Below are positions 1 through 64,000 of a stretch of DNA of 64,000 nucleotides, one piece after another. Position 1 is the first letter of the stretch, and every line of letters begins with the position of its first letter. Source of the stretch: a bacterium (GTDB lineage: Bacteria; Bacteroidota; Ignavibacteria; UBA10030); contig JAZDJN010000035.1 in assembly GCA_043803945.1 (NCBI GenBank), forward strand, positions 58,324 to 122,323. Direction: 5' to 3'. Below the pieces are notes generated by a model. It was not told the DNA's origin, did not search any database, and saw nothing but the letters and a program-made list of their open reading frames with translations. The position numbers and the translations under genes are program-made.

Positions 1-97
1 TGAGTTCAAGAACTATCGGGATGGAAGTGGCAAGATCAAATCCAAGTATGTCGGTTCGCTTTCCGACGTGTTGAGCGACCACCTTGGGAACCTCTGA
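1..97 (+). CDS. 3' end of a possible small ORF truncated by the window edge
   Basis: Frame 2 reads EFKNYRDGSGKIKSKYVGSLSDVLSDHLGNL-stop and converges on the 380-aa gene; too short to assign. Confidence 0.3.
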   Translation, partial: EFKNYRDGSGKIKSKYVGSLSDVLSDHLGNL

Positions 98-212
98 ATT
101 TACATGATGCAGCCCAAGCGTCTGCATATTTGATGAGACGAAACTATTGAGAATCTTCTCCTTGATCATTGATGACCTCTATTTTTTAAAATAGATAATG
201 AAAAACAATTCA

Positions 213-1355
213 CTACTTATCCAATATTCTGTCGTACTCCAATATTTCTTTTGACAATAAATCGGAGGTCTTAACATTCTCCAGATGGGCAAGATCATTT
301 CTCATTTCTCTTAAAACAAAAACCAGCTTTTTCAACTCACGATCAACGTATGTTTTAGACCTTTGAAGAGCGTAGGTTATTTGCCCAATTTCCATATCTC
401 TGATATCAGATGTGAGTTTTCCCTCCTCTGTCTGGAAGGGCATCATAATACCAAGCTTGTTACCAATTATCATCCTTCTTCGGCATTCTTCAATAAAAGG
501 AAATAAAACGCCTACCTGAGCACTCCAAATCCTGCGTTCGAGTTCTTCAATCGGACCCTGCAATGCAAAAACTGCAGAGTGGCAGACATCCTTCCCCTGC
601 CACAAATAAGTCTTTCCCTTAGACCAGTTGTTGTCTGAATAAACAGCGTTTCCGGGTAGCCAGTTACGCTCTTTTGCATATTGCTCCAGAAGGGACCTCG
701 GATTTAGAATTTCCCCGATAGCTCTTGAAGCAAGATAGTCTGCCAGATTTGGATCCCACATTGCAATGCTGTCAATGATGTTGGTTGCGATACTTCGGTG
801 CACGTCTGACGGAAATGTGCTTTCAACTTTCATGTGAACATATATCAGCATATCAAGCGAATTGACGCAATCATTCCATTTAAAAACATCAAGGCATGCA
901 TCTTTCTCAGGAATTACATTTGCTGATTCTCCGATTACACAAGCACAGATCATAGACCGCCGCATTAGACTTGTTGCTTTGCATGCTTGTTGAAATAAAG
1001 AAAGGAATCCAGCCCATTTCTCCCAGGTATGAAAATCATTGAATTCAATCCAAATAATTTTTCCCTGGAAAGATTCCTGGCTCAGGATGTCTGATGCGCT
1101 TACGATCTTATAATGAAGATCTTTTTCCAAGTAGGATTCACACAGAAATTTTAATGGGTCACTTTCATCAAATGGCGGTCGTATCTGTTGAAAAGTCCAA
1201 TCCGAATCCCTGAACCTGGCGCTCAATGCGAATCCAAGGTTAGGAGGATGGAGTTCAGGAAACAGAATTACCACATTACGACCCTGTCGAATGCTTTGTT
1301 CGATGTCAGCCGTAAATTTTGCAGGTCCGGGGAGCAACCACCACATCAAATTCAT
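213..1355 (-). CDS. Hypothetical protein, probable partner of the upstream large NTPase (possibly a degenerate P-loop fold)
   Basis: 380-aa ORF starting 17 nt after the 2005-aa gene, same strand; N-terminal IRQGRNVVILFP resembles a decayed P-loop strand, with no intact Walker A. Confidence 0.6.
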   Translation of the reverse strand: MNLMWWLLPGPAKFTADIEQSIRQGRNVVILFPELHPPNLGFALSARFRDSDWTFQQIRPPFDESDPLKFLCESYLEKDLHYKIVSASDILSQESFQGKIIWIEFNDFHTWEKWAGFLSLFQQACKATSLMRRSMICACVIGESANVIPEKDACLDVFKWNDCVNSLDMLIYVHMKVESTFPSDVHRSIATNIIDSIAMWDPNLADYLASRAIGEILNPRSLLEQYAKERNWLPGNAVYSDNNWSKGKTYLWQGKDVCHSAVFALQGPIEELERRIWSAQVGVLFPFIEECRRRMIIGNKLGIMMPFQTEEGKLTSDIRDMEIGQITYALQRSKTYVDRELKKLVFVLREMRNDLAHLENVKTSDLLSKEILEYDRILDK

Positions 1356-1372
1356 CTTGTTCTGTTCCTGCG

Positions 1373-4300
1373 CTACTTTCCAAACACATTATGTGTGAGA
1401 ATACTATTCAATGAATATGTGTTCGGACCAACAAGTGAAATCATGTCTAGTGCTTCCGCCCATTCAATACTCTTTGGAAGAAATTCTTTTGCTTCTCCCA
1501 GATCCAAAAGTTGCTCCAACTCAGTTATGGCGATGTTTTCCCCACCATATTCTGCCATAGTGCTTATGATTCCCCTTGGAGTTTCAGTGATCTCTGAAAA
1601 GCCAAACATTTTATCAAGTTCCATTCTGTTAGCAGAAATCCATTCCTTCAATTTCCCACAGCACTCTTTCGAAACGAAAGTCTCCCCTTTTGTTAACTCT
1701 TGGAACTTCTTAAGTAGAGCATAAAGTTGACCTGTAATCGATTTTATCTCATTTCGTTCTTCTATTTGAAGAGCGTAGACTTCGTCATCAAGCCAATGTT
1801 TAATCGCCGATTCATTCCACCTTCTCAATGATATAACATCAAGGCTTGCTCCCCTCAGTTCGATCCACTGACTCCACTCCTGATTAAGAATTCCCCAGAG
1901 GTGATCCGGCTCTGCTATAAACACAAAACGCAGAAAGGAGCCCCAGTTCCCAATTATGCGGATCTTCTCCTGGGCAATTTTTATCCACTCCAGGCTCCAT
2001 GGAATTTCATAGCCGATAACATAGATAGCGACACTATCTCTCGCAATTGACTTTATTTCATCAATGAATTTTCTGAATTGAGCAACTGATTGAACTTGAT
2101 CAATCATATTCACATTTGAAAAAACCCGTCCTTTAAGAAATTCGGGGAGATCATCCAGTCCATTAGCTCTGTTACCGGCAATAAGGGTTACTCCATCTTT
2201 GTTCGAAGTGATCGTGCTCAATTGGCCAACAGTCAATGGACTTCTGAACTCTCTCGCACCGGCAGGCTTGAACGCAATACGAAAATGCGCTGGTTCATAT
2301 CCTAGTTCTACTTCGCGTCGCTCTAGCAGCTTTGACGTAATTTTCTCTTCACTTCCCATCAGTCTGTAAACGTTTTGGTTTCTCAGTAGATACCCTTCAG
2401 CAGGTGTGGCTTGCAATACACCCAGACCGATCATTTCCTCTACCAGAATTTTGATTGACTCGAGCGAAGAATGTTCCTTGAATCCTTCAGGATAGAAACA
2501 AGTTGCCTGTTGCCTGATCCAATCCAGGGTGAATCCCGAGCTCATACCTAGCTCAGGATTATCCGCATACCCCTGGGCTATACTATATGCAATAACTTCA
2601 TACTTGTTGTCAAGTTGAAGGGTCCAAATGAACCTGTCACTGATTTGATTTCGCAGACTGGTATTCTGAAAGGCGTCTGTGACATGTCTGCTTTCTATGA
2701 TATATGGTGGACACTTTTTAGTATCGAATGGAATCTTCCTGATGTGCTGCAGCAACTGTGTGCAATATAGTTGAATAAGGCTGGGATAATAATTTGTCTG
2801 AGATAATATCCTCATTATGAGATCACTGCTACTGAACTTGTAACCAATCGCTCTCAGAGGGATTTCTACTAACTTTCTCGCTTCTATCCATTCATCATTT
2901 GAGAATAGGGGTCCGATGCAGTGAGGTTCCCCAAAGTGTGCCAGTGGATGGTTAGCCAGCGTTGTTGTTCTCAAGACATTGTGAAGCCCGGCGAAAACCA
3001 CCTTGAATCTTCTGCTGGTATTATCCATTAGGCCCTTTAATCGCGAGGTGTAGATGAATTCTCCGGATGATTTTCCGGACTCCCGGCTTCCTTTGCCATC
3101 GATTTCCAGAAAAATGTCTGCTTCATCAAGCAGAAGTAAAATCCTCCTGTCGGTACGATCATTTAGCCATTCTTGTATATTTTCTAGCAGGTTTTTTAAT
3201 CCTGTGTTTCTTTGTACTTTTGTTGAAATGACCTGGTATTTCTTAAATTCTTCCACCAGTACTTCCCACAAATGGTCTATCGGCTGAGCCGTACCAATAC
3301 CGAGGACTTTGAGATCAACATAGAGGGCAATCATACCACTTGAAGGATTGTGGAAAGTTCTCTCGATCGAGCGCAATAGAGCTGTTTTTCCGAGCTGACG
3401 ACCCCCATAGATAAAACACGATCCATGAGGATTTACGATCGCTTCGAGTTCCCTTTTTCGCCCATAGAAGATCTCAGGCGGAACAAGGCCTGCAGTTGTG
3501 GTATATGGCTCAAGATCGGTTAAAGGCAGAGTACAATCGAAGAACACTGGAAGCCTGTCACCTTTCACTGTACACAAATAAAGAATTACTATATCATCGA
3601 TGACAATATACGTTCTTCTCCCTGACCGGCTCTCCTCCGCAAGTTCCCTTCTGCGTAGTTCAGACATTCTTCCAAACCAAAATATTATAACAGGGCCCCC
3701 GCTTCCTGCAGTTGCGACATCATTAGAGAGAATATCTGCTGTTTGGTAATTCCAGAAACAAAGAACACGGTATCTTCCATTTGCTGCAGACCCATACTGA
3801 TAAGCGGGGCAACGGTTTCGGTCATTAACTGCTTCGGCCTCAGCAGCGAAGATATCCTTATTGACAACCCTCCGTTTTTCGACATTTGCAATATTTAGTC
3901 CAATCCCTTTCAGCACGTCAGACACATGGTCAACAGTTGCGAAACGGGAATTCTTCATTTCGAGCCACGCTTCAAGGAGGTTGCGTGCATCTTTTCTTTG
4001 ACTCGAGGACACTCCTTCAAAGGATAATGGCCCAATATTTTCACCCCGCTCAACCAACCTAAGAAGCTTATTTCCATTCAGTGCATCCTTTTCCAGGAAT
4101 CCGTGCAGTTCGGCAATCATGGATAACATGGTTTCAAAATGAGTTTGACTGGCTTTTTCATCCGGGATAGCCTCTCCGTTTGCTGCCCTGTTTACAAAAT
4201 CTTCTGCAGTAATAAGGTCACCATCTTGTAGTAATTTACTGATACGAGAAAAGCCATCACTATCAGACTTAATACCGATGTCACTCATCCTTTTAATGAG

Positions 4301-7300
4301 ACGTTCTCTTGCCTTATTTTTTTGTGTGTCGATCGTGCTTTCAATTCCATCGAGCTGTTGTATGGCTTCGGACAAATCTTCTTTATGCTTTGAAGCTTCC
4401 GCAATAGAGTGAATATCGCGTTTGAACGAATCGTATTGATCTCCGCGGATAATATTTAATGCCATCGCATCTTCAATTTTTGCGACGGTTCTTGTCCTTA
4501 CAATTTCTTGTATAAGCATCCGGGACTTGGTGATTTCTTCATCTCGTTTTCTTCGAAGCCCTTCAGAATCAACACCCTGAATATGGAGGAATTCGACGGC
4601 ATCTATCACATTACCGGAAATTGTGTGTGCATGGTCTCTTGTAGCTTGCTCGAAGGCTCTCACCCAGTCTTCTGTTCCTTCTTTTATAAGTTGCAAGAGT
4701 TTTATCAGAATCCCTTTATCATATCCCTGAACAGGTTCCCAATCAGCATTGAGAGGTAACCCTGCCAGAAGTAATTCCCCATTAAGAATCCATCGGATAT
4801 AGGGCTCTTCTGGGATAAAAGGCTTGGAAGGATCGAATATTGACTTAATGTCCTCGATTGCGGAGATGGTAAGGTCAACAGCAGATCTGGTAATTCTGGA
4901 ATCAGATCCATGCTTAAACTTGGATAGTTCATCAATGCAGGGAGTACACAGATCACCCAATTCACGCTTTAATTTGTCAATTTTTTCATCAATAAATCCC
5001 CGTTGTTTCCCTGGTCTGAAATCGATAAGCCCCACCCATATTCTCGCCATTGTCGATAGATCTCTGAGATGTCTTTGGATTTGATTTGAAGCTCTCTGCA
5101 CTATTGATCCACTGGAATGCACCATCGTGATGGCAGCAAAATGAGTATCGATTTCCCGCCCCAGCCATCGCTCATTTACTAAGTCAATCGAAAAATCTTT
5201 CACAATATCAAGATGATCAAAAGCATTGTTTTCAATCGCTTCAACTATTTGATAAACTCTGTTACCTCTCTGCAACATTCGTTTCCATGTCTTTACTCCG
5301 GGAGAGGTCACTATACCGAAACTTTGAGCTTGCTTATACCATTGCTTGACTTTGTTCCTGATATCTTCAAGTTCTTCACGCCACTTTGTTTGATCTTTTG
5401 CGATTTTTATTACTTGTGGTTCAAGCGCAATTCCCAGGTAACCCCATTCAGCTATCCTCTGTGAAATGGTATGCAATATGCTTAATTGGCTGTACGATAG
5501 TTGGCTTAGAATCGCCTGAGCTCCTGTAACTGGTGCCAGCAGAGATGGGCGCAGACATGAACTTCCCCACATCAGGTTCAACGCTATTCGTGTCTTGTCG
5601 TCTTCAGCTTCAGGAAGATCTGGATTGAAATTTTCATATTCTTGCTTAAGTAATGAGGCGATATTTCCCTGGTTTGATCCTGTATAAGGGGCAAGCAGAA
5701 TCGCTTTGAAGAGAGAGGCTGATAAGGCACTGGAATTAGTTGGGAGAATCATCGCACATTGATATGCAATCCTGAATTTTCCCTCTCCCACAAGTGCCCA
5801 GAGTAATTCGTCCAACAAACTATCTTCCGCTGCTGTGTGGTTCGGAGAGAGCATTTGTTCAGCGATTAAGGCAGAGCTTCGGTTATCGGCTCTTTTAACT
5901 TTTAATGCCTCAACGGGTTCCGGAGATTCCTGTGCCCTTATTTCCGACTTCTTTGAAGGCTTCGATTTAATTTCAGGTACGGGTGTCTTATCAGGAGCCC
6001 GATCCTCAATCGCCTGGACCTGATCTTCAATAACATTATTGGTGATCTCTCTCGGAATCTGTACAACTGTTACCGCGTCTTCTGTTTTTCTTTGATGAGA
6101 AAAGTCTCGGATCGCCGGGAGTTCAGGAAATACTATTTGATCTGGTCCTTGTTCAGCAATGACCATTCTATCCATCATAGCAACTTCAGCGCATTCTTCT
6201 CCAAACTCTTTAGCAATCACTATTTTGAGTGCTTTACACTCATGGAATCCCAGGATTTTCTTCTCTTTGACAAGACGTATGAGACTTAAGTATGGATGCG
6301 ATCCATCTACAATGCTGTTCACAATCACTTGTAAGTTGCTTGTATTTCCACTTTTAATTTCTGCCTCAAGTGTCACGATTTTTTTCACGACCTCTTTCAG
6401 AGGTGCAAATTCAATATCAACAGTGTTTCGCAGCAAATGAAATGTTGAGAGCAATTTAAGCGCGTCAAGTCTGGTTTTCTCAAACTCAACTTCCGCCATC
6501 CTGTTTTTCCCACGTTCAAACAATAGGGCCAGATCGGCTGGAGTTTTTGCTGACAGGATCCTTTCTTTTATTTCATCATCTACTGATGCTGAGATATCTT
6601 GCTTAATTTCCTCAAACAGTTTCAAATAACCGGATGCTAATTCCTGTAAAGCTTTAATTTCATCAGCGCTTGCTTCACCAGCAGGCAGGGCATTTGAAAT
6701 ATTTATTAAATTCTTCTTTGCCAGATCTATCTTTTCCTCTACCGACTGAGCTTGTTGTGACTCCTTTTTATCATCGCCATCTTTGCCTGCTTTGTCATTA
6801 GTCAACCTGATCGGGCCCTCTTCAGCAATACTCTCCCGATCATCACCTGCTATTTCGGTAATCCCCTCTTGTTCATAATTTACACCTTCTCCCCCGCCTT
6901 TATCATTAAACCAGCCTAAAAGAAGTGACATTAACGTGACTTCTGATTCGTCTTCCCCTTCGATAGGTTTTCCGCCTGGCCTGAAGTGCCACAATTCAGT
7001 CTCTCCCTCCTGGCATAGATCAGTATCGTTAAGAGACTTCCAAACAATCGGAGAAATTACCTTCCGAACTGAATACCCCCTTTCTTTCAGGGCTGCCTCA
7101 ACTTTCAATCTTAGATTTTTCTTCACCTCCATCCACAAAGCGAGAATCCAGTTACCAAGCTGAGCATCCTCAACTACCCTTTGTTCCATAAATTGAATTA
7201 CTCTCAGCTTTGGCACCTTTCGGGCATGTGAGAATCCCGGGAAGTACCGGGAGATCCTGTCCTTATGGAGAGCCAATGTCTGTGCTTGATCATATTCTAC

Positions 7301-7390
7301 AACTGCTTTGATAATTTGGCGCAGTTTTGTCCGCGGATAAGATTCGAGAGGATTAAAGAGGTTGTCGGGGTACTGGTTATGACTTGCCAT
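1373..7390 (-). CDS. Large STAND-like P-loop NTPase, putative defence protein
   Basis: 2005 aa; PY..G.VPPEIFYGRKREL followed by Walker A YGGRQLGKT, Walker B LLLLDEAD, and TNYYPSLIQLYC (STAND GxP-like); long helical N-terminal half. Confidence 0.75.
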   Translation of the reverse strand: MASHNQYPDNLFNPLESYPRTKLRQIIKAVVEYDQAQTLALHKDRISRYFPGFSHARKVPKLRVIQFMEQRVVEDAQLGNWILALWMEVKKNLRLKVEAALKERGYSVRKVISPIVWKSLNDTDLCQEGETELWHFRPGGKPIEGEDESEVTLMSLLLGWFNDKGGGEGVNYEQEGITEIAGDDRESIAEEGPIRLTNDKAGKDGDDKKESQQAQSVEEKIDLAKKNLINISNALPAGEASADEIKALQELASGYLKLFEEIKQDISASVDDEIKERILSAKTPADLALLFERGKNRMAEVEFEKTRLDALKLLSTFHLLRNTVDIEFAPLKEVVKKIVTLEAEIKSGNTSNLQVIVNSIVDGSHPYLSLIRLVKEKKILGFHECKALKIVIAKEFGEECAEVAMMDRMVIAEQGPDQIVFPELPAIRDFSHQRKTEDAVTVVQIPREITNNVIEDQVQAIEDRAPDKTPVPEIKSKPSKKSEIRAQESPEPVEALKVKRADNRSSALIAEQMLSPNHTAAEDSLLDELLWALVGEGKFRIAYQCAMILPTNSSALSASLFKAILLAPYTGSNQGNIASLLKQEYENFNPDLPEAEDDKTRIALNLMWGSSCLRPSLLAPVTGAQAILSQLSYSQLSILHTISQRIAEWGYLGIALEPQVIKIAKDQTKWREELEDIRNKVKQWYKQAQSFGIVTSPGVKTWKRMLQRGNRVYQIVEAIENNAFDHLDIVKDFSIDLVNERWLGREIDTHFAAITMVHSSGSIVQRASNQIQRHLRDLSTMARIWVGLIDFRPGKQRGFIDEKIDKLKRELGDLCTPCIDELSKFKHGSDSRITRSAVDLTISAIEDIKSIFDPSKPFIPEEPYIRWILNGELLLAGLPLNADWEPVQGYDKGILIKLLQLIKEGTEDWVRAFEQATRDHAHTISGNVIDAVEFLHIQGVDSEGLRRKRDEEITKSRMLIQEIVRTRTVAKIEDAMALNIIRGDQYDSFKRDIHSIAEASKHKEDLSEAIQQLDGIESTIDTQKNKARERLIKRMSDIGIKSDSDGFSRISKLLQDGDLITAEDFVNRAANGEAIPDEKASQTHFETMLSMIAELHGFLEKDALNGNKLLRLVERGENIGPLSFEGVSSSQRKDARNLLEAWLEMKNSRFATVDHVSDVLKGIGLNIANVEKRRVVNKDIFAAEAEAVNDRNRCPAYQYGSAANGRYRVLCFWNYQTADILSNDVATAGSGGPVIIFWFGRMSELRRRELAEESRSGRRTYIVIDDIVILYLCTVKGDRLPVFFDCTLPLTDLEPYTTTAGLVPPEIFYGRKRELEAIVNPHGSCFIYGGRQLGKTALLRSIERTFHNPSSGMIALYVDLKVLGIGTAQPIDHLWEVLVEEFKKYQVISTKVQRNTGLKNLLENIQEWLNDRTDRRILLLLDEADIFLEIDGKGSRESGKSSGEFIYTSRLKGLMDNTSRRFKVVFAGLHNVLRTTTLANHPLAHFGEPHCIGPLFSNDEWIEARKLVEIPLRAIGYKFSSSDLIMRILSQTNYYPSLIQLYCTQLLQHIRKIPFDTKKCPPYIIESRHVTDAFQNTSLRNQISDRFIWTLQLDNKYEVIAYSIAQGYADNPELGMSSGFTLDWIRQQATCFYPEGFKEHSSLESIKILVEEMIGLGVLQATPAEGYLLRNQNVYRLMGSEEKITSKLLERREVELGYEPAHFRIAFKPAGAREFRSPLTVGQLSTITSNKDGVTLIAGNRANGLDDLPEFLKGRVFSNVNMIDQVQSVAQFRKFIDEIKSIARDSVAIYVIGYEIPWSLEWIKIAQEKIRIIGNWGSFLRFVFIAEPDHLWGILNQEWSQWIELRGASLDVISLRRWNESAIKHWLDDEVYALQIEERNEIKSITGQLYALLKKFQELTKGETFVSKECCGKLKEWISANRMELDKMFGFSEITETPRGIISTMAEYGGENIAITELEQLLDLGEAKEFLPKSIEWAEALDMISLVGPNTYSLNSILTHNVFGK

Positions 7391-7614
7391 ATAGCTTGAA
7401 CTCCCATAAATGAAAGAAAGACGTGATATCTTTCTTTCGCTAATGTGACCTTATCTTAATCGCGTTATAATGATCTTGCAAAAAAAAAAAGAACTGATGA
7501 AAGGTTTTACCTTTATCTGTCGAATACCGGTTACTCTAACAAGCTTATCCCTGACAACTGCAATAATGAAATATGGATATTGCCTATTTGTAAAGAAAAA
7601 TACTTCGCTTATTG

Positions 7615-7664
7615 GCTCAAAAACAAAAAAACCTCCTTCATCGCATTCGCGAATCCAAAGGTTT
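7615..7664 (-). terminator. Candidate intrinsic terminator or attenuator in the leader of the NTPase gene
   Basis: AAACCT (7629-7634) pairs with AGGTTT (7659-7664), followed by a long U-tract on the minus strand. Confidence 0.35.
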
Positions 7665-7844
7665 CAATTTCTCTTTCTTGGAAGATATAAGGAGCGCCAC
7701 GGTTTACTCCTTCGGAAGCACACTTAATCCTCCTCCACGGAATGCCCCAGCACGGTAATTAAGATTTGACTGTTGGCAAGAAGGTATAGATGTTTGCTAA
7801 TGAAAACAATAGCAAGAATGTGCAATTGGCGATAATGAGCTAAA

Positions 7845-7989
7845 TTTACCTCAGGTAAACACCTGAAAATGGCATGGAAAACACCTTAGGTGTGATTTTT
7901 CATTGTCCACGAGATACAGAATAAATTTGACAGCCACAACGATCCGTGCTTTGAGCTAGAGAGGCAAAGAGGGTTGTGGGAAAGGATAG
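7845..7989. repeat. Conserved non-coding element, copy 1 (copy 2 at 36525-36855)
   Basis: TCAGGTAAACACCTGA-N14-ACACCTnAGG block, a 32-nt block at 7934-7965 (27/32 identical to 36783-36814) and GGGAAAGGATAG at 7978-7989. Confidence 0.8.
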
Positions 7990-8215
7990 CTTCCAAGCAT
8001 CTCCAATGTCATTTTAACAGGATCCCTTTTTAAACTACAACCGTTTCCATGCTCACTTGTTGGATGTCAATACGCTGGAACGTCCGACTCCTCACCTTGG
8101 CCACCGCATTGAAATCATCAGGCAAATCGTCTTGCTGGTATATTCGCCTCAACAATCCAAACAACGATCGGATGGTGTCTATTTGTTCGGCAGGTGTTAA
8201 ATTAGATCTCCTTCG

Positions 8216-8509
8216 TTAGCTAACCTTGAGCTTCATTTCCAATGTTTTACGCCGGCCTTCATTGCTCTCTATGGACACTGACACCGTGTAGGTAGTGTTC
8301 GCAGTTCCACCGGAACAAAACACCTTTACCACTGTCTCGGTGAATACCATATCTGCAGTTGTCAATGATGCAGCTGGAGCAACAGTCACCTGTACACTCT
8401 TAATCTCGTCTTCTCCATTGTTACCAGGACGCAACACCGTAAAGAAGTCGAAATCGTAATCAAGTCTGTCTGCTACCTTTTGTTCAAATAATTTTACTGT
8501 CTGAGGCAT
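8216..8509 (-). CDS. Phage fibre-tail adaptor-like protein (about 97 aa)
   Basis: K..DRLDYDFDF, VKVFCSGG and Y.V...I.SNEGR pattern of small Ig-like phage adaptor proteins; ATG at 8509 has a GGAGAAG RBS; follows the giant fibre gene. Confidence 0.65.
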   Translation of the reverse strand: MPQTVKLFEQKVADRLDYDFDFFTVLRPGNNGEDEIKSVQVTVAPAASLTTADMVFTETVVKVFCSGGTANTTYTVSVSIESNEGRRKTLEMKLKVS

Positions 8510-8519
8510 ATGCTTCTCC

Positions 8520-11500
8520 CTAGTTTTCTTGTTCAATTATGCACGGATCTTCTTTTACTTTTCTTCTCTCTACTGGAACATCTGGTCTGCGACGCTCCAG
8601 ATCATTAACCTTGTTTCTATCCCACTTGGCAACCACCCTCCTCACCGGTCCGCAATAGTCGGTCAGCCTGTCTTTGAAAGGATATTCAATACTCCTGACA
8701 ACCACTTCTGGAGATGGCGCTATCTCTGGAATCGCAAACACATCCCTAGTGCCACACGACTTGATGGTCCTTCCTCTCGACAGCTTTATAGCACGAACTT
8801 TCTTGAATAACTGCAGCTCAGATATCGACTCACAATCTGAACGCAAACCAAGAACTCTAATGCATCCAACACCGAGAATGCTTTCGGATTCCGATACCGC
8901 CGAAGCACTTATGCCCTTGTTGACATACACAGACGTTGTGGATTCAGATTCGGAATCGCTACTCATCATCATTCCGGCAAGTTTGCCTAAGCTCAAAGTA
9001 GCATTGGCAATGATGGATGATGATACAACCATCTCCTTCAACCTGTCAAACAACGAATGTGCTTCTGCAACGGCAGATGCAGAACAAGTCATGCTGATAG
9101 CGACCTGCGGACTGAGAACTGCCGAACATACTGCTTGAGACGTAATTCCAAGATCGGATCTCTTCACTAATCGTGCAGTTGCTTCACACAATATGCTAAC
9201 TCGAGTACTTATCGGGACAATGATGCTTGCCAATCCACGTGCGAACATCTTGCCAGACCCAAGCTCAACCTTTCGGATTGAGCACGCTGCAGAACCAGAC
9301 GAAATAACAGTTCCGCGAACGCTGGTTGCTAATCGGAATTTCAGATATGCAGCACCACCACTGAGAACATCACCAACGGTATCCAGGACTGTCTTAAACG
9401 CAACAAGCCCTGACCCACCAGAGACAATTCCACCCTGAGCGATCAATGTTCGAATGAACGTGAATAGTGCAGAACCGGATACTACACATCCGCCGAGAGC
9501 TGCCACAGTCAGCCAGTTGCTAATCGACGATGCACCAGACAACAATGCACCACCGCCGACCTCGATTACTCTGCGATTCTTCATCGTCACTGAACCGACC
9601 GCGATCATCGAGCCGGAAGTCTCGGGCTCAACTGAAACAGATTTCGTTGCATTACCACTGGCCGCAATTCCACCAGAGCAAATCAATGCCGAGCTAATGA
9701 CTCGCTCTGCAGTACCGCTGGCGACGATTCCTCCGATACTCTGACCACTCAGCCGCACCAAGACCAATGCACTTCCAGCAGTGATAACACCGCCAGTAAC
9801 ATGTGGAGCTATCCGCTTGCCTATCGCTGCAGAGCCACCAGATACAATATCTCCAGAGACATCGACGATACGCTTGAACTGAACTCCAGCACTACCACTG
9901 ATTACTATACCACCATAACTCTCGAGTGATCGAGTTGCCACTAAACTCGAACCACCACCTGTCTTTGATTTACCACTTCCCTCTAGAGCGATGGCCACAA
10001 CGATACTACCCTGACCGCTGGGTACTACTCCGCCAATACCTTTAACCACCCTGCGGATTATCGGTTCATAGATACACGCACCACCAGTTAAGATATCTCC
10101 AGACCCAACGACTTCTATAATATTCTTCACTACAGCTTTGCCAGATGCTACAGCTCCACCTGTAGCGATTACCGCCTTTACGAATGCGACAACGGCTTCG
10201 GACAACAACACAATAATTCCATCAATAAACTGAATTTTCGAAATTGATACCGAAGCAGATCCAGACGATTGCACACCACCGATCGGTTGATATTCCAAAC
10301 CTAAGCATAGCGTACTCGAGCCGCCAGTGAGCAAGCCACCTGATGATACGATCGCTTTTCTGAAACAAACAACTGCACCACCGCGAATCGTGCAACCGCC
10401 TAATCCATAGATCCTGCCAGCCATCTGACATTTGCCGCCAGTGACCACCCCACCCTTTGTGGCAAACGCACGACCATTTACCGATCGACCCGAAGTGATT
10501 ACTCCATCACTGACAGCGAACGTCCGGGCAAGAATTACTAATCCACCAGCGACGATCGTGCCTTGACCTTCAATGATTCTGCCAACTGCAAATTCTGCAA
10601 TACCACCGACAATCAATCCGCCAGCCGATTCAAACACATATCCGCGACAGAGTAACGCACTGCCACCGAGTATCATACCGCCACTTGGTTCAAATTCTAA
10701 CCGGATATGATGAACAACACCTGCAGCTCTACCCGTCGTAACACCACCGCTGGAAACGATCGACAACACCTTAGCCACCGAACACGAACCGGATGCAACT
10801 ACTCCACCGTTGCCACTTACTACCAGCACGATAGCCCGTAGACACTGACCGCCAGTAGCCAATCCACCAGACACCACAAATGTCCGACCGAACTCAGTGT
10901 GACCACCAATCGATATTCCACCACTAACGGTGATCTCTAGCCGATATGCGACATCTGCAGTTCCACCACAAATTAGGATCCTACCCAGTTTCCCATAGCC
11001 AGACGTTCCCCAGGAAGAGCTACCGTAGCCACCGACATTGTTACTGACATCAAGCGCAACGTAGGTAAAGCGGATCGATTTATCGGCTACTCCACCTGCC
11101 GATTCTCCACCACTACCATCAACAACAACTCGGACTGTGACACTGCCAGAGGCGCTTGCAGTTACTCCACCCGCACACAAGCCAACGAAGATGCGAACAA
11201 TCGCACCACCACCGGTTGAAACGCCACCGCCAAGGCATATATGCGTAAAGCCACGCACTACGCTTCCACCGGTGATAACTGAGCCGTTTGCAGTCACTAC
11301 GATAACGATAGAACTCAGTGAGGACCCAGACGCTAACAAACCGCCAGTAGCAACAAAAACGTATCCACGACACAATATCGACGTCTCACCGGTGAGACAC
11401 CCGCCTATGCCAGCAATCGATAATACCTTCGCGATACTTGCTACACCACCTGTAACTGTACCATCTGAAGCAAACCTCGATACACCAAGAGAACAAACTC

Positions 11501-14500
11501 CAGAAGTTACCAGTCCTCCGGTTGCTGATACTGCAATAATATTTGCTATCTTGGCATTAGCGGAACAATTTGCTCCACCGATCGCTGCAACATTCAAGGT
11601 CACGCAGTACGGAGAAATACCACTTGTGAAAATTTCCCCACTCGAAGGAACAGCTTTCACATTAGAGACTAATGCACTGCCAGGCGATGTTACTCCTCCG
11701 GACCCGCTTACTGCTTTCACGAAGCTGTTTATCGAAGACCCCGCTGACGATGCACCGCCTATTCCTATATAACCACGAACCATTGACCCACTACCACCGG
11801 TAACCATTCCACCCGAAGCGTATTTCAATACACCGAGAGCGCATGCTCCACCAGCAGAACACCCACAGACACCATCAACAGACATTACAATAGAAACGGT
11901 CGCGACTCCAGACGTAATCGCACCGCCCAATGCATATTTCAATACACCAAGCGCACACGAACCACTCGCGATGCTTCCACCGGACACTACGGGTACGAAC
12001 ACCTTTGAAATTACTGCGCCACCACCGGTAATACATCCACCTGAAGTAACTGGAAGTATAACAATCGCATAGGAATTAAATCCACCTGTTACTGCCCCGC
12101 CGCTAACGAATACTGTCCTTCCAAGTGCAACTACACCGCTTGAAATACATCCAACAGAAGAAACTGGAACAATGACATTTGAGCAAGAACCATTTCCACC
12201 TGTTGTCACTCCACCACTGACAAATACCGTTCTTCCAAGCGAGACATTACTACTGGCGACACATCCACCTGAGGTAACAGGAAAAATGACAATAGCAAGA
12301 GAACCGCCTCCACCAATTGTCAATCCACCCAAACCACTTATCGCTTTCACAAAGCAGTATATCGGTAAACCACCTGCCGATACACCACCGGTTCCTACAT
12401 AGCCAAATCCAGCCTGAGCTTGACCGCCAGTGACTACACCACCTGAGATAACGAACACCCGGCCATTTACGGATACTCCACCTGTTACAGCACCGCCAGA
12501 GCTTTGAGGCGCAAACCGTAAGATGAAATCAGCGGATCCTCCAAGAACAATAACACCGGTCGCACGCCCATGCCCAAACGAACCAAATCCAAAGCTACCC
12601 CACTCTCCAGCAATGTCCGATCGAATATATGGCTCCCACACCAACCCTCTTGATAGCAGATGAACGCCACCGAATACAATCCCACCGGATGCAACAACGT
12701 CTAATCTGACCCGCAATACAACGTCGGCAGTGCCACCGCTTATTGCACCACTAGTTCCAACATAACCGCGAACCATTAAAGCACTGCCATCAGAGACGAT
12801 TCCACCTGATGCAAATTTCAGAACACCAAGCGAACAAACTCCAGAGGTAACAACTATACCTGAAACGCTCGGAACAAATATCCTCGCTATTATTGCAGTG
12901 CCACCTGTGCTGCATCCGCCAGCACACAAACCTACATATATCCTTACGATCGAAGCGCCACTCGCAGTTACACCGCCGCCAGTGACGGCAAACTCCCGAC
13001 CGAAAGGTGATACACCACCAGCCAGGCATCCAGATGAACTTGGCATTAATACGACAAATGAAACTTGACTGCTTCCCGAATAAACAATTCCACCAGATCC
13101 ACTATAGCCACGCACAAATGCCGCTGTACCGGAAGTAACGCAACCACCAGAACCAACGATCGACAACACTTTACTTACCGTCGCACTTCCAAACGTGTCG
13201 CATTGACCCGATGGGATAATGACGAGAACTATTGCGCAGGGCCCACTACCTGAAGCAACGCATCCACCCGTTGCTGTGATAGCAACCACATTGGAGCTTA
13301 CTGCTGACCCTGATGTTACGAGTCCACCAGTAATTTCAAACTGTCTTCCTAGTTGCGCCAATCCGCTTGTGACACACCCACCTGTGGCGAACTTCAAGAT
13401 GCCAAGCGCACTCGAACCACCAGTAGAACAGCCTCCTGCACCGTCAACGGTCTCTATTATAGACACCGCCGCTACACCAGATGTAGTAACTCCACCTAAT
13501 GCATATTTCAAAACTCCAAGAGAGCATGCTCCACCAGTTAGACATCCACCAGATACTACAGGTGCAAACACCTTTGATGTTATTGCACTACCACCTGAGA
13601 CATAGCCACCTGAAGGAACTGGAACGATGACATTTACGGGAGAACCAATTCCACCCGAAATAATTCCACCGCTAATGAATACCGTTCTACCAAGCGCAAC
13701 ACTACCACCAGAAATATTTCCACCGGAAGCAGCTGGCACAAATATTTTTGCCACCAATACCGAGCCTGCAGTAACAACACCGCCAGACGCGAACTTGAGA
13801 ACACCGAGCGCACAAACACCGCTGGAGACAACTCCACCATCTGCAGATGGAACAATTACGATCGAGCAAACCGAAGATCCACTACTGGACATTCCATCGG
13901 AGCCAACTTCACATCTTATTTTACTAATGTCTGTTGCGCCACCGGTAATACCGCCACCACTGCAAACAAATGTACGAGCAATATCTGCCCGGCCGCTAGA
14001 GACTATTCCACCTGATACTGCCAGCTCAAATCCACGTATTGCGGAACCAGAAAGCGTGACTCCACCAGTAGGTAATACATTGATACCTACAGTCACAACT
14101 GCACTACTACCGAGAACAGGAACTTTGTGAACCCGTCCTTGTCCACCTGAACCAAATCCGAACGAACCCCACATTCCATACAGATCAGACGTGGAATACG
14201 ACTCATAGACCAAGCCTCTTACAAGTCCAACACTACCACCAGTAATACATCCCCCACCGGCTACGTGCGACATGGTTATCGTCGCTGCAACTGGAGCAGA
14301 ACCGCCAGTCGTAATACCGCCGGAACACAGCCCGACGAATACTCTGATCAACGCTCCACCACTGGCAGTGATACTACCGCCAGCGCAAATGAACGTCCGT
14401 CCAAAGTCTGCATGCCCAACAGTTACACATCCACCCTGGGAGACAATTACTATCACCGATGCACAAGTCGCTGAACCACCAGAAACTAATCCACCACTAC

Positions 14501-17500
14501 CTGAGAATACATATCCTCTGCAAAGTGTGGCAATACCGCCTGATGTGCATCCACCAACACCGGAGACTGCAAGACTGTTTGAAACGACACCTGCCCCAGA
14601 GGTCACTACTCCAGCAGATGCAAATTGCAATCTGCCTAAACTACATACTCCACCACTTAGGATTCCACCGATAGCAATTTTCACAAAGACGTTCGATACC
14701 AACGCAATACCAGAACAGACAGATCCACCTGAAGCCACTGGAACTGTGACCTTTACAAATGGCGCCGAACCGTAAGTGACCACTCCACCAGAAACCACCG
14801 GCAGAATCACGAATGCATAAACGCTCGAGCCGCCACCCAAACATCCACCAGAAGCAACTACGGTCCTGACAATCGTAATGGCTGGATCTGCAGATCCAGA
14901 TGTAACAGCGCTTCCGGTCGCAACAAATGTTCTAGCACAATCAGAACGGCCTCCGGTTACGATTCCACCTGATACGGCGAACTCTGCTCCTCTTGGTCCA
15001 ATCCCGCCAGAGGTTAACCCGCCACTGCCAATAACCATGACTCCGACAATCTTGTCCGCAGAATCACTTACTCTGACGGAACAGATCGCTCGACCTGAAC
15101 TTCCACCCCACACCGAGCAACCAAACGCAGAACTCGAATTTTCAAAACCATAAGGTTCATACACGAACCCTCTAGCTAAATCGGAACTTCCTGCAGTTAC
15201 GATTCCACCAATAGCCATAACCTCTTTTATGAAAGAAACAGTTGCGCTACCACTAGCAGGAATTCCACCAGAACACAGTCCAACGTGTATACGTATTACA
15301 GCCCCACCACCAGCCGTGGTGCCGCAGCCAGATGCGCACTGCAATCTACCTAAGCTACACACACCGGCTGTTACTGCTCCACCAGAACCTACTACGGTCT
15401 GGATAATCGTTGCAATTACAACTACGTCTCCACCTGAAACCAAACCACCAGACGTACCAAATGTCCTTGCGACATCTGCTCTTCCGCTCGTTAGAACGCT
15501 ACATGAGACAGTGAACGCAAAGCCTCTGAGAACACTCCCGCCTGTTACTATCCCGCCACTAATAAACACTGTCCTGCCTAATGCAACGATACCACCTGAA
15601 ATACATCCACCCGATGTTAGAGGAACGATAACAATCGCGATAGACACACCTCCAGAAGAGGCTAAGCCACCGCTAACAAATACAGTCCTGCCCAACGCGA
15701 CAATACCACCCGAAATGCAACCACCGGATATTTCCGGGACAACAACAATCGCTAGAGAACTATCGCCACCAGAGACACAACCGCCACTCGCTGTGACTAT
15801 GATTCCAATAGACTTGTCCGCTGAACCGTTTGCTGTGAGAGGATTGGCCTCACTGTTCGGAACATATTGATATCCCCTGGCAAAGAGAACGCTTCCACCA
15901 GTTATTACATTTCCTGTAGCAACAACGGCATTTACAAATGAGACAGTCGCACTCCCAATACTTGTCATTCCTCCGGTACATAGATCAACATAAACCCGAA
16001 CTGTTGCCCCGCCGCCTGCGGTAATACCTCCACCGCCACCAATGAAACAAATCACATTCGCGACACCGGAACTTCCACCGCTGGTAGCACCGCCTGAAAC
16101 CAGTTTCACAATTACAAATACATCATCTGCGGTCCCAGATGCTACACCTCCTCCTGACCCGGCATATCCTCTTACCCACACACCAACACCGCCAGTAACG
16201 CATCCTCCTGACGTTAACTGCGTGACACCTCTGGCGCATATTCCACCTGCGATCACACTGCCGGAAGTCGGAGAAGACAGAACGTTAGAAACAAGACCTA
16301 CTCCGGATGTCGTTACTCCACCTGAAACCAACTTCACAATTACAAATACATCATCTGCAGAACCGATCAACGTGCATCCACCGGTTCCAACGATCGTCTT
16401 AGCGAATGAAACAACAGCTACACCGCTGGTGGTAACTTCACCGCAAGGAACAATATTCAACACTTTGGCAATCAGCACTATGCCGGCAGTTGCGCATCCA
16501 CCACTGATAAAGAGTGTCCGTCCTAATGAACAGCTTCCACCAGCTACGCATCCACCTGTGATTCCAAAGGCGCGACCAATAATATGCTGACCACCTGTCG
16601 CACACTCACCAGAACAGGGAGCTGCAAGAACATTGCTGACTAATGCACTTCCACCTGACGTTGCTCCACCAGAAGCGATTACTTGAAGGCCTATCGTTCT
16701 ATCTGCACTTCCAGTAGTGCGAACATCGATCGAGATATCCGATACCGTTCCACCAACATAAATGGATCCGAATAAGAACGAACCGTAGGCCGTTGCCTTC
16801 AGCTCTATCGAGTGTTCATAGACATTACCACGAGCCAGTACTCCAACTCCACCAATGATACAACCACCGCCTGTATCAACTGTTCGACCAAACACACAAC
16901 TACCGCCTGCATCGGCCCCACCGGTTCCGACGTAGGCACGAACCATTTCTCCCCTACCACTTGACGTGCAACCGCCTGAGGTAAGCTGTAATCGACCAAC
17001 CGAACAAGTCCCGTCAGTTGTGCAACTGCCTGAACAAACAGAGACATTTACGAATGCTATACCCGCTGACCCGGTAGCAGAACATCCCCCAGCGCATAGT
17101 CCTACAAAAATCCGAATCCAAGCACCACCTCCGGATGAAACACCCCCACCAAGAATGGCATACTCTCTACCATTAAGAGACGCACCATTACTTGTGACTC
17201 CATTAGAACAAACAGGAACGATCACTACTAAAAGAGCAGCATCTCCACCGCTTGTTGCCCCTCCACCGCCGGCATAAGCTCTCTGCCATATCGCAGCTCC
17301 ATCGGTGACATACCCTCCTGATGTGAGTTGCAATCGACCAAGAGAACAGATACCGTTAGTGACGCATCCACCTGAAACCTCCGGAACAAATACTTTGGCG
17401 AGATCAGCTACACCGCTTGTTACGCATCCTCCAGACGCGGTAAATGTGAACGTCTGACAGTAGGAGGCTACACCCTCAGTGATACAACCACCGGAAGTCA

Positions 17501-20500
17501 GTTGCAATCTTCCAAGAGAACACATACCACTTGTCGTTATACCACCAGAAAAAACAGGCGAGAATACATTAGCAATTAATCCTACGCCGCCAGTGACTGA
17601 ACCTCCTGACGCAGTGAATGGGAATGCTTTCGATATCAATGCAATGCCAGAACAACTTCCACCACCTGAACCAACTACCGCTTTGACGAATAGTCGATCA
17701 GCAGTTCCAGATGCCGAGCATCCACCGGACCCAACATATCCACGAACCCATACTCCGATACCTGCAGCTATAACACCACCTGACGTTAATTGCGTAATAC
17801 CTCTGGGACATGCACCTACAGTAATCACACCACCGGAAGACTGCGCAGATAAAATCTTTGCGATAAGTGCATCACCAGAAGCAGTAGCTCCTCCAGAACA
17901 AGCAAGCACACGCGTGAATACCAAATCTGCTGAACCGGACGTCGTGCTTTCACCGATTCCAGATATCACGTTAACAAATGATACTACAGCAACGCTGCCA
18001 ATAGTAACGCGACCTATAGGAACAATGCTCAATACTTTGGCAATGATCCCAACACCACCAGTCACAACCCCACCGCTTGCCCATACGATTCGTCCAAGAG
18101 AACAATCACCACTTGTAACACATCCACCCATTGATACAAATGCACGACCGATGATATGCTGACCTCCGCTTGTGCATCCACCAGAAGTATTGACCGTCCG
18201 TCCAAGTGCACAATCACCACTTGTCGTAACACCACCAGAGTCAATCACACTGAACACTTTTGTCGAATCAGCCACACCACCCGTCTTCACGTCGATCGTT
18301 ATGTCGGATATCGCACCACCAACATAAACGGATCCGAACAAGAACGAACCGTAAGATGCCGCCTTGATCTCTATCGAATGACTGTGAACATATCCACGAG
18401 CCAGCAACGTAGAGCCGCCAGTCACACAGCCGCCGCTAATATCTACTGTCCTGCCAAATGCACAATCTCCACTAGCGACTACTCCACCAGTTCCAACGTA
18501 CGCTCGAACCATCAGACCTGTGCCGCTAGTAGTGCAATTGCCTGAGGTAAGTTGCAACCTGCCGAGAGGAGCTAGCCCTCCTGTTCCACAGCCGCCAGAA
18601 CAAACCTCCACATTAACAAACGATCTATCTGCTGAACCGGAGGCAGTGCAACCACCTGAGCATAATCCTACATACACTCGAACCAGTCCTGCGCCACTTG
18701 CTGTAATACCACCGCCAAGGATGGCAAACTCTCTACCGATCAGAGCCACTCCATTCAAGGCGATTCCACCATTACAGACTGAAACGATCACCGTTGAAAG
18801 TGTGGCACTTCCGCTACAGGTAGCACTGCCAGCTCCGACATACGTTCTCTGCCATGTGGCAACACCACCTGTAACACAACCTCCAGAAACAATCGGCACA
18901 AATACTTTAACAAGAACAGCGTCTCCTCCGGAAACGCATCCACCAGAGGTAAATTGCAACCTTCCTAAAGAATAGATTCCTCCGGTGATACAACCACCAG
19001 AGACGATCGGAACGAATACCTTAGCAAGTGCAGCATCTCCTCCAGTAATACATCCACCAGAAGTGAACTGCAGTCTTCCTAAGGAACAATTACCGCTTGT
19101 AACACTCCCTCCACTTACTACAGGAACAATGACAATGGCAAGACTGGCTACACCTCCAAAGACACAACCGCCTGAGACAAATGGTGCAAATACTTTAGCA
19201 AGAGTGACGTCTCCTCCTGAGACCAATCCCCCTGAGACGAATGGAGCAAATACCTTGGCGGTAGTAGCGTCTCCGAAAGCAACGTATCCTCCCGACGTAA
19301 GCTGCAATCTTCCAAGTGAACAAATCCCATCGGTAAGACATCCACCCGAAACAACAGGAACAAAAACTTTTACAAGCGCAGCATCCCCTCCAATGACACA
19401 TCCGCCGGAAGCGATCTGCAATCTTCCTAAAGAGCAAATCCCTCCAGTAACACACCCACCTGAAACGACAGGAATATGAACTTTAGCAAATGTGGCGTCT
19501 CCACTACTAATACAGCCACCAGAAGCGAATTGTAGTCTACCGAGAGAACAATCTCCATTGGTAATGCAACCGACTGAACAGATCGGAACAAAAACTTTTA
19601 TAAGAGCAGCTACACCGCTTGTAACACATCCACCAGATGATATGAAGGTGAATGCCTGATAGTATGGCGCTATACCGCCAGCAACATAACCTCCGGAACA
19701 GAAAGGCACTTTTACAAATGCTATAATCGCCGAGCCGGAAGAAGAACAACCGCCAGAACAGAATCCAACATATACCCGAACTATTGCTACACCGCTGGCT
19801 GTAACACCTCCACCGAGAACAGCAAACTCTCTACCATTGAGGGCCACGCCATTGGTTGTAACCCCACATGCACAAACTGGCATTGTAACTATCGCAACAG
19901 TTGCAGATCCACTACAGATAAATCCACCGCTACCAACATAGGCTCTACACCATACCGCATCGCCACCAGTGACACAACCGCCGGACGTAAGAAGCAATCT
20001 ACCAAGAGAGACAATCCCTCCAGTGACACAGCCACCCGATGTCTGAGTCGCAAAAACCTTTGCTGTGTCGGCAGATCCTCCGGTTACACAACCACCAGAA
20101 GCAACTGCTGTTCTAACAACGGTCATGGATGCAATAGCTGCACCTGCAGTCACTACTCCGCCAGTAGCTATTATCGCTTTTACATTTGCTACTGCACCAA
20201 TGCCAGAGGTAACTACTCCCCCTGAACAGAATATCGCAAACACCTTTTGCCAATCAGCACTACCGGATATTTTTACATCAATTTGCTCACCGGCGGCACT
20301 GCTAGAAAATGGCGCCGAACCAAAAACGAAAGAGCTATAACCTGAATGGACAAAATCGTCTTTCTTGCTGTGATCATATCCGCGAGCTTGAATCCCTGTA
20401 CCACCAATGACACAACCGCCACTCACATCCTCGATGATTACAAAGGCATCGTCTGCACTTCCTGAAAATACAGCACCACCAGAACCGACATATCCTCTGA

Positions 20501-21791
20501 CAAATAATCCAAGACCTCCAGTGACACATCCTCCGCTAGCAGCGTGATCTCTTCCCAGTAGTCCTATGCCACCGGTGACACACCCACCAGTGATTACTGG
20601 AGCAAGAACTTTCGCAATGAAAGCAGAGCCAGATGCAGTGCAACCGCCAGCACAAAGTCCGACATACACTCTGACCATAGCCGCACCATTCGATGCAAGT
20701 CCACCGCCTGTGACTCCGAACTCTCTTCCAAGAACACCAATACCGCTACTGACACAGCCACCACTCGTAGGCAATGTTCGACCATACGATGCAGAACCGG
20801 ATGACACTGCACTGCCAGAACAAACTGGAGAGAATACTTTGGCGAGAACTACAATACCTGACGTTGTGCATCCACCTGACGTGAGTTGCAATCTACCTAA
20901 CGCAGATACACCGTCAGTGACACCACCGCCAGAACAGACAGGAACAAGAACTTTCGCTATGACGGCAATACCAGAAGTTGTGCAGCTTCCATTCACGACA
21001 GGAGAAAACACTTTGGCAAGAGCTGCAATCCCAGAACACGTTGCTCCACCACTGCCAGCGTAAGCTCGACACCAAATCGCTACGCCAGCCGTGACGCATC
21101 CACCACTTGTAAGCTGAAGGCGTCCTAATGGGCAGATACCTCCAGAAACAGAGCCTCCGGAGACAGCAGGAACAAATACTTTCGAAAGAAGAGCAACACC
21201 AGAAGTTACAGAACCACCGGTAGGGACATTTGTATACGATTGACTATAGAGGGCAACACCCGAACTCGAAACTCCACTGGAAACAAGAAATGTCCGACCT
21301 ACAACAATGCTTCCAGCACAACTTGCGCCACCTGTCGGTATCAGCACTCGGGTGAATACTGTCAGACCAACTCCAGCACAAGTTACGCCACCAACACCGG
21401 AACCAGCTTTGACGTTGGCAACAAGACCAACACCACCAGCAACCATTCCTCCGACTACCGGGGCATTGCAAACTTTTACCACAAGACCTATTCCGCCACA
21501 ACTTGCTCCTCCACTCGCTGTGGCAGTAAAAATAATTGTCGCTGACTGTGTGACTAAGCCAGATGTAACAGCACTGCCAGAACCTGCCACCGTCCTCAAA
21601 ACAGTTCGAGTCACTGTAGCCGCACCACCTGTTGTAACACCGCCAGACGCAGGCGCAGACTTCACCATAGACAGAACAGCGGAGCCACTTGTAGCAGCCC
21701 AGCCTGTTCCTTCTACATTGAATGCGACGAGCACAGCGGCAAAGATACCACCAAGACTCGACGAGCTATATGGAGCTTTGCCGTAGGTCAT
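8520..21791 (-). CDS. Giant Gly/Ser/Val/Cys-rich repeat protein, putative virion fibre
   Basis: 4423-aa uninterrupted ORF of about 18-22-aa repeats (SGGCVTGG.A/C.LGRLQ/VKVF); no signal peptide; lies between fibre genes and the adaptor; basic C-terminal tail. Confidence 0.75.
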   Translation of the reverse strand: MTYGKAPYSSSSLGGIFAAVLVAFNVEGTGWAATSGSAVLSMVKSAPASGGVTTGGAATVTRTVLRTVAGSGSAVTSGLVTQSATIIFTATASGGASCGGIGLVVKVCNAPVVGGMVAGGVGLVANVKAGSGVGGVTCAGVGLTVFTRVLIPTGGASCAGSIVVGRTFLVSSGVSSSGVALYSQSYTNVPTGGSVTSGVALLSKVFVPAVSGGSVSGGICPLGRLQLTSGGCVTAGVAIWCRAYAGSGGATCSGIAALAKVFSPVVNGSCTTSGIAVIAKVLVPVCSGGGVTDGVSALGRLQLTSGGCTTSGIVVLAKVFSPVCSGSAVSSGSASYGRTLPTSGGCVSSGIGVLGREFGVTGGGLASNGAAMVRVYVGLCAGGCTASGSAFIAKVLAPVITGGCVTGGIGLLGRDHAASGGCVTGGLGLFVRGYVGSGGAVFSGSADDAFVIIEDVSGGCVIGGTGIQARGYDHSKKDDFVHSGYSSFVFGSAPFSSSAAGEQIDVKISGSADWQKVFAIFCSGGVVTSGIGAVANVKAIIATGGVVTAGAAIASMTVVRTAVASGGCVTGGSADTAKVFATQTSGGCVTGGIVSLGRLLLTSGGCVTGGDAVWCRAYVGSGGFICSGSATVAIVTMPVCACGVTTNGVALNGREFAVLGGGVTASGVAIVRVYVGFCSGGCSSSGSAIIAFVKVPFCSGGYVAGGIAPYYQAFTFISSGGCVTSGVAALIKVFVPICSVGCITNGDCSLGRLQFASGGCISSGDATFAKVHIPVVSGGCVTGGICSLGRLQIASGGCVIGGDAALVKVFVPVVSGGCLTDGICSLGRLQLTSGGYVAFGDATTAKVFAPFVSGGLVSGGDVTLAKVFAPFVSGGCVFGGVASLAIVIVPVVSGGSVTSGNCSLGRLQFTSGGCITGGDAALAKVFVPIVSGGCITGGIYSLGRLQFTSGGCVSGGDAVLVKVFVPIVSGGCVTGGVATWQRTYVGAGSATCSGSATLSTVIVSVCNGGIALNGVALIGREFAILGGGITASGAGLVRVYVGLCSGGCTASGSADRSFVNVEVCSGGCGTGGLAPLGRLQLTSGNCTTSGTGLMVRAYVGTGGVVASGDCAFGRTVDISGGCVTGGSTLLARGYVHSHSIEIKAASYGSFLFGSVYVGGAISDITIDVKTGGVADSTKVFSVIDSGGVTTSGDCALGRTVNTSGGCTSGGQHIIGRAFVSMGGCVTSGDCSLGRIVWASGGVVTGGVGIIAKVLSIVPIGRVTIGSVAVVSFVNVISGIGESTTSGSADLVFTRVLACSGGATASGDALIAKILSAQSSGGVITVGACPRGITQLTSGGVIAAGIGVWVRGYVGSGGCSASGTADRLFVKAVVGSGGGSCSGIALISKAFPFTASGGSVTGGVGLIANVFSPVFSGGITTSGMCSLGRLQLTSGGCITEGVASYCQTFTFTASGGCVTSGVADLAKVFVPEVSGGCVTNGICSLGRLQLTSGGYVTDGAAIWQRAYAGGGGATSGGDAALLVVIVPVCSNGVTSNGASLNGREYAILGGGVSSGGGAWIRIFVGLCAGGCSATGSAGIAFVNVSVCSGSCTTDGTCSVGRLQLTSGGCTSSGRGEMVRAYVGTGGADAGGSCVFGRTVDTGGGCIIGGVGVLARGNVYEHSIELKATAYGSFLFGSIYVGGTVSDISIDVRTTGSADRTIGLQVIASGGATSGGSALVSNVLAAPCSGECATGGQHIIGRAFGITGGCVAGGSCSLGRTLFISGGCATAGIVLIAKVLNIVPCGEVTTSGVAVVSFAKTIVGTGGCTLIGSADDVFVIVKLVSGGVTTSGVGLVSNVLSSPTSGSVIAGGICARGVTQLTSGGCVTGGVGVWVRGYAGSGGGVASGTADDVFVIVKLVSGGATSGGSSGVANVICFIGGGGGITAGGGATVRVYVDLCTGGMTSIGSATVSFVNAVVATGNVITGGSVLFARGYQYVPNSEANPLTANGSADKSIGIIVTASGGCVSGGDSSLAIVVVPEISGGCISGGIVALGRTVFVSGGLASSGGVSIAIVIVPLTSGGCISGGIVALGRTVFISGGIVTGGSVLRGFAFTVSCSVLTSGRADVARTFGTSGGLVSGGDVVVIATIIQTVVGSGGAVTAGVCSLGRLQCASGCGTTAGGGAVIRIHVGLCSGGIPASGSATVSFIKEVMAIGGIVTAGSSDLARGFVYEPYGFENSSSAFGCSVWGGSSGRAICSVRVSDSADKIVGVMVIGSGGLTSGGIGPRGAEFAVSGGIVTGGRSDCARTFVATGSAVTSGSADPAITIVRTVVASGGCLGGGSSVYAFVILPVVSGGVVTYGSAPFVKVTVPVASGGSVCSGIALVSNVFVKIAIGGILSGGVCSLGRLQFASAGVVTSGAGVVSNSLAVSGVGGCTSGGIATLCRGYVFSGSGGLVSGGSATCASVIVIVSQGGCVTVGHADFGRTFICAGGSITASGGALIRVFVGLCSGGITTGGSAPVAATITMSHVAGGGCITGGSVGLVRGLVYESYSTSDLYGMWGSFGFGSGGQGRVHKVPVLGSSAVVTVGINVLPTGGVTLSGSAIRGFELAVSGGIVSSGRADIARTFVCSGGGITGGATDISKIRCEVGSDGMSSSGSSVCSIVIVPSADGGVVSSGVCALGVLKFASGGVVTAGSVLVAKIFVPAASGGNISGGSVALGRTVFISGGIISGGIGSPVNVIVPVPSGGYVSGGSAITSKVFAPVVSGGCLTGGACSLGVLKYALGGVTTSGVAAVSIIETVDGAGGCSTGGSSALGILKFATGGCVTSGLAQLGRQFEITGGLVTSGSAVSSNVVAITATGGCVASGSGPCAIVLVIIPSGQCDTFGSATVSKVLSIVGSGGCVTSGTAAFVRGYSGSGGIVYSGSSQVSFVVLMPSSSGCLAGGVSPFGREFAVTGGGVTASGASIVRIYVGLCAGGCSTGGTAIIARIFVPSVSGIVVTSGVCSLGVLKFASGGIVSDGSALMVRGYVGTSGAISGGTADVVLRVRLDVVASGGIVFGGVHLLSRGLVWEPYIRSDIAGEWGSFGFGSFGHGRATGVIVLGGSADFILRFAPQSSGGAVTGGVSVNGRVFVISGGVVTGGQAQAGFGYVGTGGVSAGGLPIYCFVKAISGLGGLTIGGGGSLAIVIFPVTSGGCVASSNVSLGRTVFVSGGVTTGGNGSCSNVIVPVSSVGCISSGVVALGRTVFVSGGAVTGGFNSYAIVILPVTSGGCITGGGAVISKVFVPVVSGGSIASGSCALGVLKYALGGAITSGVATVSIVMSVDGVCGCSAGGACALGVLKYASGGMVTGGSGSMVRGYIGIGGASSAGSSINSFVKAVSGSGGVTSPGSALVSNVKAVPSSGEIFTSGISPYCVTLNVAAIGGANCSANAKIANIIAVSATGGLVTSGVCSLGVSRFASDGTVTGGVASIAKVLSIAGIGGCLTGETSILCRGYVFVATGGLLASGSSLSSIVIVVTANGSVITGGSVVRGFTHICLGGGVSTGGGAIVRIFVGLCAGGVTASASGSVTVRVVVDGSGGESAGGVADKSIRFTYVALDVSNNVGGYGSSSWGTSGYGKLGRILICGGTADVAYRLEITVSGGISIGGHTEFGRTFVVSGGLATGGQCLRAIVLVVSGNGGVVASGSCSVAKVLSIVSSGGVTTGRAAGVVHHIRLEFEPSGGMILGGSALLCRGYVFESAGGLIVGGIAEFAVGRIIEGQGTIVAGGLVILARTFAVSDGVITSGRSVNGRAFATKGGVVTGGKCQMAGRIYGLGGCTIRGGAVVCFRKAIVSSGGLLTGGSSTLCLGLEYQPIGGVQSSGSASVSISKIQFIDGIIVLLSEAVVAFVKAVIATGGAVASGKAVVKNIIEVVGSGDILTGGACIYEPIIRRVVKGIGGVVPSGQGSIVVAIALEGSGKSKTGGGSSLVATRSLESYGGIVISGSAGVQFKRIVDVSGDIVSGGSAAIGKRIAPHVTGGVITAGSALVLVRLSGQSIGGIVASGTAERVISSALICSGGIAASGNATKSVSVEPETSGSMIAVGSVTMKNRRVIEVGGGALLSGASSISNWLTVAALGGCVVSGSALFTFIRTLIAQGGIVSGGSGLVAFKTVLDTVGDVLSGGAAYLKFRLATSVRGTVISSGSAACSIRKVELGSGKMFARGLASIIVPISTRVSILCEATARLVKRSDLGITSQAVCSAVLSPQVAISMTCSASAVAEAHSLFDRLKEMVVSSSIIANATLSLGKLAGMMMSSDSESESTTSVYVNKGISASAVSESESILGVGCIRVLGLRSDCESISELQLFKKVRAIKLSRGRTIKSCGTRDVFAIPEIAPSPEVVVRSIEYPFKDRLTDYCGPVRRVVAKWDRNKVNDLERRRPDVPVERRKVKEDPCIIEQEN
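11382..11399. promoter_or_regulatory. parS-like palindrome, copy 1 (inside the giant gene)
   Basis: cGTCTCACCGGTGAGACa, perfect 16-bp core at 11383-11398. Confidence 0.7.
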
Positions 21792-21797
21792 CAGCTA

Positions 21798-22061
21798 CTA
21801 CCGAATAGCGACCTCACCATTCTCGAAGACGTAATCTTCCGTCAAATAGAAGACTTCATCAAAATAGAGATACCGGCCACCTACAAAGTCCTGGGGAATC
21901 GACTCGACGGTTTCTATCGTGCAATTCTCTGGCGTGAGATCACTTGCGACAAATAGAGTCTCTCCGTTCTGATTGAACTCAAGTCCAGCTTCACTGAAGC
22001 TCGTGGCGTAATTTCCACCATACAGAACTACTTTCGTGCTATCTTTAACTACGATTATCAT
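21798..22061 (-). CDS. Small phage fibre-associated protein (possible assembly chaperone)
   Basis: 87 aa with IPQDFVGGRYLYFDEVF, a motif type common in small proteins downstream of fibres; tight operon spacing. Confidence 0.55.
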   Translation of the reverse strand: MIIVVKDSTKVVLYGGNYATSFSEAGLEFNQNGETLFVASDLTPENCTIETVESIPQDFVGGRYLYFDEVFYLTEDYVFENGEVAIR

Positions 22062-22071
22062 GATTTCACCA

Positions 22072-24018
22072 TCAAATAATAAGTATAGTCGTTGCCGATA
22101 ATGCTATGCCTACATACTTATCGGTCGGATTAAGTGTGAGTGCTCCAGCGGCATCAAGATAGTATTGTCTGCCGATCGACAAACCCGAATGGATAGTAGA
22201 CTGATGCCCTACAATCGCCATTCTCGCTACTGCATTTGTACTTCCTCCTTCCTGCATGATGCCAGCCATCAAAAACCGTTCCTCTTGCAGGGTGTAGTGT
22301 TTGTACGTGTTCGCAGCAAGCTGAATAGCAATGACCGTCCGATATGGTGAAAGCTCAATCATCGAGACGGGCATCGAACTGCTAACCTGAAAACTGGTGC
22401 TTCGTTCTAATAACCACTCGCGATCTTTGATAACAGCCATACCATCAATGACAAATTCTCGGTAAATGACCGTGTAGTACGCACCTTCTTCGCCTGCTGC
22501 CGAATAGACCAAACCGATCTTGTTGTCTGTGAGACAACTTGCGTAGAAATATCCAACCGCTTCAACATCTGATACCGTGAACGGATACTCTTTCAAGATT
22601 GCATCTCCATTACTCGTAACAGTCAGCAGGAAGAGCGTTCGATTATATACATATGTCGTGTTCGTCCCGTTATAGTACGATTTCCTTACAAGGCCGAACC
22701 AGCCAACTGTTGTCGAGTTGAGCTTCATCAAGTGCTCACGAGTGTAACTCCAATATGCGACACAAGAGTAATCTGCTTCATTGTAACTCCGATATTGCAG
22801 GAGTGTACAAGTTGTTCCACTCACACTTACTGACGAATACCACATGCCTTGACTACCGAACTTGCCTACCACAACAAACAGCGATGAAGATAGGGCTACC
22901 ATCTCAGTCTCGAGGAACTGGGCAGCTTCGTCGTTGACATCAATATTCATGGCGCTGCCGTAAGTGATGGTTGTACCAGAAACACTTGCGACCTTTGTGT
23001 AGTAGTCTTTATATGTGTTCTGCGTTCCATAGATTACTGCAAAGTGAGTTGAATCCAGCGCAATGAGATTAAGGCATGTCTCACTATTCTCTGAATAGAC
23101 GACAACCGTTGTCCCCATCGTAATTGTCGTACCTGAAACAGTGCAGACTCTCGAAGCAGGGTAGCCAGAAGTGTTTCTCCAGATTGCCACAAAAGAAGAT
23201 GCATTCAATACTCCAAGCTTTATCTTGTTGGTGCTTGCATAGGCAGTGGCTTCAATAGTCACTGTAGTCCCAAGCGTAATCGTAGTTCCAGAAATCGAAA
23301 CTGCGGTAGCGTATACAGCCGTAGTATCGGATTCCAGAATGATCACGAGCGTTGAAGTCAAGAATACTAAACCGAGTCCGTTCAGAGTTCGGGTCGATAG
23401 CTGTGCGGCCGTTCCGTATGTCAACGATGTTCCATTCAAGGTCCCAATCACTGTCTGCACACCTGACGTATTTTTGTAGACTGTGAAAAATGTCGTATCG
23501 GTCAATCGAACGATCTTCGTGTACGCTCCTGACGCATTGGCAAATGAGTTCGATACAGCAAATGTGGAGTTGACAGTCTTCATTGCTTTCGCAACACTGC
23601 TCACATTAGCAATCTTCACAATGTCACCCGCTACGAGTGTTTCACCGCATGTAACCTTAGCTCCACTGAGAAGGTAAGCGTCGATATCATCTATCATCTT
23701 CTTCGTCGGAGCGAGAATCATTCGATAGGTTTTTGCTGACGTGTTCTTCGTTGAAGCGCTCGTTCCTTCTTGAGCGCGCGTGATTGTCAACGTGTCTGTA
23801 GACCTTGCGGTGCACCTGACAATCTCTTTGTTCGGGTCGTCACTCGGATCAGCGTAATCGCTTGAGTTCCACCACACAAGGTTAAAAGCACCCTCAGTGG
23901 CAGGCGCCGGTAACGAAGCGCCATGCCCTGATGATAATACAATCGACGTCGCTGCGGCGTCGTATCCCGTGGATACCGTTACCTTTGCGAAATTTTTAAC
24001 CGGATCTAACAGCCCCAT
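22072..24018 (-). CDS. Phage fibre / receptor-binding-like virion protein
   Basis: N-terminal EIVRCTARSTDTLTITRAQEGT fibre-attachment motif; repeated (V/I)SGTTIT.G blades (propeller-like); C-terminal GLSIGRQYYLD...VGIALSAT decoration-type domain. Confidence 0.7.
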   Translation of the reverse strand: MGLLDPVKNFAKVTVSTGYDAAATSIVLSSGHGASLPAPATEGAFNLVWWNSSDYADPSDDPNKEIVRCTARSTDTLTITRAQEGTSASTKNTSAKTYRMILAPTKKMIDDIDAYLLSGAKVTCGETLVAGDIVKIANVSSVAKAMKTVNSTFAVSNSFANASGAYTKIVRLTDTTFFTVYKNTSGVQTVIGTLNGTSLTYGTAAQLSTRTLNGLGLVFLTSTLVIILESDTTAVYATAVSISGTTITLGTTVTIEATAYASTNKIKLGVLNASSFVAIWRNTSGYPASRVCTVSGTTITMGTTVVVYSENSETCLNLIALDSTHFAVIYGTQNTYKDYYTKVASVSGTTITYGSAMNIDVNDEAAQFLETEMVALSSSLFVVVGKFGSQGMWYSSVSVSGTTCTLLQYRSYNEADYSCVAYWSYTREHLMKLNSTTVGWFGLVRKSYYNGTNTTYVYNRTLFLLTVTSNGDAILKEYPFTVSDVEAVGYFYASCLTDNKIGLVYSAAGEEGAYYTVIYREFVIDGMAVIKDREWLLERSTSFQVSSSMPVSMIELSPYRTVIAIQLAANTYKHYTLQEERFLMAGIMQEGGSTNAVARMAIVGHQSTIHSGLSIGRQYYLDAAGALTLNPTDKYVGIALSATTILII

Positions 24019-24030
24019 TGACGTGCCTCC

Positions 24031-24525
24031 TTATTCAAGTGTGATTTTCGGTGTTAACAGAATCTGATCGCCCGTATTCTGAATCACCTGACCGTTCGCA
24101 AACAACTCTGCCCACAGTAAGATCGTTGACGTTGTCTCAATGACGAGGTATCCATACACCGTCACTGCAGCCGCTGCAGTGAATGTCCACGTCTGCTGTG
24201 CGTAACTTGCCGTGGTAACACCTGCGGCACTCGCTATCGACCACGTTGCCCTTACCAGTGTTTTCGCGGCGTATCCATGTGTCGACATCTCAGTAAAGTT
24301 TGCTGCAGTCGATGCCTCGACGGGCGTGTAGTTATTGACGTAAAGTTTCAATGTCTGGGTTTCAACTGTCGCCTTACTCAGTGCCATCGTGAGCAACTGA
24401 ACCTCACCAACGTCCGGGACCAGCAACGTCATGCCTCCAGGCATAAAGTTGAATGTCTTTACCAGATAGAACATTACCGCCAAAAGCAGTAAAACTAGAA
24501 ACGGATTAATTGCGACTGTAAACAT
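24031..24525 (-). CDS. Phage structural (fibre-base) protein; alternative start at 24432
   Basis: LKLYVNNYTP, FTEMSTHGYAAKTL and VYGYLVI...LLWAELF pattern of about 130-aa phage virion proteins; RBS before both ATGs. Confidence 0.65.
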   Translation of the reverse strand: MFTVAINPFLVLLLLAVMFYLVKTFNFMPGGMTLLVPDVGEVQLLTMALSKATVETQTLKLYVNNYTPVEASTAANFTEMSTHGYAAKTLVRATWSIASAAGVTTASYAQQTWTFTAAAAVTVYGYLVIETTSTILLWAELFANGQVIQNTGDQILLTPKITLE

Positions 24526-24581
24526 GTTTCATCTCCTTAAATTGGAATAATGGTTTTGTTTATTACTACACAAATCGACGC

Positions 24582-24597
24582 GTTCATTTAATTGAAC
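24582..24597. promoter_or_regulatory. Candidate operator GTTCA-N6-TGAAC
   Basis: GTTCATTTAATTGAAC, intergenic; related boxes at 26709, 26799, 36679, 43510, 48570, 48599 and 63163. Confidence 0.45.
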
Positions 24598-24614
24598 ACC
24601 TCGGTTAAAAAAAA

Positions 24615-24833
24615 TCATACTATCCTATTACCTTCATACTCCAATCTCCTTTCAGCCTTCTTGGCGATAACTCGTCTCTTCGATCTGCTAATCATTTTCT
24701 TATAAAACTGGATCTCTGTATGACCACCGATTACTATTGTCTCACCGGTGAGACAAATTACCTTTGCGATAGCTAACATTGCACGGTTGCTTGTGACCAC
24801 CCCACCAGTAGGAATCATTTCGAATGTCGCCAT
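24615..24833 (-). CDS. Miniature paralog of the giant repeat protein
   Basis: 72 aa: IPTGGVVTSNRA / CLTGETIVIGGHTE repeat units plus a basic RRVIAK tail (the giant has RRVVAK); GAAGAGG RBS. Confidence 0.55.
   Translation of the reverse strand: MATFEMIPTGGVVTSNRAMLAIAKVICLTGETIVIGGHTEIQFYKKMISRSKRRVIAKKAERRLEYEGNRIV
24738..24755. promoter_or_regulatory. parS-like palindrome, copy 2
   Basis: TGTCTCACCGGTGAGACA; perfect palindrome extends to 20 bp (24737-24756). Confidence 0.75.
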
Positions 24834-24847
24834 CCTCTTCCTGCGAA

Positions 24848-25267
24848 TTAGTTTAATCCGATCGTCATTCCATTGATTGGAATGCTTGGCGTATCCCCTG
24901 CTGAGATCGGCTTCACAATTTCAAGCTCACCAAAAGTGACAATCGTGCCACCGACAGGAGCATCAGTGATAGCCCAATGCGTTATTACCGCTGAGCCAGC
25001 AGTGCATTGACCGAATGTAAACACAACGGCGTTCTTCTTGAAGTCTATAGCTGCAGGGAAGTTTTGGATAGTGTTTGCAACCTTCAGTCTAATGTATCCG
25101 GTGTAATCTGGTTCTTTCGCCAGGATCGTCGTTCCTGTGTCTAATTTGTTGATCGCTGCGATCAACAAACAGATATACAAATACTCTGGGCGCACATAAT
25201 TCGGACCACCGAAGATGTGGTCGAGAATCAATTTCTCGGTAATTTTACTGAACCCCTGATTATTCAT
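24848..25267 (-). CDS. Phage tail-fibre-associated structural protein
   Basis: 139 aa; EKLILDHIFGG, Y.R..V and ITHWAITDAPVGG...GDTPSI pattern of a widespread phage virion family; directly after portal. Confidence 0.65.
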   Translation of the reverse strand: MNNQGFSKITEKLILDHIFGGPNYVRPEYLYICLLIAAINKLDTGTTILAKEPDYTGYIRLKVANTIQNFPAAIDFKKNAVVFTFGQCTAGSAVITHWAITDAPVGGTIVTFGELEIVKPISAGDTPSIPINGMTIGLN

Positions 25268-25269
25268 GT

Positions 25270-26667
25270 TTACTTCTCTCTACGCTGATTCTTTGTCATA
25301 ACTCTTTGCCCTGGAGCCATCTGGTCAGGTGGTTCCGCATACTTCAACTCTTCCTTAAAACTGATGCCGTAGTCTTTCAGGTCGTATGTTAATACTCCAA
25401 TGATCTGTTCCAACACGACTTGCTTGTTTTCTACTACACTCATCAGCTTGTTCAACTGCTCAATCACTTTAATTGTCGTGTCGATCTTTGTCTGAGTAGT
25501 ATCAGATTGGAATGAGCCACCGACGAGTTCATACTCAACATTCTCCGGCAGCACTCCATATTTCTTCACCTGGAGCAACACCTGGATATCACAGGCCCGT
25601 CTCAGAACTGAATGAGCTTTCGCCTGGAGCCTGTTCATCAATCTGTAGTATGAATCAACAGACAGACTCGCCATATCCTTAATGACAAGGTTGCCCTTGA
25701 ATCCCATTACCTCTTTCGATACTCCGGTAGACAAAAAGATCAACTCAAGAATAAATTCAATCACCGTAGTACTGTCTGCAGCCTGGTCCCCATGTAAACG
25801 ATCAATCGTAAGATCACCCTTCGAATATATCTGACGCACTAGGGATTTGCTGTTCGGTGTCAAGTCGGCAGCGTTGTTATCTTTGAACATGGCTACGTCT
25901 TTCCAATCCTTTGCCTCTTTCAACGCGAACACTTCTATCTCACCGCCAGAGCGCATCCATTTTTGAACTGCACCACTGAGCATGTCACCAACACCTGATA
26001 ACATCTTTCGGCTAGCCAGCAGGTAAGGAACACCACGTGAATGAAATGCTGACTCTTTCCAATTCACTTCTGCTATTTGCCACTTGGCGAACGTTGCAAT
26101 CTCTTCTTTGGTGAGAACATCAAATTGATAATACGCTTCCTCTGGATTCAGAAATCTCCCATTCATTGTCAACGGCTCAATCGAATAGTGAGGTCGATAC
26201 TCAAGACCGCGAACAATGCCGGTTTTATCGGCAATCAATTCCATTGTCAGCCCACCTTCGTTGAGCAGGTTGCGAAGATTCTCGTCCTTATAACTGTTCC
26301 ACTCAACACTCGAAATCATCTTGTTTAAATCTTTCTCGAGTTTGTCACGCATCGGATGATCTTCCGAACCGTCAACCTTATCGACCTTCACATATGTCTC
26401 TGCATCTGATACCGGACCAACAACCTTATCCATGATCCCAGAGAAAATTGGATTGGCCTCTGACAGTTTCTTGCAATCCATTACCCCTGTGAGGTAGTCT
26501 GGCGCTAATCCGAAAATATCGAACGCTCTCATTAGCTGATTCGTCGAACTGTCAAAACGCCGACCAACCGTCGTAAGGTTTTCTTCGATCTCCGGTGTCC
26601 CAGATTTCCCGAACATTGTGCTGATGGCTTTAACTGCATTGTTAACTCGTTCCTTAATTGTCGCCAT
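25270..26667 (-). CDS. Putative phage portal protein
   Basis: 465 aa, helical; LRNLLNEGGLTMELI, SRGVPYLLASRK and LSTGVSKEVMG match portal-type segments; first phage gene downstream of terL. Confidence 0.65.
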   Translation of the reverse strand: MATIKERVNNAVKAISTMFGKSGTPEIEENLTTVGRRFDSSTNQLMRAFDIFGLAPDYLTGVMDCKKLSEANPIFSGIMDKVVGPVSDAETYVKVDKVDGSEDHPMRDKLEKDLNKMISSVEWNSYKDENLRNLLNEGGLTMELIADKTGIVRGLEYRPHYSIEPLTMNGRFLNPEEAYYQFDVLTKEEIATFAKWQIAEVNWKESAFHSRGVPYLLASRKMLSGVGDMLSGAVQKWMRSGGEIEVFALKEAKDWKDVAMFKDNNAADLTPNSKSLVRQIYSKGDLTIDRLHGDQAADSTTVIEFILELIFLSTGVSKEVMGFKGNLVIKDMASLSVDSYYRLMNRLQAKAHSVLRRACDIQVLLQVKKYGVLPENVEYELVGGSFQSDTTQTKIDTTIKVIEQLNKLMSVVENKQVVLEQIIGVLTYDLKDYGISFKEELKYAEPPDQMAPGQRVMTKNQRREK

Positions 26668-27189
26668 CGAGAGGTCTCCATTAATTATGCTAAACCGTAC
26701 TCTATATCGTTCAATAAGCTATACTTCTAAAACAAAAAAATGATGCACGATACCGCCTCCTCAACTTACGTCGAGTATACTATATTTATCTGCTACACGT
26801 TCATTATACTAAACATCTCAATTAAAAAAAATGACTCAACTAAAACAAGCCAATTCTTTCTACTCTTGCATCACCATTTCTGAAGTCTTTTAATGAGATA
26901 TTGTTCCATCGCAGACTGATCTACAACAACTTCAATCCCAACCAACCTTCCTACTTACGTCATGCAATGACAATAGGTAACTTCTGCTTGTCGAAAGTAG
27001 CTTAATTTCTAACAAATTCCAAACAGTAGTATTGTGATGTTATACATTAAATTCTTCTCATGATTTTCACCTGGTGTTGCTATACTGACAGATGCGAAAC
27101 GGAAATCTTAATTGTTGCTGAAGTTAAATAGTAATTGACGTTAATCAGTGGGGAATCATCTGACCCTGAAGGCCATTAACATAGGGAAT

Positions 27190-27545
27190 TGTGGTGGTGC
27201 CGAGGCTACGATATTCCCCCAGGTGGGCCAAAAGTATTCCCCCACCTGATGCAGTAGTAGCGCAAGTATAACGAGACCTTAAGCGTTTGTCAAGGGGGAC
27301 GAACGCAGGTCGGAACAAGGTCTTTAAGATGTAGATGAGTCAGCTTAGTCGCTGTGGTAAGTTTTAACATGCAGCTTCTTTCTATATGATTGTCCTTTGA
27401 TAATGATTTGGTGACTCGTGTGAGCAAGCCGATCAAGAATGGCATTGGCAATCAGGGGATCCGGAAACAGGCCGGGCCAATCGGTCATAGCACGATTCGA
27501 AGTGAGAATAATACTTTTTGAACGGAAGCGCCCATCGACTGTCGC
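27190..27545 (-). pseudogene. istB: IS21-family remnant: istB C-terminus plus right end
   Basis: SIILTSNR..DWPGLFPDPLIANAILDRLAH...IKGQSYR (stop at 27345); tandem TATTCCCCCA repeats at about 27212 and 27236 resemble IS21 end repeats; no istA present. Confidence 0.8.
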
Positions 27546-27733
27546 ATTACATTGTCGAGAGTAACTTCCTGCTGACATTGTTTCGTTAGCTACAAGAGCT
27601 GCGATTTCTATTGAAATCTCAAAATTGGATTGGAGATCACTTCCTCAATAGAATAAGAATAAAGAAAGAGGATTTTCATCTAAATCGATCAAGGAATAAA
27701 TTTATATCCATTTAATTGATCTCTATGCTAAAT

Positions 27734-28906
27734 TGCAATAGTTAGGATTTAATCTGACAGATAATTATCTTCAACGTTATTTTCACGAAAGGTTCTGTCA
27801 GATGACAACGGATCAGAAAATCATTAAGAATAAACTCGGACTCCTGAAGCTTGCACAAACCTTGGGCAATGTTTCAGAAGCATGCAAGATCATCGGGTAT
27901 TCCCGCGATAGTTTCTATCGATTCAAAGAGCTTTATGAGACCGGAGGAGAACTTGCCCTCCAGGAGATCTCTCGAAGGAAACCGAACCTCAAGAATCGAG
28001 TCGATGAAGCTATCGAACAGGCTGTTATTGCTTTTGCCTTTGATAAACCAGCCTATGGCCAGCTTCGTGTTTCCAATGAGTTGAAGAAGCAAGCCTTGAG
28101 CGTCTCAGCAGGAACCGTGAGGACGATCTGGGTTCGACATAATCTCGAAACGTTCAAGAAGCGGCTCAATGCTCTCCAGGCCAAGATGGCCCAAGAGAAC
28201 TGTATTCTCACCGAGGACCAACTCAAAGCCCTTGAGAAGGCCAAAGATGAGAAAGAAGCCCACGGCGAAATAGAAACAGAGCATCCTGGATACCTTGGTG
28301 CACAAGATACATACTATGTTGGTACCATCAAGGGCATTGGTCGTATTTATCAGCAAACCTTTATCGACACATATGCCAAAGTCGCTCAGGTGAAACTCTA
28401 TGACCGAAAGAATGCCCTTGTAGCGGCTGATCTCTTGAATGACAAAGTGTTACCGTTCTTCGAAGAATACGGTGTGCGTCTGTTACGTATGCTCACTGAC
28501 CGAGGAACGGAATATTGTGGATCTCGTGAACATCACGAATATCAGCTCTACCTTGCCGTAGAGGATATTGATCATAGCAAAATCAAGGCTCGGCATCCAC
28601 AATCTAATGGAATCTGTGAACGCTTCCATAAAACGATCCAGGACGAGTTTTACCAAACAGCATTCAGGAAAAAGGTATATACGTCGTTGGATGAGCTGCA
28701 ACAGGATGTTGATGCTTGGATCAACGAATATAACACTGAACGAACTCATTCAGGAAAATATTGCTTTGGTAAAACTCCCATGCAAACGTTTCTTGATTCT
28801 ATTCACTTGGCAAAGAACAAAATGCTTGATACTTTAATCGACACGCAATCAGAACTGACACGTGTCGCATAAATCACAACTGTCAGATATTATTCTAACA
28901 TGTACA
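27734..28906 (+). mobile_element. Complete IS481-family insertion sequence
   Basis: Imperfect terminal IRs of about 29 bp (TGCAATAGTTAGGATTTAATCTGACAG vs reverse complement TGTACATGTTAGAATAATATCTGACAG); flanked by direct repeat GCTAAAT (27727-27733 and 28907-28913). Confidence 0.92.
27802..28872 (+). CDS. IS481-family DDE transposase
   Basis: 356 aa; N-terminal HTH LGNVSEACKIIGYSRDSFYR; rve core GAQDTYYVG...LTDRGTEY...SNGICERFHKT. Confidence 0.95.
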   Translation: MTTDQKIIKNKLGLLKLAQTLGNVSEACKIIGYSRDSFYRFKELYETGGELALQEISRRKPNLKNRVDEAIEQAVIAFAFDKPAYGQLRVSNELKKQALSVSAGTVRTIWVRHNLETFKKRLNALQAKMAQENCILTEDQLKALEKAKDEKEAHGEIETEHPGYLGAQDTYYVGTIKGIGRIYQQTFIDTYAKVAQVKLYDRKNALVAADLLNDKVLPFFEEYGVRLLRMLTDRGTEYCGSREHHEYQLYLAVEDIDHSKIKARHPQSNGICERFHKTIQDEFYQTAFRKKVYTSLDELQQDVDAWINEYNTERTHSGKYCFGKTPMQTFLDSIHLAKNKMLDTLIDTQSELTRVA

Positions 28907-28955
28907 GCTAAATACACACACTCTCTCTGTATATATATAGAAACCATCTTATTGA

Positions 28956-30128
28956 CTATACCCCTTTAAGGATACTTTCAACAGCCCCCTTGAAATTGCT
29001 CTTAGGATATTTACTCAACAGCATTCTGAACTTTTCTGCGGCGAGATCTTTTTTACCATCTCCTAAATAGGACTGACCTACAAAGAAGAGTATGCCATCT
29101 TTATTGGGATAGTCTGGGTAGATCCTTTCCAATTTGGCGAACTGATCGATTGCATCACCATATTTCTTCAGCTCAAAAAGGCATACCCCCAGTCGGTATC
29201 CGGCAATAGATGAATAGGATTCAGAAGGATACAACGATAATAATGTCTTTAGCTCTTCAATAGCTTTTTCCCTTTCTCCTAATTGAAGATAAGTAGATGC
29301 TAGTTCATACTGGGCTTTTACTCTCTGATCGCTCGTAGCTGTTTTTGATAAGGCTAATTGGTAATTCTGAATTGCTTTCGTTAACCTTTCCTTGATTAGC
29401 ACAAACACCTTATTGTGTTCTTTCTTATCCATTTTGAAATCAGTTGCCTTGAAATGAGTATAATAACGTCCCAATTCAACATATGTATCTGCAAGTAACT
29501 CGCTTGAAGGATTGTTACGGACAAATTGTTCAAGATGAGAAATTCCCTCATCGTACCTACTCAATTGTCCATATGCTTTTCCAGTGAGAAAATAGGATTT
29601 CTCTCTCAAATCAGATTTCGACGATTTTTGAGAAATGATGGCATATTGATTTATTGCTTCCTGATACTTCCCTAATTGGTAGTATGAATGACAGATGATT
29701 TCTTTTGTATCGTCGACATATTTGCTTCCAGGATTATTTACGATGAATTTTTGAGCCTCATCCAAAGCATTTTGATCCTGGCGCAGAGCCGAGTACGATC
29801 GCATCAGGTATACTTGAGCCTCGTCCCCTTTCTGATGCTTGTTGTACGTCGAGAGAAATACTTTATATTCGTTGACTGCTTGACTATAGACACGCTCATC
29901 GTAAAAGAGCATGGCAATCGAGATCTGTGTTTCAGCCGCTGCAGGAGTACCTAATTGCTTTTTCAACTGCTGCCTTAAGGGTTCAATCTTTGCTTCATCA
30001 ATTTTCGGTTCGATGAATACAAGAACCTTATTTCCAACTTTGGCAGTCGGAAAGGTTGGCACATCCTGCGATACCGATAACGACACAAAGACGATGGATA
30101 GGCTGAGTATAAGTATTATGTTCTTCAT
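28956..30128 (-). CDS. Exported tetratricopeptide-repeat protein (CpoB/BamD-like repeats)
   Basis: Signal peptide MKNIILILSLSIVFVSLSVSQ; many TPR units ending in YP.S. Confidence 0.85.
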   Translation of the reverse strand: MKNIILILSLSIVFVSLSVSQDVPTFPTAKVGNKVLVFIEPKIDEAKIEPLRQQLKKQLGTPAAAETQISIAMLFYDERVYSQAVNEYKVFLSTYNKHQKGDEAQVYLMRSYSALRQDQNALDEAQKFIVNNPGSKYVDDTKEIICHSYYQLGKYQEAINQYAIISQKSSKSDLREKSYFLTGKAYGQLSRYDEGISHLEQFVRNNPSSELLADTYVELGRYYTHFKATDFKMDKKEHNKVFVLIKERLTKAIQNYQLALSKTATSDQRVKAQYELASTYLQLGEREKAIEELKTLLSLYPSESYSSIAGYRLGVCLFELKKYGDAIDQFAKLERIYPDYPNKDGILFFVGQSYLGDGKKDLAAEKFRMLLSKYPKSNFKGAVESILKGV

Positions 30129-30144
30129 TTCATTTTCCTCCGCG

Positions 30145-30891
30145 TTACTTCGTCAATAACATTTTTTTTGAACTCTTGTACTTACTTGTGATAAGATGGC
30201 AGATGTATATCCCCGTCGGCATTTGTTGCCCGAGTAGATTTCTTCCATTCCATGCTACTCGATGAAAGCCGGCCCGGTACTCACTATTCACAAGTGTCTT
30301 TGCTTCCCTTCCCAGCAGATCGAAGACTCTTAAAGTTACCAGACCAGGCTCAGGCAGATCGAATTGGATAATAGTTGAAGGATTGAACGGATTGGGGTAG
30401 TTTTGTGCTAGAGCATATTTTGTTGGTATCGCTACCGATTGATCAGCTTCTTCAATCTGATCTTCAATCACTGATTCACCATCTTTTGAGAGTGATGTCT
30501 GTAATCCACTACCGGGTGATGCAAGATATATATTGAACTTTCCAATGATTGAATTAGACGAAATGAGCTCCAATGTTGCGTTGGTACTATGGACATCATT
30601 GAGAACATTAAATGGAAGTACCAATGAGGAGTTAGAGGCTCTTCCATAAGAATAGTTACCACGATACTCTGATACTATGGAGGTTGCATCGCCTCCAGGC
30701 ACTAGCCAGGATGGATTACTCTTACCAAAACGCAACTTGAGATCTGAATAAGATGCCCTAGAAAGGTTCAGAATCTGAATTGTAATCTTGTTTTCACCTT
30801 TTGAAGTATTCACCGAAGCCTGAGAAAATGAGACAAAAGGAACTGAGATTAATACGAGTAAGACTATAAATATTAGCTCTTTCATTGTCAT
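30145..30891 (-). CDS. Small secreted protein with T9SS type A / FlgD-Ig C-terminal sorting domain
   Basis: Signal peptide; C-terminal YALAQNYPNPFNPSTIIQFDLP...WNGRN...GIYIC...KKMLLTK. Confidence 0.85.
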   Translation of the reverse strand: MTMKELIFIVLLVLISVPFVSFSQASVNTSKGENKITIQILNLSRASYSDLKLRFGKSNPSWLVPGGDATSIVSEYRGNYSYGRASNSSLVLPFNVLNDVHSTNATLELISSNSIIGKFNIYLASPGSGLQTSLSKDGESVIEDQIEEADQSVAIPTKYALAQNYPNPFNPSTIIQFDLPEPGLVTLRVFDLLGREAKTLVNSEYRAGFHRVAWNGRNLLGQQMPTGIYICHLITSKYKSSKKMLLTK

Positions 30892-30924
30892 CTCCAGATA
30901 GTAGTTTCTTTGAATGAATTACCA

Positions 30925-33900
30925 TTACATTTCCATTGTCATCATACCGGGAATGATCGGTGAAAAGGAACTCTCACATGATTCATCAACCAGTGTTACA
31001 CGATACTCCCAAATATCGATTGAATTCTCTAGAGGTGGATAATCCAAATAAGAACTGCTCAAAGCACTTACTGCACCGATGAATTCAAAAGCATTGTTTG
31101 GATAATTCCATGCAACAGGACGACGATAGATCCTGTAATACCATGGCGAACCGGGGCAACCAACATTTTCCCAATACACTTCGATACTATTGACCAGATT
31201 TCCACTTGCGCTTCCCCAGGTCGGTGCAGGTGGTGGATTTGTAGCAATGAAGGAAGCATAAATCGTATTATTGGATTGAACATTATAGAAAGTATAGCCT
31301 TCAACATTTCCCTGTGGGGATCCATTAACGAATACATTTTTGACCCGCGAAGTCCAGTTTTCAGAATAAATTGAGAATGTTTTATTTTGTCCTTCTACCA
31401 CTTGCACAGAACCACTTGGATCTATATAACCACCTGATCCTTGAACACTTGCATTGATTGTATAGATACGATTAAAGTTCGCTGTTATGTCTTTGGAACC
31501 ATCCATTGTAACAATAATAGATGACTGTGATCCACTTGCACTTCCACTCCAATTGCTGAATGTATAACCGGTGGCCACTGTCGCAGTCAATGTAACCTGC
31601 TCACCATGGGTGTATTGCGTCTTATTCGGTGATTTCGAAACCGTGCCTCCTCCCGAGGGATTTATAGAAATACTCAATGCATACGAGTTCTGGGTAAAGT
31701 TTGCTGTAATATTTTTCTCACTGTCCATGGTAACCACTATTTGTGACTGTGATCCACTTGCACTTCCACTCCAATTGCTGAATGTATAACCGGTGGCCGC
31801 TGTCGCAGTCAATGTAACCTGCTCACCATGGGTGTATTGCGTCTTATCCGGTGATTTCGAAACCGTGCCTCCTCCCGAAAGATTTATCTCGATATTTAAT
31901 GAATAATTAGGATACTGAGTTGTAAAGTTCCTCACTTCCGACCATGCACTACTATCTGTACTCTTGATCGCTTGAATCCTCCAAAAGTACTGTGTGCTAT
32001 AATCAAGCCCATTGAGATAATAACTATTTGAGCCACACGGTTGATCTCTTAACACACTCTCGTTTGTAAATGTTGAACTCGTCGCGACCTGAACGCGATA
32101 AGACGTTGCTTCAGTTACTGCACTCCATTGAAGTGTGATATCTGTCGGTAAATCGGATCCTCCATTATCTGGATTCGAAAGATCAGGAGGTGGCAAAGTA
32201 ATCTTAAAGAGCTTGCCTTCACCCGGAGGAAAAGCGCTTGTAAAAGTTCCGTTTGGATTCAGAACCGCTTTTGAACAATCTTCTACATTGACTATTGATT
32301 TCTTTGATGTATAGTCAAAATATAGTGTAATATTTCTATTGTCTGATGGATGCGTCCGCCGATTAACCACATAGAAGTACTGTGTGTTGTCTCTTAGAAA
32401 ATTCGCTGTTTCAACATACCTATCTTCACCAGTAACTCCAGTCGAACAGTTTGTAATTGTATTGGTATTATCCCAAACACCAGCCGTTGATTGATCATGC
32501 CAGCCTTTTGCGCCACGCCAAGTCAACGATACTAAGGTCGGTCCAAGGATTGATATTCTTTGATTTAATGCTCTGATAGCCTCCCATTTATTTCCGCCAT
32601 AAGAAAGATTCTCTGGATAGACAATTCTTTCAGATCCATTACGATCGAGAATCCCAATTCCCCACGGTTTACCCACCTCTACTGGAGTCGATTGATAGAG
32701 GAAATAATTGATTCCTTTGACTCCATATGCCAATGCTAGGTTTGTCATCATGCGGAGTTCTTGGAGTGTCGGTTCACGATTTGAACCCCCATCATTTGGA
32801 TTTGGCTCATACCATTCATGTGCTTGAAGTGTAATCCAAAATGGAACCCCTTGCTCATTTGAAACAAGAATATTTGGCTTAAGACAACGATCAATAAATT
32901 CACCTTGTACACCATCGGCATTCCATCCAGCATTCATCCCGTTTTGTAGCCGATTGAAGTAATCTGCTTCACCTGGGAGCGGATAATCTGATTTGATAGG
33001 ATAATTGTCAGTTAGATTTTGCTTATTTCGGGTCCATAAAATGTTTCTTCTCACATAAGTAGCGATAGTATCAGGATAATCACTCTTATGCCAAGCCATA
33101 TTATAATGCAATCCTGTTTTGCCCGATGAGCCTACATTATTCTGTATTATTTGTTCTGTATGTCCAACAGCATGCCATTCAGCCATATTAGGTTCGTCGC
33201 GAATTTTAAACCTAGCTAATGCAGAGTATGGTTTAAACAAATTCACCTCATTATTTATTAAGGAATCATATTGACCATTAAAGATCGAGTTACCGTCCTC
33301 ATCATCAATAAATATCGCGTCGAGATAACAACTGACCAACCCATGCCAGTATACTTGATAGTCATAGGGAGTGGTTGATGTAAAACGATTTTTTTTATCA
33401 AACTCCCCTGTCGTATACGTTACATTATCGACTTCAATTAATGGTGAAGCCATTCCTTCGGGAGGCGGTGGTGCCTGGGGAGCTACAGCGGTTTTAAAAA
33501 ATTTTAGAGCAGTTATTGTTTGATATGAACCATCGTTTGTAAAACGATTGGCATAAACAATCGAATCCTTAACGTTTGTTCCACACACAACTTTCACCGT
33601 AACAACAGGTGTTTGGTCTATAGTAGTGCCCGATGGTAGGCGCATTCTGACTTTTACAAAATATGGTACTGAATCAGTTTGTTCCTTGTTTGTTATTAGT
33701 CCTTTGGCTAAGAATCCTGAGTCTGGATGAACGTTAATGAGAGCGCTTCTTGCATTATTTTGATTCTGTAGATTATCTGGAAATTTCGATGCAATCTGTC
33801 CGTCATTCATCAGATCACCAATCAAATTACTCTGTGAATATTGTTGAGCATTCTCTGGGTGATATTCCCACCGCTGGCCGCTTGTTGCATCGCGTGAAAT

Positions 33901-34212
33901 AATGCGCCGATCAATTACCAGTTTTATACCTTGAGAGGCAGCATAATCCAATGCATTTTTCGTGTCGCGTTCACTATATTGGCCTTGAAAGGTGATCATT
34001 CCCCAATTCAATCCCAGGTTTTTTATTTTTTGAAAGTCTGCCGAGGTCAGCGGATTTGTATCACCATTCGGTTTATTAAGCCATTCTGCCCCAATAATAA
34101 ACTCTGTTTGTTGCGCTTGCCCCCTAGTTATACTTAGGCCTAAAAAAGTTACTAGTAAAAGTAGCAGACGCCCAATGTATCCTTTTTGTATAGGCATATT
34201 ATTTTCCTCCAC
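30925..34212 (-). CDS. Large secreted multidomain protein: glycoside-hydrolase-like barrel, FN3 and two bacterial Ig-like (InlB-B/Flg_new-type) repeats
   Basis: Signal peptide; IRDEPN and REPT.QELRMMTNLALAYGVKGINYFLY (GH-A clan-like); FN3 LQWSAV...YFWRIQA; two VTLTAT.ATGYTFSNWSG repeats; no CTD. Confidence 0.7.
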   Translation of the reverse strand: MEENNMPIQKGYIGRLLLLLVTFLGLSITRGQAQQTEFIIGAEWLNKPNGDTNPLTSADFQKIKNLGLNWGMITFQGQYSERDTKNALDYAASQGIKLVIDRRIISRDATSGQRWEYHPENAQQYSQSNLIGDLMNDGQIASKFPDNLQNQNNARSALINVHPDSGFLAKGLITNKEQTDSVPYFVKVRMRLPSGTTIDQTPVVTVKVVCGTNVKDSIVYANRFTNDGSYQTITALKFFKTAVAPQAPPPPEGMASPLIEVDNVTYTTGEFDKKNRFTSTTPYDYQVYWHGLVSCYLDAIFIDDEDGNSIFNGQYDSLINNEVNLFKPYSALARFKIRDEPNMAEWHAVGHTEQIIQNNVGSSGKTGLHYNMAWHKSDYPDTIATYVRRNILWTRNKQNLTDNYPIKSDYPLPGEADYFNRLQNGMNAGWNADGVQGEFIDRCLKPNILVSNEQGVPFWITLQAHEWYEPNPNDGGSNREPTLQELRMMTNLALAYGVKGINYFLYQSTPVEVGKPWGIGILDRNGSERIVYPENLSYGGNKWEAIRALNQRISILGPTLVSLTWRGAKGWHDQSTAGVWDNTNTITNCSTGVTGEDRYVETANFLRDNTQYFYVVNRRTHPSDNRNITLYFDYTSKKSIVNVEDCSKAVLNPNGTFTSAFPPGEGKLFKITLPPPDLSNPDNGGSDLPTDITLQWSAVTEATSYRVQVATSSTFTNESVLRDQPCGSNSYYLNGLDYSTQYFWRIQAIKSTDSSAWSEVRNFTTQYPNYSLNIEINLSGGGTVSKSPDKTQYTHGEQVTLTATAATGYTFSNWSGSASGSQSQIVVTMDSEKNITANFTQNSYALSISINPSGGGTVSKSPNKTQYTHGEQVTLTATVATGYTFSNWSGSASGSQSSIIVTMDGSKDITANFNRIYTINASVQGSGGYIDPSGSVQVVEGQNKTFSIYSENWTSRVKNVFVNGSPQGNVEGYTFYNVQSNNTIYASFIATNPPPAPTWGSASGNLVNSIEVYWENVGCPGSPWYYRIYRRPVAWNYPNNAFEFIGAVSALSSSYLDYPPLENSIDIWEYRVTLVDESCESSFSPIIPGMMTMEM
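31522..31878. repeat. Intragenic tandem duplication, 222-bp period
   Basis: 31522-31656 and 31744-31878 are 135-bp blocks differing at 2 positions. Confidence 0.9.
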
Positions 34213-34252
34213 TTGAAAATAGATCCCACTTAAGGTATCTTGTAAATAAAAA

Positions 34253-34344
34253 GCCCTCAGTGCCCTTGATCAGGGCTGAACTATCACTCTCTTGGCGGGG
34301 AGTATTTTTCATCCTGTCATGAAATTGTTGACAGGACTGGGGGC
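34253..34344. ncRNA. Candidate four-way-junction structured RNA or leader upstream of the 1095-aa gene
   Basis: Closing stem GCCCTCAG/CTGGGGGC enclosing hairpins GCCCT/AGGGC, ACTCTC/GGGAGT and TCCTGTCA/TGACAGGA. Confidence 0.5.
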
Positions 34345-34508
34345 ATTTAATTATTAGAACATCCGAATATTCAATACACTAGAATTTTAGCATACCTTCT
34401 TGCGTGAAAAGCAATCCGGTAATTTGCATGCTTTTCGTGTCAACGTTTCTATTCAGATGCTCTATTGTTTTATTTGATCAAAATCAAAACACTTTTATTT
34501 TTCCTTTT

Positions 34509-36149
34509 CTATCTAACAAGTATCGCCTTCTTCGTTTCTTGTATTTGTTGATCAACAGTTAAGGTGTAATAGTAAACACCGGATGAAACCTTATTTCCTA
34601 CGGCATCACTTCCGTTCCATGGTACTCGATAATCCCCAGATTCTTGCACTTTTTCAACAAGCCTTATTATTTCTCTTCCCAAAGAATCGAATATTACCAA
34701 TTTTACAAGACCTCTCTTTATAATCGCGTATTCAATTGTGGTAGATGGATTAAAAGGATTGGGGTAGTTTTGACGGAGCTTAAAGTCTGTTGGAAAATCA
34801 CCTAACTCCTCAACAAGGGTAAACCAAGGATCTCCACTAAGAACCACGACATACCCATCCATTGAGTATGCACCATAATCTGCTGGGACGGTTGTGCCAA
34901 AATCATTCACACCATCACCGTTGATATCTCCAAGAGATGATGTTCTATCAAAAGCAGTACTTCCCACTAATCCTCTTGTTCGAATTCCTACTCGCTGCTG
35001 GGATAGTACTTTCCCACCTAGATAGACAAATATTGCTACACCGGGTGCCCCGACTACATAACATGGAACAGCAAAATCATTTATGCCATCCTTATTGACA
35101 TCTCCGATATCCGTTGCATAATGGCTGAAACGAAATGCTGTTGTGTCCGGACTCTTGAGAATAAAGCTAGGCTTCCAATCGACTGTATCCTGTCTGCCAA
35201 AAAACAATAATAAACTGATTAATCTATTACCCAAACATGAAATATCCATTACCCCATCATTATTTACATCTAAAAGATTAAAATATGGCAAGTTTTCAAT
35301 ATTTAATTCTTTCAATCCAAGTCTTTGATACGCGTGGCTCTTTGAGAATGTCCAATCTTTCCTCCCTAAAAATATTTCTAATGACCCCTTGAGTGTGTCT
35401 CCAGTAAGAGATCTTGAATCTGATCCTATACACAAATCTTTCAATCCATCCCCGTTTATGTCGCCTATTTTCACTTGTGTGCCAAACATTGATTTTATCT
35501 TTTCCCCTATTGCCGTAACATCGGGTGCAGTACTAAATATTGGTTTTCCGAAATACACATATACCTTTCCTTCTAACCTACCGTAATTGGGTGCACCAAT
35601 TACCAAGTCATTATACCCATCAGCATTGATATCTCCTATATCCATCGCCGAACCAAAACGGGTTTCACTTAATACTCCACCGGGCAACTCAGCTGGAATA
35701 GCCAATCCTGGTATCGTGTCCAATACCAACGGATTCGAAATTGTTGGTATTCGTCCAAAATATATAAAGACTGTATCGGGAGCATAGGAAGTATATATAC
35801 CTTGATGGACAATAAGATCCTTCTTACCATCTCCATTCAAGTCTCCCATCACCATGTTATCGCCACCTGAGAGAATGATGTCGGGCTTGTCATCGAGTAT
35901 TCTAGGACCACCAAAATAGATAAAGGTTTTACCAATCCCCTGAGCACTCACTGCGAAATCCGGCCAACCATCTCCATTGATATCTCCCAGTCCGAGAATA
36001 CCAGTACCAAGCATCATCTTCGATCCAGGCGTACCTTCTACTTCTAGAATGGTCTTTAGATATTGTGCGTTGACATGACCAGTTGATAAAATAATCAGAA
36101 CTATTATTGTTAATATATATCCAACTCGATCGAATAATTGTTTCATCAT
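34509..36149 (-). CDS. FG-GAP (integrin-alpha beta-propeller) repeat protein with T9SS type A sorting domain
   Basis: Signal peptide; multiple GDINGDG..D repeats, LVIGAP, VYVYFG; C-terminal QNYPNPFNPSTTIEY. Confidence 0.9.
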   Translation of the reverse strand: MMKQLFDRVGYILTIIVLIILSTGHVNAQYLKTILEVEGTPGSKMMLGTGILGLGDINGDGWPDFAVSAQGIGKTFIYFGGPRILDDKPDIILSGGDNMVMGDLNGDGKKDLIVHQGIYTSYAPDTVFIYFGRIPTISNPLVLDTIPGLAIPAELPGGVLSETRFGSAMDIGDINADGYNDLVIGAPNYGRLEGKVYVYFGKPIFSTAPDVTAIGEKIKSMFGTQVKIGDINGDGLKDLCIGSDSRSLTGDTLKGSLEIFLGRKDWTFSKSHAYQRLGLKELNIENLPYFNLLDVNNDGVMDISCLGNRLISLLLFFGRQDTVDWKPSFILKSPDTTAFRFSHYATDIGDVNKDGINDFAVPCYVVGAPGVAIFVYLGGKVLSQQRVGIRTRGLVGSTAFDRTSSLGDINGDGVNDFGTTVPADYGAYSMDGYVVVLSGDPWFTLVEELGDFPTDFKLRQNYPNPFNPSTTIEYAIIKRGLVKLVIFDSLGREIIRLVEKVQESGDYRVPWNGSDAVGNKVSSGVYYYTLTVDQQIQETKKAILVR

Positions 36150-36524
36150 TAAACACCTACCAGGTCAACAAATCACTTGAGAAACGATACATAGCTTGAC
36201 ATTTGTAAGTCCATATTTCAATCATTATTGTCCGAGCGCTCTTTTCAGAAGAAAATAATTTATTCATTCTTCTAGATTGTGAGCTTATGTCTTTATCCTT
36301 GTTGGATTCTATTATGTGTTTGCAGTTGGATGAAAGAAGGAGAACGGAAAGGATCAGTAGAATATAAGATTCATAGACCTGTCCGCAATAAAGATGGCAG
36401 TTCAGGTTCGTACCTTCAACAAAGTTGCTCCTCTTTACAGTCTCTTCTTTCTTCACGCGAATCAAACGGAGTACAACTCGCTATGGTGCTGGAAGAGGGT
36501 AGAAATAAAACTATTTATTGTCAA

Positions 36525-36855
36525 TCAGGTAAACACCTGAAAAATGGAAGAAAAACACCTGAGGCGAATTTTAAGTGAATTAAGGGCTATTTTTAATTAA
36601 TCTGGCCTATTCCTCGCTTTTAATACAATTATGCTTGATTGGCTTAAATTGTTCCGAAAATCATCCTTGTCGATTGGTGGTCATTATGTTGGACCGTATA
36701 GATTACTCAATAACAATAGAATGCCCATGTTCATTGCTGCATTGACCGGCTGATGCGGCTAGCGATATAAATAAAGCGGTAACCACGACAATCCGTACTT
36801 TGAACTAGGGAGGCGGATCAGGGAGCACTGTTTCACTTATCGGGGGAAAGGATAG
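36525..36855. repeat. Conserved non-coding element, copy 2 (copy 1 at 7845-7989)
   Basis: TCAGGTAAACACCTGA at 36525-36540 with ACACCTGAGG at the same 14-nt spacing; blocks at 36783-36814 and 36844-36855. Confidence 0.8.
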
Positions 36856-36905
36856 ATAAGGTTTGTAAGAACATCTCTCGCTGAAACCAGCAAAAGGCCG
36901 AGGAT

Positions 36906-38672
36906 TTAAAAATATCCAATACGCTCTTCTCGTGCTCGCAAATCTCTAAATTGATTAACGGTGATTTGCGCTGACATCTTCTTCTCCCTCAAATCTTTGA
37001 CAGCCCGAACTCTTTCAACCGCTAACTGTATCGCTGTCTCAAGTGCATCAAAGATGTCGTCATGTGCTCCATCGGGAAAATCATTCAACTCTCCCTTTAC
37101 TAGAGCCATGCGTCCTTTAAGAAAGAATACTTTTCGATTTTGAAAGTATGGCTGAACTGCAAATCCTCTTGTAATCTTGTCACTCCCCCTGCTAACCTGC
37201 ACCGCTGGAACTTCAGTGGTTTCGATTAAATGTTGCTCCATCGCTGCCTGATATGCAACAGCTTCAATCCCAACCAACTGACTCCCCCACTTACGGTGTG
37301 TGGCAACGATAGCTCTCGTCTGCTCGCCAAACGTGTATTTATTTCTAACAAAATCCAAGCAGTAAATATTGAAATTGTAATCTACCCCAATAGTGAAGTC
37401 TACAAAGTAATCCGCTTTGTTGCTTTTACTCGACGCTAAATCTGTACCATCTACAATCACAAGATCATCAAAGTCCACGATCGCGCCATCCGAAAACCTC
37501 TTGATGTTTCCATCTGGCGTAAACTCAAAATCATTATCCATCCATGCCATCTGGAACACCTTGTTCTTTTCTTCTGTGATCTCCTGCTGCTGTTCCCTAT
37601 CAAACACCCATGGAGTTGTCGCATTCTCTAACTTCTTTTCTAACATCTTCTCGATTGGCCACATATCCGAAGCTAGAACCACCCCGTCATCGCTATGCTT
37701 AACCTCAACAAGTTTCGGAATGCCGTTCTCATCTTCCTTCATCACAAACTCATAGTGCGTCGGATACTTGATAATCGCCTTATCGATCCCGTATGTCCAC
37801 GTCGGCTTGTTCTGTGTCCGTTCATAGAGATCATCACTGTTCTTCCGGGTCCCAATCATCAGTGCCCACCCCTTTTCGTCCAATAACTCAAGGATCGTGG
37901 CATTGAACCAAGACTCTATATCGTCTCGCTTCTGCTGTGTGTCACTATCGTTTTTCTCTATAATGTCGTCCGCAATGATACCGTCAAACCTGGCACCAGT
38001 AATAGCCTGACCTGTACCGATTGCTTGTAACGTGGGATCTTTCAAACTATTATTTGACCGCCTTACATAGAACATATCCTTGCTCCATGTCCCGGAAAGA
38101 TCAACTTCCAGCCCTTGCTCGTCTAATCCCTTTGTCAAATTGCCGAAATCATAAATAATCCGATCGTTCGACTCAAACTGCCGGCGTATCGCTAACAGGT
38201 ATTTCTGAGCTTCATTGCCTACATTGGTGATGTGCAACAATCGAATGTTGTCCTGAAGACAAATCTTTCTTACAGGTAACTCAAAACTGTATATTCTCGA
38301 TTTGCCGTGCGATCGGGGGGCTAATTGCAGGTGACGACGCAACCCATAGTTCTTGCGCCATCTGTCTTGGTGAGCATAAGGCTTCAATCCTAAGTAATAC
38401 TGTCCAAAAAAAGACCGATTGAAGAAACCGGCATAGATACGTACTCCTGCCTGCCAATCTCTAATCGGTCGCTTGTAACCACAATCGTTGTCTAAGGCAA
38501 TCTCAAGAAGCCTGACTCTCACCGTATCAGTCAAGTGTGAACCACTCACCCTGAGAATCAAATTCTTTACTGCCTTTTCCTCTTCACTTTGAAAGTCCGA
38601 TTCGTAGAATCGATATCCTGACGAAGCAAGTTGGAACCACAACTCATAATCGCTATTGGTCCATTGCTTCAA
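36906..38672 (-). CDS. terL: Phage terminase large subunit
   Basis: Walker A LAPRSHGKS, Walker B GIIADDI, IGTR motif; RNase-H nuclease DGTDLAS...ADY and FPDGAHDDIFDAL. Confidence 0.92.
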   Translation of the reverse strand: MKQWTNSDYELWFQLASSGYRFYESDFQSEEEKAVKNLILRVSGSHLTDTVRVRLLEIALDNDCGYKRPIRDWQAGVRIYAGFFNRSFFGQYYLGLKPYAHQDRWRKNYGLRRHLQLAPRSHGKSRIYSFELPVRKICLQDNIRLLHITNVGNEAQKYLLAIRRQFESNDRIIYDFGNLTKGLDEQGLEVDLSGTWSKDMFYVRRSNNSLKDPTLQAIGTGQAITGARFDGIIADDIIEKNDSDTQQKRDDIESWFNATILELLDEKGWALMIGTRKNSDDLYERTQNKPTWTYGIDKAIIKYPTHYEFVMKEDENGIPKLVEVKHSDDGVVLASDMWPIEKMLEKKLENATTPWVFDREQQQEITEEKNKVFQMAWMDNDFEFTPDGNIKRFSDGAIVDFDDLVIVDGTDLASSKSNKADYFVDFTIGVDYNFNIYCLDFVRNKYTFGEQTRAIVATHRKWGSQLVGIEAVAYQAAMEQHLIETTEVPAVQVSRGSDKITRGFAVQPYFQNRKVFFLKGRMALVKGELNDFPDGAHDDIFDALETAIQLAVERVRAVKDLREKKMSAQITVNQFRDLRAREERIGYF

Positions 38673-39496
38673 CCTGAATCATTCTTCTTTCCTCCACTAT
38701 TGTTTCCCTCTGTCTCAACCATCACCGCAGGCGTTAATCCAATTTCCTTGTACAATATCTCTCTAAACTTTTTCTCTCTCTTCTCTCCTTCTAATCCCTC
38801 AAGCTGTGTCTGAATCCGGACAAACCGTTCGTTACGCTCACTCTGACTAATGTTTACCTGGCCGCCATCCCCTACGTTCACTTGCATGTTGATCGTCGGA
38901 TCTCCAAATCGTGGTTTCAAGCCCAACGATTGGTGTATCTCAATACTCTTGTCAATCATATCTACCCATCTGACAAGATTTTCCGTGTTATCCCTCATCG
39001 GCATACCTGTCTGGGCTTCTAACTTGAACAGCATCGCTACCCTGGTGTGCATCACGTTCAATGCATAGCGCAGATGTCCGAGATGATCGACATCTTCAAA
39101 AAATTCTGACGACCTTCTCAAGAATGATTGAATCTGTTGCTGAACTCCCAGCAAAGCGCCATACGCCGGGTCGCTCTTGTCAAGGGTCAGTTTCATTGTC
39201 TTCTGCAACTCTTCGCCAATGGTCGTAAGCTGATAGTTCAGTGTTTCTTTCAATTTCTTAACCGCTTCAGCATTGTTTGGATTAGCTAATTTCGTAGTAT
39301 TAACCAATTCCCTTAACTTCGCCTTTCGAGTTGCAAATGTCCGAACACTAAATCTCTCACCAAACCGTTCGCTTGCTTTCACCTTGACAACAGATGGCGG
39401 TAATCCTGATAACAAAAGAGCATCTATCTCTTTCAGATTTGGTGAGTCAGACAGCTTCTTACGGGGCTTCTTTCTTAATACATCTTCAATCTGCAT
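38669..39496 (-). CDS. Putative terminase small subunit
   Basis: 275 aa, helical with HTH-like N-terminus; 4-nt overlap with terL; called by position. Confidence 0.55.
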   Translation of the reverse strand: MQIEDVLRKKPRKKLSDSPNLKEIDALLLSGLPPSVVKVKASERFGERFSVRTFATRKAKLRELVNTTKLANPNNAEAVKKLKETLNYQLTTIGEELQKTMKLTLDKSDPAYGALLGVQQQIQSFLRRSSEFFEDVDHLGHLRYALNVMHTRVAMLFKLEAQTGMPMRDNTENLVRWVDMIDKSIEIHQSLGLKPRFGDPTINMQVNVGDGGQVNISQSERNERFVRIQTQLEGLEGEKREKKFREILYKEIGLTPAVMVETEGNNSGGKKNDSG

Positions 39497-39621
39497 TGGC
39501 GTTTTCTTCTTAAATCCGTTTTATTCGTTTGCACTGGATGCAATAGTGCAAGTGTCTTTTTTCTGTCAATTACACGCCTACTTTACCCCAGCTTCATCGC
39601 ACACAACTTACTGTCATCGAC

Positions 39622-40449
39622 TCATGTCCGCACCAACGAGCCATCTTTCACTATCTTTTCAGATTCTTTTTCCATTTGTCTCACCGGTGAGACACTTTCC
39701 ACGGATGGATTACCCATCAATTCCCGGAACACCTCATTGATGTCTTTGCCTGTTTCAATGGCTGTCCTCTTCATCCGGTCCGCGATCTGTTTGTTAGCTT
39801 CATCCATGATAATCCACAGATGGGTTTGACCACCAAAGCTGAATATCATATAACTCTTCTGCACAGTCCCACCATACTTGGAGAACATTTCATTCAACAC
39901 CGCAGCTAAGCCATCGATGGTTTTGATTTCCTTCTTGGCATTATCAAGAGCACCCTTCATATCGTCAGGAAGAGAACTCTTCACAGACATATACAGACTC
40001 TCAAATGCCGCTTTGTCGATAAACGCCATCATCTGCCGGGTAACATCATCACCATACTTCGACGATAGTTGATCGAACATCCTTGTGAATTTCAGCGGGT
40101 CAATCTTACCTTTGATAAGGTTGAATCGCATATTCTGGAACTTCTGCATATCCTCATCAAAGCTCCATTCCACAATGCAGGGAACTTCAATCTTGCCGGC
40201 CACCTTCGCCGCTTTTACTCGATGACTGCCGGAAACAGACAGATACCGACCTTCCATCCCTTTTTCTAAGCGGGGACATACCAACACCGGCTCTTTGACG
40301 CCTACTTCGGTGATATTCTTGACCAACAGGTTAAACGTCGCAGGATCCTCTTCATTGGGATTCCATTCCGGCTCGTCAATCAATTCAATCGGGATATATT
40401 CTATCGATATCCGTTGCTCAACTGCAACCTGTCTTTGTTTATTACTCAT
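39622..40449 (-). CDS. ParB/Srx N-terminal domain protein
   Basis: WNPNEE, LVKNITEVGVKEPVLV and VSGSHRVKAA (GxxR motif); likely start overlaps the GT stop. Confidence 0.85.
   Translation of the reverse strand: MSNKQRQVAVEQRISIEYIPIELIDEPEWNPNEEDPATFNLLVKNITEVGVKEPVLVCPRLEKGMEGRYLSVSGSHRVKAAKVAGKIEVPCIVEWSFDEDMQKFQNMRFNLIKGKIDPLKFTRMFDQLSSKYGDDVTRQMMAFIDKAAFESLYMSVKSSLPDDMKGALDNAKKEIKTIDGLAAVLNEMFSKYGGTVQKSYMIFSFGGQTHLWIIMDEANKQIADRMKRTAIETGKDINEVFRELMGNPSVESVSPVRQMEKESEKIVKDGSLVRT
39677..39694. promoter_or_regulatory. parS-like palindrome, copy 3 (3' end of the parB-like gene)
   Basis: TGTCTCACCGGTGAGACA, perfect. Confidence 0.75.
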
Positions 40450-41875
40450 ACGGCAATCCTTCACCTTTCTTAAATATCATAGTGTCGCTCTCGCAGGTGT
40501 CCCTGAACCCAATCTTCTCCAACACCAAGCGAACATCAAAGGGCAATGTCTCCCTACCGTTTAACCGGTCTGGATGCAGATAATCGACCTTTATCATCAT
40601 TCGCTTATTCAGGATCTCGATAAACGTGTCGAACTTGAACGGTTCATCAAATTCTAATGCGGTTTCACGAATTACATCCACAACCTCATTCTGCAATCCC
40701 AGCGACATGTTGACATCCATCTCTCTATTAATAGACTGTCTCAGAAAGTCGACGTGTGCCTTGAACGTCATATCTTTGTGATAATGCGTTCTGATATACT
40801 CTCTCGTGGGCTCTATCTTGCGTAGGGCTGCAGGGTAATCCTTCTCAATCTCTGCAAGCCACATGTAGGCTTCATCCATCGAACGATAAATAAATGGGTA
40901 ATTTTTCGGAATCATTTCCCATACATACTTACGATCGGGGAACACTCCAATCAGTCCAAGATAAAGCTGCTCAACAATGAAATTAGAGGCATTTTCTCCC
41001 TCAGACGTTACAATGAATGCATGGCACTTGGATGCTTCTTCGAAATACTTCTGGCGGGGACAACTGGTGTAAAGATACTTGATACACCCCTGCAAGAATT
41101 CAGTCATAAACTTCTTCTTCTCGAGCGTCCCATCAGGATTGGGTGTTGTCATAATAATGTCAATTGGACGACCAGACGAATAGAACCGATCATAAAGCTC
41201 GAATACCTTCTCGACCCTCTTAACGCTGTTAAACCGTGTTCCGTAAAACAGTGTGAACTTTTCATGCTTCTTGTTCTTCTTCAACAGCATGTCAAAGTAG
41301 TCAATCTCCAATCCGACGGTGAGCTTCAAGGTCTTTTCGTCAAATAGATTACACAGGTCTGGAGATAAATACTTCCTAACCAGGTCTTGCGTGTTCGCAT
41401 ATGATTCGTCACCGTAAATGATGGAATCGCAAACCACCAATGACATTGCATAAACCGCATCATACAAGTCCCTCTCCTTTGCGAACTCTACCAATACCGG
41501 CTGACGGAATACTACAGGATACTTATACCTTCGTTTGTTGTGAATTGCCGCATGCTTCCAGAACATCCCGACGTGATGCCGGGATGTGAACATTCCGTCT
41601 GTTATGATTCTTCCGCTGGCCCAATTAAACATCTTCCAGAAATCAATCGACGTTACATGCTCGTTGGTGTTGAATCCACGACTCTCCGGAATGCCGATGA
41701 TCTTCGTGCGTGGCATCTCTTCAACCTTGTCCTTGAAGTGTTCCGGCACAACGAAATAGAAATACATATCGTCATAGAATTTCGTGGCAACATCAATCAT
41801 CTTCTTGTATCCGTAATAGTCGCTGTCAGCGTGAATGTTGCTCAACCCGATGTTTGGTAACAATACTATTCTCAT
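40442..41875 (-). CDS. GT-B fold glycosyltransferase
   Basis: TLFYGTRFNSVKRVE and YFEEASKCHAFIVTSEGENASNFIVEQLYLG (E-x7-E motif of GT4-like enzymes). Confidence 0.75.
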   Translation of the reverse strand: MRIVLLPNIGLSNIHADSDYYGYKKMIDVATKFYDDMYFYFVVPEHFKDKVEEMPRTKIIGIPESRGFNTNEHVTSIDFWKMFNWASGRIITDGMFTSRHHVGMFWKHAAIHNKRRYKYPVVFRQPVLVEFAKERDLYDAVYAMSLVVCDSIIYGDESYANTQDLVRKYLSPDLCNLFDEKTLKLTVGLEIDYFDMLLKKNKKHEKFTLFYGTRFNSVKRVEKVFELYDRFYSSGRPIDIIMTTPNPDGTLEKKKFMTEFLQGCIKYLYTSCPRQKYFEEASKCHAFIVTSEGENASNFIVEQLYLGLIGVFPDRKYVWEMIPKNYPFIYRSMDEAYMWLAEIEKDYPAALRKIEPTREYIRTHYHKDMTFKAHVDFLRQSINREMDVNMSLGLQNEVVDVIRETALEFDEPFKFDTFIEILNKRMMIKVDYLHPDRLNGRETLPFDVRLVLEKIGFRDTCESDTMIFKKGEGLPYE

Positions 41876-42546
41876 AGCTTCACCAGCTTTATCACTTCAA
41901 ATGCCTCTGCATAATGGCGGCCAACCTGCATGCCCCTAAACTGAGCAAGGATTCTTATTCCCTCACTGCTTCTGGGGAATGGATACTCCATAACCTCTGT
42001 GTAATATTCTTCCATCGCTTCAATCTTGATCTGGACATCTTTCTCTTGCAGCGTGACAAAATAATTTGGAGAAAACTGGCGACCCTGCATAGCCCCGGAG
42101 ATCAATTCTGTTGAAGAGAGAATTTCGTAGGCATATGCCGCAATCAAATACGGAGACTTGAATGACCGAATGGCTACTACTGTCGCCTCAAACACAGCTC
42201 GATGGTCTTGGTTCACATCACCATGATGGTGAGTGTAAACAATCTCTGGCTGATACTCTGAGAACACCCTTTCGATGGGGCGAACGGTATCTACTAAGCA
42301 CCGGTCTAAATATTTATCCGGCTGATTACCATGGTCAATTCTGGAAACACCCAGTTTCTCTGCTACCCGCTTTGCTTGTTGATTGAGCATGGATACCGTC
42401 TCGACATCAACCCTGCCATCGAAGGTTCGATCGCTTACATTGAGAACTATTACTTCATCACCTTGAGATACGTGGCGCTGGATAGTCCCTCCAACTCCAA
42501 GTACTTCATCGTCCAGGTGCGCTGCAATAACAAGAACTCTGCTCAT
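41872..42546 (-). CDS. PIG-L/LmbE-family N-acetylsugar deacetylase
   Basis: VIAAHLDDEVLGVGGTI, YTHHHGDVNQDH, FRG..VG..YAEAF; ATG at 42546 with RBS. Confidence 0.9.
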   Translation of the reverse strand: MSRVLVIAAHLDDEVLGVGGTIQRHVSQGDEVIVLNVSDRTFDGRVDVETVSMLNQQAKRVAEKLGVSRIDHGNQPDKYLDRCLVDTVRPIERVFSEYQPEIVYTHHHGDVNQDHRAVFEATVVAIRSFKSPYLIAAYAYEILSSTELISGAMQGRQFSPNYFVTLQEKDVQIKIEAMEEYYTEVMEYPFPRSSEGIRILAQFRGMQVGRHYAEAFEVIKLVKL

Positions 42547-42553
42547 TATCCTC

Positions 42554-42799
42554 TTATCTGATTTGGTCAAACTCCAGATTGCGAATACCTTCAAGGTCTG
42601 GCTGTGTCATATACGCAATCACTTGAAGCATCTCCATGTCTGCATGAATCAATTTGTCGACGGTTTCCTGAGTAACACTGAACACCCTTTGATGCTTTCT
42701 CCACAGAATGTCCTTCCTCCTTCGATATTCAAACGAAAACCTGTAAACGCCTTTGCCTCTACTTCCAGGCGCGTCAGGACTAACTAACTTGCCCATCAT
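42554..42799 (-). CDS. Hypothetical protein in the modification operon
   Basis: 81 aa; fills the gap between wbqC-like and PIG-L genes and overlaps the wbqC-like stop. Confidence 0.5.
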   Translation of the reverse strand: MMGKLVSPDAPGSRGKGVYRFSFEYRRRKDILWRKHQRVFSVTQETVDKLIHADMEMLQVIAYMTQPDLEGIRNLEFDQIR

Positions 42800-43499
42800 T
42801 CACTCCTAAGTATTGTTTGACTTTCGGACCAACTCGGAACAGAGCATCAAGAATCGAGAGATTCCTCTCTTCGTGAGACTCTGTATAAAACGGCTCAATA
42901 AATTCGCAAGAATCTATCTGGATATTGTTCTTCGCAAACTCTTCTGTATGCAGATAGGTAATCAATGCACTTTTCCCGCACACATAGACATCACCATTTA
43001 CACTCTTTGTTAACTCCATCATCCACTTGCTGGGGCTATCGACTAACGGCTCCATCAAGGAACAATCCACCAACGTGTACTGTGGAGTGACCCCAAGATA
43101 TTTGGAGGCCAGCAACATCGAATGACGGGAGAACGCAGCAAGTGTGGCTGGCTTCAAGTTGTAAACCTCTTCAATAACCGGCATGATCTCCTTGAAATAT
43201 GGGGTCTTGCTGTAGTTCATCTGGAACGTCTTGAGATGTTTCTCTACCCATCGCTGGCTATAATCAATCTGGGCATCCCTGATCGTCAGTTCTCTGTCTC
43301 CGCTGTGCTTAATAGGAATCACCAGTGGAAATTTTTCCCCGCTAACCATTATCTCGATATGACGAAACGACCGGCCACTGTTGCGAGTAAACTGTGCTGA
43401 CGACAAGATGATCGAATACTTGCAAGACAGAATCCGAGCAAACAGATACATTGGCGGAAACGGACACGGCTGATTTATCGTAACTCTTGTTTGAATCAT
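42780..43499 (-). CDS. WbqC-family protein
   Basis: INQPCPFP...AQF...R..I, WVEKHLKTFQMNYSKTPYF and NLSILDALFRVG. Confidence 0.85.
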   Translation of the reverse strand: MIQTRVTINQPCPFPPMYLFARILSCKYSIILSSAQFTRNSGRSFRHIEIMVSGEKFPLVIPIKHSGDRELTIRDAQIDYSQRWVEKHLKTFQMNYSKTPYFKEIMPVIEEVYNLKPATLAAFSRHSMLLASKYLGVTPQYTLVDCSLMEPLVDSPSKWMMELTKSVNGDVYVCGKSALITYLHTEEFAKNNIQIDSCEFIEPFYTESHEERNLSILDALFRVGPKVKQYLGVNDGQVS

Positions 43500-43544
43500 T
43501 ACTCTATCTGTTCATTATGTTGATCATTCAGTTGAAAAAATTTA

Positions 43545-44255
43545 CTACTCGTCTGCCGGCTTCTTCTCTTTCATCTTCTTCAAAAGATTGTGAGCTTCCC
43601 AAAACTCTTCCATGCCAAGTTCCGGATCGATCTTCCCATGCTTCTTGAACATCAATACCCGTGTAAGGATGCCGACCATCTCACCGCCAAATCTCCGGTC
43701 AATCAATTCCCACCTGCCTTCAGCTCGAAACTGATTGCCAAGAGATGTATGAAAATCTACTGCCCACGATGGTATCGGTTCTGGCACAATCTTCTTATTG
43801 CTGTCCATCACACATCGCTTCTCCACATTCAGCAATTCCCTAATAACTTCAACACCGAGAGGATCTTCCCAACCCTTCGTGCATCGGCAGAGGTAGGCAT
43901 TAACGAAATAGAAATGATTCCAGATATCCGGAACATTCTTTTCTGTCATTATCAATAACGATGCTGTAAGATTCATCGCTCGATCGTCCCAGCAATCTTC
44001 ACCGGCAAATACCGCCATTCGCATCGCGATGTAATAATTGTTCATCGTGTTCGACATGACGTTAAGCCAGTACATCGAATCCTGTAATCGGCCCAGCCTG
44101 AGAGCTTTTATCCAAGCTGATACACAGTCTTTTGATCCCTTCTTATCGTCTTGACCAGTTGTCTCTGTCATGTCCGTAAACTCCTCTTCTCCAGCTTTGA
44201 CAGCTCGGCTCCCACCGAACATATCGTCTTGTTCACCACTACGCTTTCGTCCCAT
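43545..44255 (-). CDS. Stand-alone MgsA/RarA C-terminal-like helical domain protein, no ATPase
   Basis: VSAWIKALRLG...MYWL, RMAVFAGED, YLCRCTK and IPSWAVDFHT; no Walker A. Confidence 0.6.
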   Translation of the reverse strand: MGRKRSGEQDDMFGGSRAVKAGEEEFTDMTETTGQDDKKGSKDCVSAWIKALRLGRLQDSMYWLNVMSNTMNNYYIAMRMAVFAGEDCWDDRAMNLTASLLIMTEKNVPDIWNHFYFVNAYLCRCTKGWEDPLGVEVIRELLNVEKRCVMDSNKKIVPEPIPSWAVDFHTSLGNQFRAEGRWELIDRRFGGEMVGILTRVLMFKKHGKIDPELGMEEFWEAHNLLKKMKEKKPADE

Positions 44256-44323
44256 TGTCCCTCGTTCTGTTTTGTGTTATGATAGTAATGATAACTATTA
44301 TAGTGTGAGATGGTAAGCTCTTG

Positions 44324-45214
44324 TCAGTTTATATTTCTACGCATCTCATACAACAGCCTGCCTTGATACATCATTACACGCTTGATACGATTAACTGGCA
44401 TCATCGCGACTATCTCTGCAGCATTTAGGCGACCTGCGACATCAACAAGCCGGTAATACATATGCTTGCCAAACCCGTTGAGTTCTGGTTCGTAAAACCC
44501 ACTGAGGAAAGTTACCCTGCGTTCAATCATATCATCAAGCAAGAACATGATGCCTACCTTCTTGTCCTTCCCATAGAATGTGACAACCCTCAATGCTGAG
44601 ATCCGCTTCAGGTATCCAAGCACTCCAACGAACGATGCAAGGAAGTCCTCATTCTCAAATCTGGATTCCGCACCCAACCGGCCAAACGCTAATCGCTTCA
44701 ACAGGCTGATATCTTCCAACGTGAAGACACCTTTCACGTTGTAGCCAATCGTTTTCTCGTACTTCAGTGCTTCATCTATGATCTGCTTGTCCTTCTTCGA
44801 TTCTTGGAACAAACCAACATACCACGACAACGTCGATCTGCTGGGCAAAGGAAGAAATGCCTGCCTGTCTTCCATTTCCGACATCCCAGGCAATGCATCA
44901 AGGCTATACTCGAGCATTAACTTGTTGTTCTCCAGCCATTCATGCATTCGCAGAAAAGATTCTTCCGATACCGGAAGACGATATCCTTCTCCCCAATACT
45001 GGCCAAGCACCTCCACCCTGTCCTTTATCCGACATAGAGGCAAAATTCCGTGAGGTCTGCTGCCAATAGAAACTACCAGCGCGAATACCTCTGTGAACGC
45101 AGGGGACAGCCCTGCTAACTTATATTCAATTCGATCAACTAATGCTCGTGACTTGTTCAGGCTCTCATACGCAGTCTTTATCCAAGCTAAATCCAACGTC
45201 TCAAATACCTTCAT
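44324..45214 (-). CDS. GNAT/FemABX-like acyltransferase, paralog B
   Basis: 296 aa from ATG 45214; LVDRIEYKL, GILPLC and FLSGFY...GFGKHMY; collinear with 45201-46076. Confidence 0.6.
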   Translation of the reverse strand: MKVFETLDLAWIKTAYESLNKSRALVDRIEYKLAGLSPAFTEVFALVVSIGSRPHGILPLCRIKDRVEVLGQYWGEGYRLPVSEESFLRMHEWLENNKLMLEYSLDALPGMSEMEDRQAFLPLPSRSTLSWYVGLFQESKKDKQIIDEALKYEKTIGYNVKGVFTLEDISLLKRLAFGRLGAESRFENEDFLASFVGVLGYLKRISALRVVTFYGKDKKVGIMFLLDDMIERRVTFLSGFYEPELNGFGKHMYYRLVDVAGRLNAAEIVAMMPVNRIKRVMMYQGRLLYEMRRNIN

Positions 45215-46076
45215 ACAGCCTCTCATAGCAATACATTGGAACACCGGTGAATTGCATGTCACTTTTAACACGATACATCGGGGACATGGCTGAGACCTTG
45301 CTGCAACCAAGCGTGCAGGCGATATCAACGTACGTTATATACATATACTTGCCGAAATTATTATGACCACTGTCAAAGAATCCCAGCAAGAATGTCAAAC
45401 TCCCGTCAATGCGATCATGGCTCAAAAATGCCACACCGACATTCTGTGCCTTAATCGTGTAGTTCACTACAACCAACGACTTAACAGATGTCAAATACCT
45501 GCATAAACCCAGGAACGATTCTGCACGATCAGATTCGGTAATCCTGGAGTTCGCTCCTAACCGTTCCCGGCTGAACAATACCAATCGTTCAAAATCCTCT
45601 TCGTCAAATCCGTATTTCACACCAAAGTCTGCAACCTCATAATATACTGCCGCCTTCTTCAAGTCCCTGCGAGCGTCTGACCGATTGAACATATGCAAAT
45701 AGTCAGACATTCGAGAAAACGAAACAACAGACGATTCAACAGGCATCTGCCTCATACCTGGACGATTCTCTCTACAGTATTGGATAGCTACGGGACACTC
45801 TAACCGCTCCTGCATTTCATTCCATACTTCATTTGAGAATGGTAGAACATACCCCTCTGCCCAAAACTGTCCAATCATCTCCGTCCGACCACGAAACTTG
45901 CACAGGGGAAGCATGCCAATCATTTTGTCGTTCTCTAAGGCAACAAGTGCATGAATATCCGTAAATGACTTCGACAAGGTTGACAGCTTGTATTCAATTC
46001 TATCAACAAGACGACCTTCATCTTTGCCGGCAAATCTTCTGATTGCCTCTGCATCAAGTATAGTCTCAATCGTCAT
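45201..46076 (-). CDS. GNAT/FemABX-like acyltransferase, paralog A
   Basis: LVDRIEYKL, GMLPLC, DYL...ARRDLKKA and FLLGFFD...FGKYMY: two-lobed Acetyltransf_6-type layout. Confidence 0.6.
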   Translation of the reverse strand: MTIETILDAEAIRRFAGKDEGRLVDRIEYKLSTLSKSFTDIHALVALENDKMIGMLPLCKFRGRTEMIGQFWAEGYVLPFSNEVWNEMQERLECPVAIQYCRENRPGMRQMPVESSVVSFSRMSDYLHMFNRSDARRDLKKAAVYYEVADFGVKYGFDEEDFERLVLFSRERLGANSRITESDRAESFLGLCRYLTSVKSLVVVNYTIKAQNVGVAFLSHDRIDGSLTFLLGFFDSGHNNFGKYMYITYVDIACTLGCSKVSAMSPMYRVKSDMQFTGVPMYCYERLYEGI

Positions 46077-47335
46077 ATCAAACCCACTCTCTGCAGAAAC
46101 GGCAATTCATCTTTCACACGTTCTCCGATGTCTGTCCGATAAACTTTGTCTTGGAACGATACCTTCTCTGCACCACTGAGCATATTGAAACGAGCTTCAT
46201 CTATGGTGTTTCCATTGCCGACAACACACATTACCCAGGGATGAGCGACAAACAGCTTGCTGTCCCTCGCTGTGACGTCTCCAAAGGTGTGATGGCAATT
46301 CAATTTGTCATATCCACGAATCTCCGAACCTAGCTGACACAGATTAGGGAACAACTCATGATACCCATATCCACACACAACAAGGTTCGCTCCTACTGCA
46401 TATTCCTTCGTGTGAACTAAAAGTGTTTCATCCATCTTCCCGTTAGCTACACTGAGCAAAAACTCTCCATAAGCTCCACCAGACCATTTGAGCAATGACG
46501 TCATTATGTCGGTAATCGGGACTCCGAACCGGCAAGTGAATTCTAGCGCATACACAAGACCGAACTCATCGACGATACAGTTGACATCAATCAATCCTCT
46601 GTAGTTCTCGAGATACCGTGACGCTTCTTTGGACTGCAATAGAGAATCCATCAATTCCTTCACGCTCGGTGTCGGGGAGTAAACCGCTACCGTCCCCATC
46701 TCTGGGACAAGTATCCCCATGTTACCATTGAACATATGCTTATGCTCGAAGTTGGTGACAGTCGGAACAAATCGTTCACCATCGTAGTATGCTGAGAATG
46801 CAACCTCAACACCGCACACCCTTTCTTCTAAAACAACTCTGCCATCCTTAGCATCTCTCAGAAAGCGAATTGCATCATTGGTGTCGTTAAACACCGCTGT
46901 TCGCATTGGACGATTCGTTGTGCTAAATTTCACAACCACACTTTTCATCTCTCCGGATTCAAGATATCGAATAGCATCTGCGCTCGATTCAAATACCATC
47001 CACTTCGGACATTTAAACCCGCTCTCTGAAAATATCTTACGACCGACATTCTTCTCTTCCATCTGGAAACCAACTACTCCTGAACCTACCGTCGGGATTC
47101 CTCTTGCTCTGAACTCTTCGACAATACCACAAGTGTTGGTGTACGTATTGCACGACACAACAAGGTCCCACTTCTTATCCAACACGTTGCTATAGTTGGG
47201 AAGAAATCCAAGCGTACTACCCCAGCGAGAAGTGCCATAATGGTCATTCGTCGCAAATATGTCATGACCCTCGTGAGTCAACACCTGGGCAAGTGCATCC
47301 GAAATATTTCCATGATCGAGCAACAATATTCTCAT
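46073..47335 (-). CDS. PurD-like ATP-grasp amine-carboxylate ligase
   Basis: VVLEERVCGVE, EHKHMFNGNMG..EMG, LEFTCRFGVP and YRTDIG follow GAR-synthetase motifs but are divergent (no GLAAGKGV loop). Confidence 0.8.
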   Translation of the reverse strand: MRILLLDHGNISDALAQVLTHEGHDIFATNDHYGTSRWGSTLGFLPNYSNVLDKKWDLVVSCNTYTNTCGIVEEFRARGIPTVGSGVVGFQMEEKNVGRKIFSESGFKCPKWMVFESSADAIRYLESGEMKSVVVKFSTTNRPMRTAVFNDTNDAIRFLRDAKDGRVVLEERVCGVEVAFSAYYDGERFVPTVTNFEHKHMFNGNMGILVPEMGTVAVYSPTPSVKELMDSLLQSKEASRYLENYRGLIDVNCIVDEFGLVYALEFTCRFGVPITDIMTSLLKWSGGAYGEFLLSVANGKMDETLLVHTKEYAVGANLVVCGYGYHELFPNLCQLGSEIRGYDKLNCHHTFGDVTARDSKLFVAHPWVMCVVGNGNTIDEARFNMLSGAEKVSFQDKVYRTDIGERVKDELPFLQRVGLI

Positions 47336-47339
47336 CCAG

Positions 47340-47990
47340 TTACCTCAACAATGTCAAAGTCTCAAAACCGTGAACGTGCGAATGGTCGAGACGAACTCTG
47401 TCTGTAAGGTCAAGCGCCATCTCCAGCATGTGCTTCGGACAGGGTAGATGCCATCTGTCGAGACGTGCACCTGTCCGATGAGCCATACCATAACTATTGA
47501 AGTTCAACACACACGCAACCTTGCAGAGATCGAACATCTTCTCTAATCTGTTCCATACCCATTCGTACGGATTCTCCGATACCAATGCATAGGACAACAA
47601 CCCGCTTGAAAATACGAAATCACAGTTTTCACCACCGAAGTCCAAAATATCTCCGTGATAGTACAACGCATCAGGAAACTCTGCCTTACCAACATCAAGC
47701 AGCTCCTTGCAGAGATCCACACAAACATATCGAGACACCTTAACTTTATCTTTGACGAATCCATACAAATCCATTCGCCCTCCACCTGCATCAAGTATAC
47801 TGCAGCCATCGAACAACTCTACCTGTTTGACTAACTCTGAGATCAGGTGAAATTGGAATCCACTGTTGGGCCATACTACCGCATCAATACTGCGAGCTCC
47901 ATATTGGGCTATCATGTTTTTATGAAACTCTGCAGGATGAACAAAACTTTCCATAGAATATTGAGTTGAATATGGGATGTTGAACAGCAC
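47340..47990 (-). CDS. Class I SAM-dependent methyltransferase
   Basis: SILDAGGG..DLY, VCVDLC and DFVFSSGLLSY. Confidence 0.85.
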   Translation of the reverse strand: MLFNIPYSTQYSMESFVHPAEFHKNMIAQYGARSIDAVVWPNSGFQFHLISELVKQVELFDGCSILDAGGGRMDLYGFVKDKVKVSRYVCVDLCKELLDVGKAEFPDALYYHGDILDFGGENCDFVFSSGLLSYALVSENPYEWVWNRLEKMFDLCKVACVLNFNSYGMAHRTGARLDRWHLPCPKHMLEMALDLTDRVRLDHSHVHGFETLTLLR

Positions 47991-48050
47991 TGAAGACTCT
48001 GAGGATTCGATAGGAGCCGCCAGAGAGCGACAGCGTTATGAAGGGATTAA

Positions 48051-48518
48051 TCAAGCTGCATTTGCTTTATTGAAATCAATGTTGAGCTGGTCTGCACACA
48101 CATAACCGAACTTCCTCACAGACTCACGCCACAAACCATGCCGGGAAACGATGGCCGCAAATTCTTCTATGTCGTGATCGAGAATAACAGGATTACCTTT
48201 ATCGTCAAGGGAGGCATGGCATAGTTCATGGTCAACGAGCGCAATCCGTTCTTTATCAGTAAGCACAATCCATTGCTTGTAGCTTACCTCCATCACGAAT
48301 TGATAGCCGGTAATAAATTCGTCCTTCTTACTCTTCTTCGACATCGAAGCCCATTCCTGCATCTTCCCATCGTTGAACAGATAGAAAATCGGAATATCAT
48401 TCAAGTGCTGATGATGTTCCTTTATCAGTACTTGGGCTATTTCAGCAACAGCCTGAGCTTCAAAATATCTGGGCTTTACTTCTTCTTTCTTTTTCTCTGT
48501 ATCTTTCTTCTCTGCCAT
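48051..48518 (-). CDS. Putative phage metallopeptidase
   Basis: ALVDHELCH...HDIEEF.AIV.RHGLW signature; start uncertain (48518, 48557 or 48593). Confidence 0.8.
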   Translation of the reverse strand: MAEKKDTEKKKEEVKPRYFEAQAVAEIAQVLIKEHHQHLNDIPIFYLFNDGKMQEWASMSKKSKKDEFITGYQFVMEVSYKQWIVLTDKERIALVDHELCHASLDDKGNPVILDHDIEEFAAIVSRHGLWRESVRKFGYVCADQLNIDFNKANAA

Positions 48519-48626
48519 CGTATCTTCGTTAGTGCTGTAGTATGGTGTGTCCTTCATTGTCAATTTATGGTATGATATATTGAATGTCAACAATAAATGT
48601 ATAGAATATTGAACCTTTTACCCACA

Positions 48627-49445
48627 CTACTCCACATTGATAAAGATGCGATTTCCACTCACAACGACCTTCTCGGTGGTGATATACACCCCCTTAATCT
48701 CTCTGCCCCTTTGTGCAGGCTCTGCGGTCGCGATCATTTCATACCAGCCGGACAATCCGATCTTTTTCGTAGCCTCAGTTAAAGAGACCTCAGTCTTGCC
48801 CTTCTCGTTTGAATTGGCTATCGACACGACTTCCCGATCTGTCCTTTCTTGTTCTTGATTGCGGGCAGAGGTTCCGCTTTTCTCATCGACACTGTATTTG
48901 GCATCAACAACAAAACCACCCTTTGCATTGTGAGGTGAATTGTATCGCGTATCTCCCTGCTCATTCAAGGACTTCACAAGATCCACCCTTGTCAAATCGA
49001 GCAATCCCAGCAGCTTCGCCTTTGTCTTGTTCCACCCCTTGCCTTGCACATCGACATAGGGAATGATAATTTCCAGCTTAGAGATGCTTCGACCGGCTAC
49101 TTCGCTTTCTGTGAACGCTCCAGACTCGATATACACCTCAAATATTTTGATGTATCGATATGCCGTCGCTCTCTCGATGTCAACATCCGAGTTCTCGGTC
49201 CATTCACTAAAAGAATTGAATCCCAACACCTTATACCAACGATTGTCCCGAATATTCTTCAATCGCCTTCCCAGACTGAAGAACAACAACAAGATGTTTT
49301 GCTTCTCATCCAGAATCCTCCTCTCTTCATCAAAAGCCTGCTTAATCTCCTTCTTCGATAACACTGAGCCAACATCTTCTGTGCTTACATTATCCAGCGG
49401 ATGTACTCCAGCTACCTTGCTAATTTCTTTGGTTGTCTGAACCAT
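48627..49445 (-). CDS. Phage DNA-binding protein (DUF3102-like with HTH)
   Basis: LGRRLKNIRD.RWY...GFNSFSEW...IERATAYRYIKIFE. Confidence 0.6.
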   Translation of the reverse strand: MVQTTKEISKVAGVHPLDNVSTEDVGSVLSKKEIKQAFDEERRILDEKQNILLLFFSLGRRLKNIRDNRWYKVLGFNSFSEWTENSDVDIERATAYRYIKIFEVYIESGAFTESEVAGRSISKLEIIIPYVDVQGKGWNKTKAKLLGLLDLTRVDLVKSLNEQGDTRYNSPHNAKGGFVVDAKYSVDEKSGTSARNQEQERTDREVVSIANSNEKGKTEVSLTEATKKIGLSGWYEMIATAEPAQRGREIKGVYITTEKVVVSGNRIFINVE

Positions 49446-49737
49446 CTAATTGCTTCCTTTCGGCATAAAGAATGTGATACAACTTGCTAAACGAATCGAA
49501 ATCAACTGCATGCTTTTTCTCAAACTTCTTGCGTCCCAGCCTTTCCACTTCTCTGTGATGATCTACACAGAGAGGAACAAGTTTCTGATCTGTCGCCTTG
49601 TGGCCTGTGCCGCGTCCATCAGACTGATTACCGTAATGATGAGCCTGACCTGGCATCCCATCGACTATACAAGGCTTACCGCTGACAAATATCAAATACT
49701 CTTTGTCCCTGAATCCAACAATCTCTTTAGTCTTCAA
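49420..49737 (-). CDS. DUF968 / HNH-like Zn-binding protein
   Basis: YL.FV...PCIV.G...AHH...G.G.K..D...VPLC..HH. Confidence 0.7.
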   Translation of the reverse strand: MKTKEIVGFRDKEYLIFVSGKPCIVDGMPGQAHHYGNQSDGRGTGHKATDQKLVPLCVDHHREVERLGRKKFEKKHAVDFDSFSKLYHILYAERKQLDGSDNQRN

Positions 49738-50068
49738 TATTCACACACTCGTGACAACGGATCTTCACTGCTCCATCCGCATCCCTGATAATATCAAATG
49801 CTTTATCGTTACCTCTTACCTTCGTGAGAAGGTATCCAAGGCTGTTTGCCATGTGAATACCTGCCCATAAAAAGCTATCGCCATCTCCATCGCAATATGT
49901 CCATACAAACAAATCCGGATTTGCAGCAATGGATTTAGGCAGTTCTGCTGCTTCTAGCAATGCATCGATAATACTAAACACGCCTGTTTCAGGCATGTAA
50001 AACTGTCCAGATCGAAGAAGCACACCTGCTTCAGCATAAAATGATTTATCATCCTTAATGTCCATCAT
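49727..50068 (-). CDS. Hypothetical phage protein
   Basis: 113 aa, tightly packed in the operon. Confidence 0.55.
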   Translation of the reverse strand: MMDIKDDKSFYAEAGVLLRSGQFYMPETGVFSIIDALLEAAELPKSIAANPDLFVWTYCDGDGDSFLWAGIHMANSLGYLLTKVRGNDKAFDIIRDADGAVKIRCHECVNIED

Positions 50069-50076
50069 TCACTCCG

Positions 50077-50487
50077 TCATTGTTGGAATATTACTATCTG
50101 TCGCTCATCACCTTGACGGGCAACGACATACTTGCGGCCGGTCATTCTCTTCATCAATGATACATCTGCTGCTGTTGGCCTGTGATATATCGTTCGATAA
50201 TCGTCCGAGTAGTCCCCAGAGTGCCGAAACGGAATATCCAATTTCAGCAACAAGGATAGGACTGCATATCGCTCTGGAATATCAGCAAGAGGATACTGCT
50301 GGACCCACAACTTCCTGAACAAATCGAACAATTCACCAAACCATGGCGACGGTTTCTTTAGTTCTGAATTATCTGCCATAATCTGTGAATGTGCCTTTCG
50401 CAATAACTTCTCGAAATCGCTTTCTACTGCTGCCACATCATCCATGATGATAATCCTCCAATCCAACAAATTTGCGGTATACGTCAT
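50077..50487 (-). CDS. Hypothetical phage protein
   Basis: 136-aa ORF (likely start MDDV near 50445), operonic. Confidence 0.55.
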   Translation of the reverse strand: MTYTANLLDWRIIIMDDVAAVESDFEKLLRKAHSQIMADNSELKKPSPWFGELFDLFRKLWVQQYPLADIPERYAVLSLLLKLDIPFRHSGDYSDDYRTIYHRPTAADVSLMKRMTGRKYVVARQGDERQIVIFQQ

Positions 50488-50737
50488 TCACAACTCGACG
50501 ACTGTTGGCATCTATAATGTCGCATATATATCCGCCTCCATGCGCCTTCTCTATCGCAATAGTGGACACCCTGCGGATAGCACCACCATCGAGTTTCTCG
50601 AAATACAGTATTCGATCATGCTTGAGCAATAGCCAGTGACCACCCTTAAACACCGACACCAACGGTCGATCAAGATTGTTTTTGATTCTGCGAACTGTCC
50701 GATTCTTGAGTACAAATGTTTTAAACGATTCCTTCAT
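50438..50737 (-). CDS. Hypothetical phage protein
   Basis: 99 aa; AAGGAG RBS. Confidence 0.55.
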   Translation of the reverse strand: MKESFKTFVLKNRTVRRIKNNLDRPLVSVFKGGHWLLLKHDRILYFEKLDGGAIRRVSTIAIEKAHGGGYICDIIDANSRRVVNDVYRKFVGLEDYHHG

Positions 50738-50751
50738 CTATTCTCCTTTCC

Positions 50752-53700
50752 TTAAAAACAAAGCTGATATTGTTCAACGACCTTCGATCCTGATCGGACC
50801 GATGGGAATGGTATTGCTTCTACTCCCTCAATTTCGGGATCTGCTGCAATCCTTCGAGCTATATTGACGTGATAATCCTCTATCAGCTTTTGCTCTACAT
50901 CGTCTTCATCCAGCAGCCCTTCAGTCCCCATCTTATGCGATTTGATGATCTCACGTGCCATCTTGTAGAAATCTACCTGCACCTCTTCCTGATCGATGAG
51001 CTTACCATCCAAGGCCAAATCGCTGGACTGACCCTTCAAATCTATAATCTCAAACAGTTGTTTCTGGTCAATTCCACCATCCGTGTAAAGCATAAACACG
51101 TCAATGTCCTCTTTCGACGTGAACCGGTGCACCCTGTCGATAGCCTGTCTGGTCGTGCTGTGGTCCCACTCGTAATCCGTCATTATCACTGCTGACGCAT
51201 TGTCCAAATTATGTCCAAGATTCACAGCCTGTATGCCAGCCACCAACACGCTAAAATTCTTTTTCTTGAAATCTGCAATTAGCATGCTGCGCTTAACTGG
51301 TATCGTATCAGCGTTCGCTACTTCAGATCGAATTCCATACCGTGTAAGCAACTGCTTGATGAAGTTCATATTATCCTGCAGTGCACTAAAAACTACAACC
51401 TGCTTCCCTCGGTCAACGTATTCTTTGACCTTCGTGAGGACAAACATCGCTTTCTCTGTGTAAGGGGATTTACCTGCTTCCCCAAGAAAGAACTCGTGCT
51501 CTTTACCCGGCGCCGGCTTCCCTTGCAATAGCCGGGAGTTTGGAATGGTTGCCGTCAATCTCAGTTTCCACAATAGCCCCAGAATCATCTCTTTCATCTT
51601 AACTGCATCATCTTCCATCTCAGTGTGATGCGAAGCTTTGAACCATTCCGAAAAATTCTTAATCCACCAATCATATACCCGCTTCTGGTCTTTGGTGAAT
51701 CCGACTTTGATTCGATGGACATTTTTCTTCACCAACGTTTCACCGCAATCAATCTTCAACCTTCTGACGATCGACGGGGCAAACATTTTCCAGAGCAAAG
51801 GCAGGTTGCCAATCTCAGGAAGCAGCTTCTTCCGGCCTTTCGACAAGCTCTTTCTAAATTCTTCTGCCACATATTCAAAGACGCCAAAATCATCTAAGAA
51901 TTTTTCCGTCCCGCCAACATACCGATACGGAAACCTTGGGCTCCCATCACCAAGCGTCCAATGCAACAACCAGAACGCATCAGTAATCCAGCCCTTGATT
52001 GGTGAGCCTGATAATAATAGCCTGTTCTTGGCATGCAGCGACCTCACCGCTATACCCTGCATGCTGTGTTTCGATTTGATCTTTACCCCTTCATCGACAA
52101 TCACAGTGTCAAAGGCATGTTTGAGGTAGGAGAACATTCCCTTCACCCTGCGTAGCCAACAATGGTATCCGCACTTCTTACAGGATCTTCCGTTCCACCC
52201 ATCGTATCGCATTGCCTTGCAGCGTGGACAGAGAGCGTTCCACTTCTCGTCGTAATCATCCTCAACCTGGATTGCTTTGCCAAACTCAGGAACCAGCTCA
52301 TCCAGCCTGCGCGATCCCTTGAGCAGTTCATAATGGATTATCCAGTACCCAGATTTGGCGTTCTTGATTCGTTTCACATCACCGTAGCCACGAATTTCCT
52401 CCAGATGAATTCCAAGCGACTTGGCTTCCTCAATCCACTGGTATTTCAAATCCTGCGGACACACCACAAGAGCTTTCTTCGCATTCCTGACCTTTGACCA
52501 TGCCAGCGATCCTCTACACTTTCCTAAACCCTGCTCCCAGGCCAATACACAGGATTCTTTCATGCAAAGCCGTGACAAATCTTCTATCTGAAATTCCAAC
52601 AACGTGAACTTCTCGAATTCTTCCGACTCCAAACGCTTACGAATCCTCTGATACAATTTCGGTTTCTTCGACTTCACGTCAAGAGGATCCGGAACATCGA
52701 AATGATTGATCATCAACGAGATATCTTCTTGCGACTCAGAGAAATAACACCCACCGATGTCAACCAGCAACGCCTTCTTCGTCTTAATCATTTCAGTCTT
52801 TAACCCGTTTGCGCCGCGTTCTTTTACGTAGTGGACCTGAACGTCTGTCGAAGAAACATTCACATCGTATTCTGCTCCAGACTCAAACTGGAAATTTCCA
52901 TTCTTGCCTCTATGCACAAAACTACGTGTGCATTTTATCTTGTCGATCAGCTCCAAATATCCTAGCCGCTGTTGTGGCCTCAACGGATACATCGGAGTCA
53001 AAATGAATTCTGCATCTGCTACCGCCTTGTTTATGGCTTCCAATGCCCCATGCGACATTGTTACCAGTGTCTTATCCTGAACCATCGCAAGCAGGTCACG
53101 TCTATCCTGCGTGTTGAATGCGAAATACGATGGAGCCAGTCCATGCATCGATTTCAGTATCGATCGCTCTCTTTGAGAGTATTCCTTCTGGAGAATGTAT
53201 TCCAAATAGTTCGACAGGTGAACGGTCAACCGCCCACCGTTAAACTCGATGTTGAATTTCTGCTGTTTCTTCTTCTTGCGTTCTGCGTATTCTGCATGGG
53301 CAGCTCTGAACCGCTTGTCGTTTTCCTCTATCGCTTCCTTAGTCTCGTATGAGGATGTCCACAGTCTATGGAACTGCCTAGCCTTGATAACAGCACTCTG
53401 AATCAGACCGAGTCGATAATCCACATCTACAGCGTTCATATCGACATCCAAATCATGTTCACTAGCGTCAGCGTAGACTTTCTTCTTTGCAAAGAAACAT
53501 AGAACAGTCTCTACTTTGGAATGTGGAAGGAAGGCATTTCGAATTGTCGCTGCCATATACACCCGGTCATTGATCTCGTCAACCTTTGACAAGGAATTTT
53601 GCCAGGAAGTCTTCTGAACAAGAAATGCCCCATGACCATTGCTGGCCAGCAGGTTAATTCCCATCAGTATCGTTGCTTCCTGAGACTCTATAGACTTGTC

Positions 53701-54120
53701 ATCTGATCCTGTCAATTCTGGCGACTTCCAGAACAGGCTGAACGGAGGATTCAAGACAACAACATTGGGCCGGAAATCAACGCTCAATAGAAATGGATAC
53801 AACTCAGGCAGATTTGCGTTCACAATCCGCATCTGTTCGGTAGGCTTCGGTATATTACCCTTGTCGAGCTCAATACCAAGTGTCACTGTCTCCGGATCGC
53901 CGTCGTCGACAAATGGCTGTAACAGGTTGCCATTACCTGCTGTCAAATCAATGACACATCCAGTGGAGAAGGACAACGAATTAAAGATGCATTCCGCTAT
54001 CTTCAATGGTGTGAAATACTGCTGCAATCCTTTCTGGTGAGAATTGCGGCTGACGAATATTGATTCGTCTTGCTCGAGAAGCTCCGCCGTAACGGTAGAC
54101 CTTTTCATCTTAACGGGCAT
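50752..54120 (-). CDS. N6-adenine DNA methyltransferase fused to a SNF2-family helicase
   Basis: QQYFTP, IDLTAGNGNLL and LNPPFS; then AWEQGLGK, VIVDEG, LSGSPI and QAIDRVHR; CPRC..CKKC insert. Confidence 0.85.
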   Translation of the reverse strand: MPVKMKRSTVTAELLEQDESIFVSRNSHQKGLQQYFTPLKIAECIFNSLSFSTGCVIDLTAGNGNLLQPFVDDGDPETVTLGIELDKGNIPKPTEQMRIVNANLPELYPFLLSVDFRPNVVVLNPPFSLFWKSPELTGSDDKSIESQEATILMGINLLASNGHGAFLVQKTSWQNSLSKVDEINDRVYMAATIRNAFLPHSKVETVLCFFAKKKVYADASEHDLDVDMNAVDVDYRLGLIQSAVIKARQFHRLWTSSYETKEAIEENDKRFRAAHAEYAERKKKKQQKFNIEFNGGRLTVHLSNYLEYILQKEYSQRERSILKSMHGLAPSYFAFNTQDRRDLLAMVQDKTLVTMSHGALEAINKAVADAEFILTPMYPLRPQQRLGYLELIDKIKCTRSFVHRGKNGNFQFESGAEYDVNVSSTDVQVHYVKERGANGLKTEMIKTKKALLVDIGGCYFSESQEDISLMINHFDVPDPLDVKSKKPKLYQRIRKRLESEEFEKFTLLEFQIEDLSRLCMKESCVLAWEQGLGKCRGSLAWSKVRNAKKALVVCPQDLKYQWIEEAKSLGIHLEEIRGYGDVKRIKNAKSGYWIIHYELLKGSRRLDELVPEFGKAIQVEDDYDEKWNALCPRCKAMRYDGWNGRSCKKCGYHCWLRRVKGMFSYLKHAFDTVIVDEGVKIKSKHSMQGIAVRSLHAKNRLLLSGSPIKGWITDAFWLLHWTLGDGSPRFPYRYVGGTEKFLDDFGVFEYVAEEFRKSLSKGRKKLLPEIGNLPLLWKMFAPSIVRRLKIDCGETLVKKNVHRIKVGFTKDQKRVYDWWIKNFSEWFKASHHTEMEDDAVKMKEMILGLLWKLRLTATIPNSRLLQGKPAPGKEHEFFLGEAGKSPYTEKAMFVLTKVKEYVDRGKQVVVFSALQDNMNFIKQLLTRYGIRSEVANADTIPVKRSMLIADFKKKNFSVLVAGIQAVNLGHNLDNASAVIMTDYEWDHSTTRQAIDRVHRFTSKEDIDVFMLYTDGGIDQKQLFEIIDLKGQSSDLALDGKLIDQEEVQVDFYKMAREIIKSHKMGTEGLLDEDDVEQKLIEDYHVNIARRIAADPEIEGVEAIPFPSVRSGSKVVEQYQLCF

Positions 54121-54237
54121 GGCCACCGCCTTCCTCGAGCAGGCAAACAAGACGTCCCATCGTATTGCTTGCAGAGAGTATTCTATGCTGAACCATTCTC
54201 TTCCTCATATAGCTTGTTGAACTTTCATGGCAAAAAA

Positions 54238-54453
54238 TTACTGTTGAACCTTCTTCAATCGAACCAGGCGAGTGTTATGCAAGCCGCGACGAACCACAAT
54301 TCCTTCACCAACTTCGCAAGTAGGTGTAACCACGAATGAATCGACAGACCGACCACGATGATCTGTCAGTCCCGTCATTACTGTGACACCACCATTCGGT
54401 GTCGAGATGAAAATCTTCTCTTTCCCTTTCAGTATAATTTGTTCACGCTCCAT
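54238..54453 (-). CDS. Hypothetical protein
   Basis: About 71-75-aa ORF on the operon strand. Confidence 0.45.
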   Translation of the reverse strand: MEREQIILKGKEKIFISTPNGGVTVMTGLTDHRGRSVDSFVVTPTCEVGEGIVVRRGLHNTRLVRLKKVQQ

Positions 54454-54557
54454 AATGTTTCTCACTTATTATTTTTGATGGAATAAATATATCCTTGTTG
54501 AATAGTGAAGAAAGAGGTTTTTATTAGCCACTGGGATCGTTTATAGACAACGATTGA

Positions 54558-55016
54558 CTAATGGCGAATGGAATTAGTTGTGTCATGCTCTATGACAACT
54601 GTTCTCACATTTTGTTTGAACTGACATTTCGTGCAAGCGACGAACTTTCCATAAGCGCTTCGCTTGACATGCAGCAGCCCGCCGCATTCACAATACCTGA
54701 CGGCATTTCCCTCTTCAATAATCTGGCGAATCCTAAGACCAAGATTTGTCCTCCATCTGAAATCCCTTGGTACCCTGAACCAGGTCATCAACCGTTCGCT
54801 GATTCCGTGAAGCATGCAGACGCGAATGAATTCCTCTCGGTAGTTCTCCATTCTGGGGATGGTGCTATACACCCGAATGGTTACTAGCGTAAGTTTTTTG
54901 TCGTAGGCAAATTCTTTCGATACAAACGCATTCAATATGAACGAATCACCAAGCGCTTCCTCGATCTCTTGCCGTCGAATACATTGTAGGTCTCCCATCC
55001 AATTTACTTCTCCCAA
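54558..55016 (-). CDS. Hypothetical protein with C-terminal C4 zinc ribbon
   Basis: CECGGLL..KRSAYGKFVACTKC, topoisomerase-type Zn ribbon. Confidence 0.6.
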   Translation of the reverse strand: MGEVNWMGDLQCIRRQEIEEALGDSFILNAFVSKEFAYDKKLTLVTIRVYSTIPRMENYREEFIRVCMLHGISERLMTWFRVPRDFRWRTNLGLRIRQIIEEGNAVRYCECGGLLHVKRSAYGKFVACTKCQFKQNVRTVVIEHDTTNSIRH

Positions 55017-55474
55017 TGTTCAATGAAACAGAATGCCTCAGCTATTGCCCCATACGACTCTAAATGAGATACTTTGTAGCCAATCTCCATCAATGCCGAT
55101 GCCTCTTTTGTATAAGACATCTTCCGTGGCAACCATACCCTGTTAATCATTATCCTGAGCCTTTTCGCTTCTTCAGGGAAATACTTGAGAAACCTTTTCA
55201 ATTTTGTTAACGACTGCCGGTCAAGGTAGCCCTTGACTTCGACATACACGCCCTCTTCCGGCAAATAGAAGTCCGGTTTGTAAAATCTAATACCTCTCTT
55301 CAATCCTACAAACTCAAATTCTTTCGGTTCATACCTGAACTTTATCTTTCTGAATCTATAGTATCGAACTACGTTTGCTTCCCACGTCGAGCGGACATAG
55401 AACCCAATGTCATCCCGCTTACCACCTGAACCAATCCCGCCTCGTCTGACCAATCGCTGCGAGCTTCCTATCAT
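55004..55474 (-). CDS. PD-(D/E)XK endonuclease
   Basis: RSTWEAN...YEP...YKPDFYL...YVEVKGY. Confidence 0.8.
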   Translation of the reverse strand: MIGSSQRLVRRGGIGSGGKRDDIGFYVRSTWEANVVRYYRFRKIKFRYEPKEFEFVGLKRGIRFYKPDFYLPEEGVYVEVKGYLDRQSLTKLKRFLKYFPEEAKRLRIMINRVWLPRKMSYTKEASALMEIGYKVSHLESYGAIAEAFCFIEHWEK

Positions 55475-55956
55475 TTATTAGAGCCTTTCATAATCTTCCT
55501 CGCATAGTTGTTCACAGGGTCCTTGCCCAGCTTCAAATCAGTTCGCACATTCCCAATACCACGATTATAGCTGGTTAAGGCCAACATCAGGTTTCCCTTA
55601 AAATACTTCCTCAACTGAGCCAGATACTTAATCCCGCATTCCACATTCAAAAACGGGTCTTTAAGTGTCTCACCGGTGAGACACTTTTTCCCCAAAACGT
55701 CTTTGGCTGTCGATAACATTACCTGCATCAGGCCAACCGCCCCTTCTGAGCTTGTGGTTTCGGCATTCCACATGCTTTCTATGTCGATCATCTTATGAAT
55801 GATGGACAAATCGAACTCGTAGTGCCTTGCACGACTAGCGATGAACAGACACAATTGATCTTCACTCGATAGCGCATTCAGATGCAGCGTCTGATCTGCT
55901 GGCGACACCGCTGAGGTGAGCAATAATAGAGATAGAACGATAACGACTGGCTTCAT
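55471..55956 (-). CDS. Lytic transglycosylase (SLT domain) with signal peptide
   Basis: IESMWN...S..GAVGLMQVM, NVECGIKYL and ALTSYNRG. Confidence 0.9.
   Translation of the reverse strand: MKPVVIVLSLLLLTSAVSPADQTLHLNALSSEDQLCLFIASRARHYEFDLSIIHKMIDIESMWNAETTSSEGAVGLMQVMLSTAKDVLGKKCLTGETLKDPFLNVECGIKYLAQLRKYFKGNLMLALTSYNRGIGNVRTDLKLGKDPVNNYARKIMKGSNK
55666..55683. promoter_or_regulatory. parS-like palindrome, copy 4 (inside the SLT gene)
   Basis: TGTCTCACCGGTGAGACA; perfect palindrome extends to 24 bp (55663-55686). Confidence 0.75.
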
Positions 55957-55971
55957 GACAATTCTCCCTGA

Positions 55972-58893
55972 TTAATTTTCAACGACAGCTAATTCTATCG
56001 GCACAGTGACCTCTTGGCCACTGTACTTGTCTAATACCATCTCCTGCAAAAACCTTGAAGGCGCTAATTTCTTGTTGAATCGAACGAGATAGTATGACAC
56101 GTATACCCTGTCGATTGCCCTGGTAACGGCTACATAACACAGACGTCTTTCCTCCTGAATATCCTCTGCCCTGGCGTGAGGCAATACACCCTCGGATACT
56201 CCAGCAACAAAGACGATCGGGGATTCCAACCCCTTTGAGCGATGAATCGTCATTATCCTGACTGCATCATAGTCATCCTTGCTGCTCTGAGCTGCAATCA
56301 GATTCTTCACAAAGTCCAAATACTCTTGAATATCAGTAAACGCCTCAGCACTGGACTGCAACTCATTCAACATCTCGATTCTGTTCGAGGCGTCAACTTC
56401 ATTCTTCTTCAACCAATCATCGTAACCGAACATTTTGCGAATCATGGAAATCGCCTTGCCCGGATTTGCCCCAGAACAAGAGCCGCGTATCAGTTTCAAT
56501 TCAGCTGCGAATGTCGAGGCACTTTTATTCATATACGGCTTCGGGAATCCACCATAGCTTAATGTCTGAATGAATGATGCGCCGCCTCTGGACTTGTACT
56601 CGAAACTTTCCAGGAACACCTTGCCCAGAAATCGATTCGGTTTGTTATATACCCGCCTGAATCCTTCAATGCTGTCTCCGGTAATCAAGGACAGGTAGGC
56701 AACCATATCCTTGACGTTGGCGCTTTCGTAGAACGTGCCATCTAACGCTCGATAAGGAATCTTGTTCTTCACGAACGCTTCTTCGAATGGACGGGACTGT
56801 GCATTCGTCCGCGTCAATACGATGATATCTCCATACTTCGCACCATCCGTGTACAAGGCCTTTATCTCATCTGTGATAGCATACGCCTCAGCATTGTCTT
56901 CCATGAAACTTCCAGTAAAGGATATCTTGCCTTCCCCGCGCGTAGACTGTGTTCGCTGGAACGGATACTGAGCATTGGCAATCAAGTCGTTACCCATCTC
57001 GACAATATTCGATGCACTCCGATAGTTATGAAGCAACTCAATCAGCTCCGCTTTTGGGAAGTGTTTCTGGAATTCAAGCGATAAGGTGACATCAGCTCCC
57101 CGAAATCCAAAGACCGCCTGGCGCGGATCACCGACGACAAATAAATTCTTATGCTTCGATTGCAGCATCTCGATCAGCTTGAACTGAACACGATTCGTGT
57201 CCTGAAACTCATCGACTAATAGGAACTTGAACTTCTCGGCATAGGTGTTCAGTATGTTGACCTTATCGCGCATAAGAAAATATGTCTGCCACAACATATC
57301 ATCAAAACCGATATAACGGTGATCCTCTCTCAACACTTCATACGTCTTGAAGAAATCAACAAACCAGCCGATAATGCCAAGTGCCGATAACAATTCATCC
57401 ATCAGCCCTGACTCAATATCATCTACCGACAAAGCCTGGTTCTTCACCCATGAAATCCCCCTAGCCGCATTGGCGATATTCACCAAACTATCTTCAGGCA
57501 AACCACACATCTTCAATGCTTCCTGAATCAGTTTCCGCTGTTCGTAGTCCTGCATGATCTCATACTTATGCATGTGAGGTTTCCAAAACTGGATATTCGC
57601 TCTCAGGATCTTGTTCAACTGACTGTGCATCGTCCCGATATTCAGGCATTCCGTCTGTGCGTCACCAATCCCCACGAGTAGACGTTTCTTCATTTCGTCT
57701 GCTGCCGCATTGGTGAAGGTGAATGCTAATATCGATTCAGGTGACTCCCCGCGCTCAACCAGTTTCTTGATTCGTTCGGTTGTGCACCGCGTATTGTGGG
57801 TGACTGTAAAATCTCCCAACAGAAACCGTCCGTCACCCGATAACTCGAATCCGAAATACTCACCGTACCCGATAGGTTCTACTACAAAACCTATCCGTAG
57901 CACATCTTTTACTTGCAAACGCACCCGAGGTTTTTTCCGTTCGATTCGGCATGGCAACTCCATAAAATCACCTGAGATTCCAATCCTCCAGTACAATCCG
58001 ATAAATCCAGTCGATTTTATAGTTGACACCTTTGGACGAGCATGGACATAATAGCCTAAGCTTCGAGCAAGGAACACAATGTCGTCCTTTAGCTCTGTTC
58101 GTTTGGTCGCAATTTCATAGTAACCATTATTATAGTAACCATCTGAATCTATGAGCCCCGCAAGCAATCTCAAGCGCATACTTCGGCTATTCAACAAATA
58201 CGATCGGGGAATTCGCTTGATGCCTTTAACTACAAATTTCCGTATTTCCGCCTTGAAAACATTCGGCACGGATCTGTGATGCCAGGCCAACGATATCCTC
58301 ATCACATTCATGCGACGCTTGTCATACGTTGTCTTGCATGGAAGCCGATTCAACTGAGCAAATCGAAAAAGTACATATTCTATCTCACGATCTTCAGTGG
58401 TGAAACATGGATTGAGCGTATCCCCATCCCCAAGCCACAATCCCATGATGTAGGGATCGACATCCACATCCTGCTCAGGGAAATCAATACCTATTCGAAA
58501 TAGCTTGTGCTGTTTCTCAAACATTGTCTTCCCGTTACAATTGTGTGTACGCTTCAAATACTCGTTCAGGGGAATGTCAACCCACCCTCCGTGCTTCTTT
58601 GCCAAGGTAAGGATATGCGACTCATTGCATACCCACGGAACACCTTTGGTCGGAACGATTCGATACATGCGATCTATGCCGTTAGTTACCGAAAGTACGA
58701 CTCGTGGTCTCGAATCCGGTCCCATCAGGGAATCACCCGGGCGTATGTCTTGAACAACTTTCGTGAAACCATCAAACATCAATACTGGCGTGTCCTTTCC
58801 AAGACACTTTCCACTGCCTGCAGCAGCAATAACAATCACTTGCCCTTTGTAAAAATCTACGGCCCTCTGTTGGTTCTCGTCTAAGTGCATCAA
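55972..58893 (-). CDS. UvrD/PcrA-family helicase containing an intein
   Basis: AAAGSGK|T, FTFTNAAA, VDEFQDTN, VGDPRQA, NYRS, TIHRSKGLE and EERRLCYVAVTRA. Confidence 0.93.
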   Translation of the reverse strand: MMHLDENQQRAVDFYKGQVIVIAAAGSGKCLGKDTPVLMFDGFTKVVQDIRPGDSLMGPDSRPRVVLSVTNGIDRMYRIVPTKGVPWVCNESHILTLAKKHGGWVDIPLNEYLKRTHNCNGKTMFEKQHKLFRIGIDFPEQDVDVDPYIMGLWLGDGDTLNPCFTTEDREIEYVLFRFAQLNRLPCKTTYDKRRMNVMRISLAWHHRSVPNVFKAEIRKFVVKGIKRIPRSYLLNSRSMRLRLLAGLIDSDGYYNNGYYEIATKRTELKDDIVFLARSLGYYVHARPKVSTIKSTGFIGLYWRIGISGDFMELPCRIERKKPRVRLQVKDVLRIGFVVEPIGYGEYFGFELSGDGRFLLGDFTVTHNTRCTTERIKKLVERGESPESILAFTFTNAAADEMKKRLLVGIGDAQTECLNIGTMHSQLNKILRANIQFWKPHMHKYEIMQDYEQRKLIQEALKMCGLPEDSLVNIANAARGISWVKNQALSVDDIESGLMDELLSALGIIGWFVDFFKTYEVLREDHRYIGFDDMLWQTYFLMRDKVNILNTYAEKFKFLLVDEFQDTNRVQFKLIEMLQSKHKNLFVVGDPRQAVFGFRGADVTLSLEFQKHFPKAELIELLHNYRSASNIVEMGNDLIANAQYPFQRTQSTRGEGKISFTGSFMEDNAEAYAITDEIKALYTDGAKYGDIIVLTRTNAQSRPFEEAFVKNKIPYRALDGTFYESANVKDMVAYLSLITGDSIEGFRRVYNKPNRFLGKVFLESFEYKSRGGASFIQTLSYGGFPKPYMNKSASTFAAELKLIRGSCSGANPGKAISMIRKMFGYDDWLKKNEVDASNRIEMLNELQSSAEAFTDIQEYLDFVKNLIAAQSSKDDYDAVRIMTIHRSKGLESPIVFVAGVSEGVLPHARAEDIQEERRLCYVAVTRAIDRVYVSYYLVRFNKKLAPSRFLQEMVLDKYSGQEVTVPIELAVVEN
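57793..58806 (-). mobile_element. Intein (338 aa) with LAGLIDADG homing endonuclease, inserted in Walker A
   Basis: Starts CLGKDTPV and ends FTVTHN before Thr+1; block B CNESHIL; GLWLGDG and LAGLIDSDG motifs. Confidence 0.93.
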
Positions 58894-58908
58894 GCACTCC
58901 TTTCCTTG

Positions 58909-59760
58909 TTAAAAGAAGGGTTCGTTTCTCATTTGAATGTACCGTGTGTTCCTTCTTTGCAGCCTTGCCCAAATCCGTTTCCCACACCTGCCTTCTATTG
59001 ACATCGTGTCTACTCCCTGACCGGCTCGCTTCCGGATGTTCATGACATTCGTGGCAAATATTACTTTCTTATCCATCTCTGCGAGTTCTTCAAGAAGTGC
59101 ATACACCCTTTCATATATCCACGACTTCTCCATAAAATCGAAGAACGAAAACTCATCCCACATGACGACTTCTGCCAGCTTAAAAACATTCATCACGCGA
59201 GATTCATCGTTCGTTTCCCAGCTCTCCTTGATCTGCTTAAAGAAAAGAGACTCGTTGATATACAACGTGGGAATCAATCCGCCATTCTGACGATTGCTCG
59301 CTGCCGCTAACAACTTTGACTTTCCGGTATTATTATCACCATACAGGCAAAGCCACGTTCTATCGTTTGCAGGATCTATATTGGATAGTTCGTCGAAGGC
59401 TTCTTCTGCACCGCGAACCCTCGTCAAATCGGCAAACTTTACCGTCGCATGTTCTTTCGGCAAACCGGCCTGAGTATGAAGTGCTAATATTCTAGCGCGT
59501 CGTTTCTCCTTCACTTCGTTCGCTTTAGTCTCTTGCTCGATCCTGAGATCCTTGGCTTCACACGCCTTGCAGATCCCCTGCCGCCACTGCTCTCCTGACG
59601 AACCAAACATCTGATTCACAGTCGGAAGCCAATTATCGTTGACAAAGCCGCAGACTTCACACTTCCACCCTTCGGTCGGTTTGTTATCCCAATCTACTAC
59701 AGAAGCAACGTCGCTTATCGCTCTAATTGTATCCTTCATTTGTCCTCTTGCTTCCGTCAT
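58909..59760 (-). CDS. DnaC/IstB-like helicase-loader ATPase
   Basis: CEVC..CKAC Zn site, AGLP...F, Walker A GDNNTGKS, VMWDE, IFATN and RIWARL; start 59760 or 59739. Confidence 0.8.
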   Translation of the reverse strand: MTEARGQMKDTIRAISDVASVVDWDNKPTEGWKCEVCGFVNDNWLPTVNQMFGSSGEQWRQGICKACEAKDLRIEQETKANEVKEKRRARILALHTQAGLPKEHATVKFADLTRVRGAEEAFDELSNIDPANDRTWLCLYGDNNTGKSKLLAAASNRQNGGLIPTLYINESLFFKQIKESWETNDESRVMNVFKLAEVVMWDEFSFFDFMEKSWIYERVYALLEELAEMDKKVIFATNVMNIRKRAGQGVDTMSIEGRCGKRIWARLQRRNTRYIQMRNEPFF

Positions 59761-60508
59761 TCGCGCCTCTGCTCGTAGCAACCGATTGATTCTGCAGAAC
59801 AATTTTCAGGTAGTTGTGATTCTTCAAAGAGTGCATTTTCCTGGCGACCATATAGTCTATCGCACCGATAAATCGCTCTCTGGTGAATGCGAAATCTACC
59901 CCTTTGGATTTTGCTCTGTTCGATGAATACATGTCTAACAGGCTGGTGACGATTGCCATATGCTTCAATGTCGCTAGCTTCATATCCATCTCGATCTGCC
60001 TCTTCGACCTGAACATGCTGATGTAAGAAATCATCTTACCGCGATCTTCACCAAACTTTGCATACGTAATCCTCAACCGTTCGCGAAGTTCTTCTTCGTC
60101 TACCTTCTTGACGAATGTGGCAACATCCTGGATTCTTGATATTGCTCTCGCCAAGTCCGGTTCCTGTATCTCCTTCCTGATAACACCAACAACTTGAGCA
60201 AAATCGTCGTCGGTGTAAGACGTGCCGTAAAAGTATTGATTGGAAAATGGTATAAGCAGCAATCCACCCTCTGCGATTTCAACTAAACCGGATTCAATCA
60301 GCTCAGACATCGATTCTTCAAAAATAGGCTCGTCGATTGCCAGTCGTTCTCGAATCTCCGCTTTGGAGATAATGTGTCCATTGACTAAAACACCCTTCAC
60401 TGCCATATCGTTAGAGATGACCAACAACTTTACAAACAACCCAAGCGAGTGTTCCGTCAGTCCAAGTATGATTTGATTTGTCGGGAGCTTAATATTTTCA
60501 GATTTCAT
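59723..60508 (-). CDS. Putative phage replication initiator
   Basis: wHTH-like N-terminus (EIRERLAI...ELIESGLVE); directly upstream of the DnaC-like gene; called by position. Confidence 0.5.
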   Translation of the reverse strand: MKSENIKLPTNQIILGLTEHSLGLFVKLLVISNDMAVKGVLVNGHIISKAEIRERLAIDEPIFEESMSELIESGLVEIAEGGLLLIPFSNQYFYGTSYTDDDFAQVVGVIRKEIQEPDLARAISRIQDVATFVKKVDEEELRERLRITYAKFGEDRGKMISYISMFRSKRQIEMDMKLATLKHMAIVTSLLDMYSSNRAKSKGVDFAFTRERFIGAIDYMVARKMHSLKNHNYLKIVLQNQSVATSRGANDGSKRTNEGYN

Positions 60509-61658
60509 TTGCCTCCTCCACGAACACCTCTGCGTAGCGCTTGCTCCAATCATCAAGGCGCATTGGCATAATCAAGATCAACAGCTTCTCCTTGACTTCT
60601 TCGTTGGGGCGAATTACGATTGCACTTGTTGCCTGACCAGTAGCGAACGACATTGCGAGGCTTGGTGTATCAATGACGCTTAGGGCAGTGTCTAACAACC
60701 TGGCGTTCACGCAGACCAGTACATTGTGTTCAAGGTGTCCATTGTCCGATGGAAACCAATGCGACGCTTGGCCACCGAAATCTTCATCCTGCGACTTACC
60801 CAAAACTTTCCCCTGACTGACATACAGTTCGATGGACTTTGAATGACTTGAGGAATATATCTCGCAAATACGACGCAGGCTGTTGATCTCATTTCGTCCG
60901 ACAACGACGGTGTTCTCTGCAGCCTTCACATGAGTATCGATCATCTCTCCCACTTCCGGGAAGCCAGCTTGATTGCGAACAGCTTCAAACCTGCCTTCTT
61001 CGAAGGTAAATCCAAAGACATTTTCGGTCGAGTACAGATGATAGTCCACACCGGTCAACCCAGCAATCAGTGAACATGAATACTTCGGAATATCAATCAA
61101 TATCTTAGCTCCAACTTCAGTCTCACAATCGAATCGACATAAGAGATGTCCATTTGAAGCGATAAACCGTATACCGTTCTCGATAGATACTATCCGAATG
61201 TTTGTCAACATCTCCCTCGTTGAATCTTCTTCTGCAAAAAGAGATGTTTTCTGAAGCGCGCGGCGAAACAGACTCCCTGATACGGCGGTGGTCACCAATT
61301 CCTTCAAATCTAAAAATTCAATTTCCTTCTCAGGTGTGCCACCCTTAACCTTATATTTCTTAGCTTCTTGGACAACAACCAACGCCCCCTCTTCGATAGT
61401 AATTGAAACATCACCATTCAGGCTTTTCATGGTGTTGAACAAAATCGAATGTTCAACTACTATCGAACCTTTCCCTTTCCCAGTTCCTTGCATCGTGCGT
61501 GACAGCTTCACTATCGAATTATCTCCAGTGATAACCAACCTGTTCTTGTCAATCGTAACAGTAATAGCTGCACCCTGAAGTGCGTTACTCTTAACAAACT
61601 GGAAACTCTTTAGTATGCCTGCAAATACTCGAACGTCAACAGTGATACTCGTTGCCAT
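60498..61658 (-). CDS. dnaN: DNA polymerase III beta sliding-clamp homolog, element-encoded
   Basis: 386 aa; STREMLTNI, FIASNGHLL, NARLLDTAL and LIMPMRL match clamp motifs (ATDGHRL, NxxYLxDxL, LxMPxR). Confidence 0.8.
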   Translation of the reverse strand: MATSITVDVRVFAGILKSFQFVKSNALQGAAITVTIDKNRLVITGDNSIVKLSRTMQGTGKGKGSIVVEHSILFNTMKSLNGDVSITIEEGALVVVQEAKKYKVKGGTPEKEIEFLDLKELVTTAVSGSLFRRALQKTSLFAEEDSTREMLTNIRIVSIENGIRFIASNGHLLCRFDCETEVGAKILIDIPKYSCSLIAGLTGVDYHLYSTENVFGFTFEEGRFEAVRNQAGFPEVGEMIDTHVKAAENTVVVGRNEINSLRRICEIYSSSHSKSIELYVSQGKVLGKSQDEDFGGQASHWFPSDNGHLEHNVLVCVNARLLDTALSVIDTPSLAMSFATGQATSAIVIRPNEEVKEKLLILIMPMRLDDWSKRYAEVFVEEANEI

Positions 61659-61734
61659 AGGCTTTTCCCATTCAAGCTGTGATATATGAAGTGCAGGACG
61701 CAGGTTGTTATACCGACATCCTGCACTCAGTTAA

Positions 61735-62304
61735 TTAGAACGGCAGATCATCATCCCTTCTGCCTCCTGCTGCCGCTGGGACATGAACTGTCGCACCACT
61801 CCGTCCAGGACCACCGACCCTTGCTCCTGCCGGCTGGGCTGGCTGGAGGGACTTTCCAGGAACCAGTTTTGCCCGAGTTGATGCTGAGACATCAATCTGG
61901 TCGTTCTTGGCGGCGTTGATCTCGCTCAAGAACAACTTGTCGACCTTGACGCCTTTGCCTGAGCCGTCATTCTTGTCATACTTGATCACCAGCACTCTGA
62001 GGTATCGACCGATGAATTTTTCTTCATCGATATTGCGTCCAGTTGCGAAGGTGTTGACAAGATCCATGAACCCACGAAAATACGGAAGCGCATTCGGATG
62101 CAGCGACCGTGATCCGTATACCGATGCGCCCATAGCTGTACCCTCGACCACCTTGAATTTGAAATTCAGGTTCGGAAATCCCGAAGATGCAGTCTTCGGC
62201 TCAACGGCATCAATCCTTACTTCATAAAAGCCCGGTTCAACTTTTACTCCAGCACCGGGATCCCAGCTTTCCAGTTCTTCGACTGGTTGTTCTAACTCTA
62301 CCAT
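61735..62304 (-). CDS. Phage single-stranded DNA-binding protein (DUF669-like)
   Basis: PGFYEVRI..VE.KT.SSG.P.L.FKF; acidic tail DDDLPF. Confidence 0.75.
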   Translation of the reverse strand: MVELEQPVEELESWDPGAGVKVEPGFYEVRIDAVEPKTASSGFPNLNFKFKVVEGTAMGASVYGSRSLHPNALPYFRGFMDLVNTFATGRNIDEEKFIGRYLRVLVIKYDKNDGSGKGVKVDKLFLSEINAAKNDQIDVSASTRAKLVPGKSLQPAQPAGARVGGPGRSGATVHVPAAAGGRRDDDLPF

Positions 62305-62345
62305 AACGAGTGTCTCCTTATTACTGCGGTATATTAAATAGTGAA

Positions 62346-63152
62346 TTAATTCTTCTGTGCTTTCCTCTGTGCAATGACACCATTCGGACCTAAGAAGTGT
62401 TCGATAATCTTCTCTGCCCTTGCTCGTGTCATCGTAGTCTGCATCGACTCATACACCCCGTCCCACTCAGACTTGAGGATACATCCTGCCGTAACATACT
62501 CTTGAACGAGTATATGAGAATCGATTTTTTCGATCTGCTCGGGTGTTGCGAGAGCCTTTATCTCCTCCGCCTCCGATACTCTGAACTTCTCACCATCTTC
62601 AAATTCCCACATCTCTTCGATGGTTGGCAAACCGATATTGAATGCCAATCGATACGTTCTGCCACGCGCTCTCTTCTGCGCCATCTCCGGCAGCCACAAC
62701 TGCATCGTAGACATCTTGACGTTCGCCTTGCTTGCCCTGCCCCAACCAACAAACGGCAGCTTTCGATTCTTCAAAAAAACTTCACACCTCCACAAATACT
62801 CATCATCAGGTGGTTCGTGTGGAAAATAGAAGTCCGTCCGTTCCTGGGTAGTAGCCGGCCTGCAAATCTCTCCATCGAAATCTGAATCTTCATTCGCTTT
62901 CCGCTGGAGAGCGGATACTGTCGGATAAGGCTTGTCACCAAGAACAACCAACTCGCCAAGAAATGGATCAAGACCATAGGCAATGCTAATCCTTGCCATC
63001 TGGTAAGCCATCTTTGACGTAAGTGTCCCGCTCCAATTTTGAACGATCTCCAGCCGTTTCGATTCAACAATCCGCTGGTCAACCTTAATCGGCAGCGAGT
63101 CTCCTTCTACAACTTGAACAGCCTGTGATCCTTGTTCACTCAACTGAATCAC
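62346..63152 (-). CDS. Phage ssDNA-annealing recombinase (RecT/Bet-like)
   Basis: YGLDPFLGEL and EMAQKRARGRTYRLAF; adjacent to SSB; GGAGG RBS overlapping or near the start. Confidence 0.65.
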   Translation of the reverse strand: MIQLSEQGSQAVQVVEGDSLPIKVDQRIVESKRLEIVQNWSGTLTSKMAYQMARISIAYGLDPFLGELVVLGDKPYPTVSALQRKANEDSDFDGEICRPATTQERTDFYFPHEPPDDEYLWRCEVFLKNRKLPFVGWGRASKANVKMSTMQLWLPEMAQKRARGRTYRLAFNIGLPTIEEMWEFEDGEKFRVSEAEEIKALATPEQIEKIDSHILVQEYVTAGCILKSEWDGVYESMQTTMTRARAEKIIEHFLGPNGVIAQRKAQKN

Positions 63153-63209
63153 CTCCTATCTTGTTCAATATATTGAATCTCTTAACCAAATAAATACACC
63201 AACTCGATT

Positions 63210-63227
63210 TGTCTCACCGGAGAGACA
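63210..63227. promoter_or_regulatory. parS-like palindrome, copy 5 (upstream of the early operon)
   Basis: TGTCTCACCGGAGAGACA, one mismatch. Confidence 0.65.
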
Positions 63228-64000
63228 TCCTCAGCCGTTGGTGTGTTGAACTATTTAAAACATAGCGAGTAAATAATGAGATGTCAATGGGTGACTGCTG
63301 TTGCCGAGCCTCTTTCTCAATTCCACTACTTTACACTGATGTTTGATACCATCGATCTCAGGTGTTCCGGCAATGCCTTCGCATATACCCATGGTCGTCT
63401 CGGTATTCTTATGACCAAGCGCATCCTAACAACAGAATTGGCAAACGCGCTAGCTTCAGGAGCGGGTGAAAATCTTTGAAATCCTTAGCAAATCTTTATA
63501 AAATTCTCCCCCTGTTACCAAATTGTAACATCGCAATTACAATTTCTAATGGCTCTTTTGTTAAGTTTGCTTTCTTCGTTGGATTAGTAATGACCTGAAT
63601 ATCGGGCTACATCATTTCTATTTCCAAAAAGCCACATACGAAACATTTAAAAAAAAATCTGCAGACCGAATGTTGCCCTCCTGGGTTGAGAGTAATCCAT
63701 TTCTTTCTTAGAGAACAAACCGCCTCTGGAAGCCTTATAAGCATATTTCGCCCATCCCGATAACGGAATTTTTCCTCCAAGCTATTCTCGGTTCAAATAA
63801 CTGCTGCATGGTTGTATGGTTTAAGTTGGAATTTTAGCTCGGATGGACTTTTGAAGAGGGACTGATTGACGACATTTAGAGATACTCCTTGGCGACAATT
63901 AGAATTACCCACCTCGCAGCCTGAAAAGGCAGTATACTATTTGACCACAATCAGGAGTCAGGTCGAATGGTATCAGACAGAAAAGTAAGGAGGCTGCGAC

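Follow-up and report, generated by a model that had tools for sequence, protein, structure and literature searches.

The window, a stretch of 64,000 nucleotides, holds within a prophage ten genes between positions 39622 and 47990 that run in the same direction on the minus strand, most of them overlapping, followed by a TerS-like gene and the gene for the large terminase subunit (TerL). Every gene that a previous sequence-only reading had named was found in place on this strand, confirming the gene cluster as a real observation, and because its order repeats in related loci the clustering is far beyond chance. The translational coupling proposed in that reading agrees with the mostly overlapping genes, the coordinates giving 4-nt overlaps at the PurD/GNAT-A, PIG-L/glycosyltransferase (GT) and TerS/TerL junctions and short overlaps or gaps at the others. 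Its statement that no membrane proteins are apparent also held, as a hydrophobic 19-residue window of the membrane-helix type was found in none of the ten (maximum mean Kyte-Doolittle value, 1.65), and family searches of the cluster's proteins found neither a flippase nor a polymerase, ligase or initiating transferase. Nucleotide-sugar synthesis genes are absent from the window, as had been noted, yet relatives of the cassette do carry such enzymes. On the other hand, the fibre at 8520-21791, previously called Ser/Thr-rich, consists mainly of Gly (20%), Val (14%), Ser (13%) and Thr (7%). The window stops at the contig end, so that part of the phage lies outside view.

The most upstream gene (47340-47990, 216 aa) encodes a putative class I SAM-dependent methyltransferase of the small-molecule type. 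Its family matches are weak (Methyltransf_11, E-value 1.2e-3, below the cut-off; Methyltransf_11/25, about 1e-3; TIGR04325, 4e-4), and local jackhmmer searches tie it to Pfam-positive methyltransferases of the relatives L030/L040, with homologues at the equivalent position in L005/L009 and L010. Next is a PurD-like ATP-grasp ligase (46073-47335, 420 aa; GARS_A 3.2e-16, GARS_C 2e-8), which matches PurD entries of the PDB down to 2.8e-23 and TIGR00877 at 2e-38, yet with 132 bits against a cut-off of 288; by these scores it is a divergent paralog and not the housekeeping PurD, and it is kept in L005, L006, L010, L023 and L030. Two FemAB-like GNAT paralogs follow, sharing 38% identity over 269 aa (E-value 7e-57), where the relatives have a single copy. 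Paralog A (45201-46076, 291 aa) has no Pfam, PHROG, NCBIfam or PDB sequence match and was assigned to the FemAB-like/Acetyltransf_6 group through the ESM Atlas (0.95 by features to PF13480 clusters and TM 0.86 by structure, with one row carrying the name FemAB_like), whereas paralog B (44324-45214, 296 aa from the ATG at 45214, in an ORF open to 45328), with no Pfam match, was assigned by its likeness to A. A stand-alone MgsA_C (RarA/MgsA C-terminal) domain protein (43545-44255, 236 aa) was recognized by PRK13341 (E-value 1e-3) and by mostly viral ESM Atlas clusters, MgsA_C being named by structure at TM 0.52-0.53; homologues include gp80 of phage Kitkat and occur in many viral loci. The WbqC-family protein (42780-43499, 239 aa; PF08889 1.1e-36, 127 bits against a cut-off of 21.3) found no relative in a PDB search. 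An 81-aa ORF (42554-42799) sits where some relatives have an SDR gene; it does not resemble that SDR, and has no family match (Pfam, PHROG, NCBIfam) and no homologue in the fetched loci. The PIG-L/LmbE-family de-N-acetylase (41872-42546, likely start at the ATG at 42546, ORF open to 42594; PF02585 3.3e-23, phrog_11796 3.5e-31), whose best NCBIfam match is BshB1 (3.9e-12), shows the motifs AAHLDDE and NQDH.

The penultimate gene of the cluster (40442-41875) encodes a GT-B fold, GT4-like glycosyltransferase of 477 aa with a helical C-terminal extension, and is the founding member of a ParB-linked phage GT family. It has no Pfam match and was assigned by profile and fold: its AF2 model (pLDDT 95) retrieved PglA (5e-13), BshA (3e-11), MshA (1.3e-10) and also SenB in Foldseek, its profile matched TreT in the PDB (9e-7), and it belongs with phrog_30253 (5e-20) and 580 cluster representatives at E-values up to 1e-3. 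The Foldseek comparison proposed by the sequence-only reading thus returned generic GT4 enzymes, T4 beta-glucosyltransferase not being among them. The acceptor of PglA is Und-PP-linked and those of BshA and MshA are small molecules; that these fold matches, with SenB, act on lipid-linked or small-molecule acceptors speaks against a DNA target. SdgB and Gtf1, also among the fold or profile matches, are GT4 enzymes that glycosylate proteins. Among 401 genomes of the host phylum the only full-length match is the window's own (506 bits; next best 71 bits, partial), and because none of the 400 other genomes has a full-length member, a role as an LPS enzyme of the host is rejected. Its homologues do not lie mainly in host LPS/EPS loci away from terminase, the family being viral and linked to ParB and terminase.

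The last gene of the cluster encodes a ParB-CTPase-fold protein of 275 aa (39622-40449; wider span 39622-40464; PF02195 27.1 bits against a cut-off of 26.3; phrog_26387 3.9e-60). Its profile matches Noc (1.7e-13) and ParB (2e-12) in the PDB over residues 4-136 only, so that the N-domain is nearest to the DNA clamps Noc, ParB and KorB, and the conserved C-terminal domain is of no known family. The cluster had been placed directly upstream of terS/terL; TerL (36906-38672, minus strand) is firmly identified by phrog_38 (4e-68) and is 65-71% identical in the relatives L005-L013, whereas the TerS-like protein (38669-39496, minus strand, 275 aa), with no Pfam or PHROG match, was assigned by position and by a conserved helical family that directly follows ParB in many loci. 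Upstream of the cluster, a helical protein of 272 aa (48627-49445, minus strand) gave a weak DUF3102 match; its L005 homologue is 37% identical, and jackhmmer draws it into a family of ~297 aa, present in 9/41 viral loci and often a few kb upstream of the cassette, whose alignment contains no HxD-type motif.

The neighbourhood search suggested by the sequence-only reading showed that the linkage of GT and ParB recurs, as this ParB type lies downstream on the same strand in 15/15 GT-seeded IMG/VR loci and a GT-family HMM match is present in 39/45 ParB-seeded viral loci, two counts that are not independent, since six ParB-seeded loci share contigs with GT-seeded ones. Among the six loci without GT, four are short contigs cut upstream, and the other two keep DegT in one case and SDR, PIG-L and MgsA_C in the other. 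With four near-duplicate loci dropped, the GT is found in 35/41 ParB-seeded loci (36/41 by BLAST clustering). The GT-ParB pair is thus the core of the cassette, in a near-obligate partnership, around which PIG-L, WbqC, MgsA_C, sugar dehydratases, aminotransferases and methyltransferases vary; a dCTP-deaminase-like gene, a point in favour of a DNA target, lies between GT and ParB in 9/41 loci, and 132 unassigned neighbour ORFs of relatives included matches to Polysacc_synt_2 (15), DegT (12) and SDR (17). Such UDP-sugar-level enzymes are typical of ordinary glycan synthesis, an observation that speaks against a DNA target. The cassette is widespread in phages: those with the pair infect Arthrobacter, Rhodobacter, Agrobacterium, Stenotrophomonas, Rhizobium and Vibrio, and the pair also occurs on contigs from MAGs of Ignavibacteriaceae and Chitinophagales. 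With hosts this different, a host surface glycan is a less likely acceptor than phage DNA or a phage protein.

Cultured carriers include Arthrobacter phage Kitkat, Rhodobacter phage RcTiptonus and Stenotrophomonas phages DLP3 and DLP5, and the DNA of the last two is heavily restriction-resistant. In Stenotrophomonas phage DLP3 the order is PIG-L-WcaG-WecE-MTase-x-x-GT-x-ParB-x-TerL, with matches to the GT HMM at 2e-47 and to the ParB HMM at 7e-92, and its DNA withstood 15/15 restriction enzymes (PMC7326821). Stenotrophomonas phage DLP5, a carrier by a tblastn match to ParB, has homologues of DLP3 gp96-gp102 at 62-95% identity according to the DLP3 table (PMC7326821), and just 4/36 enzymes cut its DNA (PMC5834331). 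The same DLP3 table annotates gp141 as a thymidylate synthase (PMC7326821), which Pfam searches did not recognize; gp107, just after TerL, gave a weak ThyX-like match. The resistance of both phages favours a DNA target; it is correlative, and another pathway could explain it.

We favour, with moderate confidence, a cassette of the phage late operon whose enzymes assemble a tailored amino-sugar adduct, most likely on the phage's own DNA, where it would be placed after replication and before packaging. The GT4-like enzyme would move a HexNAc, probably GlcNAc from host UDP-GlcNAc, onto the acceptor, with the ParB-CTPase-fold protein loading on DNA or acting as activator, by analogy with ParB-dependent phage thymine dioxygenases. 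The PIG-L/LmbE enzyme would then strip the N-acetyl group. The PurD-like ligase (with glycine or a different small carboxylate), WbqC and the pair of FemAB-like GNATs (aminoacyl-tRNA- or acyl-CoA-dependent) could re-acylate the free amine, before the methyltransferase caps the product; the MgsA_C-like protein would be accessory, and the adduct is expected to be bulky, probably cationic, and to keep nucleases off. The chemistry put forward earlier (GT, PIG-L, glycyl or acyl transfer, methyl cap) fits the gene families found, from which its steps are deduced. To our knowledge, every characterised phage DNA glycosylation begins from 5hmC, 5hmU or 5hoC. The absence of TET/JBP or hydroxymethylase seen in the first reading extended to the window's own genome, with no Tet_JBP above the cut-off, and to 13 phage records (0/10 from IMG/VR, eight of them at least 90% complete, and 0/3 cultured phage genomes); ThyA (PF00303) appeared in 1/10 (1/7 from IMG/VR, 0/6 among those at least 90% complete, and 0/3 cultured) as a weak match in an 86%-complete IMG/VR record, and TGT in 0/3 cultured phage genomes. 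The proposed DNA adduct thus lacks an acceptor-making enzyme and has comparative support in the GT-ParB coupling, the resistant DLP3/DLP5 DNA and published activation by ParB, which stimulates phage DNA-modifying 5mYOX dioxygenases on dsDNA (PMC13229309). Burke et al. relay Aravind's proposal that ParB steers modification machinery during packaging (PMC8256090), and the DNA glycosyltransferases of Acinetobacter phage DLP3 are also BshA-like by Foldseek (PMC13326640).

We consider it unlikely that the cassette instead glycosylates a phage protein, be it a virion component (capsid, tail tube or the giant Gly/Ser-rich fibre), a protein of the packaging machinery or ParB; on that reading the amino-sugar tailoring would stabilize or shield the virion. 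The position of the cassette next to the packaging and structural module, the SdgB and Gtf1 matches and the missing acceptor-making enzyme in the window's own genome, IMG/VR records and cultured phages would all fit such a target, and Freeman et al. reportedly found in 2023 that phage-encoded glycosyltransferases and methyltransferases glycosylate virions of mycobacteriophages. The cassette's SDR (WcaG gp97) is moreover listed in the virion proteome of Stenotrophomonas phage DLP3 (PMC7326821). However, the invariable partner is not a structural protein but one with an N-domain near Noc, ParB and KorB; in Kitkat the pair is found among genes of DNA metabolism, and the tail module has a GT of its own (gp29); virion genes and genome size (58-110 kb) vary widely between carriers; and DLP3 and DLP5 DNA is restriction-resistant.

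Less probable still is a host or small-molecule acceptor, either a remodelled lipid-linked envelope precursor, in the service of lysogenic conversion or superinfection exclusion, or a bacillithiol-, mycothiol- or aminoglycoside-like metabolite. Pointing this way are the top fold matches PglA, BshA and MshA and the gene set of L006 (GT4, LmbE, aminotransferase, SDR, ATP-grasp, GNAT and radical SAM), which is reminiscent of the pathways to thiol cofactors and aminoglycosides. In the DLP5 paper, PIG-L, WecE and the methyltransferase are interpreted as morons for "host cell membrane modification" (PMC5834331), and the DLP3 authors read the methyltransferase as Erm-like, with an MIC effect in the lysogen (PMC7326821). 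Against this, the ten proteins include no membrane segment, no flippase, polymerase, glycan ligase or initiating transferase, and no BshC/MshC-type Cys-ligase match (NCBIfam), the GT is full-length in 0/400 other host-phylum genomes, one GT family is shared by phages whose hosts, Gram-positive or Gram-negative, have unrelated envelopes, and the constant ParB-TerS-TerL linkage in one late operon is hard to square with a moron. We give very little weight to the window's copy being an inactive remnant that makes nothing or a truncated product, which would be compatible with the other readings. The element may be decaying, because the window lacks the DegT and SDR of L005, L006 and L010 and has, within the phage, about 10 kb of genes that look like host genes, together with an IS element, the ~10 kb of T9SS-cargo-like genes and a transposase separating TerL from the gene that directly follows it in L011; an orphan ORF was also gained and a GNAT duplicated. 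The ten reading frames are nevertheless intact and tightly packed, conserved residues of GT (E294, E302), PIG-L and ParB are retained, and the SDR-less cassette recurs in a close relative, since in L016 (the closest fragment, GT 81% identical over the first 86 residues) WbqC likewise adjoins PIG-L with no SDR.

The amino-sugar cassette that we favour shares its gene logic with bacillithiol and mycothiol synthesis and with the PIG-A/PIG-L step of GPI synthesis, all of which pair a GT4 with an LmbE enzyme. In the BshA/BshB/BshC and MshA/MshB/MshC/MshD pathways a GT4 adds GlcNAc, LmbE/PIG-L deacetylates it and an ATP-dependent ligase adds an amino acid, with a GNAT (MshD). BshA and MshA are among the top GT fold matches, and in NCBIfam the deacetylase matches BshB1 best; in contrast, no BshC/MshC-type cysteine ligase was matched in NCBIfam, the ligase is PurD-like with WbqC and Fem-like GNATs alongside, the acceptor is apparently not malate or inositol phosphate, and the cassette is viral, with ParB and terminase as its constant neighbours. 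The GT4, WbqC and LmbE trio, likened by family names, also occurs in bacterial proSx-GT4-WbqC-lmbE-tRNA(ProX)-murG operons, alongside genes for a ProRS paralog and a tRNA (JBC 2023, PMC10404621, Fig. 2 legend). This company of aminoacyl-tRNA machinery suggests that a de-acetylated amino sugar may be aminoacylated; unlike the cassette, these operons are cellular and murG-linked (cell wall), without ParB or terminase (PMC10404621).

No description of a ParB-linked GT cassette was found in the literature. Phage DNA glycosylation (T4 alpha/beta-GT; TET-linked GTs, PMC8256090 and bioRxiv 10.1101/2023.12.21.572611) likewise uses GT-B enzymes with UDP-sugars and co-encodes nucleotide-sugar enzymes, as relatives of the cassette do; an example is the arabinosyl-5hoC of RB69 and Acinetobacter phage DLP3 (PMC13326640). 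Bona fide DNA GTs are reported to have BshA-like fold matches, and GlcNAc transfer to DNA is documented. Here, by contrast, searches found neither a ThyA homologue nor a TET that could supply the hydroxyl acceptor. De-N-acetylation and re-acylation of the sugar go unmentioned in these papers: the words deacetylase, PIG-L and ATP-grasp do not occur in the text of the bioRxiv paper, and deacetylase occurs in an NAR text on phage DNA glycosylation within a reference only. The 5mYOX clade C1 clusters (O'Toole et al., PNAS 2026, PMC13229309) similarly place a non-canonical phage ParB beside a DNA-modifying enzyme near terminase, with sugar and methyl tailoring genes nearby and post-replicative modification; by its description, their ParB, like the window's, has a nucleotide-binding N-domain, a C-terminal domain and no evident HTH. 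A search with PF12851 of the window's genome and of 13 related phage records yielded no 5mYOX, and the partner of ParB is here a GT4-like glycosyltransferase.

The window takes up the final 64 kb of a contig of 122 kb in a genome of 5.5 Mb, and nearly all of its long ORFs lie on the minus strand. The ten minus-strand genes at 39622-47990 proved to be real and tightly packed, with intact reading frames, as the sequence-only reading had described them. Upstream of this cassette are replication/recombination genes encoding a beta clamp, a DnaA-like ATPase and a UvrD-like helicase with an intein (55972-58893), together with genes for an endonuclease, an SNF2-type helicase, an HNH nuclease and a phage metallopeptidase. 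Downstream, a TerS-like gene (38669-39496) is followed by TerL (36906-38672; phrog_38, 4e-68).

Several features of the surrounding prophage were recorded in addition. Between TerL and the gene at 25270-26667, whose homolog directly follows TerL in the relative locus L011, lie about 10 kb of host-like genes (26700-36500), encoding an FG-GAP protein with a T9SS sorting domain, a 1095-aa Flg_new/fn3 protein, another protein with a T9SS tail, a TPR lipoprotein-like product and, on the opposite strand, an rve-family transposase (27802-28872); the block either was inserted into the prophage or forms part of its cargo. The intein of the UvrD-like helicase carries Hint and LAGLIDADG/Hom_end homing-endonuclease domains (residues 30-286). 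The SNF2-type helicase (50752-54150, 1132 aa; SNF2-rel_dom 6e-15, Helicase_C 4e-14), encoded some kilobases upstream of the cassette, shows a weak N6_Mtase match below the cut-off at residues 36-181 (E 0.006) and may have a separate DNA-modification or anti-restriction function. Strong GC and AT skews run across 10-22 kb, and the ORF at 8520-21791, the supposed Ser/Thr-rich fibre of the sequence-only reading, encodes a product of 4423 aa with an extremely repetitive composition that is not simply Ser/Thr-rich (Gly 20%, Val 14%, Ser 13%, Thr 7%).

The first cassette gene encodes a class I methyltransferase whose Pfam match is weak, and which local jackhmmer searches tied to the Pfam-positive methyltransferases of related loci. 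The PurD-like ATP-grasp ligase has GARS_A and GARS_C domains and scores 132.4 bits against the TIGR00877 equivalog cut-off of 288; this excludes the purine enzyme (GAR synthetase) itself, and the ligase shares the fold, and probably the chemistry, of PurD. The two Fem-like GNATs are paralogs (38% identical) that matched no Pfam family at E<=0.01, including PF13480, PF02388 and PF04339, and that no sequence library named. For GNAT-A, the paralog submitted to the ESM Atlas fold and feature test, 23 of 30 feature matches belonged to the PF13480 set (score 0.95), and its structure aligned to PF13480/FemAB_like clusters with a TM of 0.85-0.86; a single-protein scan of viral contigs with GNAT-A found no relatives. 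These are followed by a stand-alone MgsA_C domain protein, a WbqC protein (PF08889, 127.2 bits against a gathering score of 21.3, E 1e-36) of a family called uncharacterised in PMC5532660, for which the glycyl-transferase role given in the sequence-only reading is putative, and an orphan ORF of 81 aa. Single-sequence and close-family PDB searches gave nothing significant for GNAT-A, the MgsA_C-like protein or WbqC. The PIG-L/LmbE deacetylase (41872-42546; PF02585, 83 bits against a cut-off of 28.2, E 3e-23) contains the strings AAHLDDE and NQDH, which we take to be the metal-binding His/Asp motifs of the family. Its best NCBIfam match was BshB1, at 46 bits against a cut-off of 182.5; because no equivalog cut-off was reached, it is assigned to the family with no substrate specified. 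A hydrophobicity scan revealed no membrane segment in any of the ten proteins, and none of them gave a Pfam or NCBIfam match to a flippase, Wzx, Wzy, Wzz or initiating transferase, in agreement with the sequence-only reading; the ten-gene cluster thus lacks the membrane machinery of an O-antigen or EPS locus. No tRNA gene to feed the Fem-like GNATs was found in the window.

The glycosyltransferase (GT, 40442-41875, 477 aa) as a single protein had no Pfam match at E<=0.01, PF00534 (Glycos_transf_1) included, and just 12 close relatives in a word-indexed search. A profile search recovered 580 cluster representatives at E<=1e-3, 127 of them at E<=1e-30 and mostly full-length. An AlphaFold (AF2) model built from 130 sequences (pLDDT 95, pTM 0.93) superseded an earlier, unusable one from 10 sequences (pLDDT 52), and predicts two Rossmann-like domains in a GT-B fold. 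The Foldseek comparison that had been proposed for this protein returned GT-B/GT4 enzymes as best PDB matches, namely PglA (5e-13), BshA (3.3e-11) and MshA (1.3e-10), all with probability 1.00, with SenB and glycogen synthase also falling in the range from 5e-13 to 1e-10. The 130-sequence profile reached TreT (8.9e-7), WbaZ, PglA and MshA in the PDB; only this profile reached GT4 chains there, the single-sequence and close-family searches giving nothing significant. Residues E294 and E302, eight apart in the C-terminal domain, form an EX7E-type pair, and the EX7E motif marks GT4-like retaining glycosyltransferases; conservation reaches at least 90% for E302 across the 130-sequence alignment and for E294 within the close family. 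Membership in the TAGT/GREB1-type DNA glycosyltransferases was looked at through Pfam, which had no match of any kind for the GT.

Across 401 genomes of the phylum, a full-length GT match occurred in one, the window's own (506 bits). The other matches are partial and reach at most 71 bits, and for that reason they were taken to be ordinary GT4 genes. The sequence-only reading would have been abandoned had homologs occurred mainly in host LPS/EPS loci; in these genomes they did not, and the GT is not a host enzyme. In a viral structure library its close matches (TM 0.8-0.9) were Arthrobacter-phage proteins labeled as glycosyltransferases. A single-protein scan of viral contigs found no GT relatives and a close-family alignment yielded two weak 31-residue matches and nothing else, and further scans with GT alignments recovered two MAG contigs (Ignavibacteriaceae and Chitinophagales) and 14 metagenome loci. 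The order in these relatives, where sequenced, is methyltransferase, PurD-like ligase, one GNAT, MgsA_C, DegT aminotransferase, WbqC, SDR, PIG-L, GT, ParB, TerS-like and TerL; it is complete in loci L010 and L005 (L009 gave the same hit table as L005), and locus L006 begins inside PurD and carries an additional radical-SAM gene. Upstream of the GT, PIG-L is found in 14 of 16 loci; downstream of it, all eight loci that reach far enough have ParB. Compared with these relatives, the window's cassette is devoid of DegT and SDR, has a duplicated GNAT and has the orphan ORF in the SDR position. An SDR-less cassette recurs in a close relative, since the SDR is missing from the closest fragment, L016, as well. 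The 81-aa ORF was considered as a remnant of the relatives' SDR and ruled out, as the two share no similarity. The single Fem-like GNAT of L005, from an Ignavibacteriaceae MAG, is split at 4964-5919 into overlapping ORFs (4964-5554 and 5551-5919), through either a frameshift or an assembly error.

The pairing of GT and ParB extends well beyond these close relatives. With a distant GT sub-alignment as seed, the same ParB type was found downstream on the same strand in 15 of 15 IMG/VR loci, and an independent scan seeded with ParB gave a GT-family HMM match in 39 of 45 loci, or 35 of 41 after four near-duplicates were dropped; six of the ParB-seeded loci sit on contigs that the GT search had also recovered. 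Of the six misses, four come from contigs that end a short way upstream of ParB, and the two true ones still hold DegT, or SDR, PIG-L and MgsA_C. BLAST clustering of the 41 distinct loci detected the TerS-like family in 33, the TerL-like family in 28, PIG-L in 19, MgsA_C-like proteins in 17 plus 8, SDR in 16, WbqC in 14 and DegT in 12. Among 132 otherwise unassigned upstream ORFs of the relatives, nucleotide-sugar enzymes dominate the Pfam tally (Epimerase 17; Polysacc_synt_2 15, best 2e-95; DegT 12, best 2e-101; UDP-GlcNAc 2-epimerase 3). A complete 71-kb phage with terminal repeats (the record behind L030) carries PIG-L, MgsA_C, methyltransferase, PurD-like ligase, WbqC, GT, SDR, a second GT and ParB in a single run. 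Cultured carriers with non-pathogenic hosts also exist: Arthrobacter phage Kitkat encodes an MgsA_C-like protein (gp80), two GT-family proteins (gp88 and gp93) and ParB (gp95), and in Rhodobacter phage RcTiptonus the order is GT, small ORF, ParB, ORF and then terminase. The neighborhood search suggested earlier therefore places the GT family in viruses, linked to ParB and terminase. In nine of the 41 distinct loci (L049, L052, L065, L074 and five further viral loci) a dCTP-deaminase-like gene of dUTPase fold (PF22769, best 1.7e-23) stands between GT and ParB, tying the cassette to deoxynucleotide metabolism.

The ParB protein (39622-40449) scores 34.7 bits against the TIGR00180 cut-off of 58.45, and no ParA was present among its scanned neighbors; its PDB profile match spans residues 4-136 only. 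By these comparisons it has the ParB-CTPase fold without being a partition ParB. Its N-domain resembles most closely the DNA clamps Noc, ParB and KorB, and not sulfiredoxin or SerK.

Elsewhere, pairs of GT4 and LmbE enzymes transfer GlcNAc and then de-acetylate it (mycothiol, bacillithiol, GPI, aminoglycosides), the characterised LmbE enzymes acting after transfer. PurD-type ligases join a carboxylate (glycine in PurD itself) to a sugar-borne amine, and FemAB-type GNATs use aminoacyl-tRNA to attach amino acids to amines. WbqC, according to the available part of one study (PMC10404621), occurs in bacteria with GT4, LmbE, a ProRS paralog and a tRNA. From these precedents the expected order would be HexNAc, HexN, N-aminoacyl- or N-acyl-HexN and finally a methylated product, with each step putative; the two GNAT paralogs might each attach successive residues.

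As to what receives this sugar, we lean towards phage DNA. The invariable partner of the GT is a ParB-fold protein close to DNA clamps. ParB proteins activate phage thymine dioxygenases (5mYOXs) on dsDNA (PMC13229309, as far as its available text goes), and an older proposal has ParB steering modification at the packaging stage (PMC8256090, in part); bona fide phage DNA glycosyltransferases are likewise described as BshA-like in the accessible text of PMC13326640. Stenotrophomonas phage DLP3 has a cassette with PIG-L, WcaG, WecE, methyltransferase, GT, ParB and TerL, and its GT and ParB match our profiles at 2e-47 and 7e-92. None of 15 restriction enzymes cut DLP3 DNA (PMC7326821, available part), and four of 36 cut that of phage DLP5 (PMC5834331, available part), which by its ParB match and by the homology table in the DLP3 paper (PMC7326821, same part) probably carries the cassette too; the cause of this resistance may lie elsewhere. 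The gene annotated as thymidylate synthase in DLP3 was not recognised by Pfam. Directly after TerL, DLP3 (MT110073.1) encodes gp107 (14276-15169), a weak ThyX match (PF02511, E 1.8e-6, 23 bits) and a possible nucleotide-modifying enzyme of the DLP3 lineage only, with no homolog in the window or the other fetched loci. A phage protein is an unlikely target. A host or small-molecule acceptor, as in mycothiol and bacillithiol, seems distinctly improbable for a viral GT family linked to ParB and terminase. There is a slim chance, compatible with any of these targets, that the window's copy is an inactive remnant; it lacks DegT and SDR, and its reading frames are intact.

A further point for DNA is that the acceptor has to be one shared by phages of Actinomycetota and Pseudomonadota and of members of Ignavibacteria and Chitinophagales. 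Against DNA, every known DNA glycosylation needs, to our knowledge, a hydroxylated pyrimidine. The missing TET and hydroxymethylase genes noted from the sequence held up in wider searches: Tet_JBP was found in none of 13 phage records and nowhere over the cut-off in the window's own genome, and ThyA (PF00303) in one of 10 phage records, weakly (30.8 bits, in G005, a phage record 86% complete), and in none of six IMG/VR records at least 90% complete. The sole ThyA match of the own genome is on a different contig, the window's phage itself being cut by the contig end, and no TGT occurred in three phage records. Divergent 5mYOXs can escape PF12851 (section 12 of PMC13229309, within its available text). 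Two candidates for a hidden hydroxylase were rejected, the TerS-like 275-aa protein (helical, of an HTH-like family, without an HxD motif) and a helical 272-aa upstream protein with its family of about 297 aa; the unknown proteins inspected are helical and do not look like dioxygenases. In a speculative scheme that we regard as somewhat unlikely when taken whole, the ParB-loaded GT4 would glycosylate phage DNA directly, with no pyrimidine hydroxylated beforehand, on an acceptor used by no known system (an exocyclic amine, an oxygen of the backbone or of a terminus, or a base that some unrecognised enzyme makes). De-acetylation and aminoacylation of the HexNAc would then take place on the DNA, some of the aminoacyl groups coming from aminoacyl-tRNA by way of the Fem-like GNATs or WbqC. 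If true, aminoacyl-aminosugar hypermodification of DNA would be described for the first time, and it would be widespread, reaching phages of at least five bacterial phyla.

The literature searched does not describe a GT-ParB amino-sugar cassette, supplementary contig lists of the 5mYOX and GT papers being places that may hold members, and no paper found describes sugar de-acetylation and aminoacylation on DNA. In the available parts of their papers, the DLP5 authors regard the cassette genes as morons for membrane modification (PMC5834331) and the DLP3 authors the methyltransferase as Erm-like (PMC7326821). The papers on Rhodobacter RcF and Arthrobacter cluster AT phages are silent on DNA modification, GT and ParB, and the terms glycosyltransferase, terminase, MgsA, sugar and DNA modification are all absent from the text of a ParB-CTPase survey (PMC12704722). 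Were DNA the target, the cassette would offer a new entry route into DNA hypermodification, with a sugar transferase coupled to ParB in place of a base hydroxylase, would help to explain the near-total restriction resistance of DLP3 and DLP5, would add to the roles known for the ParB-CTPase fold and would supply new enzymes for amine-tagging of DNA; were it a virion protein, this would still be an undescribed and widespread phage glycosylation system. Set against known systems, the cassette combines the workings of the ParB-dependent 5mYOX clusters with the logic of bacillithiol and mycothiol synthesis, but belongs to neither, because the dioxygenase and the cysteine ligase that respectively define them are absent. 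We regard it as a variant of phage glycan hypermodification, and it would be categorically new if its acceptor proves to be an unhydroxylated base.
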